A DNA stretch of 64,000 bases from positions 19,365 through 83,364 of the forward strand of contig JAFGVC010000061.1 in assembly GCA_016938195.1 (NCBI GenBank), given 5' to 3'. The notes beneath the pieces are model-generated. The model saw only the letters and a list, made by a program, of their open reading frames with translations, did no database searches and was not told where the DNA came from. The DNA comes from Tissierellales bacterium (GTDB lineage Bacteria; Bacillota; Clostridia; Tissierellales; Dethiosulfatibacteraceae). Of this stretch, positions 1 to 64,000 are shown piece by piece; positions within the stretch are counted from its first letter, which is position 1, and every line of letters begins with the position of its first letter. The position numbers and the translations under genes are program-made.

Positions 1-351
1 ATGAATATCGCACCCAATTTTAAACTTGGAATGAACGTAAAACAAATGACTCATTTTTCAACGACAAAGGACGCTGTCGTATTTCCTGAAAAAATGAAAG
101 CTGTTGTAACTACAAAATCTATTGGTGTTGATGAAGGTTTGTTGCTTGAGGATGTTTTGAAGAAAGTAAGCATGAAATGGAGTAGTCAAACCAACTTTTT
201 AGCGATATCAGAAGATGGCATAGTATTAGAGTTATCTCAAGAAGATATTCAAAAAACTTATTTATTGATGTCTGATGATGTTGTCATGCTATATTTAGGT
301 GATGATCTCGTTATGAAAAATTTATTGAGAATCGAAAAATATGAATCTTAA
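1..351 (+). CDS. hypothetical protein, 116 aa (ATG at window base 1; may be complete or the tail of a longer frame)
   Basis: The frame is open from base 1. Its stop overlaps the start of the next gene by 11 nt, which suggests translational coupling. I can name no motif. Confidence 0.4.
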   Translation: MNIAPNFKLGMNVKQMTHFSTTKDAVVFPEKMKAVVTTKSIGVDEGLLLEDVLKKVSMKWSSQTNFLAISEDGIVLELSQEDIQKTYLLMSDDVVMLYLGDDLVMKNLLRIEKYES

Positions 352-1525
352 AAAAAGAAGCCTCACCCAGCTCATTATTTTCCTTTTTGTCTTATTGAGC
401 GGATTAATCTATGCCTTCTATTTAAGGGGGTTCATAGAATTTAAACTTTTGTCCGTTGGGGATTTGAATCCATATGGAGGTTGGAGTGAATTGAAGTCAG
501 CTTTCACTGATGTAGCGTTTAGATTTAGAGGCATCTCTAGGTCAACAGCCTTAACGCTCTCAATTCTACTAACCTCTCTCCTCTTTGGGAGATTTTTCTG
601 TGGATTTATATGTCCATTAGGTGCTCTTCAAGATTTTTTTAGTTTTCTAGGGAATCGCCTTAAAATTAATAAAATAATTGTAAACGAAAAAACAAATTCC
701 GGAATGTTGTTGATAAAATATGTTGTATTAGTCAGTGCCTTAGTATTGAGTATATTGAATTTTGGACATCTTATTTCTTCCTTTTCACCCTGGCTAGCTT
801 TTTTGAATATTATTCTAGGATTTAAATTATCTATCGGCACTGGTATTTTAGTGATGATTATAATGACATCACTATTCTTTCAAAGGCCTTTTTGTAGGTT
901 TTTATGCCCTTTAGGTGCTTTTCAAAGTTTGATGTCGACTTTAGGTCCCTTTAAAATAAAAAGCAACCAAAATTGCAACGGTTGCTATCACTGTCTTCAG
1001 CTATGCCCTATTGACATCAAAAGGCCCTTTGATAACGGAGAACTGTCTCCTGAATGCATTAGTTGTTTAAACTGTGTTGAGAGAAGGTGCATCAAAAATC
1101 ACTCCGGATATTCTCTCATGTTCTTCAATAAAAAAATAGAAGTCAATCGATATATTTTGCTAGGATTAATTGTCTTCTTAGCTATCTATCTATTGCTTTC
1201 AATTGCAAATTTGTCACCACAAACATCCTACAACTATTTTCAAGGTCTTTTAATAGATGGTCGTTATTTCGGCACAGGTGTCGGATTCGGAGGACCTATA
1301 CAAGTCAGTGTTTGGATTGAAAATAACAAGATATCAAAAATCGATGTTGTAAGCCATAGAGAAAGTAGCGGCTATTTCGAAGAGATCTTTATGATAAAAT
1401 CTAAAGAAATAATTGAAAAACAAGGTTTATATTTAGATGCCGTTAGTGGTGCAACAGCATCAAGCAGAGGTTTTTACTCTGCTGTAAGAAGCGCAGTCAG
1501 TCAGTCCATACAGCCATTGAATTAA
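341..1525 (+). CDS. membrane polyferredoxin (NapH-like) with C-terminal FMN-binding domain
   Basis: Two membrane-proximal FCxxxCPLG motifs (FCGFICPLG, FCRFLCPLG). Ferredoxin motifs CNGCYHCLQLCP and CISCLNCVERRC. A further TM helix, then DAVSGATASS, which matches the Dxx(S/T)GAT flavinylation motif of FMN_bind domains. Confidence 0.75.
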   Translation: MNLKKRSLTQLIIFLFVLLSGLIYAFYLRGFIEFKLLSVGDLNPYGGWSELKSAFTDVAFRFRGISRSTALTLSILLTSLLFGRFFCGFICPLGALQDFFSFLGNRLKINKIIVNEKTNSGMLLIKYVVLVSALVLSILNFGHLISSFSPWLAFLNIILGFKLSIGTGILVMIIMTSLFFQRPFCRFLCPLGAFQSLMSTLGPFKIKSNQNCNGCYHCLQLCPIDIKRPFDNGELSPECISCLNCVERRCIKNHSGYSLMFFNKKIEVNRYILLGLIVFLAIYLLLSIANLSPQTSYNYFQGLLIDGRYFGTGVGFGGPIQVSVWIENNKISKIDVVSHRESSGYFEEIFMIKSKEIIEKQGLYLDAVSGATASSRGFYSAVRSAVSQSIQPLN

Positions 1526-2748
1526 CCTATAATCAGTCTCATCAAAAATACAGTAAGCATCAAATAAATCAGTAATATGGGTGCGAACCATCGATATTCT
1601 TTGTAAAGCTCTCCGGTAGATACACCCATGATTTGAACTGTAAAGGCTTGACACAAATGCAATGGTGAGAAAAAATATCCGATAAACGAACAGCCTGTCG
1701 CCAAATAAATATATATATGCATCATCTCGTATGATACATTGAGCTGTGCAATCAACGGAAGTGTAATGGCAAGAGACGCAACCTGATATCCTGTTATGTA
1801 ACCGAAAAAAAATGAAGCGGCAAGTAATACAAGACTAATTGTAAGCATATTGCCACTATTGACAAATAAATCATTAAAAAGCGTTAACATATCAGTCATT
1901 TGAAGGATAATACTTTGCATAATTAATACAGCTGTCACTGTAATTACGATATGAACATTGACTGATTGCAGCATTTTCTTTATAAAATCCTTCTTATCAC
2001 TCAATAAATATACAATCAACAAACTGATGAAAATGGTCAGGTAAAAAGGAAGTCCGGTAATCCCGGTTACCACGACACAAGCATAAATCGGCGATGTGTA
2101 AATAATCAGTTTTTTAATATTTGACAAGGTTCTTTCTGTGCTATTGACGGGATCATTTTCCAGGTTTTTGAGGTATAGAAAATAACCAATTATGATAATG
2201 CCTAAGACAAAAAACGAGTTCAAGAAAATAACAAAAGGGATGCTGACATCATCAAAAGAAGAAGAGACTATCAAAATTGATGTTGAATAAGGCATTATGA
2301 ACATGGCCATATGTCTAAATACCAAATTAATTGCAGCCCTTCTAGGAGGGCTGATTCCAATTTTCTCGCCGATAGTATTGACAAATGGCGCTGAAAGGAG
2401 TGCCCCTCCGGGAATAATCAGAACCCCTATAAGCGCGGGAATAAGTCCTATTGTCTTTTTTTTGCTACCGACAACCTTTTGCATTGTTTCAACAATCACA
2501 TCTAGAATCCCATAGTGCTTCATAACTCCGCCCAAAACACTGACCATCATGACCACTAAGATTGTATTGAGAGATGACGCCTTCAAAAACACACCCGTCA
2601 CCGCTTCAACAAACTTTCTAAATCCAATTCCGGAAGTCACTCCCAGAACCAATGAAGCCATAACGATCGTTTGACTGAGCTTAAATTTTTTCTTAATTAA
2701 TACAGGAATCACCAAAAAAGACAGACATGCGACCAGTAATTGATACAT
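1522..2748 (-). CDS. DUF401-family polytopic membrane protein (putative transporter)
   Basis: 408 aa and highly hydrophobic. The IPGGALLSAPFV...RRAAINLVFRHM block matches my recollection of DUF401/TIGR00529 proteins. Confidence 0.55.
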   Translation of the reverse strand: MYQLLVACLSFLVIPVLIKKKFKLSQTIVMASLVLGVTSGIGFRKFVEAVTGVFLKASSLNTILVVMMVSVLGGVMKHYGILDVIVETMQKVVGSKKKTIGLIPALIGVLIIPGGALLSAPFVNTIGEKIGISPPRRAAINLVFRHMAMFIMPYSTSILIVSSSFDDVSIPFVIFLNSFFVLGIIIIGYFLYLKNLENDPVNSTERTLSNIKKLIIYTSPIYACVVVTGITGLPFYLTIFISLLIVYLLSDKKDFIKKMLQSVNVHIVITVTAVLIMQSIILQMTDMLTLFNDLFVNSGNMLTISLVLLAASFFFGYITGYQVASLAITLPLIAQLNVSYEMMHIYIYLATGCSFIGYFFSPLHLCQAFTVQIMGVSTGELYKEYRWFAPILLIYLMLTVFLMRLIIG

Positions 2749-2771
2749 AAATTTTTCCTACCTTATAAGTT

Positions 2772-3971
2772 TTATATTCCGAGAAGATTTGATATATATC
2801 TTAACAATCTTTTAAACAATCCTGCTTTTTCTACGTTTGAAATTACCTGAACCGGAATATCTTTAATTTTCTCTGCATTTAGATAGACAGATAACGTCCC
2901 AACAGAATCTCCTTCTAGCAATGGTGCTTTGATGTTTTCAAAGTATTTGATTTCTGTTTTCAAAACTGTTCCGTTCTTAACTAACTGATAGAATTCCTCA
3001 CTTGCTTTGACTTTAACATTGACGTCCACTGCATTTGAAATGAATAATTCTCCAACAATTTGATCTTTTTCTATGATTTTTTCAATAAAATAATTATAGA
3101 GACCATATTCAAGCAGCTCCTTTGATTTATTGATACGATCATTGTGGCTTTGAGCCCCCATCAGAACAGCAATTACTCTTCTATCCTTTTGACTATCCGA
3201 TCCGTCTACATAAGGAATAGTGGACACTAGGCAAAGACCGGCCTTGTCCGTATAACCGGTTTTAAGACCATCCACGCCTTCCATCAGACCTAGAAGAGGA
3301 TTAGTAGCCTCTCTCACGAAATTTCTCTCCGGAATAACCACTTCCAATTGGTTTGTTACTTGAACGACATCGGGATACTTGTTTAATAAATAGGCCGCTA
3401 ATTTAAAAATATCCGCTGCGGACATATAATTTTGATCCGTTTCCTGATCATCAATAGGCATACCGCTAGGATTAATAAATTTTGCAGTTGTAATTCCAAT
3501 TTCTGTAGCCTTGTTTTCCATCATCCTCAGAAAAGCCTCTTCACTTCCGGCAACATGCTCTGCTATTGCAACGGCGGCGTCATTGCCGGATACAATAAGA
3601 ATGGAATTCATCAGCAGCTCAAGATTGATTCTTTCTCCCTCTATTAATCCGAAAGAGCTGCCAACCGTATTAGCTGCCTTGTTTGAGACAATCACGTCAT
3701 CACTCAGAGATACGGTTCCTTTTTCAACCTCTTCTCTCGTCACTAAATAGGTCATCAGCTTTGTGACGCTAGCTAACTCTACGGCTTCATTCGATTGATA
3801 TTCATAAAAAATCTCTCCGCTTTCAGCATCTCCCACCAGAGCTGCTTTTATATTTTCACTGACATCAATATCGGCATAGGCCGTGTTGCAAGTCAATAGG
3901 AGAATGACAAGGAGGGATAAGATAAAACGTTTAACGTAAATTTTATAACTCAATTTTTTCAATACCTCCAA
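2772..3971 (-). CDS. serine-type D-alanyl-D-alanine carboxypeptidase (S11, PBP5-like)
   Basis: Signal peptide, SxxK (SVTKLMT), SxN (VSGND) and KTG (LKTGYT) boxes. The ORF-track start at 3971 is a TTG. A TTG at 3953, 11 nt after a GGAGG, is an alternative start. Confidence 0.88.
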
Positions 3972-5217
3972 GATATTTTCTCAAAACTTCCGGGATTGTG
4001 ATGGTTCCATCCTCATTTTGATAATTTTCAAGTATAGCCGCAAATGTCCTGCCGACTGCAAGTCCAGATCCATTTAATGTATGAAGGAACCTAGGCTTTC
4101 CATTATCGGCCGGCTTATAGCGTAAATTGGCTCGACGCGCTTGAAAATCTTCAAAATTTGAACAAGATGATATTTCTACATATCGATTATAGCTTGGCAT
4201 CCATACCTCTAAATCATAAGTCTTTGCTGATGAAAAGCCAATATCACCGGTGCATAATTCGATAACTCTATAAGGAAGCCCTAGCTTTTGAAGTATCGTT
4301 TCGGCGTATCCTGTCAATTTTTCTAGCTCTTCATAAGATTCCTCCGGCCTTGCTAGCATGACCATTTCTACCTTGTCAAACTGGTGATTTCTGATGAGTC
4401 CTCTTGTGTCTCTTCCCGCTGAACCTGCTTCAGATCTAAAACAAGGCGTATAGGCTGTCATATAATAAGGGAGGTCATTTTCTTCGAGAATTTCATCTCT
4501 GTAGATGTTAGTAACCGGCACCTCAGCCGTAGGAATTAGATAAAAATCCTTTTGGGGAATTTTAAATACATCCTCTTCAAACTTTGGCAATTGCCCTGTT
4601 CCAATCATACTTTCTCTATTAACCATAAAAGGAGGTGATATTTCTGTAAATCCGTGCTCTTCAGTATGCACGTCCAACATGAAAGATATCAATGCTCGTT
4701 CTAATTTGGCACCAATGCCCTTGAACATTGAAAATCTTGCTCCGGTAATTTTAGCGGCCCTCTCAAAATCCAGTATTTCTAGCTCCGTTCCCAAATCCCA
4801 ATGCGGTTTGATTTCAAATTCAAATTTCCTTGGCTCTTTCCATTTTCTAATTTCCTTATTATCTTCCTCCGTTGTCCCAACTGTAATGTCAGGATTGGGT
4901 ATATTAGGTATGCAAAGTAGCTCATTATTAATCTCTGTATCCACTTCTTTAACTTGTAAATCAAGCTCTTTAATTTTGATTGAAAGTTGCTTCATTTCTT
5001 CCAAAACCGGCGTTACGTCAAGTCCGTCTTTTTTCATGCTCGGAATTTCTTTTGATACTTTATTCTGCTCGGCTTTCATTTCTTCAACATCTAAAAGCAA
5101 GGCTCTTCTTCTTTCATCAAGCTTTAAGACATTGTTTATTGATAATTCAACATTCCTTCTTTGAAGTAATTCATTAATTTCTTCAGGATTTTTTCGAATT
5201 CTTTTTAAATCTAACAT
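3943..5217 (-). CDS. serS: seryl-tRNA synthetase
   Basis: 424 aa with an N-terminal coiled-coil arm and class II aaRS core ([31 protein letters not shown]). Preceded by a T-box leader. Confidence 0.97.
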
Positions 5218-5221
5218 ACTT

Positions 5222-5488
5222 TCCTCCCTATTGATTGATTTTCAATAAAAAACTCTCGACCCATAAAAGGGACGAGAGTCATATTTGCTACCGCGATACC
5301 ACCCTAATTACTATCCCATAAGGATAGTCTCTCAAAAGGTTAACGCCCTCAACGTGTGAGTTGTCACTCCCACAGGCTCCGGAATGGATTCAACAGGTCT
5401 GTTTGCTCTTTTTCACCAACCAAAAGCTCTCTTCAAAACATTGCCGCCTACTACTTTCCTTCAAAGCCATCTATTCGTTAATTTCCCT
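5222..5488 (-). ncRNA. T-box riboswitch leader of serS (candidate Ser UCC specifier)
   Basis: On the minus strand, AATTAGGGTGGTATCGCGG (5291-5310) is the conserved T-box sequence. It is followed by terminator hairpin GACTCTCGTCCC/GGGTCGAGAGT plus a T-run (5245-5280). Stem I elements (AGAGAG, GGTGAAA) are present, and GAA-UCC-A sits in the specifier-loop position (UCC = 5386-5388). Confidence 0.85.
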
Positions 5489-5489
5489 T

Positions 5490-5518
5490 ATAATAGTACA
5501 GGATTAGCCATTTGTCAA
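5490..5518 (-). promoter_or_regulatory. sigma-A type promoter of the serS leader
   Basis: On the minus strand: TTGACA (5518-5513), a 17 nt spacer, then TATTAT (5495-5490). Confidence 0.6.
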
Positions 5519-5606
5519 GATGATATGATTGAATATTATTGACTTCTTGTGTTAAAATATATTAATTAAGCCTTTACTCATGCTACGCCTATTAGGAGGA
5601 CACGCT

Positions 5607-6593
5607 ATGAAATTTATCAATACCAATTTTGAGATACCTTATTACAATTTCGCGTTAGAAGATTATCTTCTAACAGATGCACCTGAAGATGATTATGTCT
5701 TTTTTTATATTCATAAACCCTCCATCATCGTCGGCAAATATCAAAACACCTTGGCTGAAATCAACAAGGAATATGTTGAAAAACATCATATACTTGTAGC
5801 GAGAAGGCTCTCCGGAGGAGGTGCTGTCTATCATGATGATGGAAATCTCAATTTTTCTTTTGTTCATAGGGCTAGTCGCGAGGATGTCAATAACTTTGAA
5901 AAATTTACTCAGCCCGTCGTCGAAGCGCTTCAATCACTAAAAGTTGACGCAAAGCTCTCCGGACGCAACGATCTTCTTGTAGAAGATAAAAAAATTTCAG
6001 GAAATGCTCAATGCTTCAAAAACGGAAGACTTCTACACCATGGCACTCTTTTATACAATGCGGATATGAGTCACCTTGTACAAGCACTTAATGTAAGAGA
6101 TATCAAAATCAAGTCAAAGGGGATCGCTTCAGTCAGAAGCAGAGTCGCTAATATTGCTGAATACATGGCATCTCCCATGGAAATCCATGAATTTAAAAAT
6201 TATCTTCTTTCTTATTTTAGTAAATCTAAAAATATTGAAGAGATGACGCTAGACAAAGAGGTGTTAGCTTCAATCAATCAAAAAGTCGCAGATCAATTCT
6301 CAACTTGGGAGTGGAATTGGGGAAAATCTCCAAAATACCAGCATCAAATATCGGGGAAATTTCCATGTGGCTTGATTGATTTAAATATGAATATTGAAGA
6401 AGGTATCATAAAAGACATCAAAATATACGGAGACTTCTTTACCTCTGAAGAGATAGAAACGCTTGAAAATATTCTCAAAGGAACTTTGATTAATAGGGAT
6501 GCTTTGGAAGCCAAATTAAAAGATACCGATATCTCGTTGTTTTTTAATCAATTATCTAATCATGAGTTCATAGAATTCATACTGAGCCAATAA
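5607..6593 (+). CDS. lplA: lipoate-protein ligase
   Basis: KPSIIVGKYQN and RRLSGGGAVYHDDGNLNFSF ligase signatures. AGGAGG lies 6 nt upstream of ATG 5607, whereas the ORF-track start at 5580 has no SD. Confidence 0.9.
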   Translation: MKFINTNFEIPYYNFALEDYLLTDAPEDDYVFFYIHKPSIIVGKYQNTLAEINKEYVEKHHILVARRLSGGGAVYHDDGNLNFSFVHRASREDVNNFEKFTQPVVEALQSLKVDAKLSGRNDLLVEDKKISGNAQCFKNGRLLHHGTLLYNADMSHLVQALNVRDIKIKSKGIASVRSRVANIAEYMASPMEIHEFKNYLLSYFSKSKNIEEMTLDKEVLASINQKVADQFSTWEWNWGKSPKYQHQISGKFPCGLIDLNMNIEEGIIKDIKIYGDFFTSEEIETLENILKGTLINRDALEAKLKDTDISLFFNQLSNHEFIEFILSQ

Positions 6594-6596
6594 ACT

Positions 6597-6620
6597 AAAC
6601 CCCGGAAAATCCGGGGTTTT
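6597..6620. terminator. intrinsic terminator between convergent lplA and the UPF0182 gene
   Basis: AAACCCCGG-AAAAT-CCGGGGTTT followed by T/A-rich sequence, 4 nt after the lplA stop. Confidence 0.7.
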
Positions 6621-6622
6621 AT

Positions 6623-9391
6623 TTATTGTAGCGTCTCTAATTTTTCAAGAATGATACTAAGCTGTTCAATATATTGACCATAGAGAGTCCACTCACCGTT
6701 CTTAAGCGCCTCTTGCGATTTCTGGAATAAATCATTGGCTTCATTTATCAATTCCTTAATCGTCCTGTCTTCAAGTTGAATACCATCTTCTCCGGGATCA
6801 TATCCTGAGAATCCTGTCCCAAAAATCTTATTCAGTGAAGCCTCTAAAGTCGTTTCCATAACAATTCGATCCCCATAAGCGACAATCACTCGTTTCATTT
6901 CAGGTAAACTATTCTCATTGTTGGATTGGAGATAGATAGGCTCTACATACAGTAATGAATTTTCTATTGGAATGATGAGAAGATTTCCTCTCAATACGTT
7001 TGAACCCTCTTGTGACCACAAGGTGATTTGAGGTGAAATTTCAGAATCCTGGTCAATTCTTGATTCAATCATATTGGTACCCGGAATATTTTCATTTTTA
7101 GAAAATCGATATAACACAAGCTCTCCATAATTATCACCGTCATTCCTAGCTACCAGCATTGCAGTCATGTTGTTCTTGCCAACGGGGGAATAAGGAACAG
7201 ATAACAAAAATTCAACTTTTTCCTCCTCCGGTAATCTAAACATGAGAAAATTCGATTCGACGGTTTGGACTTTGTCCATGTATTTTTCCAATGAAATAAT
7301 CCATAAATCTTCTTTTCCGAAGAAAACCTGCGGATTGGCCATATGGTAGGTTCTATAAATATCGGCTTGGATATCAAAGTAATCCTGAGCATATCTTAAG
7401 TGCTCTCTGATACCTTGAGGCATATCCTCCAAGCTTTTGAATAAATCTGGAAATATATTTCTGTAAGTAACGGCAAGGGCATCCTCTTCATCTATTAAAT
7501 AAAAATCGGTGGTGCCATTATAGACATCAACAACCGCTTTAACAGAATTTCTGACATAATTGAAAGTATTAGTCCCTTCATAAGGCTGTGAATATGGATA
7601 TTTGTTGGTAATAGAAAAGCCTTCAATTATCCAATATAATTTGCCATCTTCTTGATTGACGATCAAATAGGGATCCTCTCCAAAATAAAGGAAGGGCGCT
7701 ATCTTTTTAACTCTTTCAATAATGTTTCGATTCAAAACTATTCGACTATCCGAATTAATATTGTTGGAGATCAGCATTTTTAGACTTCTTTCTTTGATAG
7801 AAAAAATAAGTCGGTTGAAAGGACTTAATTTAATGCCCGCTTCTCCTTCATAGAAAGTCATCACGTTACTTGTCCCGGAAGAATAATCGAATTCTTCCTC
7901 ATCCGTATTCAAGACCACATAGTTATTGGTTTTTTCTCCAAAATATATTTCGGGTCTTGTTATTTTTAAATCTGTTTGAGTTACCGGAGGAATATCTCTA
8001 ACTAGCATGACAGGTTGTCCCTCAGTTGTAACTGTGTTGACGGGTGACAAAACAAATCCGTAGCCATGTGTGTATTTAAGTATTTGATTAATCCAATTTT
8101 GAGCCTGTGCATCTATTCTATTTTGATCTAGCTCTCTAGCCGATAGAAAAACTTGGGTATACTGATTGTTGATTGTATAGCGATCAATATCAACATCATT
8201 AAACACATAATAGGGTCTAATCCCTTGAATTTGATTATAAACTTGGTTAAGTGGTCTATAGTCATTAATTCTGATATTTTGAATAATATCCATATTATTC
8301 TCTAAATCTTTAGAGGTGAGATTATAATTGATAGGATAGTCTATTTCTTTAACCGTATCCAAGCCATAGGCTTTTTGCGTATAAGCAATATTATACTCAA
8401 TGTATTTCAGTTCCTTTGAGATTTCATCGGGTTCAACAATAATACTCTGTACCAAACCTCCTGCGATACCTCCAATGATTGATATTGCAATCAATAATGC
8501 CGGAAAAGACAGCGCCATGATGATATTTTTCTTTTTAGCACCTATATAAAATATGACCCCTCCTACTATTGCTAATACAGCAAGTATTCTGTAAACGTTG
8601 AGAGTCACAAAAATATCGGTATATCCGGCCCCATATACTTTACCTCGACTGGTATACAATAAGTCAAACGTCATGAGCCAAAACCTAACACCCAAAGAAA
8701 CTAAGAAGGCTAGGCCAAATAAAGCAATCTGATTCACAATATTGGTGATGGTTTTCTTATCAATTAAATCATTAAGCGATTTAGGTCTGTGGCCATATCC
8801 TTCCAGGTCTATCACCTTTTCGCCGGAATGAATTTTCGCTGTTGTTTTGGCTGCTAATACGACCGTATTAAAAACAGCTGTAATCACCATAAATATAAAA
8901 AGCATTGTCATGAAAAAAGTCAAAGCGCTAATGATAAACGGAAGCTTAAAAACGTAAAATCCCACATCATTATTAAATAATGGGTCTGAAACGTTAAATA
9001 AAATACCGTTGAAAAATTTTAAAATTTCAAACCACATAATCTCAGACATGGAGGTGGAAAAGAAAAACGCAATAACAGCTGAGCTTAATCTCACACCCAA
9101 AGATATTCTTTTCTCAGTCTTTTGATCATGTTGAATAGCCAACTCTTTGTAGTACTTTTTTTTGAGATAAGTCATGTAATAATTAAAGATAATATATAAA
9201 ACAACAAAAACCGGAATGCCCACTGAAAATTGTGTTCTTAATTTTGTTAAAAATGTTTCGGTATAACCAAGTTCTTCGAACCATTTATAATCTGCGATAA
9301 ATGAAATTAGACCTCCAAAAGAAGTCAATGCAACAATTATTGCAAAAAAAATGACTAAACCAATAACATTGGTTTTATTTCTTTTCGCCAT
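6623..9391 (-). CDS. UPF0182-family large membrane protein (COG1615), function unknown
   Basis: 922 aa, with about 7 N-terminal TM helices followed by a large soluble region. The N-terminal ...DYKWFEELGYTETF... is typical of the family as I recall it. Confidence 0.7.
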   Translation of the reverse strand: MAKRNKTNVIGLVIFFAIIVALTSFGGLISFIADYKWFEELGYTETFLTKLRTQFSVGIPVFVVLYIIFNYYMTYLKKKYYKELAIQHDQKTEKRISLGVRLSSAVIAFFFSTSMSEIMWFEILKFFNGILFNVSDPLFNNDVGFYVFKLPFIISALTFFMTMLFIFMVITAVFNTVVLAAKTTAKIHSGEKVIDLEGYGHRPKSLNDLIDKKTITNIVNQIALFGLAFLVSLGVRFWLMTFDLLYTSRGKVYGAGYTDIFVTLNVYRILAVLAIVGGVIFYIGAKKKNIIMALSFPALLIAISIIGGIAGGLVQSIIVEPDEISKELKYIEYNIAYTQKAYGLDTVKEIDYPINYNLTSKDLENNMDIIQNIRINDYRPLNQVYNQIQGIRPYYVFNDVDIDRYTINNQYTQVFLSARELDQNRIDAQAQNWINQILKYTHGYGFVLSPVNTVTTEGQPVMLVRDIPPVTQTDLKITRPEIYFGEKTNNYVVLNTDEEEFDYSSGTSNVMTFYEGEAGIKLSPFNRLIFSIKERSLKMLISNNINSDSRIVLNRNIIERVKKIAPFLYFGEDPYLIVNQEDGKLYWIIEGFSITNKYPYSQPYEGTNTFNYVRNSVKAVVDVYNGTTDFYLIDEEDALAVTYRNIFPDLFKSLEDMPQGIREHLRYAQDYFDIQADIYRTYHMANPQVFFGKEDLWIISLEKYMDKVQTVESNFLMFRLPEEEKVEFLLSVPYSPVGKNNMTAMLVARNDGDNYGELVLYRFSKNENIPGTNMIESRIDQDSEISPQITLWSQEGSNVLRGNLLIIPIENSLLYVEPIYLQSNNENSLPEMKRVIVAYGDRIVMETTLEASLNKIFGTGFSGYDPGEDGIQLEDRTIKELINEANDLFQKSQEALKNGEWTLYGQYIEQLSIILEKLETLQ

Positions 9392-9474
9392 AAAAATCCT
9401 CCCAAAAATATAATCTATTTAAATTTATGTTTTATTTTCTATTTGTGTTTTTATTATACCATAAAACCTTTAAT

Positions 9475-9507
9475 AAAAAATCCCCAATTGCTAACAATCA
9501 GAGATTA
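9475..9507 (-). terminator. possible intrinsic terminator after mgsA
   Basis: On the minus strand: ATCTCTGATTG-TTAG-CAATTGGGGAT (11 bp including three G-U pairs) followed by TTTTTT. Confidence 0.4.
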
Positions 9508-9509
9508 AA

Positions 9510-9926
9510 TCATTGTTTTTTATTGTATTCTGTTTTCATATAATGCGAGCTTAATAAAAAATCCGCTGTAGAATAATTCATAGCTACCGGTATATCATAT
9601 AAAACCGCAATTCTTAGAAGCGCTTTGACATCCGGATCGTGTGGCTGTGCTGTCAAAGGATCCCAAAAGAAAATCATAAAATCAATTTTTTCTTCACTGA
9701 TAGCGGCACCTATCTGTAAATCACCGCCTAAAGGACCACTTTTATAAGCGAACACCTCAAGGCCTGTCTCATCTTTTATCAATTTGGAAGTCGTACCGGT
9801 CCCAAATAATTGATGCTCTTTGAGTGGTTCAATGTTTAGCTTTATCCACTCTACCAATTCATCTTTCTTATTGTCATGGGCAATTAATGCGATTTTTTTC
9901 TTTATACCTATTATTCTCTTCATCAT
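9510..9926 (-). CDS. mgsA: methylglyoxal synthase
   Basis: [22 protein letters not shown] and [17 protein letters not shown] motifs. Confidence 0.95.
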
Positions 9927-9937
9927 AAATTCACCCG

Positions 9938-10696
9938 TTATAGCTTATCGTATTCTGCTCTGAATTTCTGCAAAACTCTCTTTTCAATTCTTGAAACCGT
10001 CACCTGTGAAATATTCATTTCAATAGAAACCTCGGTCTGTGTTTTTTCATCCAAAAGGTATCTTTTATTTACAATTTCTCTTTCAAGAGGGTTAAGTGTT
10101 TCAAAAACTCTTGCAACAAAATCCTTGTTCTCAAAATTCTTGTATTGTTCATCCTCTTTTCCGTAAATCTCCAATAAATTAAAACTATTATCTTCTGTAC
10201 TGTTTTCTGTTTGCTGGTCAAGTGACTTCAAAGAATAGGCATTATTGGATTCCATAGCTTCTAATATTTCCTCTTCTGTGCTACTTAAATAGCTTGCAAT
10301 TTCACTGATTGTCGCAACCCTTTGAAGCTTATGCGAAAGTTCACTTTTTGCGTTATTAATTTTTAAAGATAATTCTTGGACTCTTCTTGGTATTTTTAAC
10401 GACCATGTTTTATCTCTAAAATATTTTTTAATTTCTCCAAGAATGGTCGGGGTTGCAAAACTTGAAAACTCAAAACCTCTTTCCGGATCATATCTTTCGA
10501 TAGCATAAATCAGTCCAATACAGGCAATCTGATATAAATCATCATATTCTATCCCTTTATTGGTATATTTTTTTGAGATGATTTCTGCAATATGCTGATA
10601 CTCTGAAAAAATCTTATTTCTAATCTCAACATTCTCTTTATCTTGAATATAGGCAAAAAATAATTCGTTGTTTTTTATAAGCTTTTCTGAATTCAT
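9938..10696 (-). CDS. sigB: alternative RNA polymerase sigma factor, SigB-like (SigB/F/G subfamily)
   Basis: Region 2 is [36 protein letters not shown] closely resembles B. subtilis SigB RDKTWSVHVPRRIKEL and does not resemble the SigF equivalent. Region 4 HTH is [22 protein letters not shown]. It follows STAS and anti-sigma genes. Confidence 0.85.
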
Positions 10697-10707
10697 AGTT
10701 AACCCGC

Positions 10708-11070
10708 TTATTGAATTCTTTTTGAAATAAGAATCTTCTTTTTTTCAATGTCCAAAGAAAATTGGTCCGCTAAGCTTTGGATAATCATAATCCCCATATC
10801 TTCTTTTTCTTGAGCCATCAACCCGAAATTCAAATCTTCAATTTCAACCGTCAATTCATGATTGTCAAATTGAAAAACGATATTCAATGGCCTAATCGCT
10901 GCATCTAAATGATTGATAAAATAAATACACATTTCCGAAACAACAACCTTCAAATCATCTATTTCTTCAATATTAAAACCAACATTATTAGCAACAAAAG
11001 AAGTTGTTAATCTAATAATGCTTATAAATTCGGATTTTTTTGGTATTTCAAGCTTGATCGTTTCTTTCAT
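10708..11070 (-). CDS. RsbW/SpoIIAB-like anti-sigma factor, short (120 aa) with degenerate kinase motifs
   Basis: It sits between the STAS gene and the sigma gene. It aligns by eye to SpoIIAB (VVVSEMCIYFINH vs TVVSEAVTNAIIH). ATG 11070 has an AGGTGA SD and lies 4 nt after the STAS stop, whereas the ORF-track start at 11097 overlaps the STAS gene. Confidence 0.65.
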   Translation of the reverse strand: MKETIKLEIPKKSEFISIIRLTTSFVANNVGFNIEEIDDLKVVVSEMCIYFINHLDAAIRPLNIVFQFDNHELTVEIEDLNFGLMAQEKEDMGIMIIQSLADQFSLDIEKKKILISKRIQ

Positions 11071-11074
11071 AATT

Positions 11075-11383
11075 TCACCTAAGGATTTCGAAAACATCAG
11101 TTAAACCGGTAATATCAAAAAGCTTATAAATATTTGGTTTTAAATTTGATAAATACAGTTTAGAATTGTTTTCTCTGGTTTTTTTTAACAGACTGATTAA
11201 GACTCCCAGTCCGGTACTGTCCATATAATCTAATTTTTGCCCGTCAATCAAAATTTCCTTTTCTTCTTCTATAAATTTCAAGATCTCCTCTTTAAATTCT
11301 TTTGAAGTCACAATATCAATGTCGCCTATTGGTATAATTCTCACTTTTTGATGATCGATTTCTTTTTCGATTATTAAAGACAT
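11075..11383 (-). CDS. STAS-domain anti-sigma-factor antagonist (RsbV/SpoIIAA-like)
   Basis: 102 aa. YMDSTGLGVLIS retains the phosphorylatable Ser of the DSSGLG motif. A GAGGAGG SD is present, and the gene starts 12 nt after the gyrA stop. Confidence 0.85.
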   Translation of the reverse strand: MSLIIEKEIDHQKVRIIPIGDIDIVTSKEFKEEILKFIEEEKEILIDGQKLDYMDSTGLGVLISLLKKTRENNSKLYLSNLKPNIYKLFDITGLTDVFEILR

Positions 11384-11395
11384 ATAAACCTCCTC

Positions 11396-13831
11396 TTATT
11401 CTTCTTCCAAAACTATTTTGGCTAATGCAACCACTTTGTCCCCTTCATTGAGCTTCATTACTTTGACTCCTTGTGTATCTCTACCCATTGTTGACACTTC
11501 TGAGGCACTCATTCTAATAACAACGCCATCTTTACTAATAAGCATAATTTCATCTTCTTTTTCAATGATTTCAGCTCCGACTATATCTCCGGTTTTTTTA
11601 GTAATCTTGTATGTTTTCACACCCTTTCCTGCTCGGGCTTGGCTTCTGTAGAGGCTGGTTTTGGTCATCTTGCCAAAGCCATTTTCTGTAATGATAAAAA
11701 TGATCTTATCTTCATTGAGTATACTGATAGATACAATTTCATCATTTCTGTTGAGCGTAATCGCCTTGACTCCCATCGCAGTTCTTCCCATTGATCTAAC
11801 ATCTTCTTCGTTAAATCGAATAGCCTTCCCTTTTTGGCTGGTTATAAATATATCTTCTCCGCCAATAATATTACTGACGCCTATCAATTCATCCTCATCT
11901 TCAAGCTTTATGGCTATAATGCCTGATTTCCTTATATTATTAAATTCTGATATCTTGGTTTTCTTAATTTTACCAAGCTTTGTGCAGAATAGCAATTCTT
12001 CATTTTCAAATTGCTTCTCTCTGATTGGAATAATTTTAGTCACTCTTTCACCGCTTTCAACGGGTATAAGATTGATAATAGCTGTTCCTTTTGCTTGTCT
12101 TTTTGCCTCCGGAATTTCATAGGCTTTTATTTCATAAATTTTTCCTCGATTGGTAAAGAAAAGTAAATTGTCATGTGTAGAAGTGATGAGTATATCCTTA
12201 ACATAATCCCCTTCACGAGTAGAAAGACCTATTACTCCTTTTCCACCTCTTTTTTGTATGCGATAAGTGTCTTCCGGAAGTCTTTTCACATATCCATGAT
12301 TAGTGACAGTGATGGCGATTTCTTGTTCTTCAATCAAATCTTCCATGTTGATTTCAGCCTCATCAGCTTTAATAGCTGTTCTTCTGATATTGTTATATTT
12401 CTCTTTAATTTCAATCAATTCACTTTTAATGATATCCATTAGCATAAACTCATTGGCTAAAATTTCCTTGAAATGATGGATCATTTTCATAAGCTCTTGA
12501 TATTCTTCTTCAAGCTTTTCTCGTTCTAAGCCTTGGAGTCTTCTTAATCTCATATCAACAATTGCTTTTGCCTGAATTTCTGAAAGATTAAAGCGTGTCA
12601 TTAATTTTTCTTCGGCATTATTATATGAACTTCTAATGATTGCAATAATTTCATCAATATTATCAAGTGCTATTTTAAGACCCTCTAAAATATGTGCTCT
12701 AGCTTCTGCTTTATCTAAATCATATTGCGTTCTTCTTTTGATTACATCTTTTTGATGCATAACATAATAGTGAATCATCTCCTTTAGGTTTAAAACCTTA
12801 GGCTCTCCATTCACTAAAGCTATCATAATAATACTGAAAGTGTCCCTCATCTGCGTATGCTTGTAAAGATTATTCAATACTATGTTGGGATTGTAATCTT
12901 TTTTAATTTCAATTACAATTCTCATCCCTGTTCTATCACTTTCATCTCTGAGGTCAGTAATTCCTTCTATCTTCTTTTCTCTTACAAGATCTGCTATTTT
13001 TTCAATTAGTCTCGATTTATTCACCTGATAAGGAATTTCTGTCACAATAATTCTTGTCTTATTGTTCTTCATTTCTTCAATATTCGCAATTGCTTTAACG
13101 ATAACTTTTCCTCTGCCTGTTCTATAGGCCTTTTTAATGTTATCTTTTCCTATAATTTCTGCTCCTGTTGGAAAATCAGGTCCTTTGATATAACCAATGA
13201 GCTCGTCTATTGTTATTTCTGAATTTTCAATATAAGCAACCGTGCCATCGATAACTTCCCCTAAATTATGAGGAGGTATAGAGCTTGCCATTCCGACAGC
13301 AATGCCGTTGGACCCATTAACTAAAAGATTGGGATATTTACTTGGAAGCACAACAGGTTCTTTTAAGGTTTCATCAAAGTTAAATTTATAGTCAACAGTT
13401 TCTTTATTTATATCTCGAAGCATTTCCATTGCAATTTTAGACATTCTGGCTTCAGTGTACCTCATTGCAGCAGCACTGTCTCCATCGACAGATCCAAAGT
13501 TACCATGTCCATCCACCAATGGAAAGCGTGTTGAAAAGTCTTGCGCGAGCCTAACCATAGCATCATAAACAGCCGAATCACCATGTGGATGATATTTACC
13601 TAAAACATCCCCGACAATACGAGCACTTTTTCTATGAGGCTTGTCGGGTGTTACACCTAATTCACTCATCGCATACAAAATTCTTCTGTGTACAGGTTTA
13701 AGTCCATCTCTCACGTCAGGCAATGCCCTGCTGACAATGACCGTCATGGCATAATCAAGATAGGATTTTTTCATTTCCTTTTCAATATTTATTGGAATAA
13801 TTTTGTCAAAAGTATTATCAATTTGGTCCAT
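11396..13831 (-). CDS. gyrA: DNA gyrase subunit A
   Basis: 811 aa with the active-site Tyr in [10 protein letters not shown], a QRDR-like [10 protein letters not shown], and C-terminal beta-pinwheel repeats. Confidence 0.98.
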
Positions 13832-13854
13832 TTAGTCCTCCTAAAACATATAAG

Positions 13855-15771
<1,917 letters not shown>

Positions 15772-15777
15772 CTACCT

Positions 15778-16899
15778 CTATTCTAATATTCCTTCAATTT
15801 TTCCGTTTTTTATATAAAATATTTTTTTTTCTTTGTCTTTTAATAAGTCAATCAAGTCTGTATCATCTGTTGAAGTAATAATGGTTTGAATTTTCTCAAT
15901 AAAATTAATTAAATATTTTTTTCGATTATTATCAAGCTCTGAAAGAACATCATCTAAAAGAAGAATAGGATATTCATCCTTTTCTTCATGCACGATATTT
16001 ACTTCAGATAAAACAATCGACAATGCTGCCGTTCTTTTTTGTCCTTGTGAAGAATAGTATTTGGAATCCATATGATTAATCAATATTTCAATATCATCTA
16101 AATGAGGTCCAAATAAAGTTGATTTTCTAATTAATTCTCTTTCAAAATTAGATATTAATTTGTCACGAAAAATATTCTTTATTTCTTTTTTTTCTAAATC
16201 ATTAATTTTTCCTAAATTTGATCTATAAATCAAATCTAATTTTTCTGTTCCACCGGATATTCTATCATGAATTTTTTCAGAAAAAAACATAATTTTTTTT
16301 AAATAATCTAGCCTATATCCAATAATTTCAGTACCGTAATTAATAAGATGTTCATTCCAGACGGGTAATACTTTTTTATCTTCCCTTTTTTCAATAATTT
16401 TTTTTAATAAATTGTTTCTCTGCATTAATATTTTATTATATTTAGTTAATAGATATTTATAATTTGGCTTTAATTGTGATAACTCTACATTAAGATATCT
16501 TCTTTTTTCTGAGGGTGTTCCTTTAATAATATTGATACTGTCCGGAGAAAATACGACAACATTAGTAATTCCAACTAGTTCACTATTTTTCTCTAAACTA
16601 AGTCCATTTACTTTTATATTCTTTTTATTGCATTTAACAAAATTGATATCTATTTCTTTTTGATCATCTTTTCTTTGATAGTAAATTTTGATACGAGCTG
16701 TGTCACTTTTCCAATTAATCAAATTGTCGTCCTTAGAAAATCTAAATGACTTTCCTACAGCAGAAACAAATATTGACTCTAGTAGATTTGTTTTGCCTTG
16801 TGCATTGTTTCCAATAAAAATATTTAGTTTTTGATTTAATTCAACTTGAATATTTTCAAAATTTCTATAATGATTGAGATTGATTTTTTTTACATACAT
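15778..16899 (-). CDS. recF: DNA replication/repair protein RecF
   Basis: Walker A GNNAQGKTN, signature SQGQKRT, Walker B LLLDDVLSELD. Confidence 0.95.
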   Translation of the reverse strand: MYVKKINLNHYRNFENIQVELNQKLNIFIGNNAQGKTNLLESIFVSAVGKSFRFSKDDNLINWKSDTARIKIYYQRKDDQKEIDINFVKCNKKNIKVNGLSLEKNSELVGITNVVVFSPDSINIIKGTPSEKRRYLNVELSQLKPNYKYLLTKYNKILMQRNNLLKKIIEKREDKKVLPVWNEHLINYGTEIIGYRLDYLKKIMFFSEKIHDRISGGTEKLDLIYRSNLGKINDLEKKEIKNIFRDKLISNFERELIRKSTLFGPHLDDIEILINHMDSKYYSSQGQKRTAALSIVLSEVNIVHEEKDEYPILLLDDVLSELDNNRKKYLINFIEKIQTIITSTDDTDLIDLLKDKEKKIFYIKNGKIEGILE

Positions 16900-16908
16900 A
16901 TCTATCTG

Positions 16909-17115
16909 CTATTTAATTAAATATTGTTTATTTTTAAATGTAACAATGTCGCCTGGCTTGATTTTTTTTCCTCTCTGCAATTCAGTTTTTCCATTTACTT
17001 TAATCATTCCATCTAAAATCATTACTTTTGCCTCTCCACCCGAACTGGCTACAGAAATATATTTTAATAATTGATCTAATCTTATAAACATACTTTCAAT
17101 TTTTATTTCATCCAT
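16909..17115 (-). CDS. yaaA: S4-domain RNA-binding protein (YaaA-like)
   Basis: A 68 aa S4-like protein between dnaN and recF, as in Bacillus. Confidence 0.8.
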   Translation of the reverse strand: MDEIKIESMFIRLDQLLKYISVASSGGEAKVMILDGMIKVNGKTELQRGKKIKPGDIVTFKNKQYLIK

Positions 17116-17127
17116 TTAAAAATCACC

Positions 17128-18228
17128 TCAACTTATTCTAACCGGTAATACTAAATATATATAATCTTCTTTATCCTCAAGCTTGATGATACAAGGATTT
17201 AAACTTCCTTGAAAATTCAGCACCAATTCTTCTTCTTCCACTATTCTTAATAAATCTAATATGTATTTTGAATTGAAACCAATTTTTAAATTATCTCCAG
17301 ATACTTCAACCTCAATGTTTTCTTCGGCATTTCCATATTCTGAAGTTGATTCAATTTTGATATTATCATCTTCTACAGACATAATAATTAAGTTATTTTT
17401 ATCTTCTTTTGATAGAAGAGAAACTCTCTCAATACTCTCTCTTAATAAAAATGTGTTTATTTTGACTTTTGTAATAAAACCTTCTTTAATGATATCTCTA
17501 TATTTAATAAATTCTCCTTCTAATAAATTAGAAATAATGATTGTTTTATCAAAAATAAATGAGATATGTGTTTTAGAAATAACAATTTCAATATCTTGAT
17601 CTTCCTCTTCCAGAATTCTATATACTTCCTGAAGGGATTTACTTGGAATAATTGCATTTATGTTTGTATTATACCCAATTCTTTCTTTTTTGATAGCTAG
17701 TCTATACCCATCAATAGCAATCAAAGAACATAGATTATTTTCTATTTCAAATAAACATCCTGTAAAAATAGGTTTAATATTATCTTGAGCGGCAGCAAAG
17801 GAGGTATAACGAATCAATTTTTTAAGGTTATAGCTATTTATCTTAATGCTTTCACCCTCATTGTAGAAAGTGTTATCAGGATATTCATCAGAAGAATTAC
17901 ATAAAATTACAAAATCAGATTTCATACACTTCAATTCCATTTTATTGTGATGATCAGTAGAAATTAATATTTCAGATTTAGAAGGCAATTTCCTTACAAA
18001 ATCCCCTAATAATTTTGCATTCACTACTATAGCACCCGGTTCTTCTGTTTCACAATCAATTGTTGTTTTAATACCAATTTCTAAATCAGTTGCAGTTAAA
18101 TGAAGTTGATTATTTTCTGATTCAATTAAAATACCTGTTAGAATAGGCATAGTGGTTCTGGATGATACAATTTTTTGAACATTATTCATAGCTTTAGATA
18201 ATTCATTTTGTTTTACACTAAACTTCAT
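17128..18228 (-). CDS. dnaN: DNA polymerase III beta sliding clamp
   Basis: 366 aa with three-domain clamp length and composition. Conserved position downstream of dnaA. Confidence 0.95.
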   Translation of the reverse strand: MKFSVKQNELSKAMNNVQKIVSSRTTMPILTGILIESENNQLHLTATDLEIGIKTTIDCETEEPGAIVVNAKLLGDFVRKLPSKSEILISTDHHNKMELKCMKSDFVILCNSSDEYPDNTFYNEGESIKINSYNLKKLIRYTSFAAAQDNIKPIFTGCLFEIENNLCSLIAIDGYRLAIKKERIGYNTNINAIIPSKSLQEVYRILEEEDQDIEIVISKTHISFIFDKTIIISNLLEGEFIKYRDIIKEGFITKVKINTFLLRESIERVSLLSKEDKNNLIIMSVEDDNIKIESTSEYGNAEENIEVEVSGDNLKIGFNSKYILDLLRIVEEEELVLNFQGSLNPCIIKLEDKEDYIYLVLPVRIS

Positions 18229-18446
18229 ATTTATCCTCCGGTTTATTTAATAATAGAAAATAATGTGTATAAGTATATATATAATAAATAACTTAGTAAT
18301 AGTAGTAGGTGCTGTTAATTTGTTGATAAGCTGTCTAGCTTAAATATATTAACAGCTATGAGGTTTTCTATATTGTGGATAATATAATAATAAAAATTAA
18401 CAAAAAAAACAATAAACAAACAATTCACAGCAAATTCACAGTATTA
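18229..18446. other. oriC right module (dnaA-dnaN intergenic): DnaA boxes, TAN-trio tract, AT-rich unwinding element
   Basis: TGTGGATAA (18374-18382) is a perfect DnaA box. TGTTGATAA (18321-18329) has 1 mismatch. AATTCACAG occurs twice (18422-18430, 18433-18441). On the minus strand, GCACC is followed by TAC-TAC-TAT-TAC-TAA (18293-18307). An A+T tract spans 18250-18290. Confidence 0.8.
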
Positions 18447-19787
18447 TCATTTTATCTCTGCTTCTAAATCTTCAATTGATTTTTTTAATTCGATGTTTGA
18501 TTGTAAATCATTATTAATTTTATTGAAGGCATGAAGAACTGTTGAATGATCTCTACCACCAAATTCCTCACCTATCTTTGGAAGGGAATGATCGGTATAT
18601 TTTCTAGTCAGATACATAGCTATTTGCCTTGGATAAGAGATATTCTTTGGTTTTTTCTTGGAACTTAAATCTTCTAGTGAAATATTAAAATAACTGGATA
18701 CGGAATTTTTGATAATATCAACAGTAATAATTTTATTATTTTCTGAAATTAAATGTTTTAGTGCTTCTTGTGCTAATTCAAGAGTGACTTCCTTGTTGGT
18801 CAGTGAAGAATAGGCATAAAGTCTAATGAGAGCACCTTCAAGCTTTCTAATATTTGATTGAATATTATTAGCAATATATTCTATGACCTCATTAGAAACG
18901 TCATAATTTTCGTCTTCTGCTTTTTTTCTCAATATTGCAATTCTTGTTTCTAGGTCAGGAGCTTGAATATCGGCCGTTAAACCCATTTCAAATCTTGATC
19001 TTAATCGATCTTCCAGAGTTGGAATCTCTTTAGGAGGTCGGTCAGATGAAATTATAATTTGCTTATTGGCTGAATGCAGGGTATTAAAAGTATGAAAGAA
19101 TTCTTCTTGAGTTCTTTCTTTTCCAGCTATGAATTGTATATCATCGACCAATAATACATCTATTTTCCTATATTTATTTCTAAATTCATCATTTTTATCG
19201 TCTTTAATAGAGTTAATTAAATCATTTGTAAATTTTTCACTCGTGACATATAAAATTTTGGATTTTGGATTTATTGAAGAAATATAATGACCAATAGCAT
19301 GCATCAGATGCGTTTTACCTAAACCAACACCACCATATAAAAAAAGTGGATTATAAGCTGTGGCAGGTGCTTCAGCAACAGCTAAGGAAGCTGCATGAGC
19401 AAATCGATTACTATTCCCTATAATGAAAGAATCAAATTTATACTTTTGATTTAGAAAGGGTACCGAAGGTGTATCGTTTGGATAAATCATTTTTCTCTCT
19501 TTCTTTTCATAAGAAGATTTTTCTTCAATATCTTCACCGGGGACCAAAATTTTGACACTGATATTTTCATCCTTAAGAACATAAATAAAGGCATTTGAAA
19601 GCAAATTGTTGTATCTTTTAACCAGCATATCCCTTAAGAATTCTTCAGGAGCTTGAAGATAAACAAATTTCTTATTTATTGATAAAGGTTTTATAGGCTT
19701 TAGCCAAGTGCTAAAACTAACCTCATTCATGTCTTCTTTTATAATACTCAGCACTTCTTCCCATATTTGGTCAATATTTTTGTTCAT
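18447..19787 (-). CDS. dnaA: chromosomal replication initiator DnaA
   Basis: Walker [11 protein letters not shown], Walker [10 protein letters not shown]-terminal HTH with [14 protein letters not shown] 19787 is preceded by a GGAGG SD. The 25 extra codons in the ORF track run through the DnaA boxes. Confidence 0.97.
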
Positions 19788-20001
19788 AAAAAACCTCCAC
19801 AATAGCATAACACTGTTGATAAATAATAATAAATAATTTAAATAAATAAAAGTTATCCACAACTAAACATAGTTTAACAAATTTTATCCACAATATCAAT
19901 CACATAAAAGGCTTTATCTAACATTTCTTAAATAATTGTCTAATAATTTAAAATTGATTTGCATATCATAAATAAATAATATATAGTACTATCAAGAAAT
20001 T
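19788..20001. other. oriC left module / dnaA promoter region with DnaA boxes
   Basis: Perfect TTATCCACA at 19853-19861 and 19884-19892. TGTTGATAA at 19814-19822. The surroundings are A+T-rich. Confidence 0.8.
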
Positions 20002-20025
20002 ATGATGATATTAAAGGAGATATTG

Positions 20026-21087
20026 ATGAATTTTCCAGTACTTAAGATTGGTGAATTACAAGCTAATATTCCTATTGTATTGGGAGGCATGGGAATAGGC
20101 GTTAGTAGAAGTAGGTTAGCCTCTGCAGTAGCAAATGAAGGGGGTATTGGAGTTATGTCAGGCGTTCATATTGGTTATGATCAGCCGGATTTTTATACAC
20201 ATCCATTTGAGGCTAATATTCGAGGCATGAAGGATCAGATTAATATTGCTAGAAAATTAAGTCCGAAAGGAATTATAGGTATTAATTTTATGACAGCGAT
20301 GAATCGATATGGTGATTACGTAAAAGCTGCAGTCGAAGAAGGAATTGACTTAATTGTATCCGGAGCCGGATTACCTTTTGAGCTACCATTTTTTTCTGAG
20401 AATCCAAAAACTAAAATACTTCCAATTGTATCCTCGGAGCGTGCATTGAAATTAATTTTAAGAAAATGGGACGCTAAATATAATAGAACAGCAGATGCGG
20501 TGGTTATTGAAGGCGTTAATGCTGGTGGGCACCTTGGTTTCAAGGAGGAGGAAATCATTAATCATCATTTTTCTTTTGAAAATACAATATTAGAGGTTAA
20601 ACATCTGATTGAGAAATATCAAGATAAGTATGGAAAAAAAATACCGATTATTATTGCAGGGGGCATATTTAATAGAGAAGATGCAGAAGAAGCTTTTAAA
20701 ATAGGTGCAGATGGTGTTCAAATGTCAACTAGATTTATAGGAACGGAAGAATGTGACGCTGCAGATGCTTATAAAGAAGTCTTTATTAAAATGAAAAAAG
20801 AAGATATCAAAATAATAAAAAGTCCTGTTGGTTTACCTGCAAGAGCCTATAACAATAAAATGCTAAAAGATATAGAAAACGGAATAAAGAAGTACCCTAA
20901 TAAATGTACAGCCTGCTTAAAAGAATGTTATTTAGGAAAAAATATGTATTGTATTTCAGATGTATTGATTAAAGCGGTAAAAGGAGATGTTGATAATGGT
21001 CTCATATTTACAGGAACTAATGGGTATAAAATAGAAAAAATAGACACTGTAAAAAATATTTTTAATGAGTTTAGGAATGAAAAATAG
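20026..21087 (+). CDS. FMN-dependent nitronate monooxygenase / FabK-like NAD(P)H flavin oxidoreductase
   Basis: TIM-barrel NMO motifs GGMGIGVS, EGVNAGGHLG, IIAGGI and GADGVQMSTRF. An AGGAGA SD precedes ATG 20026. Confidence 0.8.
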   Translation: MNFPVLKIGELQANIPIVLGGMGIGVSRSRLASAVANEGGIGVMSGVHIGYDQPDFYTHPFEANIRGMKDQINIARKLSPKGIIGINFMTAMNRYGDYVKAAVEEGIDLIVSGAGLPFELPFFSENPKTKILPIVSSERALKLILRKWDAKYNRTADAVVIEGVNAGGHLGFKEEEIINHHFSFENTILEVKHLIEKYQDKYGKKIPIIIAGGIFNREDAEEAFKIGADGVQMSTRFIGTEECDAADAYKEVFIKMKKEDIKIIKSPVGLPARAYNNKMLKDIENGIKKYPNKCTACLKECYLGKNMYCISDVLIKAVKGDVDNGLIFTGTNGYKIEKIDTVKNIFNEFRNEK

Positions 21088-21178
21088 ACTTTAACATTCT
21101 ATATGGTATATAAAATTTTTGATAACACAATATATAGTTTTTAAATTAAAATTGAAAAATAGCCATTTTAATAATTTC

Positions 21179-21207
21179 TTGACATATATATTGTATATTA
21201 ATATAAT
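21179..21207 (+). promoter_or_regulatory. sigma-A promoter of rpmH-rnpA operon
   Basis: TTGACA (21179-21184), a 17 nt spacer, then TATAAT (21202-21207). Confidence 0.7.
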
Positions 21208-21292
21208 CTAATGTAGACTATACGGGTATACTGTTTTTTGTAAGTGTACTGTTTTTTGAGATTGAAAGATTTTTGTTGAGGAGGTGTTTACG

Positions 21293-21427
21293 TTGAAAAG
21301 AACTTATCAGCCTAAAAGAAGACAAAGAAGCAAAGAGCATGGTTTTAGGAAAAGAATGCATAGCAAGGCAGGAAGAAATATCCTTCAAAAGAGAAGATTA
21401 AAAGGAAGAAAGAAACTATCAGCGTAA
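21293..21427 (+). CDS. rpmH: 50S ribosomal protein L34 (TTG start; absent from ORF track)
   Basis: GAGGAGG SD, then TTG. The translation is [44 protein letters not shown] (44 aa), the canonical L34 sequence. Confidence 0.95.
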
Positions 21428-21449
21428 GGCCTGTCTAAAGAGGCCTTTT
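21427..21449 (+). terminator. hairpin between rpmH and rnpA (partial terminator/attenuator)
   Basis: AGGCCT-GTCTAAAG-AGGCCT followed by TTTGTT, immediately after the rpmH stop. Confidence 0.5.
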
Positions 21450-21470
21450 GTTCCATTTATACAAGGGTGC

Positions 21471-21824
21471 ATGATAATGGAAAAGGAAAACAGAATAACT
21501 AATAATTCTGATTATAAGAGTGTATATTCAAAAGGAAAGTCTTTTTCTGACTATAATTTAGTGTTATTTGTAAAAAGAAGAACTGATGAAAATACACGTT
21601 TTGGTGTGACTACAGCAAAGAAAATCAAGAAGGCTGTAGAAAGAAACAGATATAGAAGAAGAATGAAGGAAATCATTAGAAAAAATTTGCATGATGTAAA
21701 ACCTGGATACGATCTCGTTTTAATGTGCCGACTGAACGGTAAGGATTCAGATTTTTCAGCACTTGAAAAATCTTATTTAAGACTTCTGAAAAAGTCGAAT
21801 TTATGGAAGAAGGAATTATATTGA
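21471..21824 (+). CDS. rnpA: ribonuclease P protein component
   Basis: 117 aa and basic, with KKAVERNRYRRRMKE (the RNR motif region). Follows rpmH. Confidence 0.93.
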   Translation: MIMEKENRITNNSDYKSVYSKGKSFSDYNLVLFVKRRTDENTRFGVTTAKKIKKAVERNRYRRRMKEIIRKNLHDVKPGYDLVLMCRLNGKDSDFSALEKSYLRLLKKSNLWKKELY

Positions 21825-22030
21825 AAAGAATAATGATTGGTATGATTAAAGTTTATCAAGCATATTCTAAAAGAAATGGTCGGAGCAATTGTAGGTTTTA
21901 TCCTACTTGCTCGCAATATTCATTGGAAGCTTTTGAAAAATACGGTTTTTTTAAAGGCATGTATCTGAGCTTTAAGAGAATAATAAGATGTCACCCCTTC
22001 AATCCTGGAGGGTATGACCCTTTAATATAA
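21803..22030 (+). CDS. yidD: membrane protein insertion efficiency factor YidD
   Basis: CRFYPTCSQYSLEAFEKYG signature. The true start may be internal (TTG 21821 or ATG 21833). Confidence 0.9.
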   Translation: MEEGIILKRIMIGMIKVYQAYSKRNGRSNCRFYPTCSQYSLEAFEKYGFFKGMYLSFKRIIRCHPFNPGGYDPLI

Positions 22031-22045
22031 TTGGAGGTATTTTTA

Positions 22046-22834
22046 ATGCAAATCATAGCAAAGCCAATCGGGATTATTGTAAAGGTTATTTATGACTTAT
22101 TGTCAGTTTTGGATAATCCAATTGTTTCAGCGTATGCCATGTCTATTATTGTGGCATCCATACTATTGAAAGTGGTCTTGTTTCCTTTAACTAAGAAACA
22201 AACTGATTCCATGAAGAAGATGCAGGAGCTTAATCCTGAAATCGCTAGTTTAAAAGCAAAATATAAAAATGATTCTGAAACCTTAAATAGAAAGACAATG
22301 GAGTTATACAAGGAATATAATGTCAATCCTATGGGTGGATGTTTGCCTTTGCTTATTCAATTTCCAATCTTGATTGGGTTTTTCTATGTATTGCGTGATC
22401 CGGTTATGTATATATATGGAGATCAGGCTATATTTGATGCCATAAACAAAAGCTTCTTTTGGATTAAAGACTTGGGATATGCAGCTAATCAAACAATTAA
22501 TGTTGGAGGAACCGAGGTTGTCAATGGCATTAATTTAGGATTTGAAATTCCTTTTATTGGTGTTGCTTTTCCTATGCTTGCAATATTGGCAGGAGCTACA
22601 ACCTATATTCAGACTAAAATGACCACAGCTAATCAGCCGTCAACCGGAAATGCGCAACAAGCTTCAACTCAAAATACTATGGCTATTATGATGCCTTTCA
22701 TGATATTCTTTTTTGCTTTAAATTTCCCTTCAGGTTTAACATTGTATTGGGTGGTCAGTAATGTGTTTCAAATAGCACAACAATATATTGCGCTTCATTA
22801 TGGAAAGAAGATTCTGGAGGTTAAATCAAAATGA
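22046..22834 (+). CDS. yidC: membrane protein insertase YidC/SpoIIIJ
   Basis: PLTKKQTDSMKKMQELNPE, MGGCLPLLIQFPI and GLTLYWVVSN motifs. ATG 22046 is preceded by GGAGG. Confidence 0.95.
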   Translation: MQIIAKPIGIIVKVIYDLLSVLDNPIVSAYAMSIIVASILLKVVLFPLTKKQTDSMKKMQELNPEIASLKAKYKNDSETLNRKTMELYKEYNVNPMGGCLPLLIQFPILIGFFYVLRDPVMYIYGDQAIFDAINKSFFWIKDLGYAANQTINVGGTEVVNGINLGFEIPFIGVAFPMLAILAGATTYIQTKMTTANQPSTGNAQQASTQNTMAIMMPFMIFFFALNFPSGLTLYWVVSNVFQIAQQYIALHYGKKILEVKSK

Positions 22835-23454
22835 AATTTTTAATCAAAGAAAGTGAATCTGTTGAAAAAGCTGTTAGTGATGGCTTGCAGGAGTTAAATG
22901 CAGATATCAATGAGGTTGATATAGAAATTATTCAAGAACCTAGTAGGAGCTTTTTAGGATTATTATCAAAGAACGCCAAGGTAAAAATTACATTGATAGA
23001 TGGACCTAGAGAAAAAGCAATAGAGTTTTTAGATGGGTTGTTTCTTAAAATGAATATTACATGCCAGTACCTTACTACTTTTGAAAACGATATTCTAAGT
23101 ATACAAATCACAGAAATTAATAGTAAAGATAAAGGAATATTAATTGGTAAAAGAGGTAAAAATCTCGATTCACTTCAATACATTTTAAGTCTCGTCGTTA
23201 ATAAAGATCGACAAAGCTACGTAAGAACTTCTGTAGATATCGAAAACTATAGAGAGAAACGAGAAGAAACACTCATAAGACTTGCACATAAAATGGCGGA
23301 CAGAAGTAGGTACTACAACAAAAAAGTTCGACTTGAGCCAATGAATCCTTACGAAAGAAGAATTATTCACTCTGCGCTTCAAGGTGAAACGGATATTATC
23401 ACATATTCAGAAGGGGAAGAACCGTATAGGAAAGTAATCATTGACTTAAAATAG
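22831..23454 (+). CDS. jag: Jag/KhpB RNA-binding protein (Jag_N, KH, R3H)
   Basis: KH-like GKRGKNLDSLQYI and R3H ERRIIHSALQ. Follows yidC. Confidence 0.9.
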   Translation: MKFLIKESESVEKAVSDGLQELNADINEVDIEIIQEPSRSFLGLLSKNAKVKITLIDGPREKAIEFLDGLFLKMNITCQYLTTFENDILSIQITEINSKDKGILIGKRGKNLDSLQYILSLVVNKDRQSYVRTSVDIENYREKREETLIRLAHKMADRSRYYNKKVRLEPMNPYERRIIHSALQGETDIITYSEGEEPYRKVIIDLK

Positions 23455-23460
23455 ATGAAT

Positions 23461-23488
23461 AAACCCGGTAATTATCGGGTTTTTTTTG
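23461..23488 (+). terminator. intrinsic terminator after jag
   Basis: AAACCCG-GTAATTAT-CGGGTTT followed by a T-run. Confidence 0.75.
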
Positions 23489-23516
23489 ATTATAATATTA
23501 GAAAATAGGTGAAAAT

Positions 23517-24893
23517 ATGATTAATGATACCATAGCTGCTTCAGCTACCTCACCGGGATTATCCGGAATAGGCATCATCAGATTGAGTGGAATTGAAGCT
23601 ATAGATATAGCAGAAAAATTATTTAAAAGCAAAAGTAGAAAAAAATTGAGTGAACTGGAAGATAGAAAGCTTAATTATGGATGGATGATAGACCCCTTAA
23701 CTAATGCTATACTGGATGAAGTATTGGTTGTTTATATGCGTTCTCCTAAAACATATACCAGGGAAGACGTTGTAGAGATTAATTGTCACGGCGGTATTGT
23801 GTCAACAGAAAGAATTTTAAATCTGTTGGTATCAAATGGTGTTCGACTTGCTGAGAGAGGAGAATTTACAAAAAGAGCATTTATGAATGGCAGATTGGAC
23901 CTTACTCAGGCCGAAGCCGTTATGGATCTTGTTGGAGCGCGTACACAAAATAGCTTTGATATTTCTTTTCATCAATTGGAAGGAAGATTGTCAAAGGAAA
24001 TTAATCATATTCGGAAGAAATTGATGGATATGACGGCTCAGATTGAAGTTAATATTGATTTTCCTGAGTATGATGAGGAACAGATGACCGTTGTAAATAT
24101 TGAATCCATTTCCCGGGAAATAGTATATAAAATTGACAAATTGATTCAGTCTTCAGAAACAGGAAAAATATATAAAGAAGGAATACGAACATTAATCCTT
24201 GGAAAACCAAATGTTGGCAAATCATCCTTGATGAATTATTTATTAAATGAAAACAGATCAATTGTCACTGATATTCCGGGAACGACTAGAGATACAATTG
24301 AAGAATATATAAATCTTGCAGGTATACCTTTAAAAATAATTGATACGGCTGGAATAAGGAACACACAAGATGAGGTTGAGAAGATTGGGGTAAAAAAAGC
24401 CTTGGATAAAATTGATATGGCAGATCTCATTTTGATGGTTTTTGATGCTTCAACGGCTATTGAGTCAGAAGACAAGATGATTTTAGAAGCTATAAAAGGC
24501 AAAAATGTGATATATCTTCTTAATAAAACAGATTTACCGGAACAAATTAATTTTGAAGCTCTTGATACGATAAAAAATAATATAATAAAAATATCTATTG
24601 TAAATAATGAAGGACTTGATAAAATTGAAGAGAAAGTAAAGGCTGAATTTTTAAAAGGAAGTATTAGCGTAGAAAATGATATTATTGTTAATAATTTGAG
24701 ACATAAGGATTTGCTTCATAAAGCGAGAAAATCAATCAGCGAGGTTTTGGAGAGTATTAAAAATTCGGCTACTCTTGAATGCTTGCAAGTAGATATTATT
24801 AATACGCTTGAATATTTAGGAGAGATTACAGGTGAATCGGTCAAAGATGATTTAATTGATAAAATTTTTGCCGAATTTTGTATAGGAAAATAA
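23517..24893 (+). CDS. mnmE: tRNA modification GTPase MnmE
   Basis: G1 GKPNVGKSS, DTAGIR, NKTD, C-terminal CIGK. Confidence 0.97.
   Translation: MINDTIAASATSPGLSGIGIIRLSGIEAIDIAEKLFKSKSRKKLSELEDRKLNYGWMIDPLTNAILDEVLVVYMRSPKTYTREDVVEINCHGGIVSTERILNLLVSNGVRLAERGEFTKRAFMNGRLDLTQAEAVMDLVGARTQNSFDISFHQLEGRLSKEINHIRKKLMDMTAQIEVNIDFPEYDEEQMTVVNIESISREIVYKIDKLIQSSETGKIYKEGIRTLILGKPNVGKSSLMNYLLNENRSIVTDIPGTTRDTIEEYINLAGIPLKIIDTAGIRNTQDEVEKIGVKKALDKIDMADLILMVFDASTAIESEDKMILEAIKGKNVIYLLNKTDLPEQINFEALDTIKNNIIKISIVNNEGLDKIEEKVKAEFLKGSISVENDIIVNNLRHKDLLHKARKSISEVLESIKNSATLECLQVDIINTLEYLGEITGESVKDDLIDKIFAEFCIGK
24108..24121. promoter_or_regulatory. Noc-binding site (NBS), perfect 14-bp palindrome
   Basis: ATTTCCCGGGAAAT is identical to the B. 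subtilis NBS core. It lies inside the mnmE coding sequence. Confidence 0.65.
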
Positions 24894-24905
24894 GTGGAGG
24901 ATAAG

Positions 24906-26810
24906 TTGAAAGAGGATATTAGATTCTTAGCGGACCAGTATGATATTATTGTAATAGGCGCTGGTCATGCGGGGTGTGAAGCGGCCTTAGCCGGAGCGAG
25001 GCTAAAGAAAAGGACATTAATGCTTACTATGAGTCTCGATTCTATTGCTTTAATGGCTTGCAATCCTTCTATTGGAGGAACCGGAAAAGGTCATCTGGTT
25101 AGAGAAATTGACGCTTTAGGAGGTCAGATGGCGCTTGTGACAGACCACGCCATGATTCAATTTAAAATGCTGAATACTTCTAAAGGACCAGCGGTTCATT
25201 CACTCAGAGCTCAGGCTGATAAGCGAATGTATCATGTTAAAATGAAGCAAATTCTTGAGAACGAACCAAACCTTGATATTAAGCAAGCGGAAGTAGTGGA
25301 AATTTTGGTTAATGACGGTAGAGTAGAAGGCGTACTGACTAAGACAGGAGCGTGGTATAAATCCAAAGCAGTTATTTTATGTACAGGTACTTATTTAAAA
25401 GGAAGGGTTTATATTGGAGAAGTAAATTATGAAAGTGGTCCTGCAGGTTTATTTCCGGCCAATAGTCTTTCAAAATCATTAATCGATAATGGCATTGTCC
25501 TAAAAAGATTTAAAACAGGTACACCTGCACGTGTTCATAGGGATTCAATTGATTTTTCTAAAATGGAGATTCAAGATGGAGATCAAGAAATTATTCCCTT
25601 TTCTTTTATGACGGAAAATATTTCAATTGACCAGATTCCATGTTACTTGACTTATACGAATCAAAATACTCATGATATTATTCGATCAAACTTAGATAGA
25701 TCTCCGATATACGCGGGTCAAATTGAAAGTGTAGGGCCGAGATATTGTCCTTCAATCGAAGATAAAGTGGTTAAATTTCATGATAAGCTTCAGCATCAAA
25801 TTTTTATAGAACCGGAAGGCCTCGACACCAAAGAACTATATGTGCAGGGTTTTTCCTCTAGTCTTCCTGAGGAAATTCAGATACAAATGTACAAGACCGT
25901 TTCCGGACTTGAAAATTGTCAAACCATGAGGCCAGCCTACGCCATAGAATATGATTGCATAGACCCGACACAATTGAAGAGAAGTTTAGAAATTAAAGCA
26001 ATCAGTCATTTGTACTGTGCAGGTCAGATTAATGGTAGCTCAGGCTATGAGGAGGCCGCGGGTCAAGGATTAATAGCAGGCATTAATGCCGCATTACAGA
26101 TTGACCATAAAGATCCTTTGATTCTTGATCGATCAGAAGCTTATATTGGAGTTTTAATTGATGATCTAGTCACTAAAGGCACCAATGAACCTTATCGCAT
26201 GATGACTTCAAGGGCAGAATATCGACTTGTATTGAGGCAGGATAATGCAGATTTGAGATTAACAGAAAAAGGTTACCTTTGCGGGCTTGTTACACAAAAA
26301 AGATATCAAGCATTTCTTGAAAAGAAAAGCAGTATTGAAAATGAAACACATCGATTAAAATCAACACAGATTGCGCCAAAGCTTGAAATCAATCGTTTTT
26401 TGGAGAGAATAGGGTCGGTTGAGTTAAGAACACCGGTGTCTCTTTATGATCTGATTAAAAGGACTGAATTAACATATGACAACACGGTTGAAATTGATCC
26501 ACACAGACCACAGCTGAGCAAAGTGATTCGAATGCAGATTGAAACACAAATTAAGTATGAAGGCTATATTGATAAGCAATACATTCAAATCGAGCAATTT
26601 AAAAAACTTGAAACGAAAGTTTTGCCTTCAAATATTGATTATACGACAGTAAGAGGGTTGAGAATTGAAGCCGTGCAGAAATTATCAAAAATCAGACCTG
26701 AATCTTTAGGTCAGGCATCTAGGATTTCAGGTGTATCTCCGGCAGATATTAATGTATTGATTATTTTTTTAGAGCAACAAAAAAGAAAGAGGCAAAGGGA
26801 TGAAGACTGA
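24906..26810 (+). CDS. mnmG: tRNA uridine 5-carboxymethylaminomethyl modification enzyme MnmG
   Basis: [19 protein letters not shown] fold over a long conserved body. TTG 24906 lies 5 nt after GGAGG. The ORF-track GTG 24894 abuts the mnmE stop. Confidence 0.96.
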
Positions 26811-27510
26811 GTTAAAAGAGATACTTAATGGTGCCGGAATACAATGTTCAGAGGAAAGATTAGACCTTTTTTTAGAATATGAAACATTAATTAAGGACTG
26901 GAATCAAAAAATAAATATTACGTCGATTACAGAAAGTCATGAGATTTATGTCAAACATTTCTTAGATAGTATAATTATTAAAAATATGTTTGAATTTAAT
27001 CATAAAAAAATAATAGACGTTGGTACAGGTGGCGGATTTCCTGGAATTCCTTTAAAAATTTTTCATGATCAGATGAAGCTTACTCTATTGGATAGTTTAA
27101 ATAAACGGATTATGTTCTTAGAAGAAGTGACAGCCAAGCTTCATCTAGAGAATGTACAGCTTTTACATGGCAGAGCAGAGGATTATGGAATGAATCGTGA
27201 TTTTAGAGAGAGATATGATGTTTCCATATCCAGGGCAGTGGCTTCATTAAACGTCTTAGCGGAGTACTGTTTGCCATTTGTTAGGGTAGGAGGATTCTTT
27301 TTATCGATGAAGGGATATGACTCTGATGACGAGATAAATGTATCTAAGCATGCAATTAAAATATTAGGAGGTAGAATTGTTGAAGTCAAAAAATATAATT
27401 TACCCGGCACGGATATGATGAGAAGCTTGATTATTGTTGAAAAAATAGCTGAAACAGGATTAAAATATCCAAGAATGGCAGGGAAACCTGCAAAAAAACC
27501 AATTATTTAA
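26800..27510 (+). CDS. rsmG: 16S rRNA (guanine527-N7)-methyltransferase RsmG
   Basis: SAM motif [15 protein letters not shown]. Follows mnmG. Confidence 0.95.
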
Positions 27511-27526
27511 GGACGAGAGGAAGAAC

Positions 27527-28315
27527 ATGGCAAATTTAAGATATATAGAGACAGTCAATTTAGATAATATTATTCCTAATCAAAATCAACCAAGAAGAAA
27601 TTTTGAAAAAGAGGCTTTAGCACAATTGGCAGAGTCTATCAAGACATATGGCGTGATTCAACCCATATCTCTGAAGAAACATAATGATAATCAATATGAA
27701 ATTATCGCAGGAGAAAGAAGATATAGAGCAGCAAAAATAGCTGGATTGGATAGTATTCCTTCTATTATAATCGAAGTGGAAGAAAGTGATTCTGCAGCGA
27801 TCGCTTTAATAGAAAATCTTCAGCGTGAGGATTTAGATTTTATTGAAGAAGCCAATTCTTATCTTAAGCTTATGAATTTATTCAATATTACTCAAAGAGA
27901 GTTAGCGGCAAAAATAGGGAAAAAACAGTCTACTATTGCAAATAAAATAAGAATTCTGAAATTATCGAATCCTATAAAGGAAGATATTATAAAGCACAAA
28001 TTATCTGAACGACATGCGCGATCACTGCTTAAAATTGAAGATGACAATATTCAAATGAAAGTATTAAAAAAAACAATTAAAAATAATTTAACTGTAAAAG
28101 AGACTGAAAAATTAATTGATGATATAATTAAAAAGTCTGAAGAGAATCAATTAGAGAATGAGAGTAGAGTTAAGAATTTTATCAATTACAAAATTTATGT
28201 TAATACGATTAAGCACGCTTATCGAGAAATTTTAAAAACGGGCGTGTCTGCAAAATTCGAGCAAAATGATTATGATGATTATATAGAAATTAAGGTTAGA
28301 ATACCTAAAAAATAA
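27527..28315 (+). CDS. noc: ParB-family nucleoid occlusion protein Noc-like
   Basis: ParB N-domain IAGERRYRAAKIAG plus an HTH. It is the first of two ParB paralogues and sits in the rsmG-noc-soj-spo0J order seen in Bacillus. A perfect NBS lies nearby. Confidence 0.8.
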   Translation: MANLRYIETVNLDNIIPNQNQPRRNFEKEALAQLAESIKTYGVIQPISLKKHNDNQYEIIAGERRYRAAKIAGLDSIPSIIIEVEESDSAAIALIENLQREDLDFIEEANSYLKLMNLFNITQRELAAKIGKKQSTIANKIRILKLSNPIKEDIIKHKLSERHARSLLKIEDDNIQMKVLKKTIKNNLTVKETEKLIDDIIKKSEENQLENESRVKNFINYKIYVNTIKHAYREILKTGVSAKFEQNDYDDYIEIKVRIPKK

Positions 28316-28336
28316 AATCAGGATAAGAGGTAAATC

Positions 28337-29107
28337 ATGGGAAAAATTATAGCTATATTCAATCAAAAGGGCGGCGTTGGCAAAACGACGACCAATGTCA
28401 ATCTATCTTCACTTTTAGCGTCTGAAGGATATCAGATACTTTCAATTGATATTGATCCCCAAGGTAACTCTACAAGCGGCTTTGGCATTAACAAAATTGA
28501 GCTTAAGAGCACAATCTATGATTGCTTATTTAACGAGATACCGATTGAAGAAGCTATTATTTCAACCTCTATTTCAAATTTAAAAATTTTACCGGCTAAT
28601 ATTGACCTTGCAGGAGCTGAAATAGAGCTTACGAAATCAGCGTACAGGGAAAATACGCTGAAGGAGTCTTTAAAGAGCATCAAAGAAAAATATGACTATA
28701 TTTTTATTGATTGTCCGCCTTCCTTAGGACTTCTATCAATAAATGCTTTGACAGCTGCAAATAGTGTAATTATACCGATTCAATGTGAGTATTATGCCCT
28801 TGAAGGGGTTAGTCAGCTTGTAAATACGATTAAGCTAGTCAAGAGAAATCTAAATCCTAGTTTAGAAATAGAAGGAATAATACTCAATATGTATGATGGT
28901 AGAACCAATTTGTCCGTACAAGTCGTTGAAGAGGTCAAAAAATATTTCAAAAACAAAGTGTATAAATCTATTATACCCAGAAATGTCAGATTGGCGGAAG
29001 CGCCTAGCTTTGGCATGTCAATTATGGCTTATGATGAAAAGTCAAAGGGAGCAGAAGCTTATTTAAGCTTAGCTAGTGAATTTTTGAAAAGAAATAAGGG
29101 GGTATAA
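28337..29107 (+). CDS. soj: ParA/Soj chromosome partitioning ATPase
   Basis: Deviant Walker A NQKGGVGKTTT, DCPPSLG. Confidence 0.95.
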   Translation: MGKIIAIFNQKGGVGKTTTNVNLSSLLASEGYQILSIDIDPQGNSTSGFGINKIELKSTIYDCLFNEIPIEEAIISTSISNLKILPANIDLAGAEIELTKSAYRENTLKESLKSIKEKYDYIFIDCPPSLGLLSINALTAANSVIIPIQCEYYALEGVSQLVNTIKLVKRNLNPSLEIEGIILNMYDGRTNLSVQVVEEVKKYFKNKVYKSIIPRNVRLAEAPSFGMSIMAYDEKSKGAEAYLSLASEFLKRNKGV

Positions 29108-29112
29108 ATTTA

Positions 29113-29976
29113 ATGGTAAGTAAAAGAAAAGCTTTAGGTAAAGGCTTGTCAGCGCTAATTACTGAAGAGTTTGAAAAAATTGATGAGAATGCGATAATTA
29201 ACATTAATCTTGATGACATTAAATCAAATCCTAATCAGCCAAGGAGAAGGTTTGACGATGAAAAAACGATTGAATTATCAAAATCTATCGAAAGACATGG
29301 TGTTATTCAACCCATTATTGTAAAGAAATCGGGTGATTATTATCAAATTATTGCCGGGGAGAGAAGATGGCGTGCCGCAAGAATGGCTGGATTGTCAGAT
29401 ATACCTTCTATAGTTCGCGATATCAGCAACAGAAGTCAAGAGGAGCTAGCTTTAATTGAAAACATTCAACGTGAGGATCTTAATTCAATAGATGAAGCTT
29501 TAGCCTATAGGGTCATCATGGAACGTTACGACATTACGCAAGAGGAATTATCAGATATTGTCGGGAAAAGCCGCGTTTATGTCACTAACATCATGAGGTT
29601 ATTGAAACTACCCAATTATATTCAAGATTATATAGCTGACGGTCAGTTGACGACTGGACATGGGAAAGCATTGATAGGGCTAGGAGAGGACGAGTTAGAA
29701 CGATTATCAGATAAAATTATTAAACTCGGGCTAAATGTTAGGGAGACTGAAAAAATTGTTGCGAAAATAAAGAAAGGCAGTCCTAACATTCCAAAGACTA
29801 AGAAACAGAAGAATAAAGAACCTAATATCATACATATTGAAGAAACTTTAACAGAAGAGCTTGGAACTAAAGTAGATATTTTGAAAAGCAAAAAATCAGG
29901 AAAAATAATGCTTTATTTTTCAAACGACGAAGAACTATCTAGAATTTTGGCCATTATTTCAAAAAAATTATTTTAA
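29113..29976 (+). CDS. spo0J: ParB/Spo0J chromosome partitioning protein
   Basis: IAGERRWRAARMAG arginine patch and an HTH (QEELSDIVGKSRVYVTNIMRLL). Confidence 0.93.
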   Translation: MVSKRKALGKGLSALITEEFEKIDENAIININLDDIKSNPNQPRRRFDDEKTIELSKSIERHGVIQPIIVKKSGDYYQIIAGERRWRAARMAGLSDIPSIVRDISNRSQEELALIENIQREDLNSIDEALAYRVIMERYDITQEELSDIVGKSRVYVTNIMRLLKLPNYIQDYIADGQLTTGHGKALIGLGEDELERLSDKIIKLGLNVRETEKIVAKIKKGSPNIPKTKKQKNKEPNIIHIEETLTEELGTKVDILKSKKSGKIMLYFSNDEELSRILAIISKKLF

Positions 29977-30030
29977 CAAAAACTTAACAATTATTTCACA
30001 AATGATTGACTATATATTAACACTTTACAT

Positions 30031-30077
30031 AAAATCTACCGAATTTTAATAAATTTTAGGTGGATTTTATTTTTTTA
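30031..30077 (+). terminator. possible terminator after spo0J
   Basis: AAAATCTACC ... GGTGGATTTT (one G-U pair, large loop) followed by ATTTTTTT. Confidence 0.45.
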
Positions 30078-30204
30078 TGATGTAAATAATAGATTTTTTA
30101 ACTTTAATCAGCTATTATTCTAGGATATCATCCCATAATAAAGCACAAAGGTTTACAATATAAGAGAATACCGATAATTTATTACTTTTATTTACTTATT
30201 ATGA

Positions 30205-30233
30205 TTGACATAAAATTAACAATAAAGTATAAT
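30205..30233 (+). promoter_or_regulatory. sigma-A promoter of the hydrogenase operon
   Basis: TTGACA (30205-30210), a 17 nt spacer, then TATAAT (30228-30233). Confidence 0.7.
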
Positions 30234-30274
30234 ATCTCTAAATCTCGACACAACCATTTCAAGGAGGTAAAAAA

Positions 30275-30760
30275 GTGCAAAAGGCAATAGATATTAAAGA
30301 AAATACTGATAAATTTGAAGAGCTTTTAAGATATATTGAGAGCCAAGACAAATCACAAGGCATACTGATGCAAACTTTACACAAAGCGCAAGAAATCTTT
30401 GGATATTTACCAATTGAGGTTCAGAAATTTATATCTGAGAAAACGAAAATTCCAATGGCAGAAATATACGGCGTAGCTACTTTTTACACGCAATTTTCTC
30501 TAGAGCCTAAAGGACAGTATACCGTAGGTGTATGTATGGGAACCGCCTGTTATGTTAAAAGTGCTCAGTTGGTTCTTGATAGATTACAACAGGAATTAAA
30601 AATTAAAGTTGGAGAAACAACAGAAGATAATGTTTTTAGCATTCAAGCGACACGATGTCTAGGTTGTTGTGGGCTTGCACCGGTCATGATGATTGGTGAG
30701 GATGTCTATGGTAAGGTTGACCCAAAAGATATCCCCAATATTTTAAAAAATTATAGATAG
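30275..30760 (+). CDS. hndA: [FeFe]-hydrogenase NuoE-like [2Fe-2S] subunit (HndA/HydC)
   Basis: GTG start after AAGGAGG. NuoE cysteines GVCMGTAC ... RCLGCCGLAP. Confidence 0.9.
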   Translation: MQKAIDIKENTDKFEELLRYIESQDKSQGILMQTLHKAQEIFGYLPIEVQKFISEKTKIPMAEIYGVATFYTQFSLEPKGQYTVGVCMGTACYVKSAQLVLDRLQQELKIKVGETTEDNVFSIQATRCLGCCGLAPVMMIGEDVYGKVDPKDIPNILKNYR

Positions 30761-30776
30761 TTTTCCGGAGGTTTAG

Positions 30777-31142
30777 ATGAAAACGTTAGATGAATTAAAA
30801 AAAATTAGAGAAGACGCAAAAAAGAATCTTGAACTTCGAAATACAGATAAAACAATCAGAGTGGTAGTTGGTATGGCAACCTGTGGTATTTCTGCAGGGG
30901 CAAGACCGGTACTTCAGACTTTTGTGGAAGAAGTCAGCAAGAGAAAGCTTCATAACGTACAAGTTGTTCAAACGGGATGTATCGGCATGTGTACCTATGA
31001 ACCAATTGTTGAAATAACGATGCCCAATGAAGAAAAGGTTACTTATGTTTTTATGGATACAGATAAAGTTAAAAAAGTAGTTTCAGACCACTTGGTTAAT
31101 GGACGTGTTGTCGTAGATTATACAATTGGCGCTTTGAAATAA
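30777..31142 (+). CDS. hndB: thioredoxin-like ferredoxin-fold small subunit (HndB-like)
   Basis: 121 aa and paralogous to the N-terminal domain of the next subunit. Only 3 Cys are present (ATCGISAG, TGCIGMC). Confidence 0.8.
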   Translation: MKTLDELKKIREDAKKNLELRNTDKTIRVVVGMATCGISAGARPVLQTFVEEVSKRKLHNVQVVQTGCIGMCTYEPIVEITMPNEEKVTYVFMDTDKVKKVVSDHLVNGRVVVDYTIGALK

Positions 31143-31173
31143 TAAGCTAATATAGGAATAGTGGAGGGTTAAG

Positions 31174-32964
31174 ATGGCTTTATATAGATCACATGTGCTG
31201 GTTTGTGGAGGAACAGGTTGTAATTCTTCAAAATCAGATATGATCAGACAAAGATTTGAAGAGAAAATTATTGAAATGGGACTGGATAAAGAGGTTCAGG
31301 TTATTAGCACAGGCTGTTTTGGCTTATGTGAGGAAGGACCGATAGTGGTCATCTATCCTGAGGGTGCTTTTTATTCAAGGATGAAAATTGACCGCGTAGA
31401 CAGGATTGTTGAAGAGCATTTATTTAAAGGAAGAATTGTTAAAGAATATCTTTATGAAGAGAGCTTAGACAAAGATAAGCTCAAATCTCTTAATGAAGTT
31501 GATTTTTATAGCAAACAAAAAAGAGTAGCTCTCAGAAATTGTGGTGTCATTAACCCTGAGGATATCAGCGAATATATTGCAAGAGATGGATATTTAGCGT
31601 TAGGAAAAGTATTGACGGAAATGACACCTGTAGATGTTATTCAGGTGATGAAGGATTCAGGCTTAAGAGGAAGAGGTGGCGGAGGATTTCATACCGGATT
31701 AAAATGGGGTTTTGCCGCACCAAATCAAGCGGATCAAAAATATGTCATCTGCAATGCTGATGAAGGAGATCCCGGAGCTTTTATGGATAGAAGCGTACTG
31801 GAAGGAGACCCTCATGCCGTATTGGAAGCGATGGCTATTGCGGGTTATGCCATTGGAGCGACAAAAGGTTTTATATATGTTCGTGCAGAATACCCGATAG
31901 CAGTCAAGAGACTTGAAATAGCAATAGGTCAGGCTAAAGAAATGGGATTGCTTGGCAAAAATATATTTGATTCGGGTTTTGATTTTGAAATTGAGATAAG
32001 ATTAGGCGCAGGAGCTTTTGTGTGTGGCGAAGAAACGGCTTTAATCGCTTCCATAGAGGGTCAAAGAGGAATGCCGAGGAATAAGCCACCGTTTCCTGCT
32101 ATTAAAGGATTATTTGGAAAACCGACTATTATAAACAATGTAGAAACATTAGCCAATGTTCCACAAATTATTATTAATGGGGCTGACTGGTTTAGATCCT
32201 TTGGAAGTGAAAAATCTCCCGGAACGAAAGTTTTCGCTTTGGGTGGCAAAATAAACAATACTGGACTTGTTGAAATTCCAATGGGTACAACTCTTAGAGA
32301 AGTTATTTATGATATTGGTGGCGGGTGTCCTAACGGAAAAGCATTTAAGGCGGTACAAACCGGAGGTCCCTCCGGTGGATGTATCACGGCTGATTATATT
32401 GATACAAAAATTGACTTCGATACACTGACTGATCTAGGCTCTATGATGGGCTCAGGCGGAATGATTGTTATGGATGAAGACAACTGCATGGTAGATATTG
32501 CTAGATTTTTCCTTGAATTCACCGTTGAGGAATCCTGTGGAAAGTGTACACCTTGTAGAGAAGGAACGAAGAGAATGTTGGAAATTCTTGATCTTATAAC
32601 ACAAGGGAAGGCTACCTTAGAGGATTTAGACAAACTTGAAAAGCTTGCGATTAACATTAAAAACACAGCATTATGCGGACTTGGACAAACGGCGCCTAAC
32701 CCCGTTTTATCAACTATGAGATATTTCAGGGAAGAGTATGAAGCACATGTATTAGAAAAGAGATGTCCCGCGGGCGTGTGTAAATCACTTCTGAGCTATT
32801 ATATTACAGAAGACTGCAGAGGATGTACGAAATGTGCAAAGCAGTGTCCTGTCAATTGTATTGAAGGTTCAGTGAAAAAATTGCATATAATCGATCAGGA
32901 TAAATGTATTAAATGTGGTGCTTGCATGGAAGCTTGTCCATTTGATTCGATTATCATTAAGTAG
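31174..32964 (+). CDS. hndC: NuoF-like NAD(P)H/FMN/Fe-S subunit (HndC/HydB)
   Basis: N-terminal Trx-like 2Fe-2S (VCGGTGC...GCFGLC), GRGGGGFHTGLKW, NADEGDPGAFMDR and ESCGKCTPCREG, plus two C-terminal 4Fe-4S motifs. Confidence 0.95.
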   Translation: MALYRSHVLVCGGTGCNSSKSDMIRQRFEEKIIEMGLDKEVQVISTGCFGLCEEGPIVVIYPEGAFYSRMKIDRVDRIVEEHLFKGRIVKEYLYEESLDKDKLKSLNEVDFYSKQKRVALRNCGVINPEDISEYIARDGYLALGKVLTEMTPVDVIQVMKDSGLRGRGGGGFHTGLKWGFAAPNQADQKYVICNADEGDPGAFMDRSVLEGDPHAVLEAMAIAGYAIGATKGFIYVRAEYPIAVKRLEIAIGQAKEMGLLGKNIFDSGFDFEIEIRLGAGAFVCGEETALIASIEGQRGMPRNKPPFPAIKGLFGKPTIINNVETLANVPQIIINGADWFRSFGSEKSPGTKVFALGGKINNTGLVEIPMGTTLREVIYDIGGGCPNGKAFKAVQTGGPSGGCITADYIDTKIDFDTLTDLGSMMGSGGMIVMDEDNCMVDIARFFLEFTVEESCGKCTPCREGTKRMLEILDLITQGKATLEDLDKLEKLAINIKNTALCGLGQTAPNPVLSTMRYFREEYEAHVLEKRCPAGVCKSLLSYYITEDCRGCTKCAKQCPVNCIEGSVKKLHIIDQDKCIKCGACMEACPFDSIIIK

Positions 32965-32980
32965 GAAGGTAGGTATACGA

Positions 32981-34786
32981 GTGGAAAAAGTTAATGTTAC
33001 TATAAATGGCAAAAAGATTTCTGTTCCTAGTGATTACACGGTGCTCTTTGCTGCAAGAGAAGCAGGCATTGATATTCCAACACTATGCTATTTAAAGGAT
33101 ATCAATGAAATAGCAGCCTGTAGACTTTGCGTCGTTGAAGTGGATATCAAAGGAAGACCTATGAGAAATCTTCCGGCATCATGTGTGTTGAAGGTTGAAG
33201 AAGGCATGAATATACGCACGAACACATCACGTGTTAGAGAGGCCGTTAGAACAAATCTCGAATTGATTTTAGCCAATCATAATAGAGAATGTTTGACATG
33301 CTTTAGGAATGGAACTTGTGAGCTTCAAAAGCTTTGTGATGAAATGGGTGTTGATGATATTGCTTATGAAGGAGAGAAACGAAGACCCATACTTGATCAA
33401 GTTTCTATGTCCATTGTAAGAGATTCAAGTAAATGTATTTTATGTGGTCGATGTGTCAATATGTGTAAGCAAGTTCAAGGCATAGGAATACTTGATTTTA
33501 CAAGACGTGGATTTGAAACCGAAATAGCACCGGCATTTGATTTCTCAATGGCCGATTCACCATGTGTTTATTGTGGTCAATGTATACAGGCTTGTCCGGT
33601 AGCTGCTTTAAGAGAAAGAACTAATATAGATGATGTATGGGATGCCCTTGAAGATCCTGAAAAATTTGTTGTTGTTCAAACAGCTCCCGCAGTTAGAGCT
33701 TCATTAGGAGAAGAGTTTGGCATGCCCGTAGGAACAAGAGTTACGGGTAAGATGGTAGCTGCGCTTAGAAGATTAGGATTTGATAAGGTTTTTGATACAG
33801 ACTTTACAGCGGATTTGACTATATTAGAAGAAGGTACAGAGCTTTTAGGAAGAATTAAAAATGGTGGAAAGCTACCCATGATTACATCTTGTTCACCGGG
33901 GTGGATTCGTTATTGCGAGACATTTTATCCTGAATTTGTTGAAAATTTATCATCTTGCAAGTCTCCTCAGCAAATGTTTGGAGCTATTGCAAAGTCTTAT
34001 TATGCTAAAAAAATAGGTATAGATCCTAAAAATATGGTTGTAGTGTCAATCATGCCATGTATTGCTAAAAAGACTGAAGCTAATAGACTGGAGATGCAAG
34101 TTGATGGTATTAGAGATGTAGATTTTTCATTAACTACTAGAGAATTGGGTAATATGATTAAGCAAGGTCGAGTAGATTTTAAAAAATTATCAGATGAAAA
34201 TTTTGATTTGATATTGGGCGAGTATTCTGGCGCTGGCGTTATATTTGGAGCAACGGGTGGTGTAATGGAAGCCGCTTTAAGAACTGTTGCCGATGTTTTG
34301 ACAGGTCAGGACCTTGAAAATATTGAATATCATGTCGTCAGAGGATTGGACGGTGTCAAGGAAGCTAGTGTTGTTTTACCAGTGGATGGTGTTGATACTG
34401 AAATTAAAGTTGCTGTCGCTCATGGTACAAAAAATGCAGCGAAGGTATTAGATGCGGTTAAGGCGGGAGAGAAGAGCTATCACTTTATTGAAATCATGGC
34501 ATGCCCAGGAGGATGTGTTCATGGTGGTGGTCAATCGCATGTTTCTGCAAAGGAACGATTGGATGTTAATCCTAAGGTCAGCCGAGCTAATGCATTGTAT
34601 GCTGAGGATGCGATTATGGTTAATCGTAAGTCACATAAAAACCCTGAAATTTCAAAACTATATGCAGAATTTCTTGTGGAGCCTAACGGTCATCTTTCAC
34701 ACAAACTTCTGCACACTCATTATAAAGTCAAGAAACAATATCAAATAGAAAATCAAGATGATTTTGAAGAATTGATTAGAAAGTAA
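32981..34786 (+). CDS. hndD: [FeFe]-hydrogenase catalytic subunit (HndD/HydA) with variant L1 motif
   Basis: The GTG start follows GGAAGGTAGG. The N-terminal part carries 2Fe-2S, His-ligated and two 4Fe-4S motifs. The H-domain aligns colinearly with CpI: L2 is MPCIAKKTE and L3 is EIMACPGGCVHGGG. L1 reads TSCSPGW. Confidence 0.95.
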   Translation: MEKVNVTINGKKISVPSDYTVLFAAREAGIDIPTLCYLKDINEIAACRLCVVEVDIKGRPMRNLPASCVLKVEEGMNIRTNTSRVREAVRTNLELILANHNRECLTCFRNGTCELQKLCDEMGVDDIAYEGEKRRPILDQVSMSIVRDSSKCILCGRCVNMCKQVQGIGILDFTRRGFETEIAPAFDFSMADSPCVYCGQCIQACPVAALRERTNIDDVWDALEDPEKFVVVQTAPAVRASLGEEFGMPVGTRVTGKMVAALRRLGFDKVFDTDFTADLTILEEGTELLGRIKNGGKLPMITSCSPGWIRYCETFYPEFVENLSSCKSPQQMFGAIAKSYYAKKIGIDPKNMVVVSIMPCIAKKTEANRLEMQVDGIRDVDFSLTTRELGNMIKQGRVDFKKLSDENFDLILGEYSGAGVIFGATGGVMEAALRTVADVLTGQDLENIEYHVVRGLDGVKEASVVLPVDGVDTEIKVAVAHGTKNAAKVLDAVKAGEKSYHFIEIMACPGGCVHGGGQSHVSAKERLDVNPKVSRANALYAEDAIMVNRKSHKNPEISKLYAEFLVEPNGHLSHKLLHTHYKVKKQYQIENQDDFEELIRK

Positions 34787-34847
34787 TATTAGCAATAAGG
34801 GTATTATCATTTAATACCATAATAACCAAAATCTTATCAATAAACTG

Positions 34848-34871
34848 AGCCCGTTCATTACGGGCTTTTTT
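34848..34871 (+). terminator. intrinsic terminator after the hydrogenase operon
   Basis: AGCCCG-TTCATTA-CGGGCT followed by TTTTT. Confidence 0.8.
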
Positions 34872-35064
34872 CCGTTTTAGAAGACTTCATATGCTGCAAT
34901 ATATGATATCTTCGACGAACTGTAGGTAGAACACTATTTATGTTAAGAGCTTGTTATGATATAATAAAATTCACTCAGAAATTTAATTTCACTGCTATAA
35001 ATGTTTACTAATGAGAGCATAACTAATATAATAGCTTGAGATAATAATTTTCATCAGGATATTA

Positions 35065-35080
35065 CGTTCCACGTGGAACA
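35065..35080. promoter_or_regulatory. parS centromere-like site
   Basis: CGTTCCACGTGGAACA versus the consensus TGTTNCACGTGNAACA. GTTCCACGTGGAAC is a perfect 14-bp palindrome. The site is intergenic. Confidence 0.7.
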
Positions 35081-35143
35081 TCATCGCAATATATTTGAGA
35101 TTAATAAATTGATTGCTTCAATAAAGCGAATTAGGGGATAAAA

Positions 35144-36217
35144 TTGTTGAAAAAGATAGTAACAATTTTTATTATATGCATAATATTGTTGTCAGCCTAT
35201 TTTTATTTCAATATAGGCGTTGACGAAATTAAATATTGGATAAGCGGTAGCGGTACAATTAGTTTAACTGAAGAAAAGAGCATACCGCTTGAAGATTTCA
35301 AAGGAAAAATTATTTTAAAAGATAGCATCTTCTATAGAATCCATGAAAACATTTTAGAAGCCTATGGATATGATGGTATTTTGCAAGCAAGAAGAGAATT
35401 CGAGTCATTAATAGACAGGCTATTTCTAGGGAGAAATTCCTATGTAAAGACAGTGGACAATAAATTATATTCGGCATTCAATGAAGAAGAAATAATGTTT
35501 ACACTCACAGATAAAGTTGTACTTGGAATTTCTGAAAATAAATACAGTCTGGTTGCTAGCTCAAATCTTGAGGGAACTCAAAATTATCTAGACATATATG
35601 ATATAAATCTTGTTCCTAAAACAACGATTAGTTTTGAGGGGGAGAGATTAATTGATTATCAACAATCCATGCATTCGAATGGGATTATTGTTACGACCTT
35701 CAACTATTTAGGATCAACAGTCACTGCGCATATAAGAGAGGTATTATTAGAGGGCAGCTACCAGGTTTGGATTACAGACTTACCCGGCGAGCTAGCCATG
35801 TTTATTAAATTACAGAAAGATGGTCTTTACGCAGTCACCAATCTAAATCTTTACAAACTCAATAGCAATGGCAAAATACTCTGGCAATATAGCGGATTTG
35901 ATAAAATTAAAGATTTTGAAATCATTGAAAACCAAATTTACATATTGTCTGGAGGTGCCGAAACTGAGCTGCATATCATATCATCCGAGGGCAAGCTGAA
36001 AAATAAAATTACAACGACGGATATTTATAATCAAATACTACCTTTTGAAAAAGGAATTATTCTCTCAGGAAGACAAGATATCGCCTATTTACATAGAGAT
36101 AAAATTGATTCCATCTTATATTCCCCAGAACTGATTCAACATGTTTATGTTGAAGGAGATAGATTGCGGATATTGTTTCAAAATAAATTATCTTCTTATA
36201 AAATTAAGATTAAATGA
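35144..36217 (+). CDS. hypothetical membrane-anchored protein (N-terminal TM, repeat-rich extracytoplasmic domain)
   Basis: TTG start with a single N-terminal TM helix (IVTIFIICIILLSAYFYF). The remainder has beta-strand-rich composition. No catalytic motif recognised. Confidence 0.5.
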   Translation: MLKKIVTIFIICIILLSAYFYFNIGVDEIKYWISGSGTISLTEEKSIPLEDFKGKIILKDSIFYRIHENILEAYGYDGILQARREFESLIDRLFLGRNSYVKTVDNKLYSAFNEEEIMFTLTDKVVLGISENKYSLVASSNLEGTQNYLDIYDINLVPKTTISFEGERLIDYQQSMHSNGIIVTTFNYLGSTVTAHIREVLLEGSYQVWITDLPGELAMFIKLQKDGLYAVTNLNLYKLNSNGKILWQYSGFDKIKDFEIIENQIYILSGGAETELHIISSEGKLKNKITTTDIYNQILPFEKGIILSGRQDIAYLHRDKIDSILYSPELIQHVYVEGDRLRILFQNKLSSYKIKIK

Positions 36218-36223
36218 GGTGAA

Positions 36224-36940
36224 GTGATGAATTATAACATGATTGATATTATTTTAGTTGTATTTGCCCTCTTATTTGTAGTGAATGGATTTAGACGCGG
36301 CTTTATTATGTCGTTATTTAATTTAATTGGTACAATTATAGCATTTTTTGCTGCTCTAAAGTTCACGTATGTTGTGCAAACAGTGTTTCTAAATCAGACT
36401 AATATTTTCGAATTTATTTATAAAAATATTGTCACAAGGGTATCGTCGATGATGGAGCTGATACCGGTAAAAGGTCTTAATCTGGAAACAATATTCAAAG
36501 GTTATAGCAAGCTCCCCTTTGACATTCAAAAAATGTTAGATGAGTACTTAATCAAAAGCAATATTTTAATTAGCCCGGTTAATTATTCAGATGTCCTTGC
36601 AGAAAAAATCACGGGGATTATAATATACGCTTTAAGCTTCATTGTTACTTTTTTGGTGGCCTATTTGCTCCTAATGATTGTTGCAGGCATTTTAAACACA
36701 CTATTCAAGGCACCCATATTAAACTTGGCTAATAGATTTTTAGGCGGTGTTCTCGGACTTGGAAAAGCGGTCGTTATCATCTATATTATTTTTGCATTAG
36801 CATCTCCCTTCATCGTCATTTCGGAAAAATCAAACCCATTGACAACGGCTATTATTGAATCGAAAGCGAGCGAAGTTTTTCTGGAGAATAATATTATTTT
36901 AAATTATCTTTCCTATAAAGGGGTTGTTATCAATCAATAG
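36224..36940 (+). CDS. cvpA: CvpA-family membrane protein
   Basis: N-terminal IDIILVVFALLFVVNGFRRGFI is typical of CvpA. There are 4-5 TM helices. Confidence 0.8.
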   Translation: MMNYNMIDIILVVFALLFVVNGFRRGFIMSLFNLIGTIIAFFAALKFTYVVQTVFLNQTNIFEFIYKNIVTRVSSMMELIPVKGLNLETIFKGYSKLPFDIQKMLDEYLIKSNILISPVNYSDVLAEKITGIIIYALSFIVTFLVAYLLLMIVAGILNTLFKAPILNLANRFLGGVLGLGKAVVIIYIIFALASPFIVISEKSNPLTTAIIESKASEVFLENNIILNYLSYKGVVINQ

Positions 36941-37027
36941 TTTGAATAATAGCACTTACAGAATGAATTAAAGAAATAATGATAGATATACAGCAAAAAT
37001 ACTAATTTAATTTGAGGTTGAGGTTCA

Positions 37028-37237
37028 ATGGATGAAAAATTGATGGTCGGGGATATTATTAAATTGAAGAAAAAACATCCTTGCGGCGGATATGAATGGG
37101 AAGTATTGCGAATTGGTACTGATTTTAAAATAAGATGTACAACCTGTGATCGCGAGGTATGGCTTCCGAGAAGAGAAGTTTTGAGAAGGATGACAAAAGT
37201 ATCGAGCAGAAAAGAGAGTGGTGAATTGAATGAATAG
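37028..37237 (+). CDS. DUF951-family small protein (YyzM-like)
   Basis: VGDIIKLKKKHPCGGYEWEVLRIGTDFKIRCTTCDREVWLPR is the DUF951 signature with its CxxC-type pairs. Confidence 0.85.
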   Translation: MDEKLMVGDIIKLKKKHPCGGYEWEVLRIGTDFKIRCTTCDREVWLPRREVLRRMTKVSSRKESGELNE

Positions 37238-38489
37238 TATTGCATTAATTGGAATGATGGGAAGCGGTAAAAGCACGCTTGGGAAAATGCTCTCTGAAAA
37301 AACCGGGATGCTTTTTTATTGTTCGGATGAGTATATTGAAAATGAAAATAAAATGAGTATCCCCGAGATCTTCAAAAAAGAGGGGGAATCGTATTTTAGA
37401 CGACTTGAGCATGAAGCTATCAAGGAGCTATCGATTAAAAAGAACATTATTTTATCTACAGGAGGAGGCGTAGTACTCAATCCTGAAAACATTGCGTGCT
37501 TGAAAAAAAATCATTTTACGATTATCTATTTGAATAGAAGCATGGATCATATTATGAAAGATATTACTATTGAAAATAGGCCACTTCTAGATAAAGGAGC
37601 CGATCAAATTTATGAAATATATAATCAAAGAGAAGGCTTGTATAAAAAACATTGTGACATGATGATCAATAATGATTCCAATTTAAATGAAGCAGTAGAT
37701 AAAATTATCAATATATTGAGCATTGGTGTGAAGGATATATTATTTGGAGGAGAAAAATTGTTAATATGTATTCCTCTGGTTTCAAAAGAAACAGACAGTC
37801 TAATAAACGACGCAAAAAAGGCATTAAAAGTTCAGCCGGATTTAATTGAGTGGCGTGTCGATTATTTCAATGAAATTGAGAAAGAGGAAATTATCCTTAA
37901 TCTTAAACTTCTAAGAGAGGTTATTGGGAGCACACCTGTTATATTTACTTTTAGAAGTCAATCAGAAGGTGGTCTCAGTAAGCTAAGTGAAGAAGAAAGA
38001 ATTAAAATCATAACCACTGTTATCGCATCAAGACTAATTGACCTAGTTGACATTGAAATGTCGAGTGGAAAACCTTTCATTGAAACAATCAAGGAAGAAG
38101 CACGCAAGCATGATGTGAAAATGATTTTATCTTATCATAACTTTGATATGACGCCATCTCAAAGTTTTATGATTGAAAAATTCAAAGAAGCGGAAGCATT
38201 AGGGGCAGATGTTGCAAAAATAGCCGTGATGCCAGTAAAGAATGAGGATGTCCTACAATTGATGGTCAGTACCTTGCAAGCAAGCAAAGTATTAAATATT
38301 CCTATGATAGCGATGTCAATGGGGCAAAAAGGAATGATTACGAGAATAGCCGGGAAATTGTTTGGCTCTGATTTGACCTTTGCCTGCATGGATGATGCAT
38401 CAGCACCAGGTCAAATTAAAGTTGAAAACCTAAGACAAGTGCTAAGCTTCATGACAGGGGAGTCTGAGGAGGAGAAAGAAAGTGATTGA
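37230..38489 (+). CDS. bifunctional shikimate kinase / type I 3-dehydroquinate dehydratase (AroK-AroD fusion)
   Basis: Residues 1-165 carry Walker A GMMGSGKST, GGGVV and RPLL. Residues about 175-419 carry EWRVDYF, TFRSQSEGG, SYHNFDMTP, the Schiff-base Lys in VAKIAVMP, and SAPGQ. Confidence 0.88.
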   Translation: MNSIALIGMMGSGKSTLGKMLSEKTGMLFYCSDEYIENENKMSIPEIFKKEGESYFRRLEHEAIKELSIKKNIILSTGGGVVLNPENIACLKKNHFTIIYLNRSMDHIMKDITIENRPLLDKGADQIYEIYNQREGLYKKHCDMMINNDSNLNEAVDKIINILSIGVKDILFGGEKLLICIPLVSKETDSLINDAKKALKVQPDLIEWRVDYFNEIEKEEIILNLKLLREVIGSTPVIFTFRSQSEGGLSKLSEEERIKIITTVIASRLIDLVDIEMSSGKPFIETIKEEARKHDVKMILSYHNFDMTPSQSFMIEKFKEAEALGADVAKIAVMPVKNEDVLQLMVSTLQASKVLNIPMIAMSMGQKGMITRIAGKLFGSDLTFACMDDASAPGQIKVENLRQVLSFMTGESEEEKESD

Positions 38490-39348
38490 CACTAAAACAA
38501 AATTAGTGGCATTGTTGGGAAACCCACTAGGACACAGCTTTTCTCATCGCATGCACAATGAAAATTTTAAAAGAATGGGTTTGAATTATTACTATCTGCC
38601 TATTGAAGTTAAAAAAGAAGATATCGGCGAACTCATCATTGGAATGAAAAAAATGAACTTCGTGGGATTCAATGTTACTATTCCAAATAAAATTGAAATA
38701 ATTCGGTATTTGGATGAAATTGACCCATTGGCATATAAAATTGGAGCTGTCAACACAGTTAAGATAACAAATGGGAAACTGAAGGGATATAATACGGATG
38801 GTGATGGGTTTATCGATTCTCTTGAAAAAGAAGGGAAAATAATATGTGATCAAAATACTTTTTTTATTATAGGTGCAGGTGGCGCAAGTAGAGCGATTGC
38901 TATGACACTGGCAGAACGTAGGATAAAGAAAATATATATTGCCAATAGGACATTGGATCGTGCTAACGATTTGTGTGAAGACATTAATAAAAAAATAAGA
39001 GATTGTACTACGCCGATGACACTGGAGGATAAAAATATTCAAGAAATAATTAATCAAACAACGGTGCTTATTAATACGACGAGTGTGGGCATGTTTCCAT
39101 CGACTAATGAGACGCCCATTGACACAACACAATTAAAAAATAGTGTTACAGTTGCAGATATTGTTTACAATCCTCCTGAAACCAAGCTTATAAGAGAAGC
39201 AAAGGCAATAGGCTGCCCGGTTGTATCAGGAATCGGTATGTTCATCAATCAAGGGGCAAGAGCTTTTGAAATATGGACAGGTATGCAAGCGCCGATATTG
39301 GAAATGAGAAAAAGCGTGGAGAGAATGATTATTGAACGTCAGCAATAA
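38482..39348 (+). CDS. aroE: shikimate dehydrogenase
   Basis: GNPLGHSFSHRMHN, NVTIPNK, NTDGDGF, GAGGASRA. Confidence 0.93.
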   Translation: MIDTKTKLVALLGNPLGHSFSHRMHNENFKRMGLNYYYLPIEVKKEDIGELIIGMKKMNFVGFNVTIPNKIEIIRYLDEIDPLAYKIGAVNTVKITNGKLKGYNTDGDGFIDSLEKEGKIICDQNTFFIIGAGGASRAIAMTLAERRIKKIYIANRTLDRANDLCEDINKKIRDCTTPMTLEDKNIQEIINQTTVLINTTSVGMFPSTNETPIDTTQLKNSVTVADIVYNPPETKLIREAKAIGCPVVSGIGMFINQGARAFEIWTGMQAPILEMRKSVERMIIERQQ

Positions 39349-40702
39349 GACTTCGAATCCATTTTTGAGCTTTCACACGATGATAGACAACAAAGAATTT
39401 CATAGCCTCTTCAGAAAACACTGCCGCAAGCACAAGGTAAATGGGCCATTTGAATACTAGAACAGTGATAAAGGCTAAAGGGACACCAACAAGCCACACG
39501 AAGATCATATCGACAATCATGCAAAAACGTGTATCTCCGCCACTTCTAAGAATACCAACGATAATCATGTAGGTTTCCATTTTGGGTGTCATATATAAAG
39601 CAGCAACAATTAATGACATACCAAGCATATAATTAGTCTTTTCGCTGAAATCATAAAAAGCAATAATTGGATTTTTGAGCAGATACAAAAGGACAGATAC
39701 CATAATTGAAAATATAAAAGTAATCTTGATAAACCTTCTGGCATAGTCAAAAGCCAATTCAGTTTCGTTTCTTCCTAACTCGTTGCCAATCATTACAGCG
39801 CACGCGCTACCTATTCCGAAAAATACAGATTGAAAAAAGTCCGAAATAGTAAAGGTGACTTGAACAACAGCGACTGCATCAGAACCAATCATTCCATAAG
39901 CGATATAATATACAGATGTGCCTAAGACCCACATGGATTCATTGATAAAAACAGGTAAGGAGGTTCTAAAAACCTTTTTAACAAAGGGAGCTTCCCATCC
40001 AAAATAATCTGAAAAATTTCCTCTTAGAGGATGATGATCAGTAGAGTAGATATATAAAATCAACATTGTAAATTCGAGCAGTCTAGCAATTAAGGTAGCA
40101 TAGGCGGCTCCTTTGACACCTAAAGCAGGGAAACCAAATTTACCGTATATAAGGATATAATTTAAAAAAGTATTGGTAAGGATAGCCATAACATTAATTA
40201 AGGTAGGTCTCTTTAGCAAATGGATTGATCGTGAATTAAAGCTCATAGCAAAAGACATCGCAATAAACACAAAGGAAAAGCCAATAATTTTCAGATATTC
40301 AACGCCATAGGCAATTACAGACGCTTCTTTAATAAATAGAGACATGACTTGCACTGGGAAGAATATAACAATAATAGAAAAAAATAATGCGACTAAGAAG
40401 CCAATTACAATTTCTAAACCAAAAACCTTGCGAATGTTTTTAACGTCCTTGATACCCCAATATTGTGAGATAAATACGGAAGCGCCACTATAAAAACCAA
40501 AGCAAAAAATTGCGAAAATGAAATAGATGCGATTAGCGATGCCAACGGCAGCTAATTCTACTTCTCCAAGTCTTCCAATCATAATCGTGTCTACCATGTT
40601 CAATCCTATGCTAATTAAATGTTGAATAACAACGGGCACGGCTATGGTCATCATGGTTGCATAAAATTTTTGATCATCAAGGGTCGTATTTTTTAAAATC
40701 AT
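39329..40702 (-). CDS. MATE-family efflux transporter
   Basis: 457 aa with 12 predicted TM helices. MATE-like N-terminus (TMMTIAVPVVIQHLISIGLNMVDTIMIGRLG). Confidence 0.88.
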   Translation of the reverse strand: MILKNTTLDDQKFYATMMTIAVPVVIQHLISIGLNMVDTIMIGRLGEVELAAVGIANRIYFIFAIFCFGFYSGASVFISQYWGIKDVKNIRKVFGLEIVIGFLVALFFSIIVIFFPVQVMSLFIKEASVIAYGVEYLKIIGFSFVFIAMSFAMSFNSRSIHLLKRPTLINVMAILTNTFLNYILIYGKFGFPALGVKGAAYATLIARLLEFTMLILYIYSTDHHPLRGNFSDYFGWEAPFVKKVFRTSLPVFINESMWVLGTSVYYIAYGMIGSDAVAVVQVTFTISDFFQSVFFGIGSACAVMIGNELGRNETELAFDYARRFIKITFIFSIMVSVLLYLLKNPIIAFYDFSEKTNYMLGMSLIVAALYMTPKMETYMIIVGILRSGGDTRFCMIVDMIFVWLVGVPLAFITVLVFKWPIYLVLAAVFSEEAMKFFVVYHRVKAQKWIRSLIADVQ

Positions 40703-40806
40703 AATAGCTCCTAAATATGTGACGATTTATTTTATCATATCTATTCTAAACAAGGAATGCTATCAAAAAAATATTTACACGATATGATTTTATTTACCGA
40801 ATTGTA

Positions 40807-40947
40807 TTGACTTTTAAGTAGATATATAGTATTTTATAGACAATTGAACCTTTAATTTGGCACGAGAGGCTAAAAAGGATGAATTAAATAGAATGATTCG
40901 GTATGTTATGCCTTTCTCTCGCCACGTAGGGAAAGGTATTTTATTTT
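40807..40947 (+). promoter_or_regulatory. pyr operon promoter and PyrR-type transcription attenuator (putative)
   Basis: TTGACT (40807-40812), a 17 nt spacer, then TATTTT. GGCACGAGAGGCTAAAAAGG resembles the PyrR binding loop (..CCAGAGAGGCU..). The 9-bp terminator CCTTTCTCT/AGGGAAAGG (40911-40936) is followed by TATTTTATTTT. GAGAGGC can pair with GCCTTTCTC as an antiterminator. Confidence 0.5.
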
Positions 40948-40978
40948 GGAAAAACTTTAGAGACTCAAGGAGGCAAAT

Positions 40979-41908
40979 ATGTTAAAAGGTAGGCATTTGA
41001 TCGACCCCATGGATTTGAGCGTTGAAGAACTTGAACGATTATTTGAACTGGCGGGCAAAATAATTGAGGACCCCAAAAAATACGCAGAATCATGCAAGGG
41101 ATATTTATTGGCAACGTGTTTTTATGAACCAAGCACTAGAACAAGACTTAGCTTTGAAGCAGCAATGCTAAGACTTGGAGGACAAGTGCTTGGTTTTTCA
41201 TCGTCAGACAGTTCCTCGGCCTCAAAAGGAGAAAGTGTCAAGGATACCATTCAGACAATTGGGTGTTATGCCGATATATGTGCCATGAGACATCCAAAGG
41301 AAGGAGCACCCAAGGTTGCGGCTTTAGCATCACCTATTCCTGTAATCAATGCAGGAGACGGAGGTCATCAGCACCCCACACAAACATTAACAGACCTTCT
41401 AACGATACGTTCACTCAAAGGCAGACTATCCAATTTCACCGTTGGATTATGCGGAGATTTAAAATTCGGAAGGACTGTACATTCATTGATTAAAGCTTTA
41501 GCAAGATATGATGGAATCAAGTTTGTACTGATTTCTCCTGAAGAGCTCAAAATTCCTGATTACATCAGAGAAGAAATTCTAATTAAGAATAATATCGAAT
41601 TTGAAGAAATAGAACGGCTTGAACATACGATAGGAACGCTTGACATCTTATATATGACAAGAGTTCAAAGAGAGAGATTTTTTAATGAAGCGGACTACAT
41701 TCGACTAAAGGATTCATACATATTGGATAAATCGAAAATGAAGATGGCGAAAGAGGATTTAGCCGTACTCCATCCATTACCTCGGGTGAATGAAATATCG
41801 GTAGAAATTGACAATGACCCAAGGGCTGTCTATTTTAAACAGGCTAAATATGGTATGTTTGTCAGAATGGCGTTAATCATTAAGTTGTTGGGGGTAGAAG
41901 AATGTTAA
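40979..41908 (+). CDS. pyrB: aspartate carbamoyltransferase catalytic subunit
   Basis: [20 protein letters not shown]. Confidence 0.97.
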
Positions 41909-42339
41909 AAGTAGATTCAATCGAAAAAGGAATTGTCATTGACCATATAGCTGCAGGAAAAGGGATGAAGATATATAAATATTTAAATCTCGACACCGCT
42001 CAGTTTACAGTCGCTTTAATCAAAAATGTCTGTTCAAAAAAAATGGGTAAAAAGGACATCATAAAAATAGAGAATGTTATTGATATAGACATTGACGTCT
42101 TGGGATTTATTGATCACAACATTACCATTAATATCATTGAGGATTCAATGATTGTAAGGAAAGTGAACTTAGCCTTGCCGAAAGAGGTTAAAAATGTAGT
42201 AAAATGTAGCAATCCAAGATGTATTACATCTATAGAACAGGAAATAGAACACAAATTCAGACTTGTCAATAAAGAAGATAAATTATATAGATGTATCTAT
42301 TGTGATCAAGCTTATGATCCCAATAAGCAGGATATATAG
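41902..42339 (+). CDS. pyrI: aspartate carbamoyltransferase regulatory subunit
   Basis: 145 aa with a C-terminal Zn site, CSNPRC ... CIYC. Confidence 0.93.
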
Positions 42340-42341
42340 AA

Positions 42342-43547
42342 ATGACGACACTGATAAAAAATGTAAAAGTAATAGATGCTTACACAAGCTATTATGGCGA
42401 CATTGTTATTAAGAACGGACTGTTCACAACATTAGCAAAAGATGAAAGCTTGGATGACATTCGAGTGATTGACGGCAAAGGATTAACAGCCATGCCGGCT
42501 TTTACTGATACGCATGCTCATTTTAGAGAGCCTGGATTTGAATATAAGGAAACAATTGAAACCGGAAGCAGAGCAGCTGTTAGAGGAGGATATACATCAG
42601 TCTTGCTGATGGGAAATACGAATCCGTCCTGTAGCCGCTATGAAATCATTAACGAAATACAGGAGAAAGCAAAGCAGATTGGTCTGGTAGATATCATTCA
42701 AAGCGGGACTATTACATCAGGCATTGAAGGAAAGGATATAAGCCATCTTTCAGATGTGAGAAGAGCGACACAGTTTATAACTGACGACGGAAAGGGTGTA
42801 ATGAATGATAAAATCATGCTAGAGGCGATGTATTTCGCCAGTAAGCATGATATGACAGTCATTTCACATGCCGAAAATCATTATTTCTCTGATACAAATA
42901 TGAGATTGGCTGAAAATCTAATGACCTTTAGAGATATCGAGTTATGTCGCATATCCGGATGTCGGTTGCATATGGCTCATGTTAGCACGAAAGAAGCATT
43001 GAAAAGGATTTTAGAAGCAAAGGAAGAAGGACTGAATATTACCTATGAGATCACGCCACATCATATTTATGCAGACAGCTCAACTCATTACAGGGTAAAT
43101 CCACCTTTCAGAGAAAAGGAAGATGTAGCGGCCCTCATTGATGCAATCAAAAGTGGTAAGGCGGATGCCATAGGGACGGATCATGCTCCCCATTCTTTAG
43201 AAGATAAAGCAAAAGGAGCACCTGGAATTTCAGGCATAGAATTAAGCTTCAGTATTTGTTATACAGTGCTAGTGAAAAACAATACCTTGAGTCTAAATCA
43301 ACTATCATCAATCCTGTCCGAAAAACCGTCTAAAATTCTTGGAATAAAAAAAGGGCTTATCAAAGAAGGGTATCAAGGTGACCTTGTATTAGTTGATACC
43401 GAGGCTGAATATAAAATTAATGCTAATCAATTAGTATCAAAGGGAAAAAACACACCTTTCGAAGGTCAAAAAGTTTATGGAAATATCCTAATGACAATAA
43501 AAAGTGGGAATATTGTTTATAAAGGAGAAGAATATGATTGCAGATAA
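42342..43547 (+). CDS. pyrC: dihydroorotase
   Basis: DTHAHFREPG, GTDHAPH. Confidence 0.93.
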   Translation: MTTLIKNVKVIDAYTSYYGDIVIKNGLFTTLAKDESLDDIRVIDGKGLTAMPAFTDTHAHFREPGFEYKETIETGSRAAVRGGYTSVLLMGNTNPSCSRYEIINEIQEKAKQIGLVDIIQSGTITSGIEGKDISHLSDVRRATQFITDDGKGVMNDKIMLEAMYFASKHDMTVISHAENHYFSDTNMRLAENLMTFRDIELCRISGCRLHMAHVSTKEALKRILEAKEEGLNITYEITPHHIYADSSTHYRVNPPFREKEDVAALIDAIKSGKADAIGTDHAPHSLEDKAKGAPGISGIELSFSICYTVLVKNNTLSLNQLSSILSEKPSKILGIKKGLIKEGYQGDLVLVDTEAEYKINANQLVSKGKNTPFEGQKVYGNILMTIKSGNIVYKGEEYDCR

Positions 43548-44409
43548 ATTATTTGATGCTGTGAAAAATCAAGGACCCGTATGCGTAGGACTAGATACGG
43601 ATTATAATATTATACCTCATGAGTTCTCGAAAAATTATAAGACAAAAGGCGAAGCTGTATATCACTTCAATAAAGAGATTATTGAACGCACTTATGATAT
43701 TGTCGCCTGCTTTAAACCACAAATAGCCTATTATGAGGCTTTAGGCCTAGAAGGATTAAAGGCCTATTCAAAAACATTGAAGTACATCAAAAAAAAGGGG
43801 TGCCTCAGTATAGGCGATATTAAAAGAGGAGATATTTCTAAAACGGCAGAAATGTATGCAAAGGCTCATTTCGAAGGTGATTTTGAAGGGGATATGGTGA
43901 CACTTAACGCTTATATGGGAATAAATGGTAGCATTGAACCTTTTCTTGATTATGTGAAAGATAAGGATAAAGGAATATTCGTCCTTGCCAGGACTTCAAA
44001 CAAAGGTGCAAAAGATTTTCAATATTTAAAAAATGAGCAAGGTGAATATCTTTATGAGTCTGTTGCCAAAGCGTTACAAAATCTTTCGCAAGACTATATC
44101 GGAAATTGTGGCTTCAGCTCAGTAGGTGCCGTGGTAGGTTGTACCAATAATGAAGAAGGAAGAAAGCTCAGAAAACAAATGAGTTCGCTTTTCTTTTTAA
44201 TTCCCGGATATGGAGCGCAAGGCGGGGGAGCAAAGGATGTCATACCCTATTTGATTAACGGAAATGGAGGCGTTGTCAATTCATCTAGAGGCATTATTGG
44301 CGCTTATAAAAATTGTGACATCAATCCTCTTGATTTTGGATTGGCTTCCAGAGAGGCCGTCATTCACATGAGAGATGAAATAAGGGCGGAACTAAAAAAT
44401 GAGAAATGA
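43534..44409 (+). CDS. pyrF: orotidine 5'-phosphate decarboxylase (type 2)
   Basis: VCVGLD, GDIKRGDI. ATG 43534 follows an AAGGAGA SD. Confidence 0.92.
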   Translation: MIADKLFDAVKNQGPVCVGLDTDYNIIPHEFSKNYKTKGEAVYHFNKEIIERTYDIVACFKPQIAYYEALGLEGLKAYSKTLKYIKKKGCLSIGDIKRGDISKTAEMYAKAHFEGDFEGDMVTLNAYMGINGSIEPFLDYVKDKDKGIFVLARTSNKGAKDFQYLKNEQGEYLYESVAKALQNLSQDYIGNCGFSSVGAVVGCTNNEEGRKLRKQMSSLFFLIPGYGAQGGGAKDVIPYLINGNGGVVNSSRGIIGAYKNCDINPLDFGLASREAVIHMRDEIRAELKNEK

Positions 44410-45127
44410 GACAACCATCATTTTAAATAACAGCCAAGTAGCGGATGATATATTCAGAATGACCGTTAAAACAAAATCCATTCCTCAACCGGGACAGTTT
44501 TTTATGATCAAAGGACTTTATGGAGATTATCTTCTCCCTAGACCTATCAGCGTTCATGATTATGACGATGGCAAGCTCGTATTTCTATATCGGGTAAACG
44601 GACATGGAACAAAAATGTTTAGTGAGATGAAACAAGAATCAGCCATACAGCTGCTCGGTCCGTTAGGAAATGGCTTTGATTATGAATCCTTTCAAGGGAA
44701 GACTGCCATTATTGGAGGGGGAATAGGGGTAGCGCCTTTATTATACCTTGTGAAAAAATTGGACTCAAAAAATACAGACGTTTTTTTAGGCTTCAAAGAT
44801 GAAGTATATGCCGTGGATGATTTCATTCGAACCGGTGCAACCGTTAAAGTTGCAACCGAAGACGGCAGGGCTGGAGAAAAGGGATATGTGACGGATTTGA
44901 TAGATTATTCAAAGTATAAAACAGTGATTACTTGTGGGCCGGAGGTGATGATGAAAAAAATCATCAAAAGCTGCATAGAGAAAAAAATAAATGTATTGGC
45001 TTCTCTCGAAGAAAGAATGGCTTGTGGAGTGGGGGCGTGTTTGGGATGTGTGACAAAGACGATTCACGGCAATAAAAGAGTTTGCAAGGACGGTCCGATT
45101 TTCGATGGTAGAGATTTAATCATATAA
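44399..45127 (+). CDS. pyrK: dihydroorotate dehydrogenase electron-transfer subunit
   Basis: FNR-like fold (RPISV) and a C-terminal 2Fe-2S site, CGVGACLGC...C. Confidence 0.92.
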   Translation: MRNETTIILNNSQVADDIFRMTVKTKSIPQPGQFFMIKGLYGDYLLPRPISVHDYDDGKLVFLYRVNGHGTKMFSEMKQESAIQLLGPLGNGFDYESFQGKTAIIGGGIGVAPLLYLVKKLDSKNTDVFLGFKDEVYAVDDFIRTGATVKVATEDGRAGEKGYVTDLIDYSKYKTVITCGPEVMMKKIIKSCIEKKINVLASLEERMACGVGACLGCVTKTIHGNKRVCKDGPIFDGRDLII

Positions 45128-45142
45128 GAGGGGGAAAATCAG

Positions 45143-46045
45143 ATGGCAAATATAAGCGTTGATTTTTTAGGAATTAATTTTAAAAATCCAATCGTTGCAG
45201 CTAGTGGGACCTTTGGATTTGGAGAAGAGTATCATGAAATATATGACGTGGGTCTTTTAGGAGGTATTAGCTCCAAGGGTCTTACGCTGAAAGAAAAACA
45301 AGGAAATGAAGGCATTAGATTATGGGAAACTCCCATGGGGCTAATGAACAGCATTGGTTTGCAAAATCCAGGTGTTGAAAGCTTTATTGCTGCGGAAATA
45401 CCAAAAATGAAAAAGCATAAAAACATAATCATTGCAAACTTGGGAGGCAATACATTAGAGGATTATCTTGAAGGAATCAGGCTTCTTAATCATTCGGGAG
45501 TTGACATAATAGAATTGAATATATCCTGTCCGAATGTCAAAGCAGGAGGGATGGCTTTTGGCATTAAGGCTGAAGTCGCATACGAAATTGTTAAAAAAAC
45601 AAAACAAGCAAGCAAAAAACCATTGATGGTTAAACTTTCACCCAATGCTGAAAACATGACGGACATGGCATTGGCCTGCGAGGCAGCAGGTGCGGATGCC
45701 TTATCTTTAATTAATACTCTAAACGCAATGGCAATAGATATCTATAGAAGAAAACCCGTATTCAACAATATCTATGCCGGGCTATCAGGACCGGCCATAA
45801 AGCCCATCGCATTACGTATGGTTCACCAAGCCGCAAAAGCAGTGAAAATTCCAATCTGTGGAATAGGTGGCATTAGCTCGGGCAAGGACGCAATAGAATT
45901 TATGATGGCAGGAGCAACTTTGGTACAGATAGGCACAGCTAATTTTGTCAAAGCAGATATCATACCGGATATTATTGAAGAAATACAAATATTTTTAGAC
46001 AAGGAAGGCATTCGAGATATAAAAGAAATCATAGGCATTATTTAA
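45143..46045 (+). CDS. pyrD: dihydroorotate dehydrogenase 1B catalytic subunit
   Basis: NISCPN catalytic Cys, GIGGISSG. Confidence 0.95.
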
Positions 46046-46105
46046 AACACAAAAAACAAAAGGGACGGTTCTTTTTGTACCATCAAGACTAAATTAGGAG
46101 GAAAA

Positions 46106-46672
46106 ATGGAAATATTAGACTTATTTAAAGAGAGCGAGGCTGTGTTAGAAGGACATTTTCTTTTATCATCGGGTAGGCATAGTCAAAAGTATATTCAATG
46201 TGAAAGATTGATGCAATATCCAGATAGAGCCCAGAGAGTTGTTTCGGTTGTAGCGGATAAGGTCAAAAATCTTGATTTTGATGTAATTGTCGGACCGGCT
46301 ATGGGTGGGATAAGAGCGGCTTATGAATTAGGCAGACAGTTGAATATTCGCACTATTTTTACCGAAAGAGTTGATAATAAAATGACACTGCGTAGAGGCT
46401 TTGAGATTAGACCGAATGAGAAAATTCTAATCATGGAAGATGTGGTCACAACGGCTAAATCTTCACTAGAAACAGCGGCTGTTTTAGAAGCCTTAGGGGG
46501 TCAAGTGATAGGGATAGCTTGCCTAGTAGATCGAAAAGTAAGCCGGATCGACTTACCAATTTATAGTGCTATGGAATTATATTTTGAAACCTATGATCAA
46601 AATGATTGTCCAGAGTGCAAAAAAGGCTCTCAAGCTATAAAGCCCGGGAGCCGGATTATCTTTAACGAATAA
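46106..46672 (+). CDS. pyrE: orotate phosphoribosyltransferase
   Basis: PRPP-binding motif ILIMEDVVTTAKS. Confidence 0.93.
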   Translation: MEILDLFKESEAVLEGHFLLSSGRHSQKYIQCERLMQYPDRAQRVVSVVADKVKNLDFDVIVGPAMGGIRAAYELGRQLNIRTIFTERVDNKMTLRRGFEIRPNEKILIMEDVVTTAKSSLETAAVLEALGGQVIGIACLVDRKVSRIDLPIYSAMELYFETYDQNDCPECKKGSQAIKPGSRIIFNE

Positions 46673-46673
46673 A

Positions 46674-47771
46674 TCATTCAAATTTATCATAAAGGATATT
46701 TTCGTCTATAAATCCTTTGTCTTTGAGCAAGGGGATTAAATCATCAATCATCGGAGGGTTGCCGCAGAGGTAAGCCTCCTTGTTGTTTGCATCTAAAATA
46801 TATTTGGAGACTAAATCGGTTACCCTACCTATTTCCCCGTTCCAATTGCATTCAGGTGTAGGTCTGGATAGAACCAGTACAAGCTTAAATTCATACATGG
46901 TTTTTTCGAGTGAGTGAAGCTCATCAATCAAAAATAGGTCTTTCCTTGTACGGGCACCAAAAAAGAAGGTAACTTTTCTCTCAATATTGTTTTCATTCAT
47001 ATATCTTAAAATGCTCATAATAGGCGCAATGCCCGTTCCGATTGCAAACATCAACATATCCTTGTCACCTTCCCGATAATAAAAATCGCCAAAGGGACCA
47101 ACAATAGAAAGCTTATCTCCAACCTTGAGGTATTTGTGAATGTAGGTTGTGCAAATGCCATCCGGGACATAGCCTATAAAAAGTTCGATAGCATGCTTTG
47201 AGCTTGGGGGTGTTGCAATGGAATAAGCACGATAGACTTCCTCGTTTCCCTCATAGGGAGGAGTCAGAATTTGCACGTACTGTCCGGGCTTGTAGTCTAA
47301 TGATTCATTCTCCGGAAGTTTAAAGTTAATTTTTTTAATCTTTGACGTGAGGTCCTCAATACCGGTTACTAGATAAGTGAGCTGTTTGACATTAAAAAGC
47401 TCTTCAGGTATCTCTATTTCTATATCTTGCTTGACTTTTAATTGACAGGAGAGGCGAATTCCGTCAACTCTTTCTTTTTCTGTGACATATCCTTTTTCTG
47501 TGGAAAGAAAAGGACCTCCTCCTGATATGACTTTTACTTTGCAGTAGCCGCAGCTCCCTTTTCCTCCACAAGCGGAAGGGATAAAGATATTTTGTTCATT
47601 CAAGGTTGAAAGCAGAGAATCTCCTCCTTCAACAAGATATTCCTTGCTTTGATTAATAATCAGTTTTTTTGTACCATAATTAGCAATTGTTTTATTTGCA
47701 ATTGATAGCAGAAGGGATAATAATCCGGTAATTGTAGATAGGGTCAGTACCGTTTTCAGTATATTTTCCAT
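46674..47771 (-). CDS. nqrF: NqrF-like subunit: N-terminal TM helix, plant-type 2Fe-2S ferredoxin, FAD/NADH-binding FNR module
   Basis: ACGGKGSCGYCKV...RLSCQ (2Fe-2S), RAYSIATPP (FAD), GTGIAPIMS (NAD). Colinear with Vibrio NqrF but about 40 aa shorter. Confidence 0.85.
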   Translation of the reverse strand: MENILKTVLTLSTITGLLSLLLSIANKTIANYGTKKLIINQSKEYLVEGGDSLLSTLNEQNIFIPSACGGKGSCGYCKVKVISGGGPFLSTEKGYVTEKERVDGIRLSCQLKVKQDIEIEIPEELFNVKQLTYLVTGIEDLTSKIKKINFKLPENESLDYKPGQYVQILTPPYEGNEEVYRAYSIATPPSSKHAIELFIGYVPDGICTTYIHKYLKVGDKLSIVGPFGDFYYREGDKDMLMFAIGTGIAPIMSILRYMNENNIERKVTFFFGARTRKDLFLIDELHSLEKTMYEFKLVLVLSRPTPECNWNGEIGRVTDLVSKYILDANNKEAYLCGNPPMIDDLIPLLKDKGFIDENILYDKFE

Positions 47772-47780
47772 GTTATTCTC

Positions 47781-48368
47781 CTATTGTATTTGGACAATGC
47801 CTGAAAAACCAATAAAGGCAAGCGCCATCAGACCGGTTATAATCAAGGTGATTCCGGGACCCTCAAGACCTTTTGGGACGGGATTGTTTTTTATCTTTTG
47901 CCTAATCCCTGCCATTGCAACAATTGAAAGCATCCATCCGAGCCCGGATCCCAGACCAAAAGCGATAGATTGAAGAAAATTGTAATCGCGAATCACCATA
48001 AATAATGAAACACCAAGGATCGCACAGTTGACAGTGATTAAAGGAAGAAAAATACCAAGGGCATAATATAATCCTTCAAAATATCGATCAATAATCATTT
48101 CTACAAGCTGCACAAAAGCGGCTATGACAACAATGAATACAATATATCTCAAGTAAGCTAATCCCAGGGGAGCTAAGATATAATGATAAATTATATAGTT
48201 GATAAGTGTGGTGAATCCTAAGACAAATGTCACAGCTTGACCCAGACTCAAAGAAGTTTTAATATCACTGCTGATGGCAATAAATGAACACATGCCCAAA
48301 AAATTGGATAGTATCATATTATTCGTAAAAATTGATGCAAAGAATATAACGACAGGATTAATTTCCAT
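47781..48368 (-). CDS. nqrE: NqrE/RnfA-family membrane subunit
   Basis: GIFLPLITVNCAILG, GSGLGWMLSIVAMAGIRQK and GITLIITGLMALAF are close to Vibrio NqrE. Confidence 0.9.
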   Translation of the reverse strand: MEINPVVIFFASIFTNNMILSNFLGMCSFIAISSDIKTSLSLGQAVTFVLGFTTLINYIIYHYILAPLGLAYLRYIVFIVVIAAFVQLVEMIIDRYFEGLYYALGIFLPLITVNCAILGVSLFMVIRDYNFLQSIAFGLGSGLGWMLSIVAMAGIRQKIKNNPVPKGLEGPGITLIITGLMALAFIGFSGIVQIQ

Positions 48369-48988
48369 TATGATTTAGCTCCTCCTTGTTCAGAATTCTC
48401 TTTAAAGATATTTTTTGAAATCCATATAACAATGGCCAACATGAAAAAGGCTCCCGGAGGCATAATCATCAAAGTCCATGAGACCCAAGCATCTCCCAAA
48501 ACAGGATAGCCAAATAAACTCCCAAAGCCTAATAATTCTCTGACAAAAGCGATTAGCATAAGAATAATAGCATAGCCTGCACCCGATGCGAGCCCGTCGA
48601 GAAATGAATAAAGAGGAGGGTTTTTTTGAGCAAAGCTTTCACATCGTCCCATGATGATACAATTGGTAATGATGAGTCCGACATAAGGGCCAAGAGCTTC
48701 ACTAATAGACGGATAATAGGCTTTTAGAAAAATATCAACAATGATCACATACGCTGAAATAATCAATGTTTGAACCATCATTCTAATGTGTTTAGGTGTA
48801 AACTGGCGAATCAGAGAAACGGTAAGTTCAGAAAAAGCGGTTACAAACATAAGCCCAAGTCCCATAACTAATGAATTCATCATCAGATTAGTGACTGCCA
48901 GCGCGGAACAAATTCCCAGTATTTGCCTAAATATAGCATTATCTTCCCAAATCCCAAGCGTAATAATTTTTTTTACTTTTTTATTCAC
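48368..48988 (-). CDS. nqrD: NqrD/RnfE-family membrane subunit
   Basis: ILGICSALAVT, GLIITNCIIMGRCESFA, FVRELLGFGSLFG. Confidence 0.9.
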   Translation of the reverse strand: MNKKVKKIITLGIWEDNAIFRQILGICSALAVTNLMMNSLVMGLGLMFVTAFSELTVSLIRQFTPKHIRMMVQTLIISAYVIIVDIFLKAYYPSISEALGPYVGLIITNCIIMGRCESFAQKNPPLYSFLDGLASGAGYAIILMLIAFVRELLGFGSLFGYPVLGDAWVSWTLMIMPPGAFFMLAIVIWISKNIFKENSEQGGAKS

Positions 48989-49595
48989 TTTGGAGGCCTC
49001 CTTTTATATCAGATAGGATGAAAATAATTTGTTGATTAAAAAGATCGATTACTGCTTTGGAAGTGAGTGTAGCACCTGATATTGAGTCTATATTGCTCCC
49101 TATAGCAGGCTTGAACAATAAATTATCTGCACGATTTTCGAAAACAAGAATGTTATCAAACTGCTCAATAAACCATTCCTCATCGATACGACCGCCCAAT
49201 CCGGGTGTTTCAGAATGAGAAAGAAAATCAACACCAAGAATTGTTTTAAATTCAGAGTCAAAAGCGATTAGAGCTGTAATTTTCCCCCACAATCCCGATC
49301 CTTCTACGATAAAGGCGTAACCTATTAATTTTCCATCATCAACAGCTTTAAAATAAGAAATATTATCAATGGTTTTCTCATTAATTTTTTGATTATATTG
49401 TTCATTAATGTTTGTAGTATTAGATGAATCAATGATATTAAATGTTTTCAAAATTTTTGTTTGTTGTTTGAGCTTCGATTGGATTTCAATCCTATCTTTA
49501 GCTAATTCATTAACGATAGCTAGCACTGAAGTGAAAACAATTGTGATTATAATCATAAAAAGGACAGGATACAAAATCCTCTTTTGTCTAGGCAT
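48981..49595 (-). CDS. NqrC/RnfG-like FMN-binding subunit
   Basis: N-terminal TM anchor and an FMN_bind domain with the flavinylation motif DSISGATLTS (49068-49088). Confidence 0.85.
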   Translation of the reverse strand: MPRQKRILYPVLFMIIITIVFTSVLAIVNELAKDRIEIQSKLKQQTKILKTFNIIDSSNTTNINEQYNQKINEKTIDNISYFKAVDDGKLIGYAFIVEGSGLWGKITALIAFDSEFKTILGVDFLSHSETPGLGGRIDEEWFIEQFDNILVFENRADNLLFKPAIGSNIDSISGATLTSKAVIDLFNQQIIFILSDIKGGLQSE

Positions 49596-50544
49596 TTTTC
49601 ACACCCCTTTTTTTAAGGTGTTTTACGGCTTCGTCGGTGATTGGAACAAAAATGTTAGCAATGAGAATGGCAAACATAATTCCTCCCGCAAAGAGTGCGA
49701 AGGCCCTAATGATAACCGTAATTGAACCAATAAGCAATCCATAGACGATACGTCCCTCAAAGGTCTTAGGCGATGTAATGGGATCAGTTGCCATAAAGAC
49801 GGCTCCGAATAAAAGACCACCTGCCAACAGGCCCCATAAAGGATTGGGAACTTGGGGAAGTCCTAAGAGATATAATGTTCCGCTCGTGAGGAAATATCCT
49901 ATTATGACGGAAAACACGGTTTCTTTGTAAGCTACCTTTTTCGTAAGCAGATAAATTGCCGAAAGAATAATCAAAAAAGCAGAAACTTCTCCAATTGAGC
50001 CCGAGACATTTCCGAAAAACAAATCAAAATAAGAAGATAAGACGCCACTTTCTCTATATATCAGCATAGGGGTTGATTGAGCCAGCACATCAATGGGTTC
50101 AGTCGTATAGGTTAAAAAACCTCCCATAAATTGTGTAGCAGGAGCAGACCATTGCGCGGTCAAATATTTGGCAAATGAAACATATACAAAAGCTCTGGCG
50201 GCAGCGGCAGGATTGAAAACATTTTTGCCAAAACCGCCAAAGGTCTCACGAGCAAAGACGATACCGAAAATCATTCCGATAGAAGCAATCCAAAAAGGTG
50301 TTCGAGGAGGTAAGGTTAACGTATATAATAAAGCAGAGACCAATACCGCCCAGGAAAACTTTTTATTCGTATTCCTAATAAAAAGCCATTCAGAGAATAA
50401 AGCTGAAACACAAGATACAATCGTTAAAAGCAATACTCTAAGCCCAAAAGTACCCACAGAAAAGATGAGTATGGGCATTAAGGAATAAAGTACTTTTTTC
50501 ATGGCACCCTGATTCATGAATTTTGTTTTCAATATATTAATCAA
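49588..50544 (-). CDS. RnfD/NqrB-like membrane subunit
   Basis: 318 aa, which is RnfD-like in length. GGFGKNVFNPAAAARAF and FMATDPITSP motifs. The TTG start lies 7 nt after GGAGGAGG. Confidence 0.85.
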   Translation of the reverse strand: MINILKTKFMNQGAMKKVLYSLMPILIFSVGTFGLRVLLLTIVSCVSALFSEWLFIRNTNKKFSWAVLVSALLYTLTLPPRTPFWIASIGMIFGIVFARETFGGFGKNVFNPAAAARAFVYVSFAKYLTAQWSAPATQFMGGFLTYTTEPIDVLAQSTPMLIYRESGVLSSYFDLFFGNVSGSIGEVSAFLIILSAIYLLTKKVAYKETVFSVIIGYFLTSGTLYLLGLPQVPNPLWGLLAGGLLFGAVFMATDPITSPKTFEGRIVYGLLIGSITVIIRAFALFAGGIMFAILIANIFVPITDEAVKHLKKRGVKNA

Positions 50545-50651
50545 GTCATGGCCTCCTCCAAAAAGAATAAACTTCTATTTAAATTTTAACAGAGGCGGAC
50601 ACGTCAAGCAACAAATAATATATCATATAAAGACTCATTTAAATATTCATA

Positions 50652-50753
50652 AGAAAATCATTATCATAAAAGCACTTTTATAAAAAATAATTATTGAATT
50701 GACAGGAGACTGAAAACCATATAGAATATCATTGTTAATAATAATTATTATCA
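50652..50753. promoter_or_regulatory. feoAB promoter with Fur boxes in the divergent nqr-like/feoA intergenic region
   Basis: TTGACA (50699-50704), a 17 nt spacer, then TAGAAT (50722-50727). TTAATAATAATTATTATCAA (50735-50754) contains two overlapping 7-1-7 Fur motifs (TAATAAT-A-ATTATTA and TAATAAT-T-ATTATCA). A second box, AGAAAAT-C-ATTATCA, lies at 50652-50666. Confidence 0.65.
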
Positions 50754-50789
50754 ATTATTAAACACTATACTATAAAGGAGAGGATTCTA

Positions 50790-51017
50790 ATGTCTCTTAC
50801 GCACGCAAAAAAGGGTGAATGCTTCACACTAGAATATATCGAGTCCGGGAACAGGGCTAAACGTAAGCTTCAAGACATGGGCTTGACTCCCGGAGTTAAA
50901 ATATGTGTTGTTTCGAACAGTAGCTTTGGACCGATTATACTTGAATTAAGAGGTTCAAGAATAGCATTAGGAAGAGGATTGGTAGATAAGATAGCAGTTA
51001 GGAGGATTGATGAATGA
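50790..51017 (+). CDS. feoA: ferrous iron transport protein A
   Basis: A 75 aa SH3-like FeoA (LQDMGLTPGVKI). Overlaps the feoB start. Confidence 0.9.
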   Translation: MSLTHAKKGECFTLEYIESGNRAKRKLQDMGLTPGVKICVVSNSSFGPIILELRGSRIALGRGLVDKIAVRRIDE

Positions 51018-52996
51018 ACATGGATATTTTCAAGATTGCCCTTGCCGGCAATCCGAATAGTGGAAAGACAACCTTGTTCAATGCTTTGACAGGCAGTAAT
51101 CATTATGTGGGTAACTGGGCAGGGGTCACAGTAGAAAAAAAAGAAGGACGAATTCAGTTTGCCGAGCATATAATGGATATTGTCGATTTACCGGGTATTT
51201 ATAGTCTTTCTCCTTATACGCTTGAAGAGAAGATTTCAAGAGACTTTATTTTAAGAGAAAATCCTGATGTGGTATTAAATATTGTAGATGCGACTTCATT
51301 AGAAAGAAGCTTATACCTAACATTACAATTAATAGAGCTTGGCAAACCGGTCATTGTTGCACTAAATATGATGGATGAGGCTAAAAAGAAAAATATTGAG
51401 TTAGATCTTCAAAATCTATCTATAGCGCTGGGGGTACCTGTAGTGCCTATTGTCGCATTAAAAAAAGAAGGCATTGAGAAATTGATGCAAGAAATTATAG
51501 ATGCACACCACAATAAAGCAAGTTATCGACCGGTGAAATTTAATTACGGTGATGAGGTAGAGAATTTTGTTAAAGAAGTCGAACTAAAGCTCCCAAAAAA
51601 TCTCAAGGAACAGTATGAATCGCGATGGATTGCTTTAAAATTATATGAGAGAGATAGGGAAATACAAAATCTTGTCAGCCCATTTGAGATGGAAAGCGAT
51701 TTAGAAAGTCCTGATCGAATGGCAAACTTAAGATATAAAGCTATTGGTGATATCGTTAATGGGGTTGCGGCATTGGAACATATTAAATATGATATCAGTA
51801 CGGACCGAATCGATAAGATTATCTTGAACCCATGGATTGGATTACCTATCTTTGGAATTGTAATGTGGGTTGTATTTTTTCTAACCTTTTCAGTAGGTGG
51901 ATATTTTGCAGATAAAGTAGACACTTTTTTTTCGGTATATTTGTCAAATGGCATTTCAGCTATTTTGACTTTTTTACAAGCGTCAGACTGGATGATTTCT
52001 CTGGTAGTGGATGGAATTATTGGAGGGGTCGGCGGTGTGTTGACATTTGTACCGAATATTGCAATTATATTTATTATGATATCTCTCTTAGAGGATACGG
52101 GTTATATGGCAAGAGCGGCCTATCTAATGGATGACATCATGAGCAAAGTAGGGTTAAACGGCAAAGCTTTTATCTCTATGATTTTAGGCTTTGGATGTAA
52201 TGTTCCGGCCATTATGGCCACCAGAACAATAGAAAATGAAAATGATCGAATGATTGCTATATTGATTAACCCATTTATGTCTTGTGGTGCCAGATTTCCT
52301 ATATATGTTTTGTTTTCATCTGTCTTTTTCCCAGGCAATGAAACAGCGGTTACCTTTTCCCTCTATATTTTAGGAATTGCGATGGCAATGCTTTTCGCTT
52401 ATATTTTTAGAAAGACTTTGTTCAAAGGAGAAAAAAGTCCTTTTATTATGGAGCTACCACCTTACAGATTTCCCAAAACAAGTGATTTATTAATCCATAT
52501 ATGGGAAAAAGTGAAAGGATATTTGATTAAAGCGGGGACAGTTATATTTGCAGCGAGTGTTGTGATTTGGGTCGTGCTTAATTTTAATACAACGGGCTTG
52601 GTAGATATTACAGAAAGCTTTGGGGCGACGATTGGCCGTTTTATTGCACCAATCTTTAAGCCTCTTGGTTTTGGAACTTGGCAAAGTGCACTTTCATTGA
52701 TATCAGGCATCGTAGCTAAGGAAATAGTGGTGGCTAATACATCTATCATTTATGGACTGGCAGAAAATGCAGGAAATGCTGAAGTAATGGCCGTACTTTC
52801 TCAAGCCTTTTCAAAAGTTTCTGCCTATGCTTTTATGGTTTTTGTGTTGCTTTACACCCCATGCGTCGGAGTAATCGGTGTCATTAAAAGAGAAACAAAT
52901 TCTTGGAAATGGACGGGTTTTTCAGTGCTTTACCAATTTTTGGTGGCATGGATTATGGCTTTTCTCTTTTACAATGTTGGACAACTCATATTTTAA
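51014..52996 (+). CDS. feoB: ferrous iron transporter FeoB
   Basis: N-terminal G-domain GNPNSGKTT, DLPG, NMMD, followed by a polytopic membrane domain. Confidence 0.96.
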   Translation: MNMDIFKIALAGNPNSGKTTLFNALTGSNHYVGNWAGVTVEKKEGRIQFAEHIMDIVDLPGIYSLSPYTLEEKISRDFILRENPDVVLNIVDATSLERSLYLTLQLIELGKPVIVALNMMDEAKKKNIELDLQNLSIALGVPVVPIVALKKEGIEKLMQEIIDAHHNKASYRPVKFNYGDEVENFVKEVELKLPKNLKEQYESRWIALKLYERDREIQNLVSPFEMESDLESPDRMANLRYKAIGDIVNGVAALEHIKYDISTDRIDKIILNPWIGLPIFGIVMWVVFFLTFSVGGYFADKVDTFFSVYLSNGISAILTFLQASDWMISLVVDGIIGGVGGVLTFVPNIAIIFIMISLLEDTGYMARAAYLMDDIMSKVGLNGKAFISMILGFGCNVPAIMATRTIENENDRMIAILINPFMSCGARFPIYVLFSSVFFPGNETAVTFSLYILGIAMAMLFAYIFRKTLFKGEKSPFIMELPPYRFPKTSDLLIHIWEKVKGYLIKAGTVIFAASVVIWVVLNFNTTGLVDITESFGATIGRFIAPIFKPLGFGTWQSALSLISGIVAKEIVVANTSIIYGLAENAGNAEVMAVLSQAFSKVSAYAFMVFVLLYTPCVGVIGVIKRETNSWKWTGFSVLYQFLVAWIMAFLFYNVGQLIF

Positions 52997-53198
52997 TAAT
53001 ATATTTCATTAATTATATTAGTTTAACTTTTAAAATGATTACAACTATGATATAATATATTGTAGTTTATGAAATGGAGGTGACCAAATGCCTGAAGAGT
53101 TCAAAGCTGGATGCCAAAGGCCTTCAGTACAAGCGAACAATGTTGAGGAAAAGACAAAAGAAAATGTAGCGATTGAAAGTAAAAAGGAGGGAATGAGT

Positions 53199-53810
53199 AT
53201 GGTTAAAGTGGGTAAACCTGCACCGGATTTTACAGCACCTGGTTTTTTTGAGGGAAAATTTGCAAATTTTAAACTTTCTGAGTATCTTGGACAATGGGTT
53301 GTCCTTTGTTTCTACCCAGGAGATTTTACATTCGTCTGAGCGACTGAAGTTTCAGCAGTTGCTGAAAAGAATGAAGAGTTTAAAAAATTAGGGGTACAAG
53401 TTTTATCAATGAGCGTAGATAGTGTTTTTGTACACAAAATATGGAATGAAAATGAATTATCTAAAATGACGGGTAAGGACATTCCTTTCCCAATGTTATC
53501 TGATGCAGGCGGAACCATAGGCAAGATGTATGGGATTTACGATGAAGAAGGTGGCGTAGAGACAAGGGGCCGATTTTTAATAGATCCTGATGGTGTTATT
53601 CAAGGATTTGAAGTTTTAACCCCACCAGTTGGCAGAAATGTTAGTGAAACATTAAGACAAGTTCAAGCGTTCCAGTTGGTAAGAGCTTCAAAAGGAACTG
53701 AAGCGACTCCTTCCGGATGGAAACCCGGAAAGAAAGTATTAAAGCCAGGACCGGATTTGGTTGGAAATGTCTGGAAAGAATGGAAAGTATCCGAAGCTTT
53801 TGATGAATAA
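53199..53810 (+). CDS. prxU: selenocysteine-containing peroxiredoxin (PrxU-like); UGA 53337-53339 decoded as Sec47
   Basis: The two ORF-track ORFs (53088-53339 and 53409-53810) share a frame. Read-through gives FYPGDFTFV-U-ATE, i.e. the PxxxTxxC motif with UGA at the Cys position. A SECIS-like hairpin lies 10 nt downstream. A GGAGGG SD sits 7 nt before ATG 53199. An in-frame ATG at 53088 also has an SD. Confidence 0.85.
53350..53367 (+). other. putative bacterial SECIS apical hairpin
   Basis: The perfect inverted repeat TTTCAGCA/TGCTGAAA forms a 7-bp stem with an AGUU loop. It begins at the 11th nt after the UGA. Confidence 0.65.
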
Positions 53811-53823
53811 GCATACTATTTTG

Positions 53824-53856
53824 GAGGTTACAGCTCATCGCTGTAACCTCTTTTAT
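53824..53856 (+). terminator. intrinsic terminator after prxU
   Basis: GAGGTTACAGC-TCATC-GCTGTAACCTC followed by TTTTAT. Confidence 0.8.
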
Positions 53857-53975
53857 ATTTAAAGTAAACTTCATGTAAATTTTTCTTATGAGTGTTCATT
53901 TTTCAACACTTATAAATTCACGATATATACAACACCCCAAAAATATTATATAATAGTTAAAAGAGTGAGGAGCAA

Positions 53976-55847
53976 ATGATGAATAAAAGCATCGAATTTA
54001 ACACGAGTGAATTCCATAAAGGCAAATTATACGACGCTTATCATTTTTTTGGAGCGCATGTCGTATCTCATCAAGAAAGAAAAGGTGTGTATTTTCGATT
54101 ATGGGCGCCGCATGCGCAGCGTGTTTCTTTAGTTGGCTCTTTTAATTATTGGAATGATACGGCTAATCCAATGGAAAAAATTACCGATTCAGGGATATGG
54201 GAGTGTTTTTTCGAAAATATTGGAACTGGAGAAGTATATAAATATAAAATTTTTACACCTGAAGGCGGGATATTGTTTAAGGCTGATCCTTATGGTTTTT
54301 TTTCAGAAGTGAGACCCCAAAACTCTTCAATCGTATTTGATTTAAATCATTATACTTGGAAGGATAAAAATTGGATTAATCAGAGAAACAACAGAAATAG
54401 CTTGTGTCAGCCGATGAATATATACGAGATACACGCAGGATCTTGGAAAAGAAAAGAAGATAATAATTTTTTAAATTATAGGGAATTGGCGGAAGAATTA
54501 GTTCCTTATTTAAAAAAAATGAATTTTAATTATCTTGAAATCATGCCTTTGATGGAACACCCTTTTGATGGATCCTGGGGATATCAGACGACGGGTTACT
54601 ATTCAATCACAAGTCGGTACGGAAATCCGGAAGATTTGATGTACTTGATAGATCGTTGTCATCAAGAATCGATTGGTGTTATTTTGGATTGGGTACCCGG
54701 CCATTTCTGTAGGGACGACCATGGGCTAATGAATTTTGATGGAACTGAGTTATATGGCAAAATTGACCATCCGAATTGGGGTACAAAAAAATTCGATTTT
54801 TCAAAAAGTGAGGTTAAAAATTTTTTAATATCAAACGCATTGTTTTATTTTGCCAAATACCATATTGATGGCATTAGAGTAGATGGCGTGACATCTATCT
54901 TGCAGCTTAATTTTGGAATGGATGGAAACCCATTACGCAATATTAATAATGGCTATGAGGATTTGGATGGGATTGATTTTTTAAAAGAATTAAACCAAGC
55001 TGTATTTAAGAAATATCCTTTTGCAATCATGGCGGCAGAAGAATCGACTGATTGGCCTTTGGTTACTTATCCAACGCATGACGGAGGATTGGGTTTTAAT
55101 TATAAATGGAACATGGGATGGATGAATGATACTCTTTCTTATATTAAAAATGATCCTCTATTTCGCAAATATTTCCATGATAAGATAACCTTTTCGTTAG
55201 TATATGCGTTTAGCGAAAATTTTATTTTACCGTTTTCTCATGATGAGGTTGTCCATGGAAAAAAATCCCTAATTGCAAAGAGCCAAGGAAGTTATGAAGA
55301 TCAGTTCAAAACTTTAAAGCTTCTATCCATGTATCAAATGACTCATCCGGGTAAAAAATTAAGCTTTATGGGAAATGAGTGGGCCCCTTTTATTGAATGG
55401 AAGTATGACGATGCACTTGAATGGTTTTTGCTAGAGTATCCGATGCATGCTAAACACAGAAAGTTTATCGAAGATATCAATAGCCTTTATATGAATGAAA
55501 AGGCCTTGTGGTATATAGATAATAGTTGGGATGGCTTTGAGTGGATTGATTCAGACAATAGAAATCAAAGTATATTTTCTTATATTAGAAGAGATAGACA
55601 AGATTTTGTTATTATAATTTTGAACTTTACGCCAATAGTGTATGACAAATTCAGGATGGGCGTACCGGAGGAAGGACAATATGATGTTGTTTTAAACTCG
55701 GATTCAGAGCTTTATGTCGGTATAGGGATGACCAATCAACAAAACATTCAATCGGAGGCTATTGAAAAAAATGGTCGAGAAAACTCCATATTGATAAGGC
55801 TTCCAGGATTGACAGGATTAATAATAAAAAAGACCAAGAATAAGTGA
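53976..55847 (+). CDS. glgB: 1,4-alpha-glucan branching enzyme
   Basis: GH13 regions DWVPGHF, GIRVDGV, AEEST, SHDEV. Confidence 0.95.
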   Translation: MMNKSIEFNTSEFHKGKLYDAYHFFGAHVVSHQERKGVYFRLWAPHAQRVSLVGSFNYWNDTANPMEKITDSGIWECFFENIGTGEVYKYKIFTPEGGILFKADPYGFFSEVRPQNSSIVFDLNHYTWKDKNWINQRNNRNSLCQPMNIYEIHAGSWKRKEDNNFLNYRELAEELVPYLKKMNFNYLEIMPLMEHPFDGSWGYQTTGYYSITSRYGNPEDLMYLIDRCHQESIGVILDWVPGHFCRDDHGLMNFDGTELYGKIDHPNWGTKKFDFSKSEVKNFLISNALFYFAKYHIDGIRVDGVTSILQLNFGMDGNPLRNINNGYEDLDGIDFLKELNQAVFKKYPFAIMAAEESTDWPLVTYPTHDGGLGFNYKWNMGWMNDTLSYIKNDPLFRKYFHDKITFSLVYAFSENFILPFSHDEVVHGKKSLIAKSQGSYEDQFKTLKLLSMYQMTHPGKKLSFMGNEWAPFIEWKYDDALEWFLLEYPMHAKHRKFIEDINSLYMNEKALWYIDNSWDGFEWIDSDNRNQSIFSYIRRDRQDFVIIILNFTPIVYDKFRMGVPEEGQYDVVLNSDSELYVGIGMTNQQNIQSEAIEKNGRENSILIRLPGLTGLIIKKTKNK

Positions 55848-55854
55848 GGTAAAT

Positions 55855-58266
55855 ATGTTTCTAGATAAAGAAGCTTTTAAAAAAGAGTACAAAGATCGAT
55901 TTAAAGAAATAACAGGTGAAATTTTTGAAGAGAGCACATTAGAAGATCGTTACATTGTCCTGACTTCTCTTATTATGAAATATGTAGCGCCATATATGGC
56001 TGAAAGCCATTCGAAAATGAACAAGGAGAATAATGGGAAAAGAGTCTATTATTTTTCGATGGAGTTTTTGATAGGAAAGCTATTGATGATGAACTTAATG
56101 AACCTAGGTGTTTTGGATATAGTTTCAGAGGGATTAATTGATTTAGGAATCGATATAAACGAGTTAGAGGCCGTTGAAAAAGATGCTGGACTCGGAAATG
56201 GAGGATTAGGTAGATTAGCCGCTTGTTTCATGGATTCACTTGCTTTTCTAAATATACCCTCTGTTGGCATGGGAATCAGATACCGTTATGGCCTATTCGA
56301 ACAAAAAATCATTGATGGACATCAAGTCGAATTACCGGACAAATGGCTCCAAAGAGAATACAGATGGGAGATCAAAAAAACGTCAAAATCTGAGATTGTA
56401 AAATTTTATGGACATATCAAATTAGAAGAAATCCATGGCAAACTTCAGGTCATTCATGAAAACTATGAACCGGTTGCAGCGATACCCTATGATATTCCAA
56501 TTATAGATTATGATTCCAAAGACGTTAACTATTTGAGATTATGGAGTGCGGAAAGTGTGGATGATTTTGACTTAGCATCCTTTAACCGTGGAAACTATCT
56601 CAATGCGGTCAAGAATAAAGCAGCAGCAGAGGCCATAACTCATGTGCTTTATCCCAATGATTCAAATTACGAAGGTAGACTGCTCAGACTTAAACAACAG
56701 TATTTTTTTGTCAGTGCAGGGCTCAAGGGGATTATTAGAAGATATAAAACCAACAATGAAACGTTTAATGAAATTGAAAAGAAAATACAAATTCAAATAA
56801 ATGACACACATCCATCCCTGGTGATTCCTGAATTAATGAGAATTCTCATGGATGAAGAAGGTTTTGAATGGAAAGAATCATGGGACAAAGTCACTGAAAT
56901 TTGTGCTTATACAAATCATACGATATTGCCGGAAGCCCTTGAAACTTGGCCCGTTGATATGATGAAAAACCTGTTGCCTAGAATTTATATGATTATCGAT
57001 GAGATTAATAGAAGATTTATAGAGGAATGTACTGCAGAGGAAAGAAAGGTTAGAATTGAAAATTCGATTTTAAGAGATGGCGTTGTTCATATGGCTAATC
57101 TTGCCATTATAGGATCGAAATCTGTCAATGGCGTAGCCAAGCTACATACTGAAATTATTATCAAAGAAACCTTTAAGGGATTATATCAGATCTATCCTTG
57201 GAAATTTAATTCGAAGACGAATGGTGTCAGTCACCGAAGATTTCTGATGAAGGCCAATCCATACCTTGGCAATATGATTTCCGGCGCAATAGGAGAAGGT
57301 TGGAAAAAAAATGCCGAAAAGCTTCAAGAGCTTGAAGCGCATTGCGGAAAAGAAGACTGTTTGGAAAAATTATATCAGGCTAAAAGAAAAAACAAGGAAA
57401 GATTAGCGGCTTATGTTGAAAAAACTATGGGAATTCATCTCGATGTAGATTCTATATTTGATGTTCATGTTAAGCGGATTCATGAATATAAAAGGCAGCT
57501 ATTAAATGTCATTCATATCATGTACTTGTATGATAAAATCAAGCATGAAGACATGGTAATCGTTCCTAGGACGTTCATTTTTGCGGGAAAAGCAGCTCCC
57601 GGTTATTATATGGCTAAAAAAATCATTCAATTGATCAATAGCTTGGCTGAAATTGTAAATCAAGATAGAAAAGTGAGTCAATATATGAAAGTGATTTTCT
57701 TAGAAAACTTTAATGTGTCATTGGGAGAGTTGATTTATCCGGCTGCGGATGTATCCGAACAAATTTCGACCGCCGGAAAAGAGGCCAGTGGTACCGGAAA
57801 CATGAAATTCATGATGAATGGTGCATTGACTTTGGGAACTTTAGACGGCGCAAACGTTGAAATAGCAGAGAGAGTGGGCATGGATAACATTTTCATCTTT
57901 GGACTAAAATCAGAAGAGGTTTTGGCTCATCAAAAAAGGCAGGATTATTGCTCATATGATGACTACCATTCTAATCCGGATTTACGAAAAACCATCAACC
58001 ATTTTGTGGATGGATTTTTCAGATATGATATCGGAGAGTTCAAGGAAATCTATGATAGCTTAATCACTCACAATGATACCTATTTCGTGATAAAAGATTT
58101 TGAATCATACAAAGAAGCTCAAAAAAGAATCGAAACAACCTATCAAGATCGTCGACTTTGGTTTTCAATGACACTTAAAAATATTGCCAAATCTGGTTAT
58201 TTTTCAAGTGATAGAGCTATTTTGGATTATGATAGAGACATATGGCATATAAAAGGGGGCAATTAA
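55855..58266 (+). CDS. glgP: glycogen/maltodextrin phosphorylase
   Basis: 803 aa, with the PLP Lys in [15 protein letters not shown]. Confidence 0.96.
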
Positions 58267-58267
58267 A

Positions 58268-59383
58268 ATGAATAATCAAAAGTGTATTGCGATGCTTTTA
58301 GCCGGAGGACAAGGCAGCCGGCTCAAAAATTTGACGGTGAATAATGCAAAACCCGGGGTCATGTTTGGTGGCAAGTACCGAATCATAGACTTTAGCTTGA
58401 GCAATTGCTTTCACTCTGATATTTTCACGGTGGGTGTGTTAACACAGTATAAACCGCTTTTGTTGAACCGTTATATTGGCAATGGTAGCTCTTGGGCGCT
58501 TGACAAGATAGATCAGGGGGTCTATATTTTGCCGCCTTATGTGGATAAACAGGGAGGTAATTGGTATTTTGGGACGGCGGATGCCGTTTATCAAAATTTA
58601 GCATTTATGGATATGTACAATCCGGAATACGTCCTGATTCTTTCCGGGGACCATATCTATAAAATGGATTATGCAAAAATGCTAAAATACACCATAGAGA
58701 AGGACGCTGACTTAACCGTATCCGTGATGGAGGTAGAATGGGAGGAAGCGAGTCGATTCGGGATTACAAACCTTGGAGAAGATATGAGGATTGTGACCTT
58801 TGATGAAAAACCCGAAAAACCAAAAAATAATATGGCTTCTATGGGAATTTATATATTTCGTTGGTCCATTTTGAGAGAAGCGCTTATTCGTGACGCAAAT
58901 GATGAAAGCTCAGACCATGATTTCGGCAAAAATATCATCCCAATGCTTCTCAATGAAAACAAAAGTATATTCGCTTATTTATTTGAGGGCTATTGGCGTG
59001 ATGTTGGCACGATAGAAAGCTATTATAAAGCCAATATGGATTTGCTAAGCGATTCAAAGGAATTTGATTTATCTTCCAAGGAAATGAGAATTTATTCAAA
59101 CAATCGAAACAGTCAGCCTCATTACATAGGGGAGTGTGCCAATATTGATAATAGCTTGATATGCGACGGGTGTTTAATTGAAGGACATGTGACACATTCA
59201 ATTTTGTCATATGATGTGACTGTTGGTAAAAATGCGGTGATTAAGGATTCTATTTTATTTAACAAAGTGGTTGTTGAAGAAGGTGCTGTGATTGAAAAAG
59301 CCATTATTGGAGAAAATATAAGGATAGAGAAAAACAAGAAGATTGGAAATGAAAACTCTGAAGAAATAATAGTCATCGCTTAA
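58268..59383 (+). CDS. glgC: glucose-1-phosphate adenylyltransferase
   Basis: [23 protein letters not shown], and a C-terminal left-handed beta-helix. Confidence 0.95.
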
Positions 59384-59398
59384 CAGGAGGAAGGGATT

Positions 59399-60517
59399 AT
59401 GAAGCATTTAGTGGGTATAATAATTAATAGTCCAAAGCAAAAGGATTTAGAATTAATGGTTCGTCACAGAAGTATTCATACTGTTCCTATAGGTGGAAAA
59501 TACCGTTTAATTGATTTTTCTCTGTCTAATATCGTTAATTCAGGAATCTCTAAAATTGGTGTGATTGGTTCATACATGTATCGCTCATTAGTTGATCATC
59601 TCGGTTCGGGAGAAGAATGGAATCTTAGCAGCAAGAGCAATGACTTAGCTATTCTTCACGGCGGTAAGAATATTAAAATTGGAGAAATCACTAGGATTAA
59701 TCTGCAGGATTTCATTGATAATGAAGCTTTCTTTACAAAAGTATCTTCATCTGTTGAGGATGTCGTTTTGTGTGGCTGCAACATTATCTGTAACTTTGAT
59801 CTTAAAGAGGCTATAAAATTCCATAGAGAAAACCAAGCTGATATTACGATGGTTCACAAAGAGGATTATACAGGAGAGCTTTCAGACAATGAAGCGGTCA
59901 TGGAAGTCATGGACCATAAAGTCACAAAGCTTGGCTATAGTGCTGATCGACGGGCTCAATCTCACAACGTGTACGCAGATATGATGATAATCAAAAAAGA
60001 GCTTCTTCAAAATATAATTGAAGATGTAAAGACGACCGGAGAAATTGATTTGCTCGATGTAATCACGAATAATTTAGAAAACTTGAATATTTTTGCTTAT
60101 CCGATAGAAGGATATTTTAAAATCATTAATTCGCGTAAATCCTATTTTGATTGTTCGATGGAGTTGCTTCATGCCGAAATCCAAAGAGAAATATTTCACG
60201 GCGAAAGAAAAATTTACACTAAAACGAAGGACAATCATCCGGCTATTTATAGCGTTAATTCAAAAATTAAAAATTCTCTTGTTGCTAGTGGAACCATTAT
60301 CAACGGATCGGTTGAAAATGCGATTATTTCAAGAGAGGCCATTATTGAAGAAGGCGTCAAAATCAAAAATAGTGTGATAATGCAGAATTGTGTGATTGAA
60401 AAAGACACTATTATTGTGAATGCAATACTTGACAAGTACGTCAGAGTGACAAGCGGAAAGGTTCTTGTGGGGACTGAAAAAGAACCCTTGATGATTAGGA
60501 AGGATTCAGTGATATAG
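59399..60517 (+). CDS. glgD: glucose-1-phosphate adenylyltransferase subunit GlgD
   Basis: A GlgC paralogue lacking the GGxGxRL loop (IGGKYRLIDFSLSN is retained). Follows glgC. Confidence 0.88.
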   Translation: MKHLVGIIINSPKQKDLELMVRHRSIHTVPIGGKYRLIDFSLSNIVNSGISKIGVIGSYMYRSLVDHLGSGEEWNLSSKSNDLAILHGGKNIKIGEITRINLQDFIDNEAFFTKVSSSVEDVVLCGCNIICNFDLKEAIKFHRENQADITMVHKEDYTGELSDNEAVMEVMDHKVTKLGYSADRRAQSHNVYADMMIIKKELLQNIIEDVKTTGEIDLLDVITNNLENLNIFAYPIEGYFKIINSRKSYFDCSMELLHAEIQREIFHGERKIYTKTKDNHPAIYSVNSKIKNSLVASGTIINGSVENAIISREAIIEEGVKIKNSVIMQNCVIEKDTIIVNAILDKYVRVTSGKVLVGTEKEPLMIRKDSVI

Positions 60518-60528
60518 GAGGTGATTTC

Positions 60529-61950
60529 ATGAAAGTGCTATATGCTTCATCTGAAGTAACGCCTTTTGCTAAGAGTGGTGGCTTAGCAGACGTAGCGGGT
60601 TCATTACCCAAGGCGCTCAGAATGAATGAGATTGACATCAGGGTGATTATGCCTTTATATGGGGATATGCCTACCGAGTATAGAAGCATGATGAAAGAAA
60701 TCGGAGAATATGAAATTAGTTTAAATTGGCGTAGACAGAATTGCCAAGTGTATACCCTTGAAAAAGATAGCGTTATCTATTATCTTTTATCTAATGAATA
60801 TTATTTTGGCAGAAAAGGACTATACGGGCATTATGATGAGGCAGAAAGGTTTTTGTTTTTTTCGAAGGCAATCCTTGAATTTATCCCTCGCTTTGATTTT
60901 TGGCCGGATATTATTCATTGCAACGATTGGCAGACAGCTATTATTCCATTTTTGCTGAACAAGCATTATCGACAGCATTATCAAAAAATGAAAACTATTT
61001 TAACCATTCATAACATAAAATATCAAGGCGTTTATGGGAAAAATACGCTCATGGATATTTTAGGACTGCGCGAAGACGAAATATCAAATGACATTGAATT
61101 TAGGGGAGACATTAATATTTTGAAAAGCGGCATCTATAACGCTGATTGGGTAACGACTGTTTCACCCACTTACGCCAAAGAGCTTGAATACGAATATTTC
61201 GGGGAAGGCCTGCAAGGCGTTATTAAAGAGAATAGTTATAAAGTGTCAGGTATTTTGAACGGCGTAGATTATAATGCTTTCAGCCCGAAAACTGACAAGA
61301 ATATATATGTCAATTACACGCGGTCCATTAAGAAGAAGGAAGAAAATAAAATGAAGCTCATTGAAGAGCTTGAGCTTGAAAATAATCCCAATAAACCTTT
61401 GGTAGGAATTATCTCAAGACTTGATGAATTAAAAGGCATTGATTTGATAATTTGTGTTATATATGAAATGATGCAGCTTGGAATCAATCTAGTTGTTCTG
61501 GGAACAGGCGAAAAAAAATACGAGAATGCGTTAAAAAATGTTGAGAACAGCTTCCCTCAAAATGTATCCGTGAATATTGGCTTTGACACGGCTATGGCTT
61601 CAAAGATTTATGCAGCCAGTGACCTCATGATGATGCCTTCAAGGGTAGAGCCTTGTGGATTAGCCCAAATTATAGCTTTGAAATACGGAACATCTCCTGT
61701 GGTGAGGAGAACGGGCGGACTCAACGATACCATTACAAAATATTCAGTCAGTGCCAACGCAGGAAATGGTTTTGTTTTTTCAGCTTATAATGCACACGAG
61801 ATGCTTTCGGAGCTGAATAGAGCCATCTGTATTTATAGAGTCAACAAACACGCCTGGCAAAATTTAAAAATGAATGCCTTCAAGTCTAATTTTGATTGGA
61901 CGCTTTCAGCCGTTAAATATGCAGAATTATATCATAAAATTTATGAATAA
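60529..61950 (+). CDS. glgA: glycogen synthase
   Basis: SEVTPFAKSGGLADV (KxGGL) and a GT5 C-terminal domain. Confidence 0.95.
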   Translation: MKVLYASSEVTPFAKSGGLADVAGSLPKALRMNEIDIRVIMPLYGDMPTEYRSMMKEIGEYEISLNWRRQNCQVYTLEKDSVIYYLLSNEYYFGRKGLYGHYDEAERFLFFSKAILEFIPRFDFWPDIIHCNDWQTAIIPFLLNKHYRQHYQKMKTILTIHNIKYQGVYGKNTLMDILGLREDEISNDIEFRGDINILKSGIYNADWVTTVSPTYAKELEYEYFGEGLQGVIKENSYKVSGILNGVDYNAFSPKTDKNIYVNYTRSIKKKEENKMKLIEELELENNPNKPLVGIISRLDELKGIDLIICVIYEMMQLGINLVVLGTGEKKYENALKNVENSFPQNVSVNIGFDTAMASKIYAASDLMMMPSRVEPCGLAQIIALKYGTSPVVRRTGGLNDTITKYSVSANAGNGFVFSAYNAHEMLSELNRAICIYRVNKHAWQNLKMNAFKSNFDWTLSAVKYAELYHKIYE

Positions 61951-61961
61951 AGGACTTAGTA

Positions 61962-63839
61962 ATGAATGAAGCTTTTAATTCTCAGAATCAATTTTATAAA
62001 GCACCTTTTGGCGCGGTGGAAATAGGTTCGAAAATCATTTTCAGAGTTAGATTGAACGCTGAGAAAGAGACGCGATGTGAGTTAAGAACCTTTTGCGAAA
62101 AAAACAACGATAGCCTTGAAATGAAAATTGAAAGCACCGAGGGAGGAGCGTATGTTTATCAATGTACCTATGAGACGCCTCTGACACCTTGTGTTCTTTT
62201 TTACCATTTTTGTGTTTATCAAAATGGCAGAACCTTTTTTATCGGAAACAATTCTGAAAAATTAGGAGGCGCATGCGTTTATTATGATAATGATCCGGTT
62301 TCTTATCAGATGACCGTACATGGCAAAAGCATTCATGTAGCTGACTGGTACAAAGAAGGTGTTATATATCAGATTTTTGTTGATCGTTTTTATAAAGCAG
62401 GAGCTGAAGATCTATACCAAGGAAGAAAAGGATTTGTCAAATATACAAACTGGCATGACAAAAATCGATATATCAAAAATGCAAAGGGTGAGATTGTTTA
62501 TTGGGATATCTACGGTGGAAATATAAAGGGGATTATTGAAAAAATAGATTACCTCAAAGAATTAGGGGTCTCGATTCTATATCTCAACCCTATTTTTGAA
62601 GCGAACAGCAACCATAAATATGACACGGCTGATTATGAGAAAATTGACCCGGGCTTTGGCACTGAGTCAGATTTTGAGGCGTTGACTGAAAAATGCAATC
62701 AAAATGGAATAAACATAATACTGGACGGCGTGTTCAGCCACGTCGGCAATGACAGTAAGTATTTCAATATGAAGGGAAATTATGACACGCTGGGGGCTTT
62801 TCAGTCGAAAGAATCACCCTATTTTGATTGGTTTAGATTCAACAATTATCCCTATGATTATGAGTGTTGGTGGAAAAATCTGACCTTACCAAATGTAGAT
62901 GAAATGAACACTTCTTATTTAGACTATATACTCACAGGAGAAAACAGCATTGTAAAAAGATGGCTCAAAAAAGGAGCTAAGGGCTGGCGGTTGGATGTTG
63001 CAGATGAACTGCCTGACGAGTTTATTGGCTTGTTGAAGGAAGAAACGCGAAAGCAAGATCCTGATAGTATTGTTCTTGGAGAAGTATGGGAAGATGCATC
63101 TAACAAAGAAAGCTATGGACAGCTAAGAAAATATTTCTTGGGCAGTGAGCTTGATTCAGTTATGAACTATCCGTTTAGATCGGTCTTTATTGATTTCATA
63201 CTTGCAAAGTCAGGAGCTGAAAAAGCTTTAAACAAAATGATGTCTCTATACGAAAACTATCCGCGCGAATATTTTTTTGCGGCTATGAATCTTATTGGCA
63301 CCCATGATACCGTAAGAGCGATGACCATTTTCGGAGAAGGACCGCAAGAATACAAAATAGATGATGATGACGCCTATCATTATGAGCTGCCGATTAAAAA
63401 TTACAAATGTGCGACCAAACGTATGAAGTTAATGGCATTTATACAAGTGATATTTCCCGGCGTACCGTGCATTTATTATGGAGACGAGGTCGGCATGCAA
63501 GGTTTTCGAGATCCATATTGCAGAGGGACATATCCTTGGGGAAGAGAAAACTTGGAATTATTGGAATGGTACCGCAAGATATTTCAGTTTAGGGCTTCTT
63601 CGAAAGCACTTATAAAAGGGGAATGGTCGCCTTACTTTTGTGAAGGCTCCATATTCAGCATTATGAGAGAATATGAAGAGGAAAAATTGTTATGTGCTGT
63701 CAACGTCGCATTTGAAGCTAAAGAGTTAGCACTCCCATTAGACACAATACACGAGGTGTTATCCAATCGACAAGTTAAAAGCAAAATAATATTAGATCCA
63801 CTTTCTTGCCACATTTTTAAGCTTACTTCACAACAATAG
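61962..63839 (+). CDS. GH13 alpha-glycosidase (neopullulanase/cyclomaltodextrinase-like)
   Basis: GH13 regions DGVFSHVG, GWRLDVADEL, GEVWED, GTHDTVR, with an N-terminal extra domain. Confidence 0.85.
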   Translation: MNEAFNSQNQFYKAPFGAVEIGSKIIFRVRLNAEKETRCELRTFCEKNNDSLEMKIESTEGGAYVYQCTYETPLTPCVLFYHFCVYQNGRTFFIGNNSEKLGGACVYYDNDPVSYQMTVHGKSIHVADWYKEGVIYQIFVDRFYKAGAEDLYQGRKGFVKYTNWHDKNRYIKNAKGEIVYWDIYGGNIKGIIEKIDYLKELGVSILYLNPIFEANSNHKYDTADYEKIDPGFGTESDFEALTEKCNQNGINIILDGVFSHVGNDSKYFNMKGNYDTLGAFQSKESPYFDWFRFNNYPYDYECWWKNLTLPNVDEMNTSYLDYILTGENSIVKRWLKKGAKGWRLDVADELPDEFIGLLKEETRKQDPDSIVLGEVWEDASNKESYGQLRKYFLGSELDSVMNYPFRSVFIDFILAKSGAEKALNKMMSLYENYPREYFFAAMNLIGTHDTVRAMTIFGEGPQEYKIDDDDAYHYELPIKNYKCATKRMKLMAFIQVIFPGVPCIYYGDEVGMQGFRDPYCRGTYPWGRENLELLEWYRKIFQFRASSKALIKGEWSPYFCEGSIFSIMREYEEEKLLCAVNVAFEAKELALPLDTIHEVLSNRQVKSKIILDPLSCHIFKLTSQQ

Positions 63840-63935
63840 TATGACATTTTATTAATATTTTAAGGAAAAGATTGACAAAGATTTATTTTTCGAATATCCT
63901 GATAGAGGAATAAAATATAAATAAGGAGGTTAAAC

Positions 63936-64000
63936 ATGTACACTGCGATTGTATTATTAAACAATAAAACAAAATACTTTACAATAGTTCATACAACCTC
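63936..64000 (+). CDS. start of an unidentified CDS truncated by the window end
   Basis: An AAGGAGG SD lies 6 nt before ATG 63936. The frame stays open to the window edge (MYTAIVLLNNKTKYFTIVHTT..). Confidence 0.4.
   Translation, partial: MYTAIVLLNNKTKYFTIVHTT

Follow-up and report, generated by a model that had tools for sequence, protein, structure and literature searches.

The locus at positions 46674 to 50544 raises the question whether a set of Nqr- and Rnf-like genes without the sixth subunit, NqrA/RnfC, can encode a working membrane redox pump, and which acceptor would take its electrons. We analyzed it within a window of 64 kb (the whole stretch of DNA) from an uncultured relative of Dethiosulfatibacter. 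Five intact ORFs on the minus strand (50544..46674) follow each other in the order B-C-D-E-F. They encode an RnfD-sized B/D-like protein (49588-50544, 318 aa, TTG start), an FMN-binding C/G-like protein (48981-49595, 204 aa), an NqrD-like protein (48368-48988, 206 aa, GTG start), an NqrE-like protein (47781-48368, 195 aa) and an NqrF-like protein (46674-47771, 365 aa). B and C overlap by 8 nt, C and D by 8 nt and D and E by 1 nt, and a gap of 9 nt separates E from F; this tight spacing fits one operon. The five proteins matched their families with E-values from 1e-18 to 1e-81. The mixed Rnf/Nqr character given in the original prediction was confirmed: by their length and motif B and C resemble RnfD and RnfG, D and E get their higher scores from Nqr, and F is NqrF-like. 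Using HMMs on all six frames of the window, no gene for NqrA/RnfC or RnfB was found, as predicted, and no second Rnf gene set. The only matches of the A/C model were weak and fell, via shared domains, on hydrogenase genes (31162-34783). A Pfam search of the remaining large ORFs of the window revealed no ApbE. Judged from the sequence, the five genes are a real and intact set for an Nqr-type membrane redox pump without NqrA/RnfC.

The predicted boundaries of the operon also held. The first gene has its own SD (GGAGGAGG-7 nt-TTG), 245 bp separate the operon start from the divergent feoA (50790), and the convergent pyrE (end 46672) lies 1 nt away from the end of the F stop codon (46674). The identities of feoA, feoB and pyrE are backed by Pfam. 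The divergent control region shared with feoA (50545..50789, 245 bp) contains promoter-like hexamers on both strands; in a promoter scan the plus-strand element TTGACA-17-TAGAAT, which faces feoA, matched at 11 of 12 positions. Two Fur-like boxes (50652-50666 and 50739-50753) are located in the same region. Over the whole window there are 5 matches to the Fur-box pattern, against 1.8 expected by chance, and 3 of the 5 lie within the 245 bp.

Subunit F combines the Pfam domains Fer2, FAD_binding_6 and NAD_binding_1; an N-terminal helix is followed by a [2Fe-2S] ferredoxin domain (Cys68, 74, 77, 109) and an FAD/NAD(P)H-binding FNR domain. It reached 274 bits against nqrF (TIGR01941, cut-off 295), with BenC as second-best family (178 bits). 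Its alignment with V. cholerae NqrF (PDB 8a1t_F, 2.7e-58) is colinear and takes in the N-terminal helix. F is about 40 aa shorter, V. cholerae residues ~176-204 being absent. Domains and alignment agree with its description as a TM-anchored 2Fe-2S and FAD reductase colinear with NqrF, which would be fed by NADH or NADPH, and the four Cys are invariant in 77 of 77 family members.

Subunit B belongs to PF03116 (2e-80) and scored 214.6 bits against rnfD (TIGR01946, cut-off 207). The nqrB models cover it solely from about model position 110 on; its alignment starts at about residue 139 of V. cholerae NqrB and spans the full length of C. tetanomorphum RnfD (CtRnfD). The NqrB N-terminal extension is missing from this RnfD-sized protein. 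Thr158 in DVLAQSTP is the predicted FMN attachment site, and 72 of 72 family members have Thr at the position corresponding to CtRnfD T153. N111, aligned with CtRnfD N124, a riboflavin and Na+ residue according to the published residue roles (PMC9588780), is likewise conserved. The same holds for E52, D254 and D304, aligned with E144, D346 and D397 of V. cholerae NqrB, and for the Asp of the FMATD motif, which is kept in about 70-80 homologues. The positions of G140 and G141 of V. cholerae NqrB, which we take to be tied to quinone and inhibitor binding, are unconserved in the B family: the former is Ala or Gly, the latter C, V, I or L.

Subunit C consists of a membrane anchor at the N-terminus and an extracytoplasmic FMN-binding domain (PF04205 FMN_bind, 3.7e-18; rnfG TIGR01947, 103.3 bits, cut-off 102). 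DSISGAT is its predicted flavinylation motif, with Thr176 as putative attachment site, and the pattern D-x-x-[ST]-[GS]-A-[ST] occurs in 69 of 78 family members. Subunit D scored 243.5 bits against nqrD (NF006777, cut-off 235) and in a PDB search 179.9 bits against V. cholerae NqrD versus 137 bits against RnfE. For E the values were 237.9 bits (nqrE) versus 215.9 bits (rnfA), each slightly under its own cut-off, and in the PDB search 202.7 bits (V. cholerae NqrE) versus 191 bits (RnfA). Cys27 and Cys110 of D and Cys27 and Cys115 of E are the putative four ligands of an intramembrane Fe-S centre. In the family, Cys27, Cys110 and Asp131 of D are invariant save one ambiguous residue at two of these positions, and Cys27, Cys115 and Glu90 of E, the last aligned with V. 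cholerae NqrE Glu95, are invariant in 80 of 80 members. The residue aligned with NqrD D133 is conserved among about 70-80 homologues.

For comparison with relatives we used 80 species-level genome loci from Peptostreptococcales and Tissierellales, with the genera Dethiosulfatibacter, Fusibacter, Acidaminobacter, Alkaliphilus, Schnuerera and Sedimentibacter and also Peptoniphilaceae. Alkaliphilus and Schnuerera, the current genus of C. ultunense, are represented by L054, L065, L066 and L080. Wherever one of the 80 loci extended far enough to reveal the gene order, it was B-C-D-E-F, which identifies F as a true operon member and not a chance neighbour. None of the 80 genomes has NqrA/RnfC or RnfB beside the same operon. 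There is no conserved neighbouring gene across related loci; in 56 of 66 the gene upstream is divergently oriented. The best named match showed 70-74% identity on F and B. The four D/E Cys, the four Cys of F and the FMN Thr of B and C are conserved in about 70-80 homologues. Since all tested cofactor ligands and the acidic residues of the ion path are conserved, the complex is likely to function as a redox-driven ion pump with F as the entry point for electrons.

Neighbor-joining trees were calculated from 684-687 concatenated columns of B, D and E, with V. cholerae as the only canonical Nqr reference. All systems with NqrF group together in a single clade apart from Rnf (100%). Nested within it, the operons without an A/C subunit (A-less operons) are monophyletic with 100% bootstrap, and the family of the window forms a monophyletic group (99%) that lies among the other A-less lineages. 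V. cholerae Nqr, which has NqrA, and operons with an RnfC-like subunit and NqrF branch outside the A-less clade; support for the branching order within the NqrF-bearing clade is weak (52-72%). This position of the A/C-bearing forms indicates that the A/C subunit was lost, and the five-gene state is most simply explained by secondary loss. The proposal that the operon is an evolutionary intermediate between Rnf and Nqr was therefore not borne out. B, D and E stand outside the Rnf clade (100%). The data would also agree with the alternative reading, a distinct minimal NADH oxidoreductase that pumps ions.

In six-gene operons that we call Type Ib (L115, L125, L140 and partial loci) an RnfC-like subunit that retains its Fe-S Cys stands in one operon with NqrF. 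They share with the window the B-C-D-E-F core, an NqrF of ~366 aa and the NqrF-bearing clade. In contrast to the window, they keep an A/C subunit of 417-539 aa with all eight Cys of two [4Fe-4S] clusters, and their B is longer (356-419 aa) and matches best to NqrB models. Type Ib operons fit the predicted Rnf-to-Nqr intermediate better than the operon of the window.

With V. cholerae NqrABCDEF (PDB 7xk3, 8a1t) the complex would have in common the NqrF input, the D/E Fe-S centre, two covalent FMN sites, the acidic residues with a suggested role in Na+ transport, the residues that align with the RnfD riboflavin site and the major B+D+E clade. It differs by the absence of NqrA, by a B subunit without the ~90-residue N-terminal extension and without G140/G141 and by the shorter F; in addition, B of the window shows the RnfD-type FMN motif (..S/A-T-P) and a family-specific insertion of ~15 residues. 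The size and FMN motif of B, a C subunit that scores slightly better as RnfG and the occurrence in anaerobic Firmicutes are shared with Rnf (C. tetanomorphum 7zc6, Acetobacterium woodii 9eri). Unlike Rnf, the operon has no RnfC, no RnfB and an NqrF-type NAD(P)H dehydrogenase as input. The partial NQR/RNF-like systems of Méheust et al. (2021, PMC8238504) are also reduced Rnf/Nqr derivatives that depend on flavinylation by ApbE, but there an NqrB/RnfD domain is fused to an NAD-binding domain without the D/E pathway, whereas in the window B and F are separate genes and C, D and E are all present.

The best explanation as a whole, with a probability of about 45%, is a self-contained five-subunit pump of the Nqr branch belonging to a distinct and widespread clade without NqrA/RnfC. 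The FAD of F would oxidise NAD(P)H, and the electrons would pass from the [2Fe-2S] cluster of F to the four-Cys Fe-S centre between D and E, across the membrane to the covalent FMN of C (Thr176) and the FMN of B (Thr158), and back to the cytoplasmic side through the riboflavin site of B; this transfer would be coupled to export of Na+ (or H+). Conservation of ligands and motifs is seen at the sequence level; that electrons are transferred and ions pumped we infer from the homologous Nqr and Rnf complexes of solved structure. The exit step would be unlike that of both known enzymes, as there is no RnfC to reduce NAD+ and neither NqrA nor the N-terminal extension of NqrB, which we take to help to form the quinone site of Nqr. 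The acceptor may be a soluble or peripheral redox protein with a potential above that of NADH, most plausibly one of the oxidative-stress network; this best guess is of low confidence.

Sister A-less lineages often adjoin rubredoxin, flavodiiron, superoxide-reductase and rubrerythrin genes. Of 35 non-clostridial A-less loci, 9 have a gene for rubredoxin, flavodiiron protein, desulfoferrodoxin or rubrerythrin in their flanks, whereas none of 41 canonical rnf loci does (Fisher p = 5e-4). In 18 of the 35, a conserved, uncharacterised protein of ~155 aa, protein X, comes directly after F. L168 carries on one strand BCDEF-X-rubredoxin-flavodiiron-rubrerythrin. There are thus hints of an oxidative-stress electron sink for the sister operons, in which the acceptor would be rubredoxin-fed enzymes. 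Protein X was found in 0 of 83 loci of the window's own family and not in the window; the association with rubredoxin, superoxide reductase or flavodiiron protein is absent from the window and its family, and an oxidative-stress enzyme gene occurs in 1 of 83 family loci, with a weak match. The proposed acceptor is therefore carried over from the sister lineages. A peroxiredoxin gene is located near the operon in 7 of 83 own-family loci, the window included, and a selenocysteine peroxiredoxin is the sole oxidative-stress-type neighbour in the source organism. The normal electron donors of peroxiredoxins are thiol systems rather than chains of flavins or Fe-S centres. The searched literature contained no biochemical data on any A-less complex.

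An Nqr-like quinone reductase, in which B alone forms a (mena)quinone site and the cofactor-free NqrA is dispensable, is unlikely. The complex does sit in the Nqr (NqrF-bearing) clade, NqrA has neither a redox cofactor nor an assigned direct function, and Nqr is thought to have started as a menaquinone reductase (PMC12174285). However, B lacks the whole NqrB extension and conserved G140/G141 positions, and for published hosts the partner was discussed as probably non-quinone (PMC4148951, PMC5924567). The Pfam search also detected no quinone biosynthesis genes among the remaining large ORFs of the window, a stretch of 64 kb that says little about the genome as a whole. The path from F via D/E to C leads from the cytoplasm outward, and NADH electrons might exit at the extracytoplasmic FMN of C (or B) to Fe(III), flavins or sulfur compounds; in the source organism such a system might be a ferric reductase feeding FeoAB. 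We consider this export quite unlikely. Some hosts of A-less operons reduce thiosulfate or sulfur. Several others are described as Fe(III) or arsenate reducers (PMC5924567, PMC9751042), and one-way electron export, in part linked to iron uptake, was proposed for the partial flavinylated systems (PMC8238504). The divergent feoAB with Fur-like boxes in the common region would agree with this, but the adjacency is confined to the source organism, being shared only by L081, a contig of the same organism, and by 0 of 80 related loci. Moreover, B retains the residues aligned with the RnfD riboflavin/Na+ site and all acidic residues, which suggests that electrons still return to the cytoplasmic side.

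The complex could also act as a second, NAD(P)H-entry Rnf with ferredoxin, flavodoxin or an RnfC borrowed from a separate rnf operon as partner, for example in gradient-driven ferredoxin reduction or as an ion-coupled transhydrogenase. This is improbable: B, D and E branch apart from Rnf, transfer from NADH to NAD+ would lack a driving force, none of the 80+35 loci has an RnfC-like gene accompanying the operon, and where a lineage retains the A/C subunit, the operon itself contains the gene for it. In its favour are the RnfD-like size and FMN motif of B, an FeFe hydrogenase of the electron-bifurcating type in the host, which requires reduced ferredoxin, and the presence of rnfCDGEAB in all published hosts (PMC5924567, PMC4148951, PMC9751042, PMC6256511). 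Canonical rnfC and rnfB elsewhere in the genome, which the original prediction had named as an argument against itself, do occur in the operon hosts C. ultunense and P. lettingae (PMC5924567), Fusibacter sp. 3D3 (PMC9751042) and T. thermarum (PMC4148951). In each of these hosts the two genes are part of a complete rnfCDGEAB operon that has D, G, E and A genes of its own, so co-occurrence is no proof that RnfC serves the A-less complex. That the locus is a functionless, decaying remnant of an Nqr or Rnf operon is highly improbable and already contradicted by conservation. Elimination of NqrA was reported to prevent assembly of V. cholerae Nqr (PMC4014512), so an A-less complex would need compensating changes (none identified), and four of the five proteins score under the NCBIfam equivalog cut-offs. 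Against decay, all five ORFs are intact, the tested cofactor ligands are invariant or nearly so in ~80 species of several phyla, the gene order is fixed and B alone forms dozens of 50%-identity clusters.

The A-less layout itself is not new and has appeared in genome papers since 2014. The same five genes in the same order without nqrA were described for Thermotoga thermarum and T. lettingae (Göker et al. 2014, PMC4148951), Clostridium ultunense and Alkaliphilus metalliredigens (Manzoor et al. 2018, PMC5924567) and Ca. Izimaplasma ZiA1 (PMC6256511), the Thermotoga operons being likened here by their published layout. These hosts ferment anaerobically and have a complete rnfCDGEAB in addition, the papers left the acceptor unnamed, and the source organism of the window differs from them. 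The novelty is thus lower than assumed at first. Taken together, the locus probably encodes a functional A-less pump module of the Nqr lineage that arose by loss.

The five genes named in the original prediction lie head-to-tail on the minus strand of the window in the order B (49588-50544, 318 aa, TTG start), C (48981-49595, 204 aa, ATG start), D (48368-48988, 206 aa, GTG start), E (47781-48368, 195 aa, ATG start) and F (46674-47771, 365 aa, ATG start). B and C as well as C and D overlap by 8 nt, D and E by 1 nt, and a gap of 9 nt separates E from F. The predicted borders of the operon could be confirmed by reading the sequence: the Shine-Dalgarno element GGAGGAGG and 7 nt precede the TTG start of B, a 245-bp upstream region is common to the operon and the divergent feoA-feoB genes, and the convergent pyrE gene ends 1 nt from the stop codon of F. 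The family matches of the five products are far beyond chance and bear out the proposed mixed Rnf/Nqr character. B matches PF03116 (2e-80) and passes the rnfD model TIGR01946 with 214.6 bits (cut-off 207), whereas the nqrB models reach 182-208 bits against cut-offs of 350-414. C matches PF04205 and passes the rnfG model with 103.3 bits (cut-off 102), so that both B and C are only just above the cut-offs of these broad subfamilies. D and E score higher as Nqr subunits, D with 243.5 bits for nqrD NF006777 (cut-off 235) and E with 237.9 bits for nqrE versus 215.9 bits for rnfA. F, the last gene of the operon, is NqrF-like with the Pfam domains Fer2, FAD_binding_6 and NAD_binding_1; it reaches 274 bits with nqrF TIGR01941, which is below the equivalog cut-off of 295, and 178 bits with the runner-up family BenC. 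Using RnfC/NqrA and RnfB HMMs in six frames of the 64-kb window, no gene for NqrA/RnfC (the A/C subunit) or RnfB was detected, as had been claimed; the A/C model gave weak cross-hits to hydrogenase genes and nothing else.

Comparison with known complexes places the window operon closer to Nqr than to Rnf. F and V. cholerae NqrF (8a1t_F, 2.7e-58) are colinear and share the N-terminal helix, but V. cholerae residues ~176-204 are missing from F. Against solved structures, D reaches 179.9 bits with NqrD versus 137 bits with RnfE, and E 202.7 bits with NqrE versus 191 bits with RnfA. The four cysteines for the Fe-S centre of D/E and the acidic residues of the ion path are present as in Nqr. In contrast to NqrABCDEF, the window operon and its flanks contain no NqrA gene, and this is also the case in 80 related genome loci. 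B aligns over its full length with RnfD but lacks the long N-terminal extension of V. cholerae NqrB, and the alignment to the latter begins at residue ~139. Rnf further differs by RnfC, which carries FMN, two [4Fe-4S] clusters and an NAD+ site, and by the poly-ferredoxin RnfB; neither is encoded in the window or adjoining the related operons. In the NQR/RNF-like systems of Méheust 2021, one fused protein combines an NqrB/RnfD domain with an NAD-binding domain of the NqrF type, whereas B of the window consists of PF03116 alone and F is a separate gene.

Conservation of residues was assessed in ~70-80 homologues, in which the following sites are invariant or nearly so. The cysteines of the intramembrane Fe-S centre (D Cys27 and Cys110; E Cys27 and Cys115) and all four cysteines of the [2Fe-2S] cluster of F are kept, together with the acidic residues of the ion path (D Asp131; E Glu90; B Glu52, Asp254 and Asp304); V. 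cholerae NqrB E144 and D397, NqrD D133 and NqrE E95 have conserved counterparts. The predicted flavinylation motifs are DSISGAT with Thr176 in C and DVLAQSTP with Thr158 in B, the latter of the RnfD type D-x-x-x-x-[SA]-T-P; both are conserved, and a ~15-residue insertion specific to the window's family, the operons of Peptostreptococcales and Tissierellales, precedes the motif of B. The counterpart of C. tetanomorphum RnfD N124 and the Asp of the FMATD motif, for which roles in riboflavin and Na+ binding have been described (PMC9588780), are conserved in B as well. Judged from these residues, the complex is predicted to be functional. By homology, electrons would pass from F via D/E to C, B and riboflavin, and this path would be coupled to ion export.

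The five-gene layout is widespread. When one genome per species was scanned for relatives of F, at least 219 species-level genomes with a BCDEF operon without nqrA (A-less operon) were revealed. For 80 of the 219 F relatives the locus was retrieved, and in all 80 the order B-C-D-E-F is the same wherever the contig is long enough; BCDEF is a conserved unit. The hosts of these loci are Peptostreptococcales and Tissierellales, with the genera Dethiosulfatibacter (the closest named relative, 70-74% identity), Fusibacter, Acidaminobacter, Alkaliphilus, Schnuerera, Sedimentibacter and Sporosalibacterium and also members of the Peptoniphilaceae; named relatives of B belong to Bacillota, Spirochaetota and Ca. 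Coatesbacteria. An expanded A-less operon was observed in Ca. Coatesbacteria (L163:8001-14679), with three small unannotated ORFs (114, 94 and 39 aa) between B and C and two ORFs without Pfam match (235 and 210 aa) between the D-like gene and F. A Schnuerera sp. and three Alkaliphilus species are part of the related set (L054, L065, L066, L080), with strains that differ from the published ones; Schnuerera is presumably the genus now holding C. ultunense.

The layout is already known and will not surprise a specialist familiar with the genome papers. NqrBCDEF without NqrA was described for Thermotoga thermarum and T. lettingae by Göker et al. 2014 (PMC4148951), who stated that the second reaction partner is unknown. 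Clostridium ultunense and Alkaliphilus metalliredigens, whose genomes carry rnfCDGEAB too, were described with this layout by Manzoor et al. 2018 (PMC5924567), and Ca. Izimaplasma ZiA1 is another case (PMC6256511); Thermotogota and Ca. Izimaplasma are thus further hosts according to the literature (PMC4148951, PMC6256511). A full rnf operon is also present in Fusibacter sp. 3D3 (PMC9751042), which is one of our 80 related loci (L044). The passages that term searches returned from a 2025 review on Rnf/Nqr (PMC12174285) and a 2014 evolutionary study (PMC4014512) do not mention A-less complexes, and the literature searched contained genome papers alone and no biochemical work on NqrA-less complexes. 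With the order B-C-D-E-F, an NqrF-type F and no nqrA, the window operon fits the published layout and is an ordinary member of the A-less clade.

The original prediction had considered this layout as an evolutionary intermediate between Rnf and Nqr. An exhaustive search yielded 6178 homologues of B, and a tree of the 150 best representatives suggested three groups: RnfD, NqrB together with longer intermediates, and a diverse third group including the window's family. A profile search for distant B subunits returned the same Tissierellales/Fusibacter family alone and no new lineages; the distant lineages came from a metagenome scan, in which 80 loci were sorted into three operon types. Type Ia is B (300-345 aa)-C-D-E-F preceded by unrelated genes such as G6PD, formate-THF ligase or malQ, type Ib has an A/C subunit (417-539 aa) in front of B (356-419 aa)-C-D-E-F, and type II is canonical rnfCDGEAB. 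Neighbour-joining trees were calculated from concatenated B, D and E (684-687 columns, 200-300 bootstraps). Types Ia and Ib and V. cholerae Nqr, all bearing NqrF, form one clade versus Rnf with 100% support. Type Ia is monophyletic (100%), and the window's family, itself monophyletic (99%), is nested within it. With Rnf as the root, the branches of V. cholerae Nqr and of the Ib forms lie outside Ia, with weak internal order (52-72%). A single-gene D/E tree rooted by the paralogues showed the same grouping with weak support (20-75%), and for this reason we relied on the concatenated trees.

An A/C subunit is present in the outgroup (as RnfC) and in the two sister groups (as NqrA and as the RnfC-like subunit), and the five-gene state is therefore most simply explained by loss of this subunit and not as an ancestral intermediate. 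The proposed intermediate position is therefore not supported, because type Ia is nested in the NqrF-bearing clade with A/C-bearing forms outside. Placement of all subunits inside ordinary Rnf, the other outcome that had been considered, does not apply to B, D and E: the 15 canonical rnf loci and C. tetanomorphum Rnf share a clade from which these three are excluded (100% support). The RnfD-like appearance of B could be either an ancestral retention or a shortening. The six-gene operons of type Ib (L115:6415-11931, L125:2666-7975 and L140; partial in L100, L103, L106, L111, L113 and L132) encode an RnfC/NqrA-like subunit of 417-539 aa, a longer and more NqrB-like B, C, D, E and NqrF. Their A/C subunit scores between the nqrA and rnfC models and has kept all eight cysteines of two [4Fe-4S] clusters. 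This combination of an RnfC-like subunit with NqrF corresponds to the architecture that has been predicted for the step from Rnf to Nqr, and no description of it was found in the Rnf/Nqr literature searched.

In the window's family the genomic context gave no indication of the electron acceptor. In 56 of 66 loci the gene upstream of the operon points away from it, and among the 80 related genomes no neighbour reveals the acceptor. The neighbours, for instance genes of chemotaxis type or for an aldo-keto reductase, a methyltransferase or a dipeptidase, recur in 19 loci at most. Rnf, Nqr or ApbE genes are absent from the recurrent neighbours of these 80 loci. The feoAB genes were rejected as a general functional partner, because the adjacency is restricted to this organism. 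The 245-bp control region shared with feoAB contains two Fur-box-like sites, which deviate from TGATAATNATTATCA at 2 positions (50652-50666) and 1 position (50739-50753). Of the five matches to this pattern in the window, three are located here, and a near-consensus promoter that faces feoA lies immediately upstream of the stronger Fur-like site.

The non-clostridial type Ia loci are more informative. Directly after F, 18 of 35 contain a gene for a conserved protein of ~155 aa (range ~150-167 aa), designated X (L162:12100-12558, L168:9001-9471, L164:8001-8504, L101:11844-12296 and 14 further loci), which is found in none of 83 loci of the window's family; in six of six contexts looked up the order is B-C-D-E-F-X. 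At least 1300 homologues of X exist, none of them named, and X has no sequence match in Pfam, NCBIfam or PDB. The AlphaFold model is confident (pLDDT 94), and Foldseek detected no structural neighbours (best E-value 0.14). The conserved residues include Arg30, Arg86-Gly87, Cys91-Pro92, Lys101, His123, His128 and Arg139. A remnant of NqrA/RnfC was rejected (hhalign probability 0.3%); X may act as a sixth subunit of the complex or as an adaptor for the acceptor, perhaps docking rubredoxin-type acceptors.

Genes for rubredoxin, flavodiiron protein, desulfoferrodoxin or rubrerythrin are located in the flanks of 9 of the 35 non-clostridial Ia loci (L168:9522-15009, L164:8968-12220, L162:6263-7850, L082, L091, L092, L101, L102 and L119), compared with 0 of 41 rnf loci (p = 5e-4 versus Ia) and 0 of 9 Ib loci, and a Fur/PerR-type regulator often accompanies them near A-less operons. 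In L168 a single strand carries BCDEF-X-rubredoxin-flavodiiron-rubrerythrin, preceded by genes for 6-phosphogluconate dehydrogenase and 6-phosphogluconolactonase; in L092 rubredoxin and rubrerythrin follow directly after X and G6PD is located upstream. Oxidative pentose-phosphate genes were seen upstream in L084, L092 and L168, and a Na+/H+ exchanger gene upstream in L165 and L167.

In these sister lineages rubredoxin may be the acceptor and would then feed flavodiiron protein, superoxide reductase and rubrerythrin. Rubredoxin-type acceptors have potentials estimated at ~250-300 mV above NADH, a difference that would suffice, so that an ion pump could be driven. In the window's family, however, X is missing and an oxidative-stress enzyme gene occurs in 1 of 83 loci, with a weak match, and the proposal for this family is therefore carried over from the sister lineages. 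The acceptor may also be quinone, an external acceptor, or ferredoxin or flavodoxin. With regard to quinone, V. cholerae NqrB G140/G141, which we take to be positions linked to quinone and inhibitor binding, correspond to Ala48/Leu49 in the window's B and differ between family members. When the remaining large ORFs of the window were annotated with Pfam, neither ApbE nor quinone-pathway genes were detected, and a literature search for the quinone content of the host genera returned nothing usable; no link between NqrF and rubredoxin systems was found in the literature either. By analogy with the sister lineages, we consider a soluble redox protein of the oxidative-stress network a possible, although rather doubtful, acceptor in the window's family. 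As a wider reading, to which we assign a probability of roughly 0.2, the A-less BCDEF complexes would constitute a third functional class: ion-translocating NAD(P)H dehydrogenases that deliver electrons to soluble high-potential proteins of oxygen and peroxide defence and not to quinone or NAD+.

Other genes of the window touch on the redox metabolism of the host. A peroxiredoxin of the AhpC-TSA family (53088-53810, plus strand) is split into two ORFs by an in-frame TGA at 53337-53339, exactly at the position of the peroxidatic cysteine (DFTFV-TGA-ATE), and is probably a selenocysteine peroxiredoxin; a peroxiredoxin is located near the operon in 7 of 83 loci of the window's family, the window included. 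The gene set at 30275-34786 (plus strand) resembles a HydABC-type (NuoE-like, NuoF-like, HydA) electron-bifurcating [FeFe]-hydrogenase, and the redox carriers used by the host therefore include both NADH and ferredoxin. The 394-aa protein encoded at 341-1525 (plus strand) combines two NapH-like Fer4_5 membrane Fe-S domains with a C-terminal FMN-binding domain and is predicted to be a second ApbE-flavinylated extracytoplasmic electron-transfer protein of the region; the ORF upstream of it (1-351) has no Pfam match. The segment ~11400-30000 is the chromosomal origin region, with gyrA, gyrB, recF, dnaN and dnaA on the minus strand, rnpA, yidC, jag, mnmE, mnmG, rsmG and parB-parA-parB on the plus strand, and a sign change of the GC skew near 20 kb.

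The unique class of redox ion pumps based on flavins has two known members, Rnf and Nqr, the second of which is also a drug target. An A-less pump would show ways to rewire the core of such a pump. New in this analysis is that the A-less clade is monophyletic and arose most simply via loss of the A/C subunit, and that its sister lineages offer testable partners in X and the rubredoxin-linked enzymes; the comparative data thus supply concrete acceptor candidates for A-less pumps. If the proposed role is true, strict anaerobes would conserve energy during the detoxification of O2 and reactive oxygen species.

Follow-up and report, generated by a model that had tools for sequence, protein, structure and literature searches.

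Sec-containing peroxiredoxins form a family (PrxU) that has been known since 2001, when the selenocysteine (Sec) peroxiredoxin of Eubacterium (Peptoclostridium) acidaminophilum was reportedly described by Soehling et al. (2001, Biol Chem 382:979) as a protein of 203 aa with Sec47. The locus presented here, found in a window of 64,000 nucleotides (the whole stretch of DNA that was analysed), is an ordinary member of this family. The E. acidaminophilum protein and that of the window belong to the same family by HMM, carry Sec in a PxxxTxxU motif, lack a C-terminal resolving Cys and have the SECIS element directly downstream; a 203-aa form with Sec47 read from the window corresponds to an internal start, the ORF of the window being about 37 residues longer. 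Sec-peroxiredoxins (TxxU) are listed among the characterized prokaryotic selenoproteins, with Soehling et al. 2001 given as the source (PMC13188914, PMC9312934). The peroxiredoxin CLOST_2406 of Clostridium (Acetoanaerobium) sticklandii, an organism whose genome encodes the full Sec machinery (PMC3091704), has Sec84 in a chain of 240 aa (PMC3091704, Table 2), which is the very architecture of the window protein. A locus from the congeneric A. pronyense (L014) is 75% identical. In Desulfococcus multivorans, the Sec-peroxiredoxin has been annotated under a split locus tag (PMC5109826). With a curated family model and earlier annotated members at hand, the locus thus adds one more member to a family already known, and what is known of selenoprotein biology stays unchanged by the results described below.

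The TGA at 53337-53339 is the sole break between two ORFs, 53088-53339 and 53409-53810, which lie in the same frame with no frameshift, as an earlier note on this DNA had seen. Read-through translation yields VVLCFYPGDFTFV, the stop and then ATEVSAVAEK; written out in longer form, it yields LGQWVVLCFYPGDFTFV, the stop and ATEVSAVAEKNEEF, where the stop occupies the place of the peroxidatic Cys in the PxxxTxxC motif of peroxiredoxins. The coding features are:

53088-53810, + strand: proposed prxU coding sequence in its long form, 240 aa with Sec84, ending at the stop codon TAA 53808-53810 (match to the family model NF040737 at 412 bits; conservation).
53337-53339, + strand: UGA, read as Sec84, the putative peroxidatic residue in PGDFTFV-U-ATE (PxxxTxxU); TGA in the window and in 80/80 related loci.

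Judged from these sequence features and from the comparisons that follow, 53088-53810 (+) is very probably an intact, monocistronic prxU gene encoding a Sec-containing peroxiredoxin of the AhpC/Prx1 structural class, in which UGA 53337-53339 would be decoded as Sec, and the TGA is almost certainly real, encoding selenocysteine at the active site of what would be a peroxide-detoxifying enzyme. The downstream fragment was also considered as an independent gene and rejected, its ATG at 53409 being kept in only 23/81 sequences, with no Shine-Dalgarno (SD)-like motif in the preceding 20 nt.

The assignment to the PrxU type made by the earlier note is borne out by profile comparison. The 240-aa form from ATG 53088 scores 412 bits on NCBIfam NF040737 (peroxi_PrxU), a curated equivalog model with a cutoff of 270, and covers profile positions 2-232 of 233; the shorter form of 203 aa from ATG 53199, with the TGA read as Cys, scores 392 bits and covers positions 35-232 only. 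On the AhpC equivalog TIGR03137 the score is 172, below the cutoff of 272. In Pfam, the read-through protein matches AhpC-TSA, Redoxin and 1-cysPrx_C, and its nearest solved structures are those of typical 2-Cys peroxiredoxins (4fh8, 5zte, PRDX2 and AhpC), with E values of 1e-49 to 1e-36 over residues 36-225, residues 1-35 having no counterpart in solved structures. The fold class and the active-site motif are common to the window protein and the typical 2-Cys enzymes (AhpC/Prx1; 4fh8, 5zte, 1qmv and 1we0), but the former has Sec in place of the peroxidatic Cys, Thr in place of the resolving Cys, Cys74 in place of Phe in the LCFYP strand, and an additional N-terminal arm, predicted to be disordered, that bears an invariant Cys. 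Two of these positions lie within the core of the protein:

53307-53309, + strand: codon of Cys74 (LCFYP), the invariant second Cys of the family, which is Phe in typical peroxiredoxins (family alignment; aligned to VLFFYP of solved peroxiredoxins).
53706-53708, + strand: codon of Thr207, at the site of the resolving Cys of typical 2-Cys peroxiredoxins (alignments to 4fh8, 5zte and 7kj1).

At the second of these, the resolving-Cys motif GEVCPAGW of solved peroxiredoxins aligns to TEATPSGW of the window protein (in full TEATPSGWKPG), Cys being replaced by Thr207, in agreement with the earlier remark that no C-terminal resolving Cys is present.

Relatives were gathered by scanning the GTDB collection, with each species represented by a single genome; this gave 80 loci that are 70-84% identical and span Clostridia, Tissierellia, Syntrophomonas, Dehalococcoidia, Desulfobacterota, Syntrophales, Sphaerochaetaceae, Cloacimonadales and KSB1. 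Even the nearest homologs in the databases share no more than 79-84% identity with the window protein. Every one of the 80 loci has TGA as its catalytic codon, so that the placement of the stop exactly at the catalytic Cys, which the earlier note had read from PGDFTFV-TGA-ATE of the window, holds throughout, and in 80/80 the next stop follows the TGA only after 155-160 open codons. Given this recurrence and the 412 bits scored by the two halves jointly, a chance origin of the pattern can be dismissed. When the loci are compared with the window, the median pN is 0.12 and the median pS 0.82 downstream of the UGA, the corresponding values upstream being 0.15 and 0.77; from these similar ratios it follows that the two sides of the UGA are under purifying selection of equal strength. 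That the gene is instead a pseudogene, in which a TGY-to-TGA nonsense mutation struck an ordinary Cys-peroxiredoxin and left the downstream part as a decaying remnant, would agree with the two fragments delivered by generic gene callers and with the absence of visible Sec machinery from the 64-kb window. This reading is very unlikely, given that the same TGA recurs in 80/80 orthologous loci of many phyla and in a 97%-identical strain, that selection past the TGA is as strong as before it, and that the synonymous sites of the adjacent hairpin are constrained in UGA forms only (see below). Further stops or frameshifts in the orthologues, which the earlier note had named as the mark of decay, were looked for in the 80 loci and found in none.

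Alternatively, the TGA might be a sequencing or assembly error, with TGC or TGT as the true codon, as the earlier note had envisaged for the case of resequencing. Nothing specific speaks for an error beyond the single base that separates TGA from a Cys codon, and it is so improbable that it can be set aside for practical purposes. The Logan assemblies L081 and L082 (runs SRR13394436/SRR13394437) are identical to the window, with 0 mismatches over 16,942 and 7,303 nt, respectively, and L083, from a JGI sample, represents a distinct, 97%-identical strain with 83 differences in 2,778 nt; all three carry the TGA, and the SECIS element next to it in the window fits the family consensus. The public records of these same assemblies illustrate how the gene is rendered. 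In L081, L082 and L083 the gene caller gave an 83-aa AhpC-TSA fragment, accompanied by a 133-aa fragment in L081, the sole contig extending far enough. The expectation that such a locus would by default be annotated as a pseudogene or as fragments is correct in so far as generic callers split it (83 aa and 133 aa), but NCBI has a curated PrxU model, and the output of many metagenome pipelines is instead a protein of full length bearing a spurious Trp. The gene is best recorded as a single selenoprotein of 240 aa, codon 84 being marked as a translation exception, and not as two AhpC fragments.

The spurious Trp is a systematic artefact of the databases. Among the 120 closest database proteins (cluster representatives), 109 show 'W' at the catalytic position and 8 show Cys. 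For one of the 'W' entries, P0015, the DNA was found on 4 contigs and reads TGA followed by the same hairpin, so that the 'W' residues are to be taken as UGA translated as Trp. The 'W' proteins lie mostly on contigs of 1-2 kb, and we infer that a code-4 model chosen by metagenome gene callers on short contigs explains them. Taken at face value, these residues would favour a genome-wide recoding, with UGA read as Trp or Gly (code 4 or 25). Such recoding is extremely unlikely and was discounted because TGA serves as an ordinary stop in the window, where it ends 9/43 long ORFs, and because no other TGA-split gene occurs there, prxU being the only gene with a conserved domain spanning a TGA; moreover, Trp at the peroxidatic position is incapable of the chemistry, the DNA behind the 'W' proteins has the TGA and the SECIS hairpin, and GyrB places the organism, an uncultured relative of Dethiosulfatibacter that occurs in metagenome assemblies only, in Tissierellia, for which recoding is not known. 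In the search for other TGA-split genes in the window, just one further long pair of ORFs in a common frame turned up, at 35135-36940, and was set aside, since its second ORF has its own start and the pair is read as two adjacent genes.

As for the RNA signal that would direct Sec insertion at the UGA, the earlier note had proposed a SECIS element in the inverted repeat TTTCAGCA/TGCTGAAA, which spans 53350-53367 and begins ten nt past the TGA. Since a 2-nt loop is impossible, the effective stem has 7 bp (53350-53356 with 53361-53367) and is closed by an AGUU loop (53357-53360):

53350-53367, + strand: predicted bacterial SECIS hairpin with a 7-bp stem, an AGUU apical loop and 17 nt from UGA to loop (covariation, UGA-specific constraint, bSECIS criteria).

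In an alignment of 81 sequences, 78 of them distinct, 97.6% of the cells of this hairpin are paired, and its covariation score exceeds those of 500/500 shuffles and of all slid controls. The window itself is paired in 7/7 positions with the AGUU loop and matches the family consensus. Pair 18-27, both partners of which are 4-fold-degenerate wobble sites, is intact in every sequence (70 AU, 7 GC, 1 GU); the loop is nearly invariant, synonymous site 21 being A in 75/78 and site 24 U in 77/78, while the nearby 4-fold sites 6 and 9 vary freely. The conserved peptide V/I-S-A-V-A-E-K by itself fixes five of the seven stem pairs, so that the independent evidence at the RNA level consists of two wobble-wobble pairs and two loop wobble sites. 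It may be added that the SECIS stem is co-encoded with a conserved peptide (SAVAEK), the protein and RNA constraints coinciding over the same nucleotides.

For a stem co-encoded with a conserved peptide in this manner, comparison of the Sec forms with the Cys forms offers a clean natural control. Six Cys-form orthologs (L088-L093), with TGC or TGT at the catalytic codon, were available. Pair 18-27 is paired in 3/6 of them, versus 78/78 of the UGA forms (Fisher p=2e-4), position 21 is A in 0/6 (p=2e-7), and the loops read CTTG, CATT, GGTC, GGTA, GATC and CGTT. The constraint on the hairpin is missing from the Cys forms and hence goes together with the UGA.

The published bSECIS criteria call for a loop of 3-9 nt, a stem of 4-16 bp, 16-37 nt from UGA to loop, an MFE of at most -7.5 kcal/mol, and a G among the first two nucleotides of the loop with G or U after it (PMC13188914, Fig. 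2A). The loop of the hairpin has 4 nt, its second nucleotide being G and its third U, the stem has 7 bp, the distance from UGA to loop is 17 nt and the energy is -8.0 kcal/mol. The hairpin thus lies within all of these ranges and shares loop, stem, G/U, spacing and energy with the bacterial SECIS consensus of bSECISearch. In the folding check proposed in the earlier note, RNAfold places its MFE structure in a different hairpin of the local RNA, and the local z-score is only -1.7. This alternative fold (nt 3-10 with 20-27, counted from the U of UGA) was rejected, having two of its pairs in about 37% of sequences and doing no better than shuffles, whereas the hairpin at 53350-53367 with its AGUU loop is conserved with covariation. 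The assignment of the latter as a putative SECIS thus rests on comparative evidence and not on thermodynamics. A search of Rfam around the site gave no real match, whether run at the gathering threshold or relaxed to E values as high as 10. The SECIS of the E. coli fdhF type has a bulged U and a long lower stem; the hairpin of the window differs from it in having neither.

Neither tRNA-Sec nor any other tRNA, and none of selA, selB and selD, occurs within the 64-kb window. When tRNA-Sec and the sel genes were searched in 93 loci, they were found in L059 alone, a locus from Sphaerochaetaceae in which prxU abuts tRNA-Sec, selA (496 bits), selB (297 bits) and selD (339 bits). The lack of Sec machinery among the genes of the window leaves room for a further reading, according to which the locus is a genuine PrxU orthologue but its UGA is not, or only inefficiently, decoded, following a recent loss of the Sec trait, with near-cognate read-through or a truncated product as the outcome. 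Loss of the Sec trait is common in bacterial evolution, and to this extent favours such a reading; yet it normally leads to a Sec-to-Cys change or to decay of the gene, while here the UGA, the SECIS (7/7 paired, AGUU) and the downstream ORF are all intact and fit the family consensus, and the 97%-identical sister strain retains the UGA. On balance, we consider failure of decoding to be very unlikely, and we infer that Sec is inserted in this organism, and likewise that the product has peroxidase activity, a reductant and a resolving step.

For a decoded PrxU, the following course may be proposed. The hairpin, starting 10 nt past the UGA, would recruit SelB with Sec-tRNA(Sec), and the ribosome would put in Sec84 at the UGA with no termination. 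The selenolate of Sec84 would then attack H2O2 or an organic hydroperoxide, being converted to a selenenic acid, which a thiol would resolve before a thioredoxin-type reductant would carry out the final reduction. The selenolate/selenenic-acid route follows established peroxiredoxin and selenoperoxidase chemistry (PMC8533274), and the proposal for the reductant takes up the curated name of the NF040737 family, 'thioredoxin-dependent peroxiredoxin'. Because the canonical C-terminal resolving Cys is absent (Thr207), another thiol would have to resolve the selenenic acid, which may be the reductant directly or one of Cys9 and Cys74, both of which are invariant in the family alignment.

The position of Cys9 draws attention to the N-terminal part of the protein and to the start codons of the gene, the features of which are:

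53076-53082, + strand: predicted Shine-Dalgarno sequence GGAGGTG for the long-form start; GGAGG is kept across loci (codons -12/-11 mostly G-G).
53091-53123, + strand: N-terminal motif PEEFKAGCQRP, with the codon of Cys9 at 53112-53114; Cys and Pro invariant in 79/79.
53184-53190, + strand: putative internal in-frame Shine-Dalgarno sequence AAGGAGG; an SD-like match of at least 5 nt in 78/79 loci.
53199-53201, + strand: candidate internal start codon, Met38, giving the 203-aa short form of the earlier note; ATG at Sec-46 codons in 78/79 loci.

The product from ATG 53199 (203 aa, Sec47) had been put forward in the earlier note, and this start is indeed conserved and preceded by an SD; it does not give the whole gene, the full ORF running from ATG 53088 (240 aa, Sec84). 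The long ORF exceeds the 203-aa form by about 37 residues at the N-terminus both here and in 80/80 loci. Upstream, every locus keeps the frame open, starting with [M/L/V]PEEFKxGCxRP, in which Cys and Pro are invariant in 79/79, and the third codon positions of the motif have an entropy of 0.9-2.0 bits, far above that of the first and second positions, which identifies the motif as protein-coding. An SD precedes the long-form start codon at Cys-8, for which 58 loci use ATG, 13 TTG and 6 GTG. At the internal site, the full SD 7-mer occurs in 63/79 loci, while a control window 30 nt upstream is free of an SD in 65/81, and the Lys/Glu codons that make up the site are shifted to AAG/GAG (188:70, versus 618:1309 in the gene body).

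To judge from these patterns, selection seems to act on both starts (53088 and 53199). The internal SD with its ATG (53184-53201), conserved as they are, would probably give an additional 203-aa form, and the existence of two isoforms, of 240 aa and 203 aa, is plausible. That both isoforms are made and that Cys9 acts as an N-terminal resolving thiol, or as a site for docking of, or hand-off to, the reductant, is a tentative suggestion, which we regard as rather doubtful; if it were true, Cys9 would form a selenenylsulfide with Sec84 and replace the lost C-terminal resolving Cys. The conserved N-terminal Cys arm and the nested starts are, in any case, candidates for a role in resolving the selenenic acid. 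When a Cys-form orthologue was modelled with AF2 (mean pLDDT 86), the peroxiredoxin core came out confident and the N-terminal arm disordered (pLDDT below 50), so that the model is uninformative as to the placement of Cys9. No prior description of the N-terminal arm or of the dual starts was found in the literature searched, the original 2001 PrxU paper lying outside its scope. Only three points are mildly new, namely the pair of conserved starts nested in one gene, the N-terminal arm with its invariant Cys and the widespread 'W' mistranslation, and these belong to the family as a whole, across many phyla, rather than to this locus.

With regard to the genomic setting, two further elements flank the gene:

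53029-53056, + strand: candidate sigma-70-like promoter, TTTAAA, a 16 nt spacer and TATAAT, with TG before the -10 (10/12 matches in a consensus scan; putative function).
53823-53861, + strand: intrinsic-terminator-like hairpin of 12 bp with 6 GC pairs and a T-rich tail (sequence scan).

With a promoter-like site upstream and a strong terminator-like hairpin (53823-53851) downstream, prxU looks monocistronic. A palindrome scan of the promoter region returned AT-rich repeats only, and a search for a conserved neighbour or a dedicated reductant across 80 loci found no neighbour in more than 9/80. In the window, prxU is flanked by feoAB (50790-52996) on one side and by a glycogen operon (53976-63839) on the other, and the GC content is uniform at about 35%, with no sign of an island. 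By GyrB, the organism comes nearest to Dethiosulfatibacter aminovorans among named relatives, at 86% identity.

The selenocysteine peroxiredoxin gene prxU carries two nested translation starts (53088-53201 in the window), each of which is conserved separately among the related loci L001-L080 from other genomes. The upstream start has its own Shine-Dalgarno (SD) sequence and opens a reading frame with the invariant-Cys motif PEEFKxGCxRP; the internal start, an in-frame AAGGAGG SD sequence followed by the ATG of Met38, is kept in 78 of 79 loci, and comparison of the loci shows that the choice of Lys and Glu codons at the internal SD sequence is shifted, which thereby preserves it. These features suggest that prxU gives rise to a long and a short isoform.

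At the catalytic position, Trp is found in 109 of the 120 nearest database homologues. The DNA encoding one of these, P0015, contains TGA and the SECIS hairpin on four contigs (L084-L087), and the UGA of this selenoprotein is systematically mistranslated as Trp in metagenome-derived protein collections.

In L059, a locus from a Sphaerochaetaceae metagenome-assembled genome, prxU lies in a neighbourhood of Sec genes spanning 1629-6723, about 165 nt from the divergent tRNA-Sec.

Features of the prxU neighbourhood in L059
1629-2594, + strand, selD, alongside
2603-4396, - strand, selB, next after selA
4400-5740, - strand, selA, next after tRNA-Sec
5747-5836, - strand, tRNA-Sec, divergent from prxU
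6001-6723, + strand, prxU
7775-9208, ISNCY transposase, downstream

Upstream of prxU in the P0015 lineage (L084-L087) is a divergent gene for a glutaredoxin of 87 aa, and a MerR/TipAS regulator is encoded close by, which may offer a clue to the reductant used, or to regulation, in that lineage. A Lactamase_B and Rhodanese fusion gene, taken to be persulfide-dioxygenase-like, adjoins the Cys-form prxU in three of the six orthologues fetched (L089, L090 and L092), and L089 in addition has isochorismatase and rubrerythrin genes downstream.

In the window itself, a complete glycogen metabolism operon (53976-63839, + strand; glgB, glycogen phosphorylase, glgC, glgD, glgA and an alpha-amylase-family enzyme) lies directly 3' of prxU, and a cluster for an Rnf/Nqr-type membrane redox complex (46674-50544, - strand), with NqrF-like Fer2/FAD/NAD, two Rnf-Nqr, FMN_bind and RnfD/NqrB-like subunits, is found just upstream of feoAB. 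Farther away, a T-box leader (5265-5473, - strand; RF00230, 121.5 bits versus a gathering score of 93) sits upstream of the minus-strand ORF 3943-5217. The order and sizes of the ORFs at 11396-19862 (- strand) resemble an origin-proximal dnaA-dnaN-recF-gyrB-gyrA block, in which the dnaA, dnaN, recF and gyrA assignments are guesses from ORF length and GyrB (13855-15762), the only product checked, shares 98% identity with a protein from a JGI metagenome and 86% with its counterpart in Dethiosulfatibacter aminovorans.
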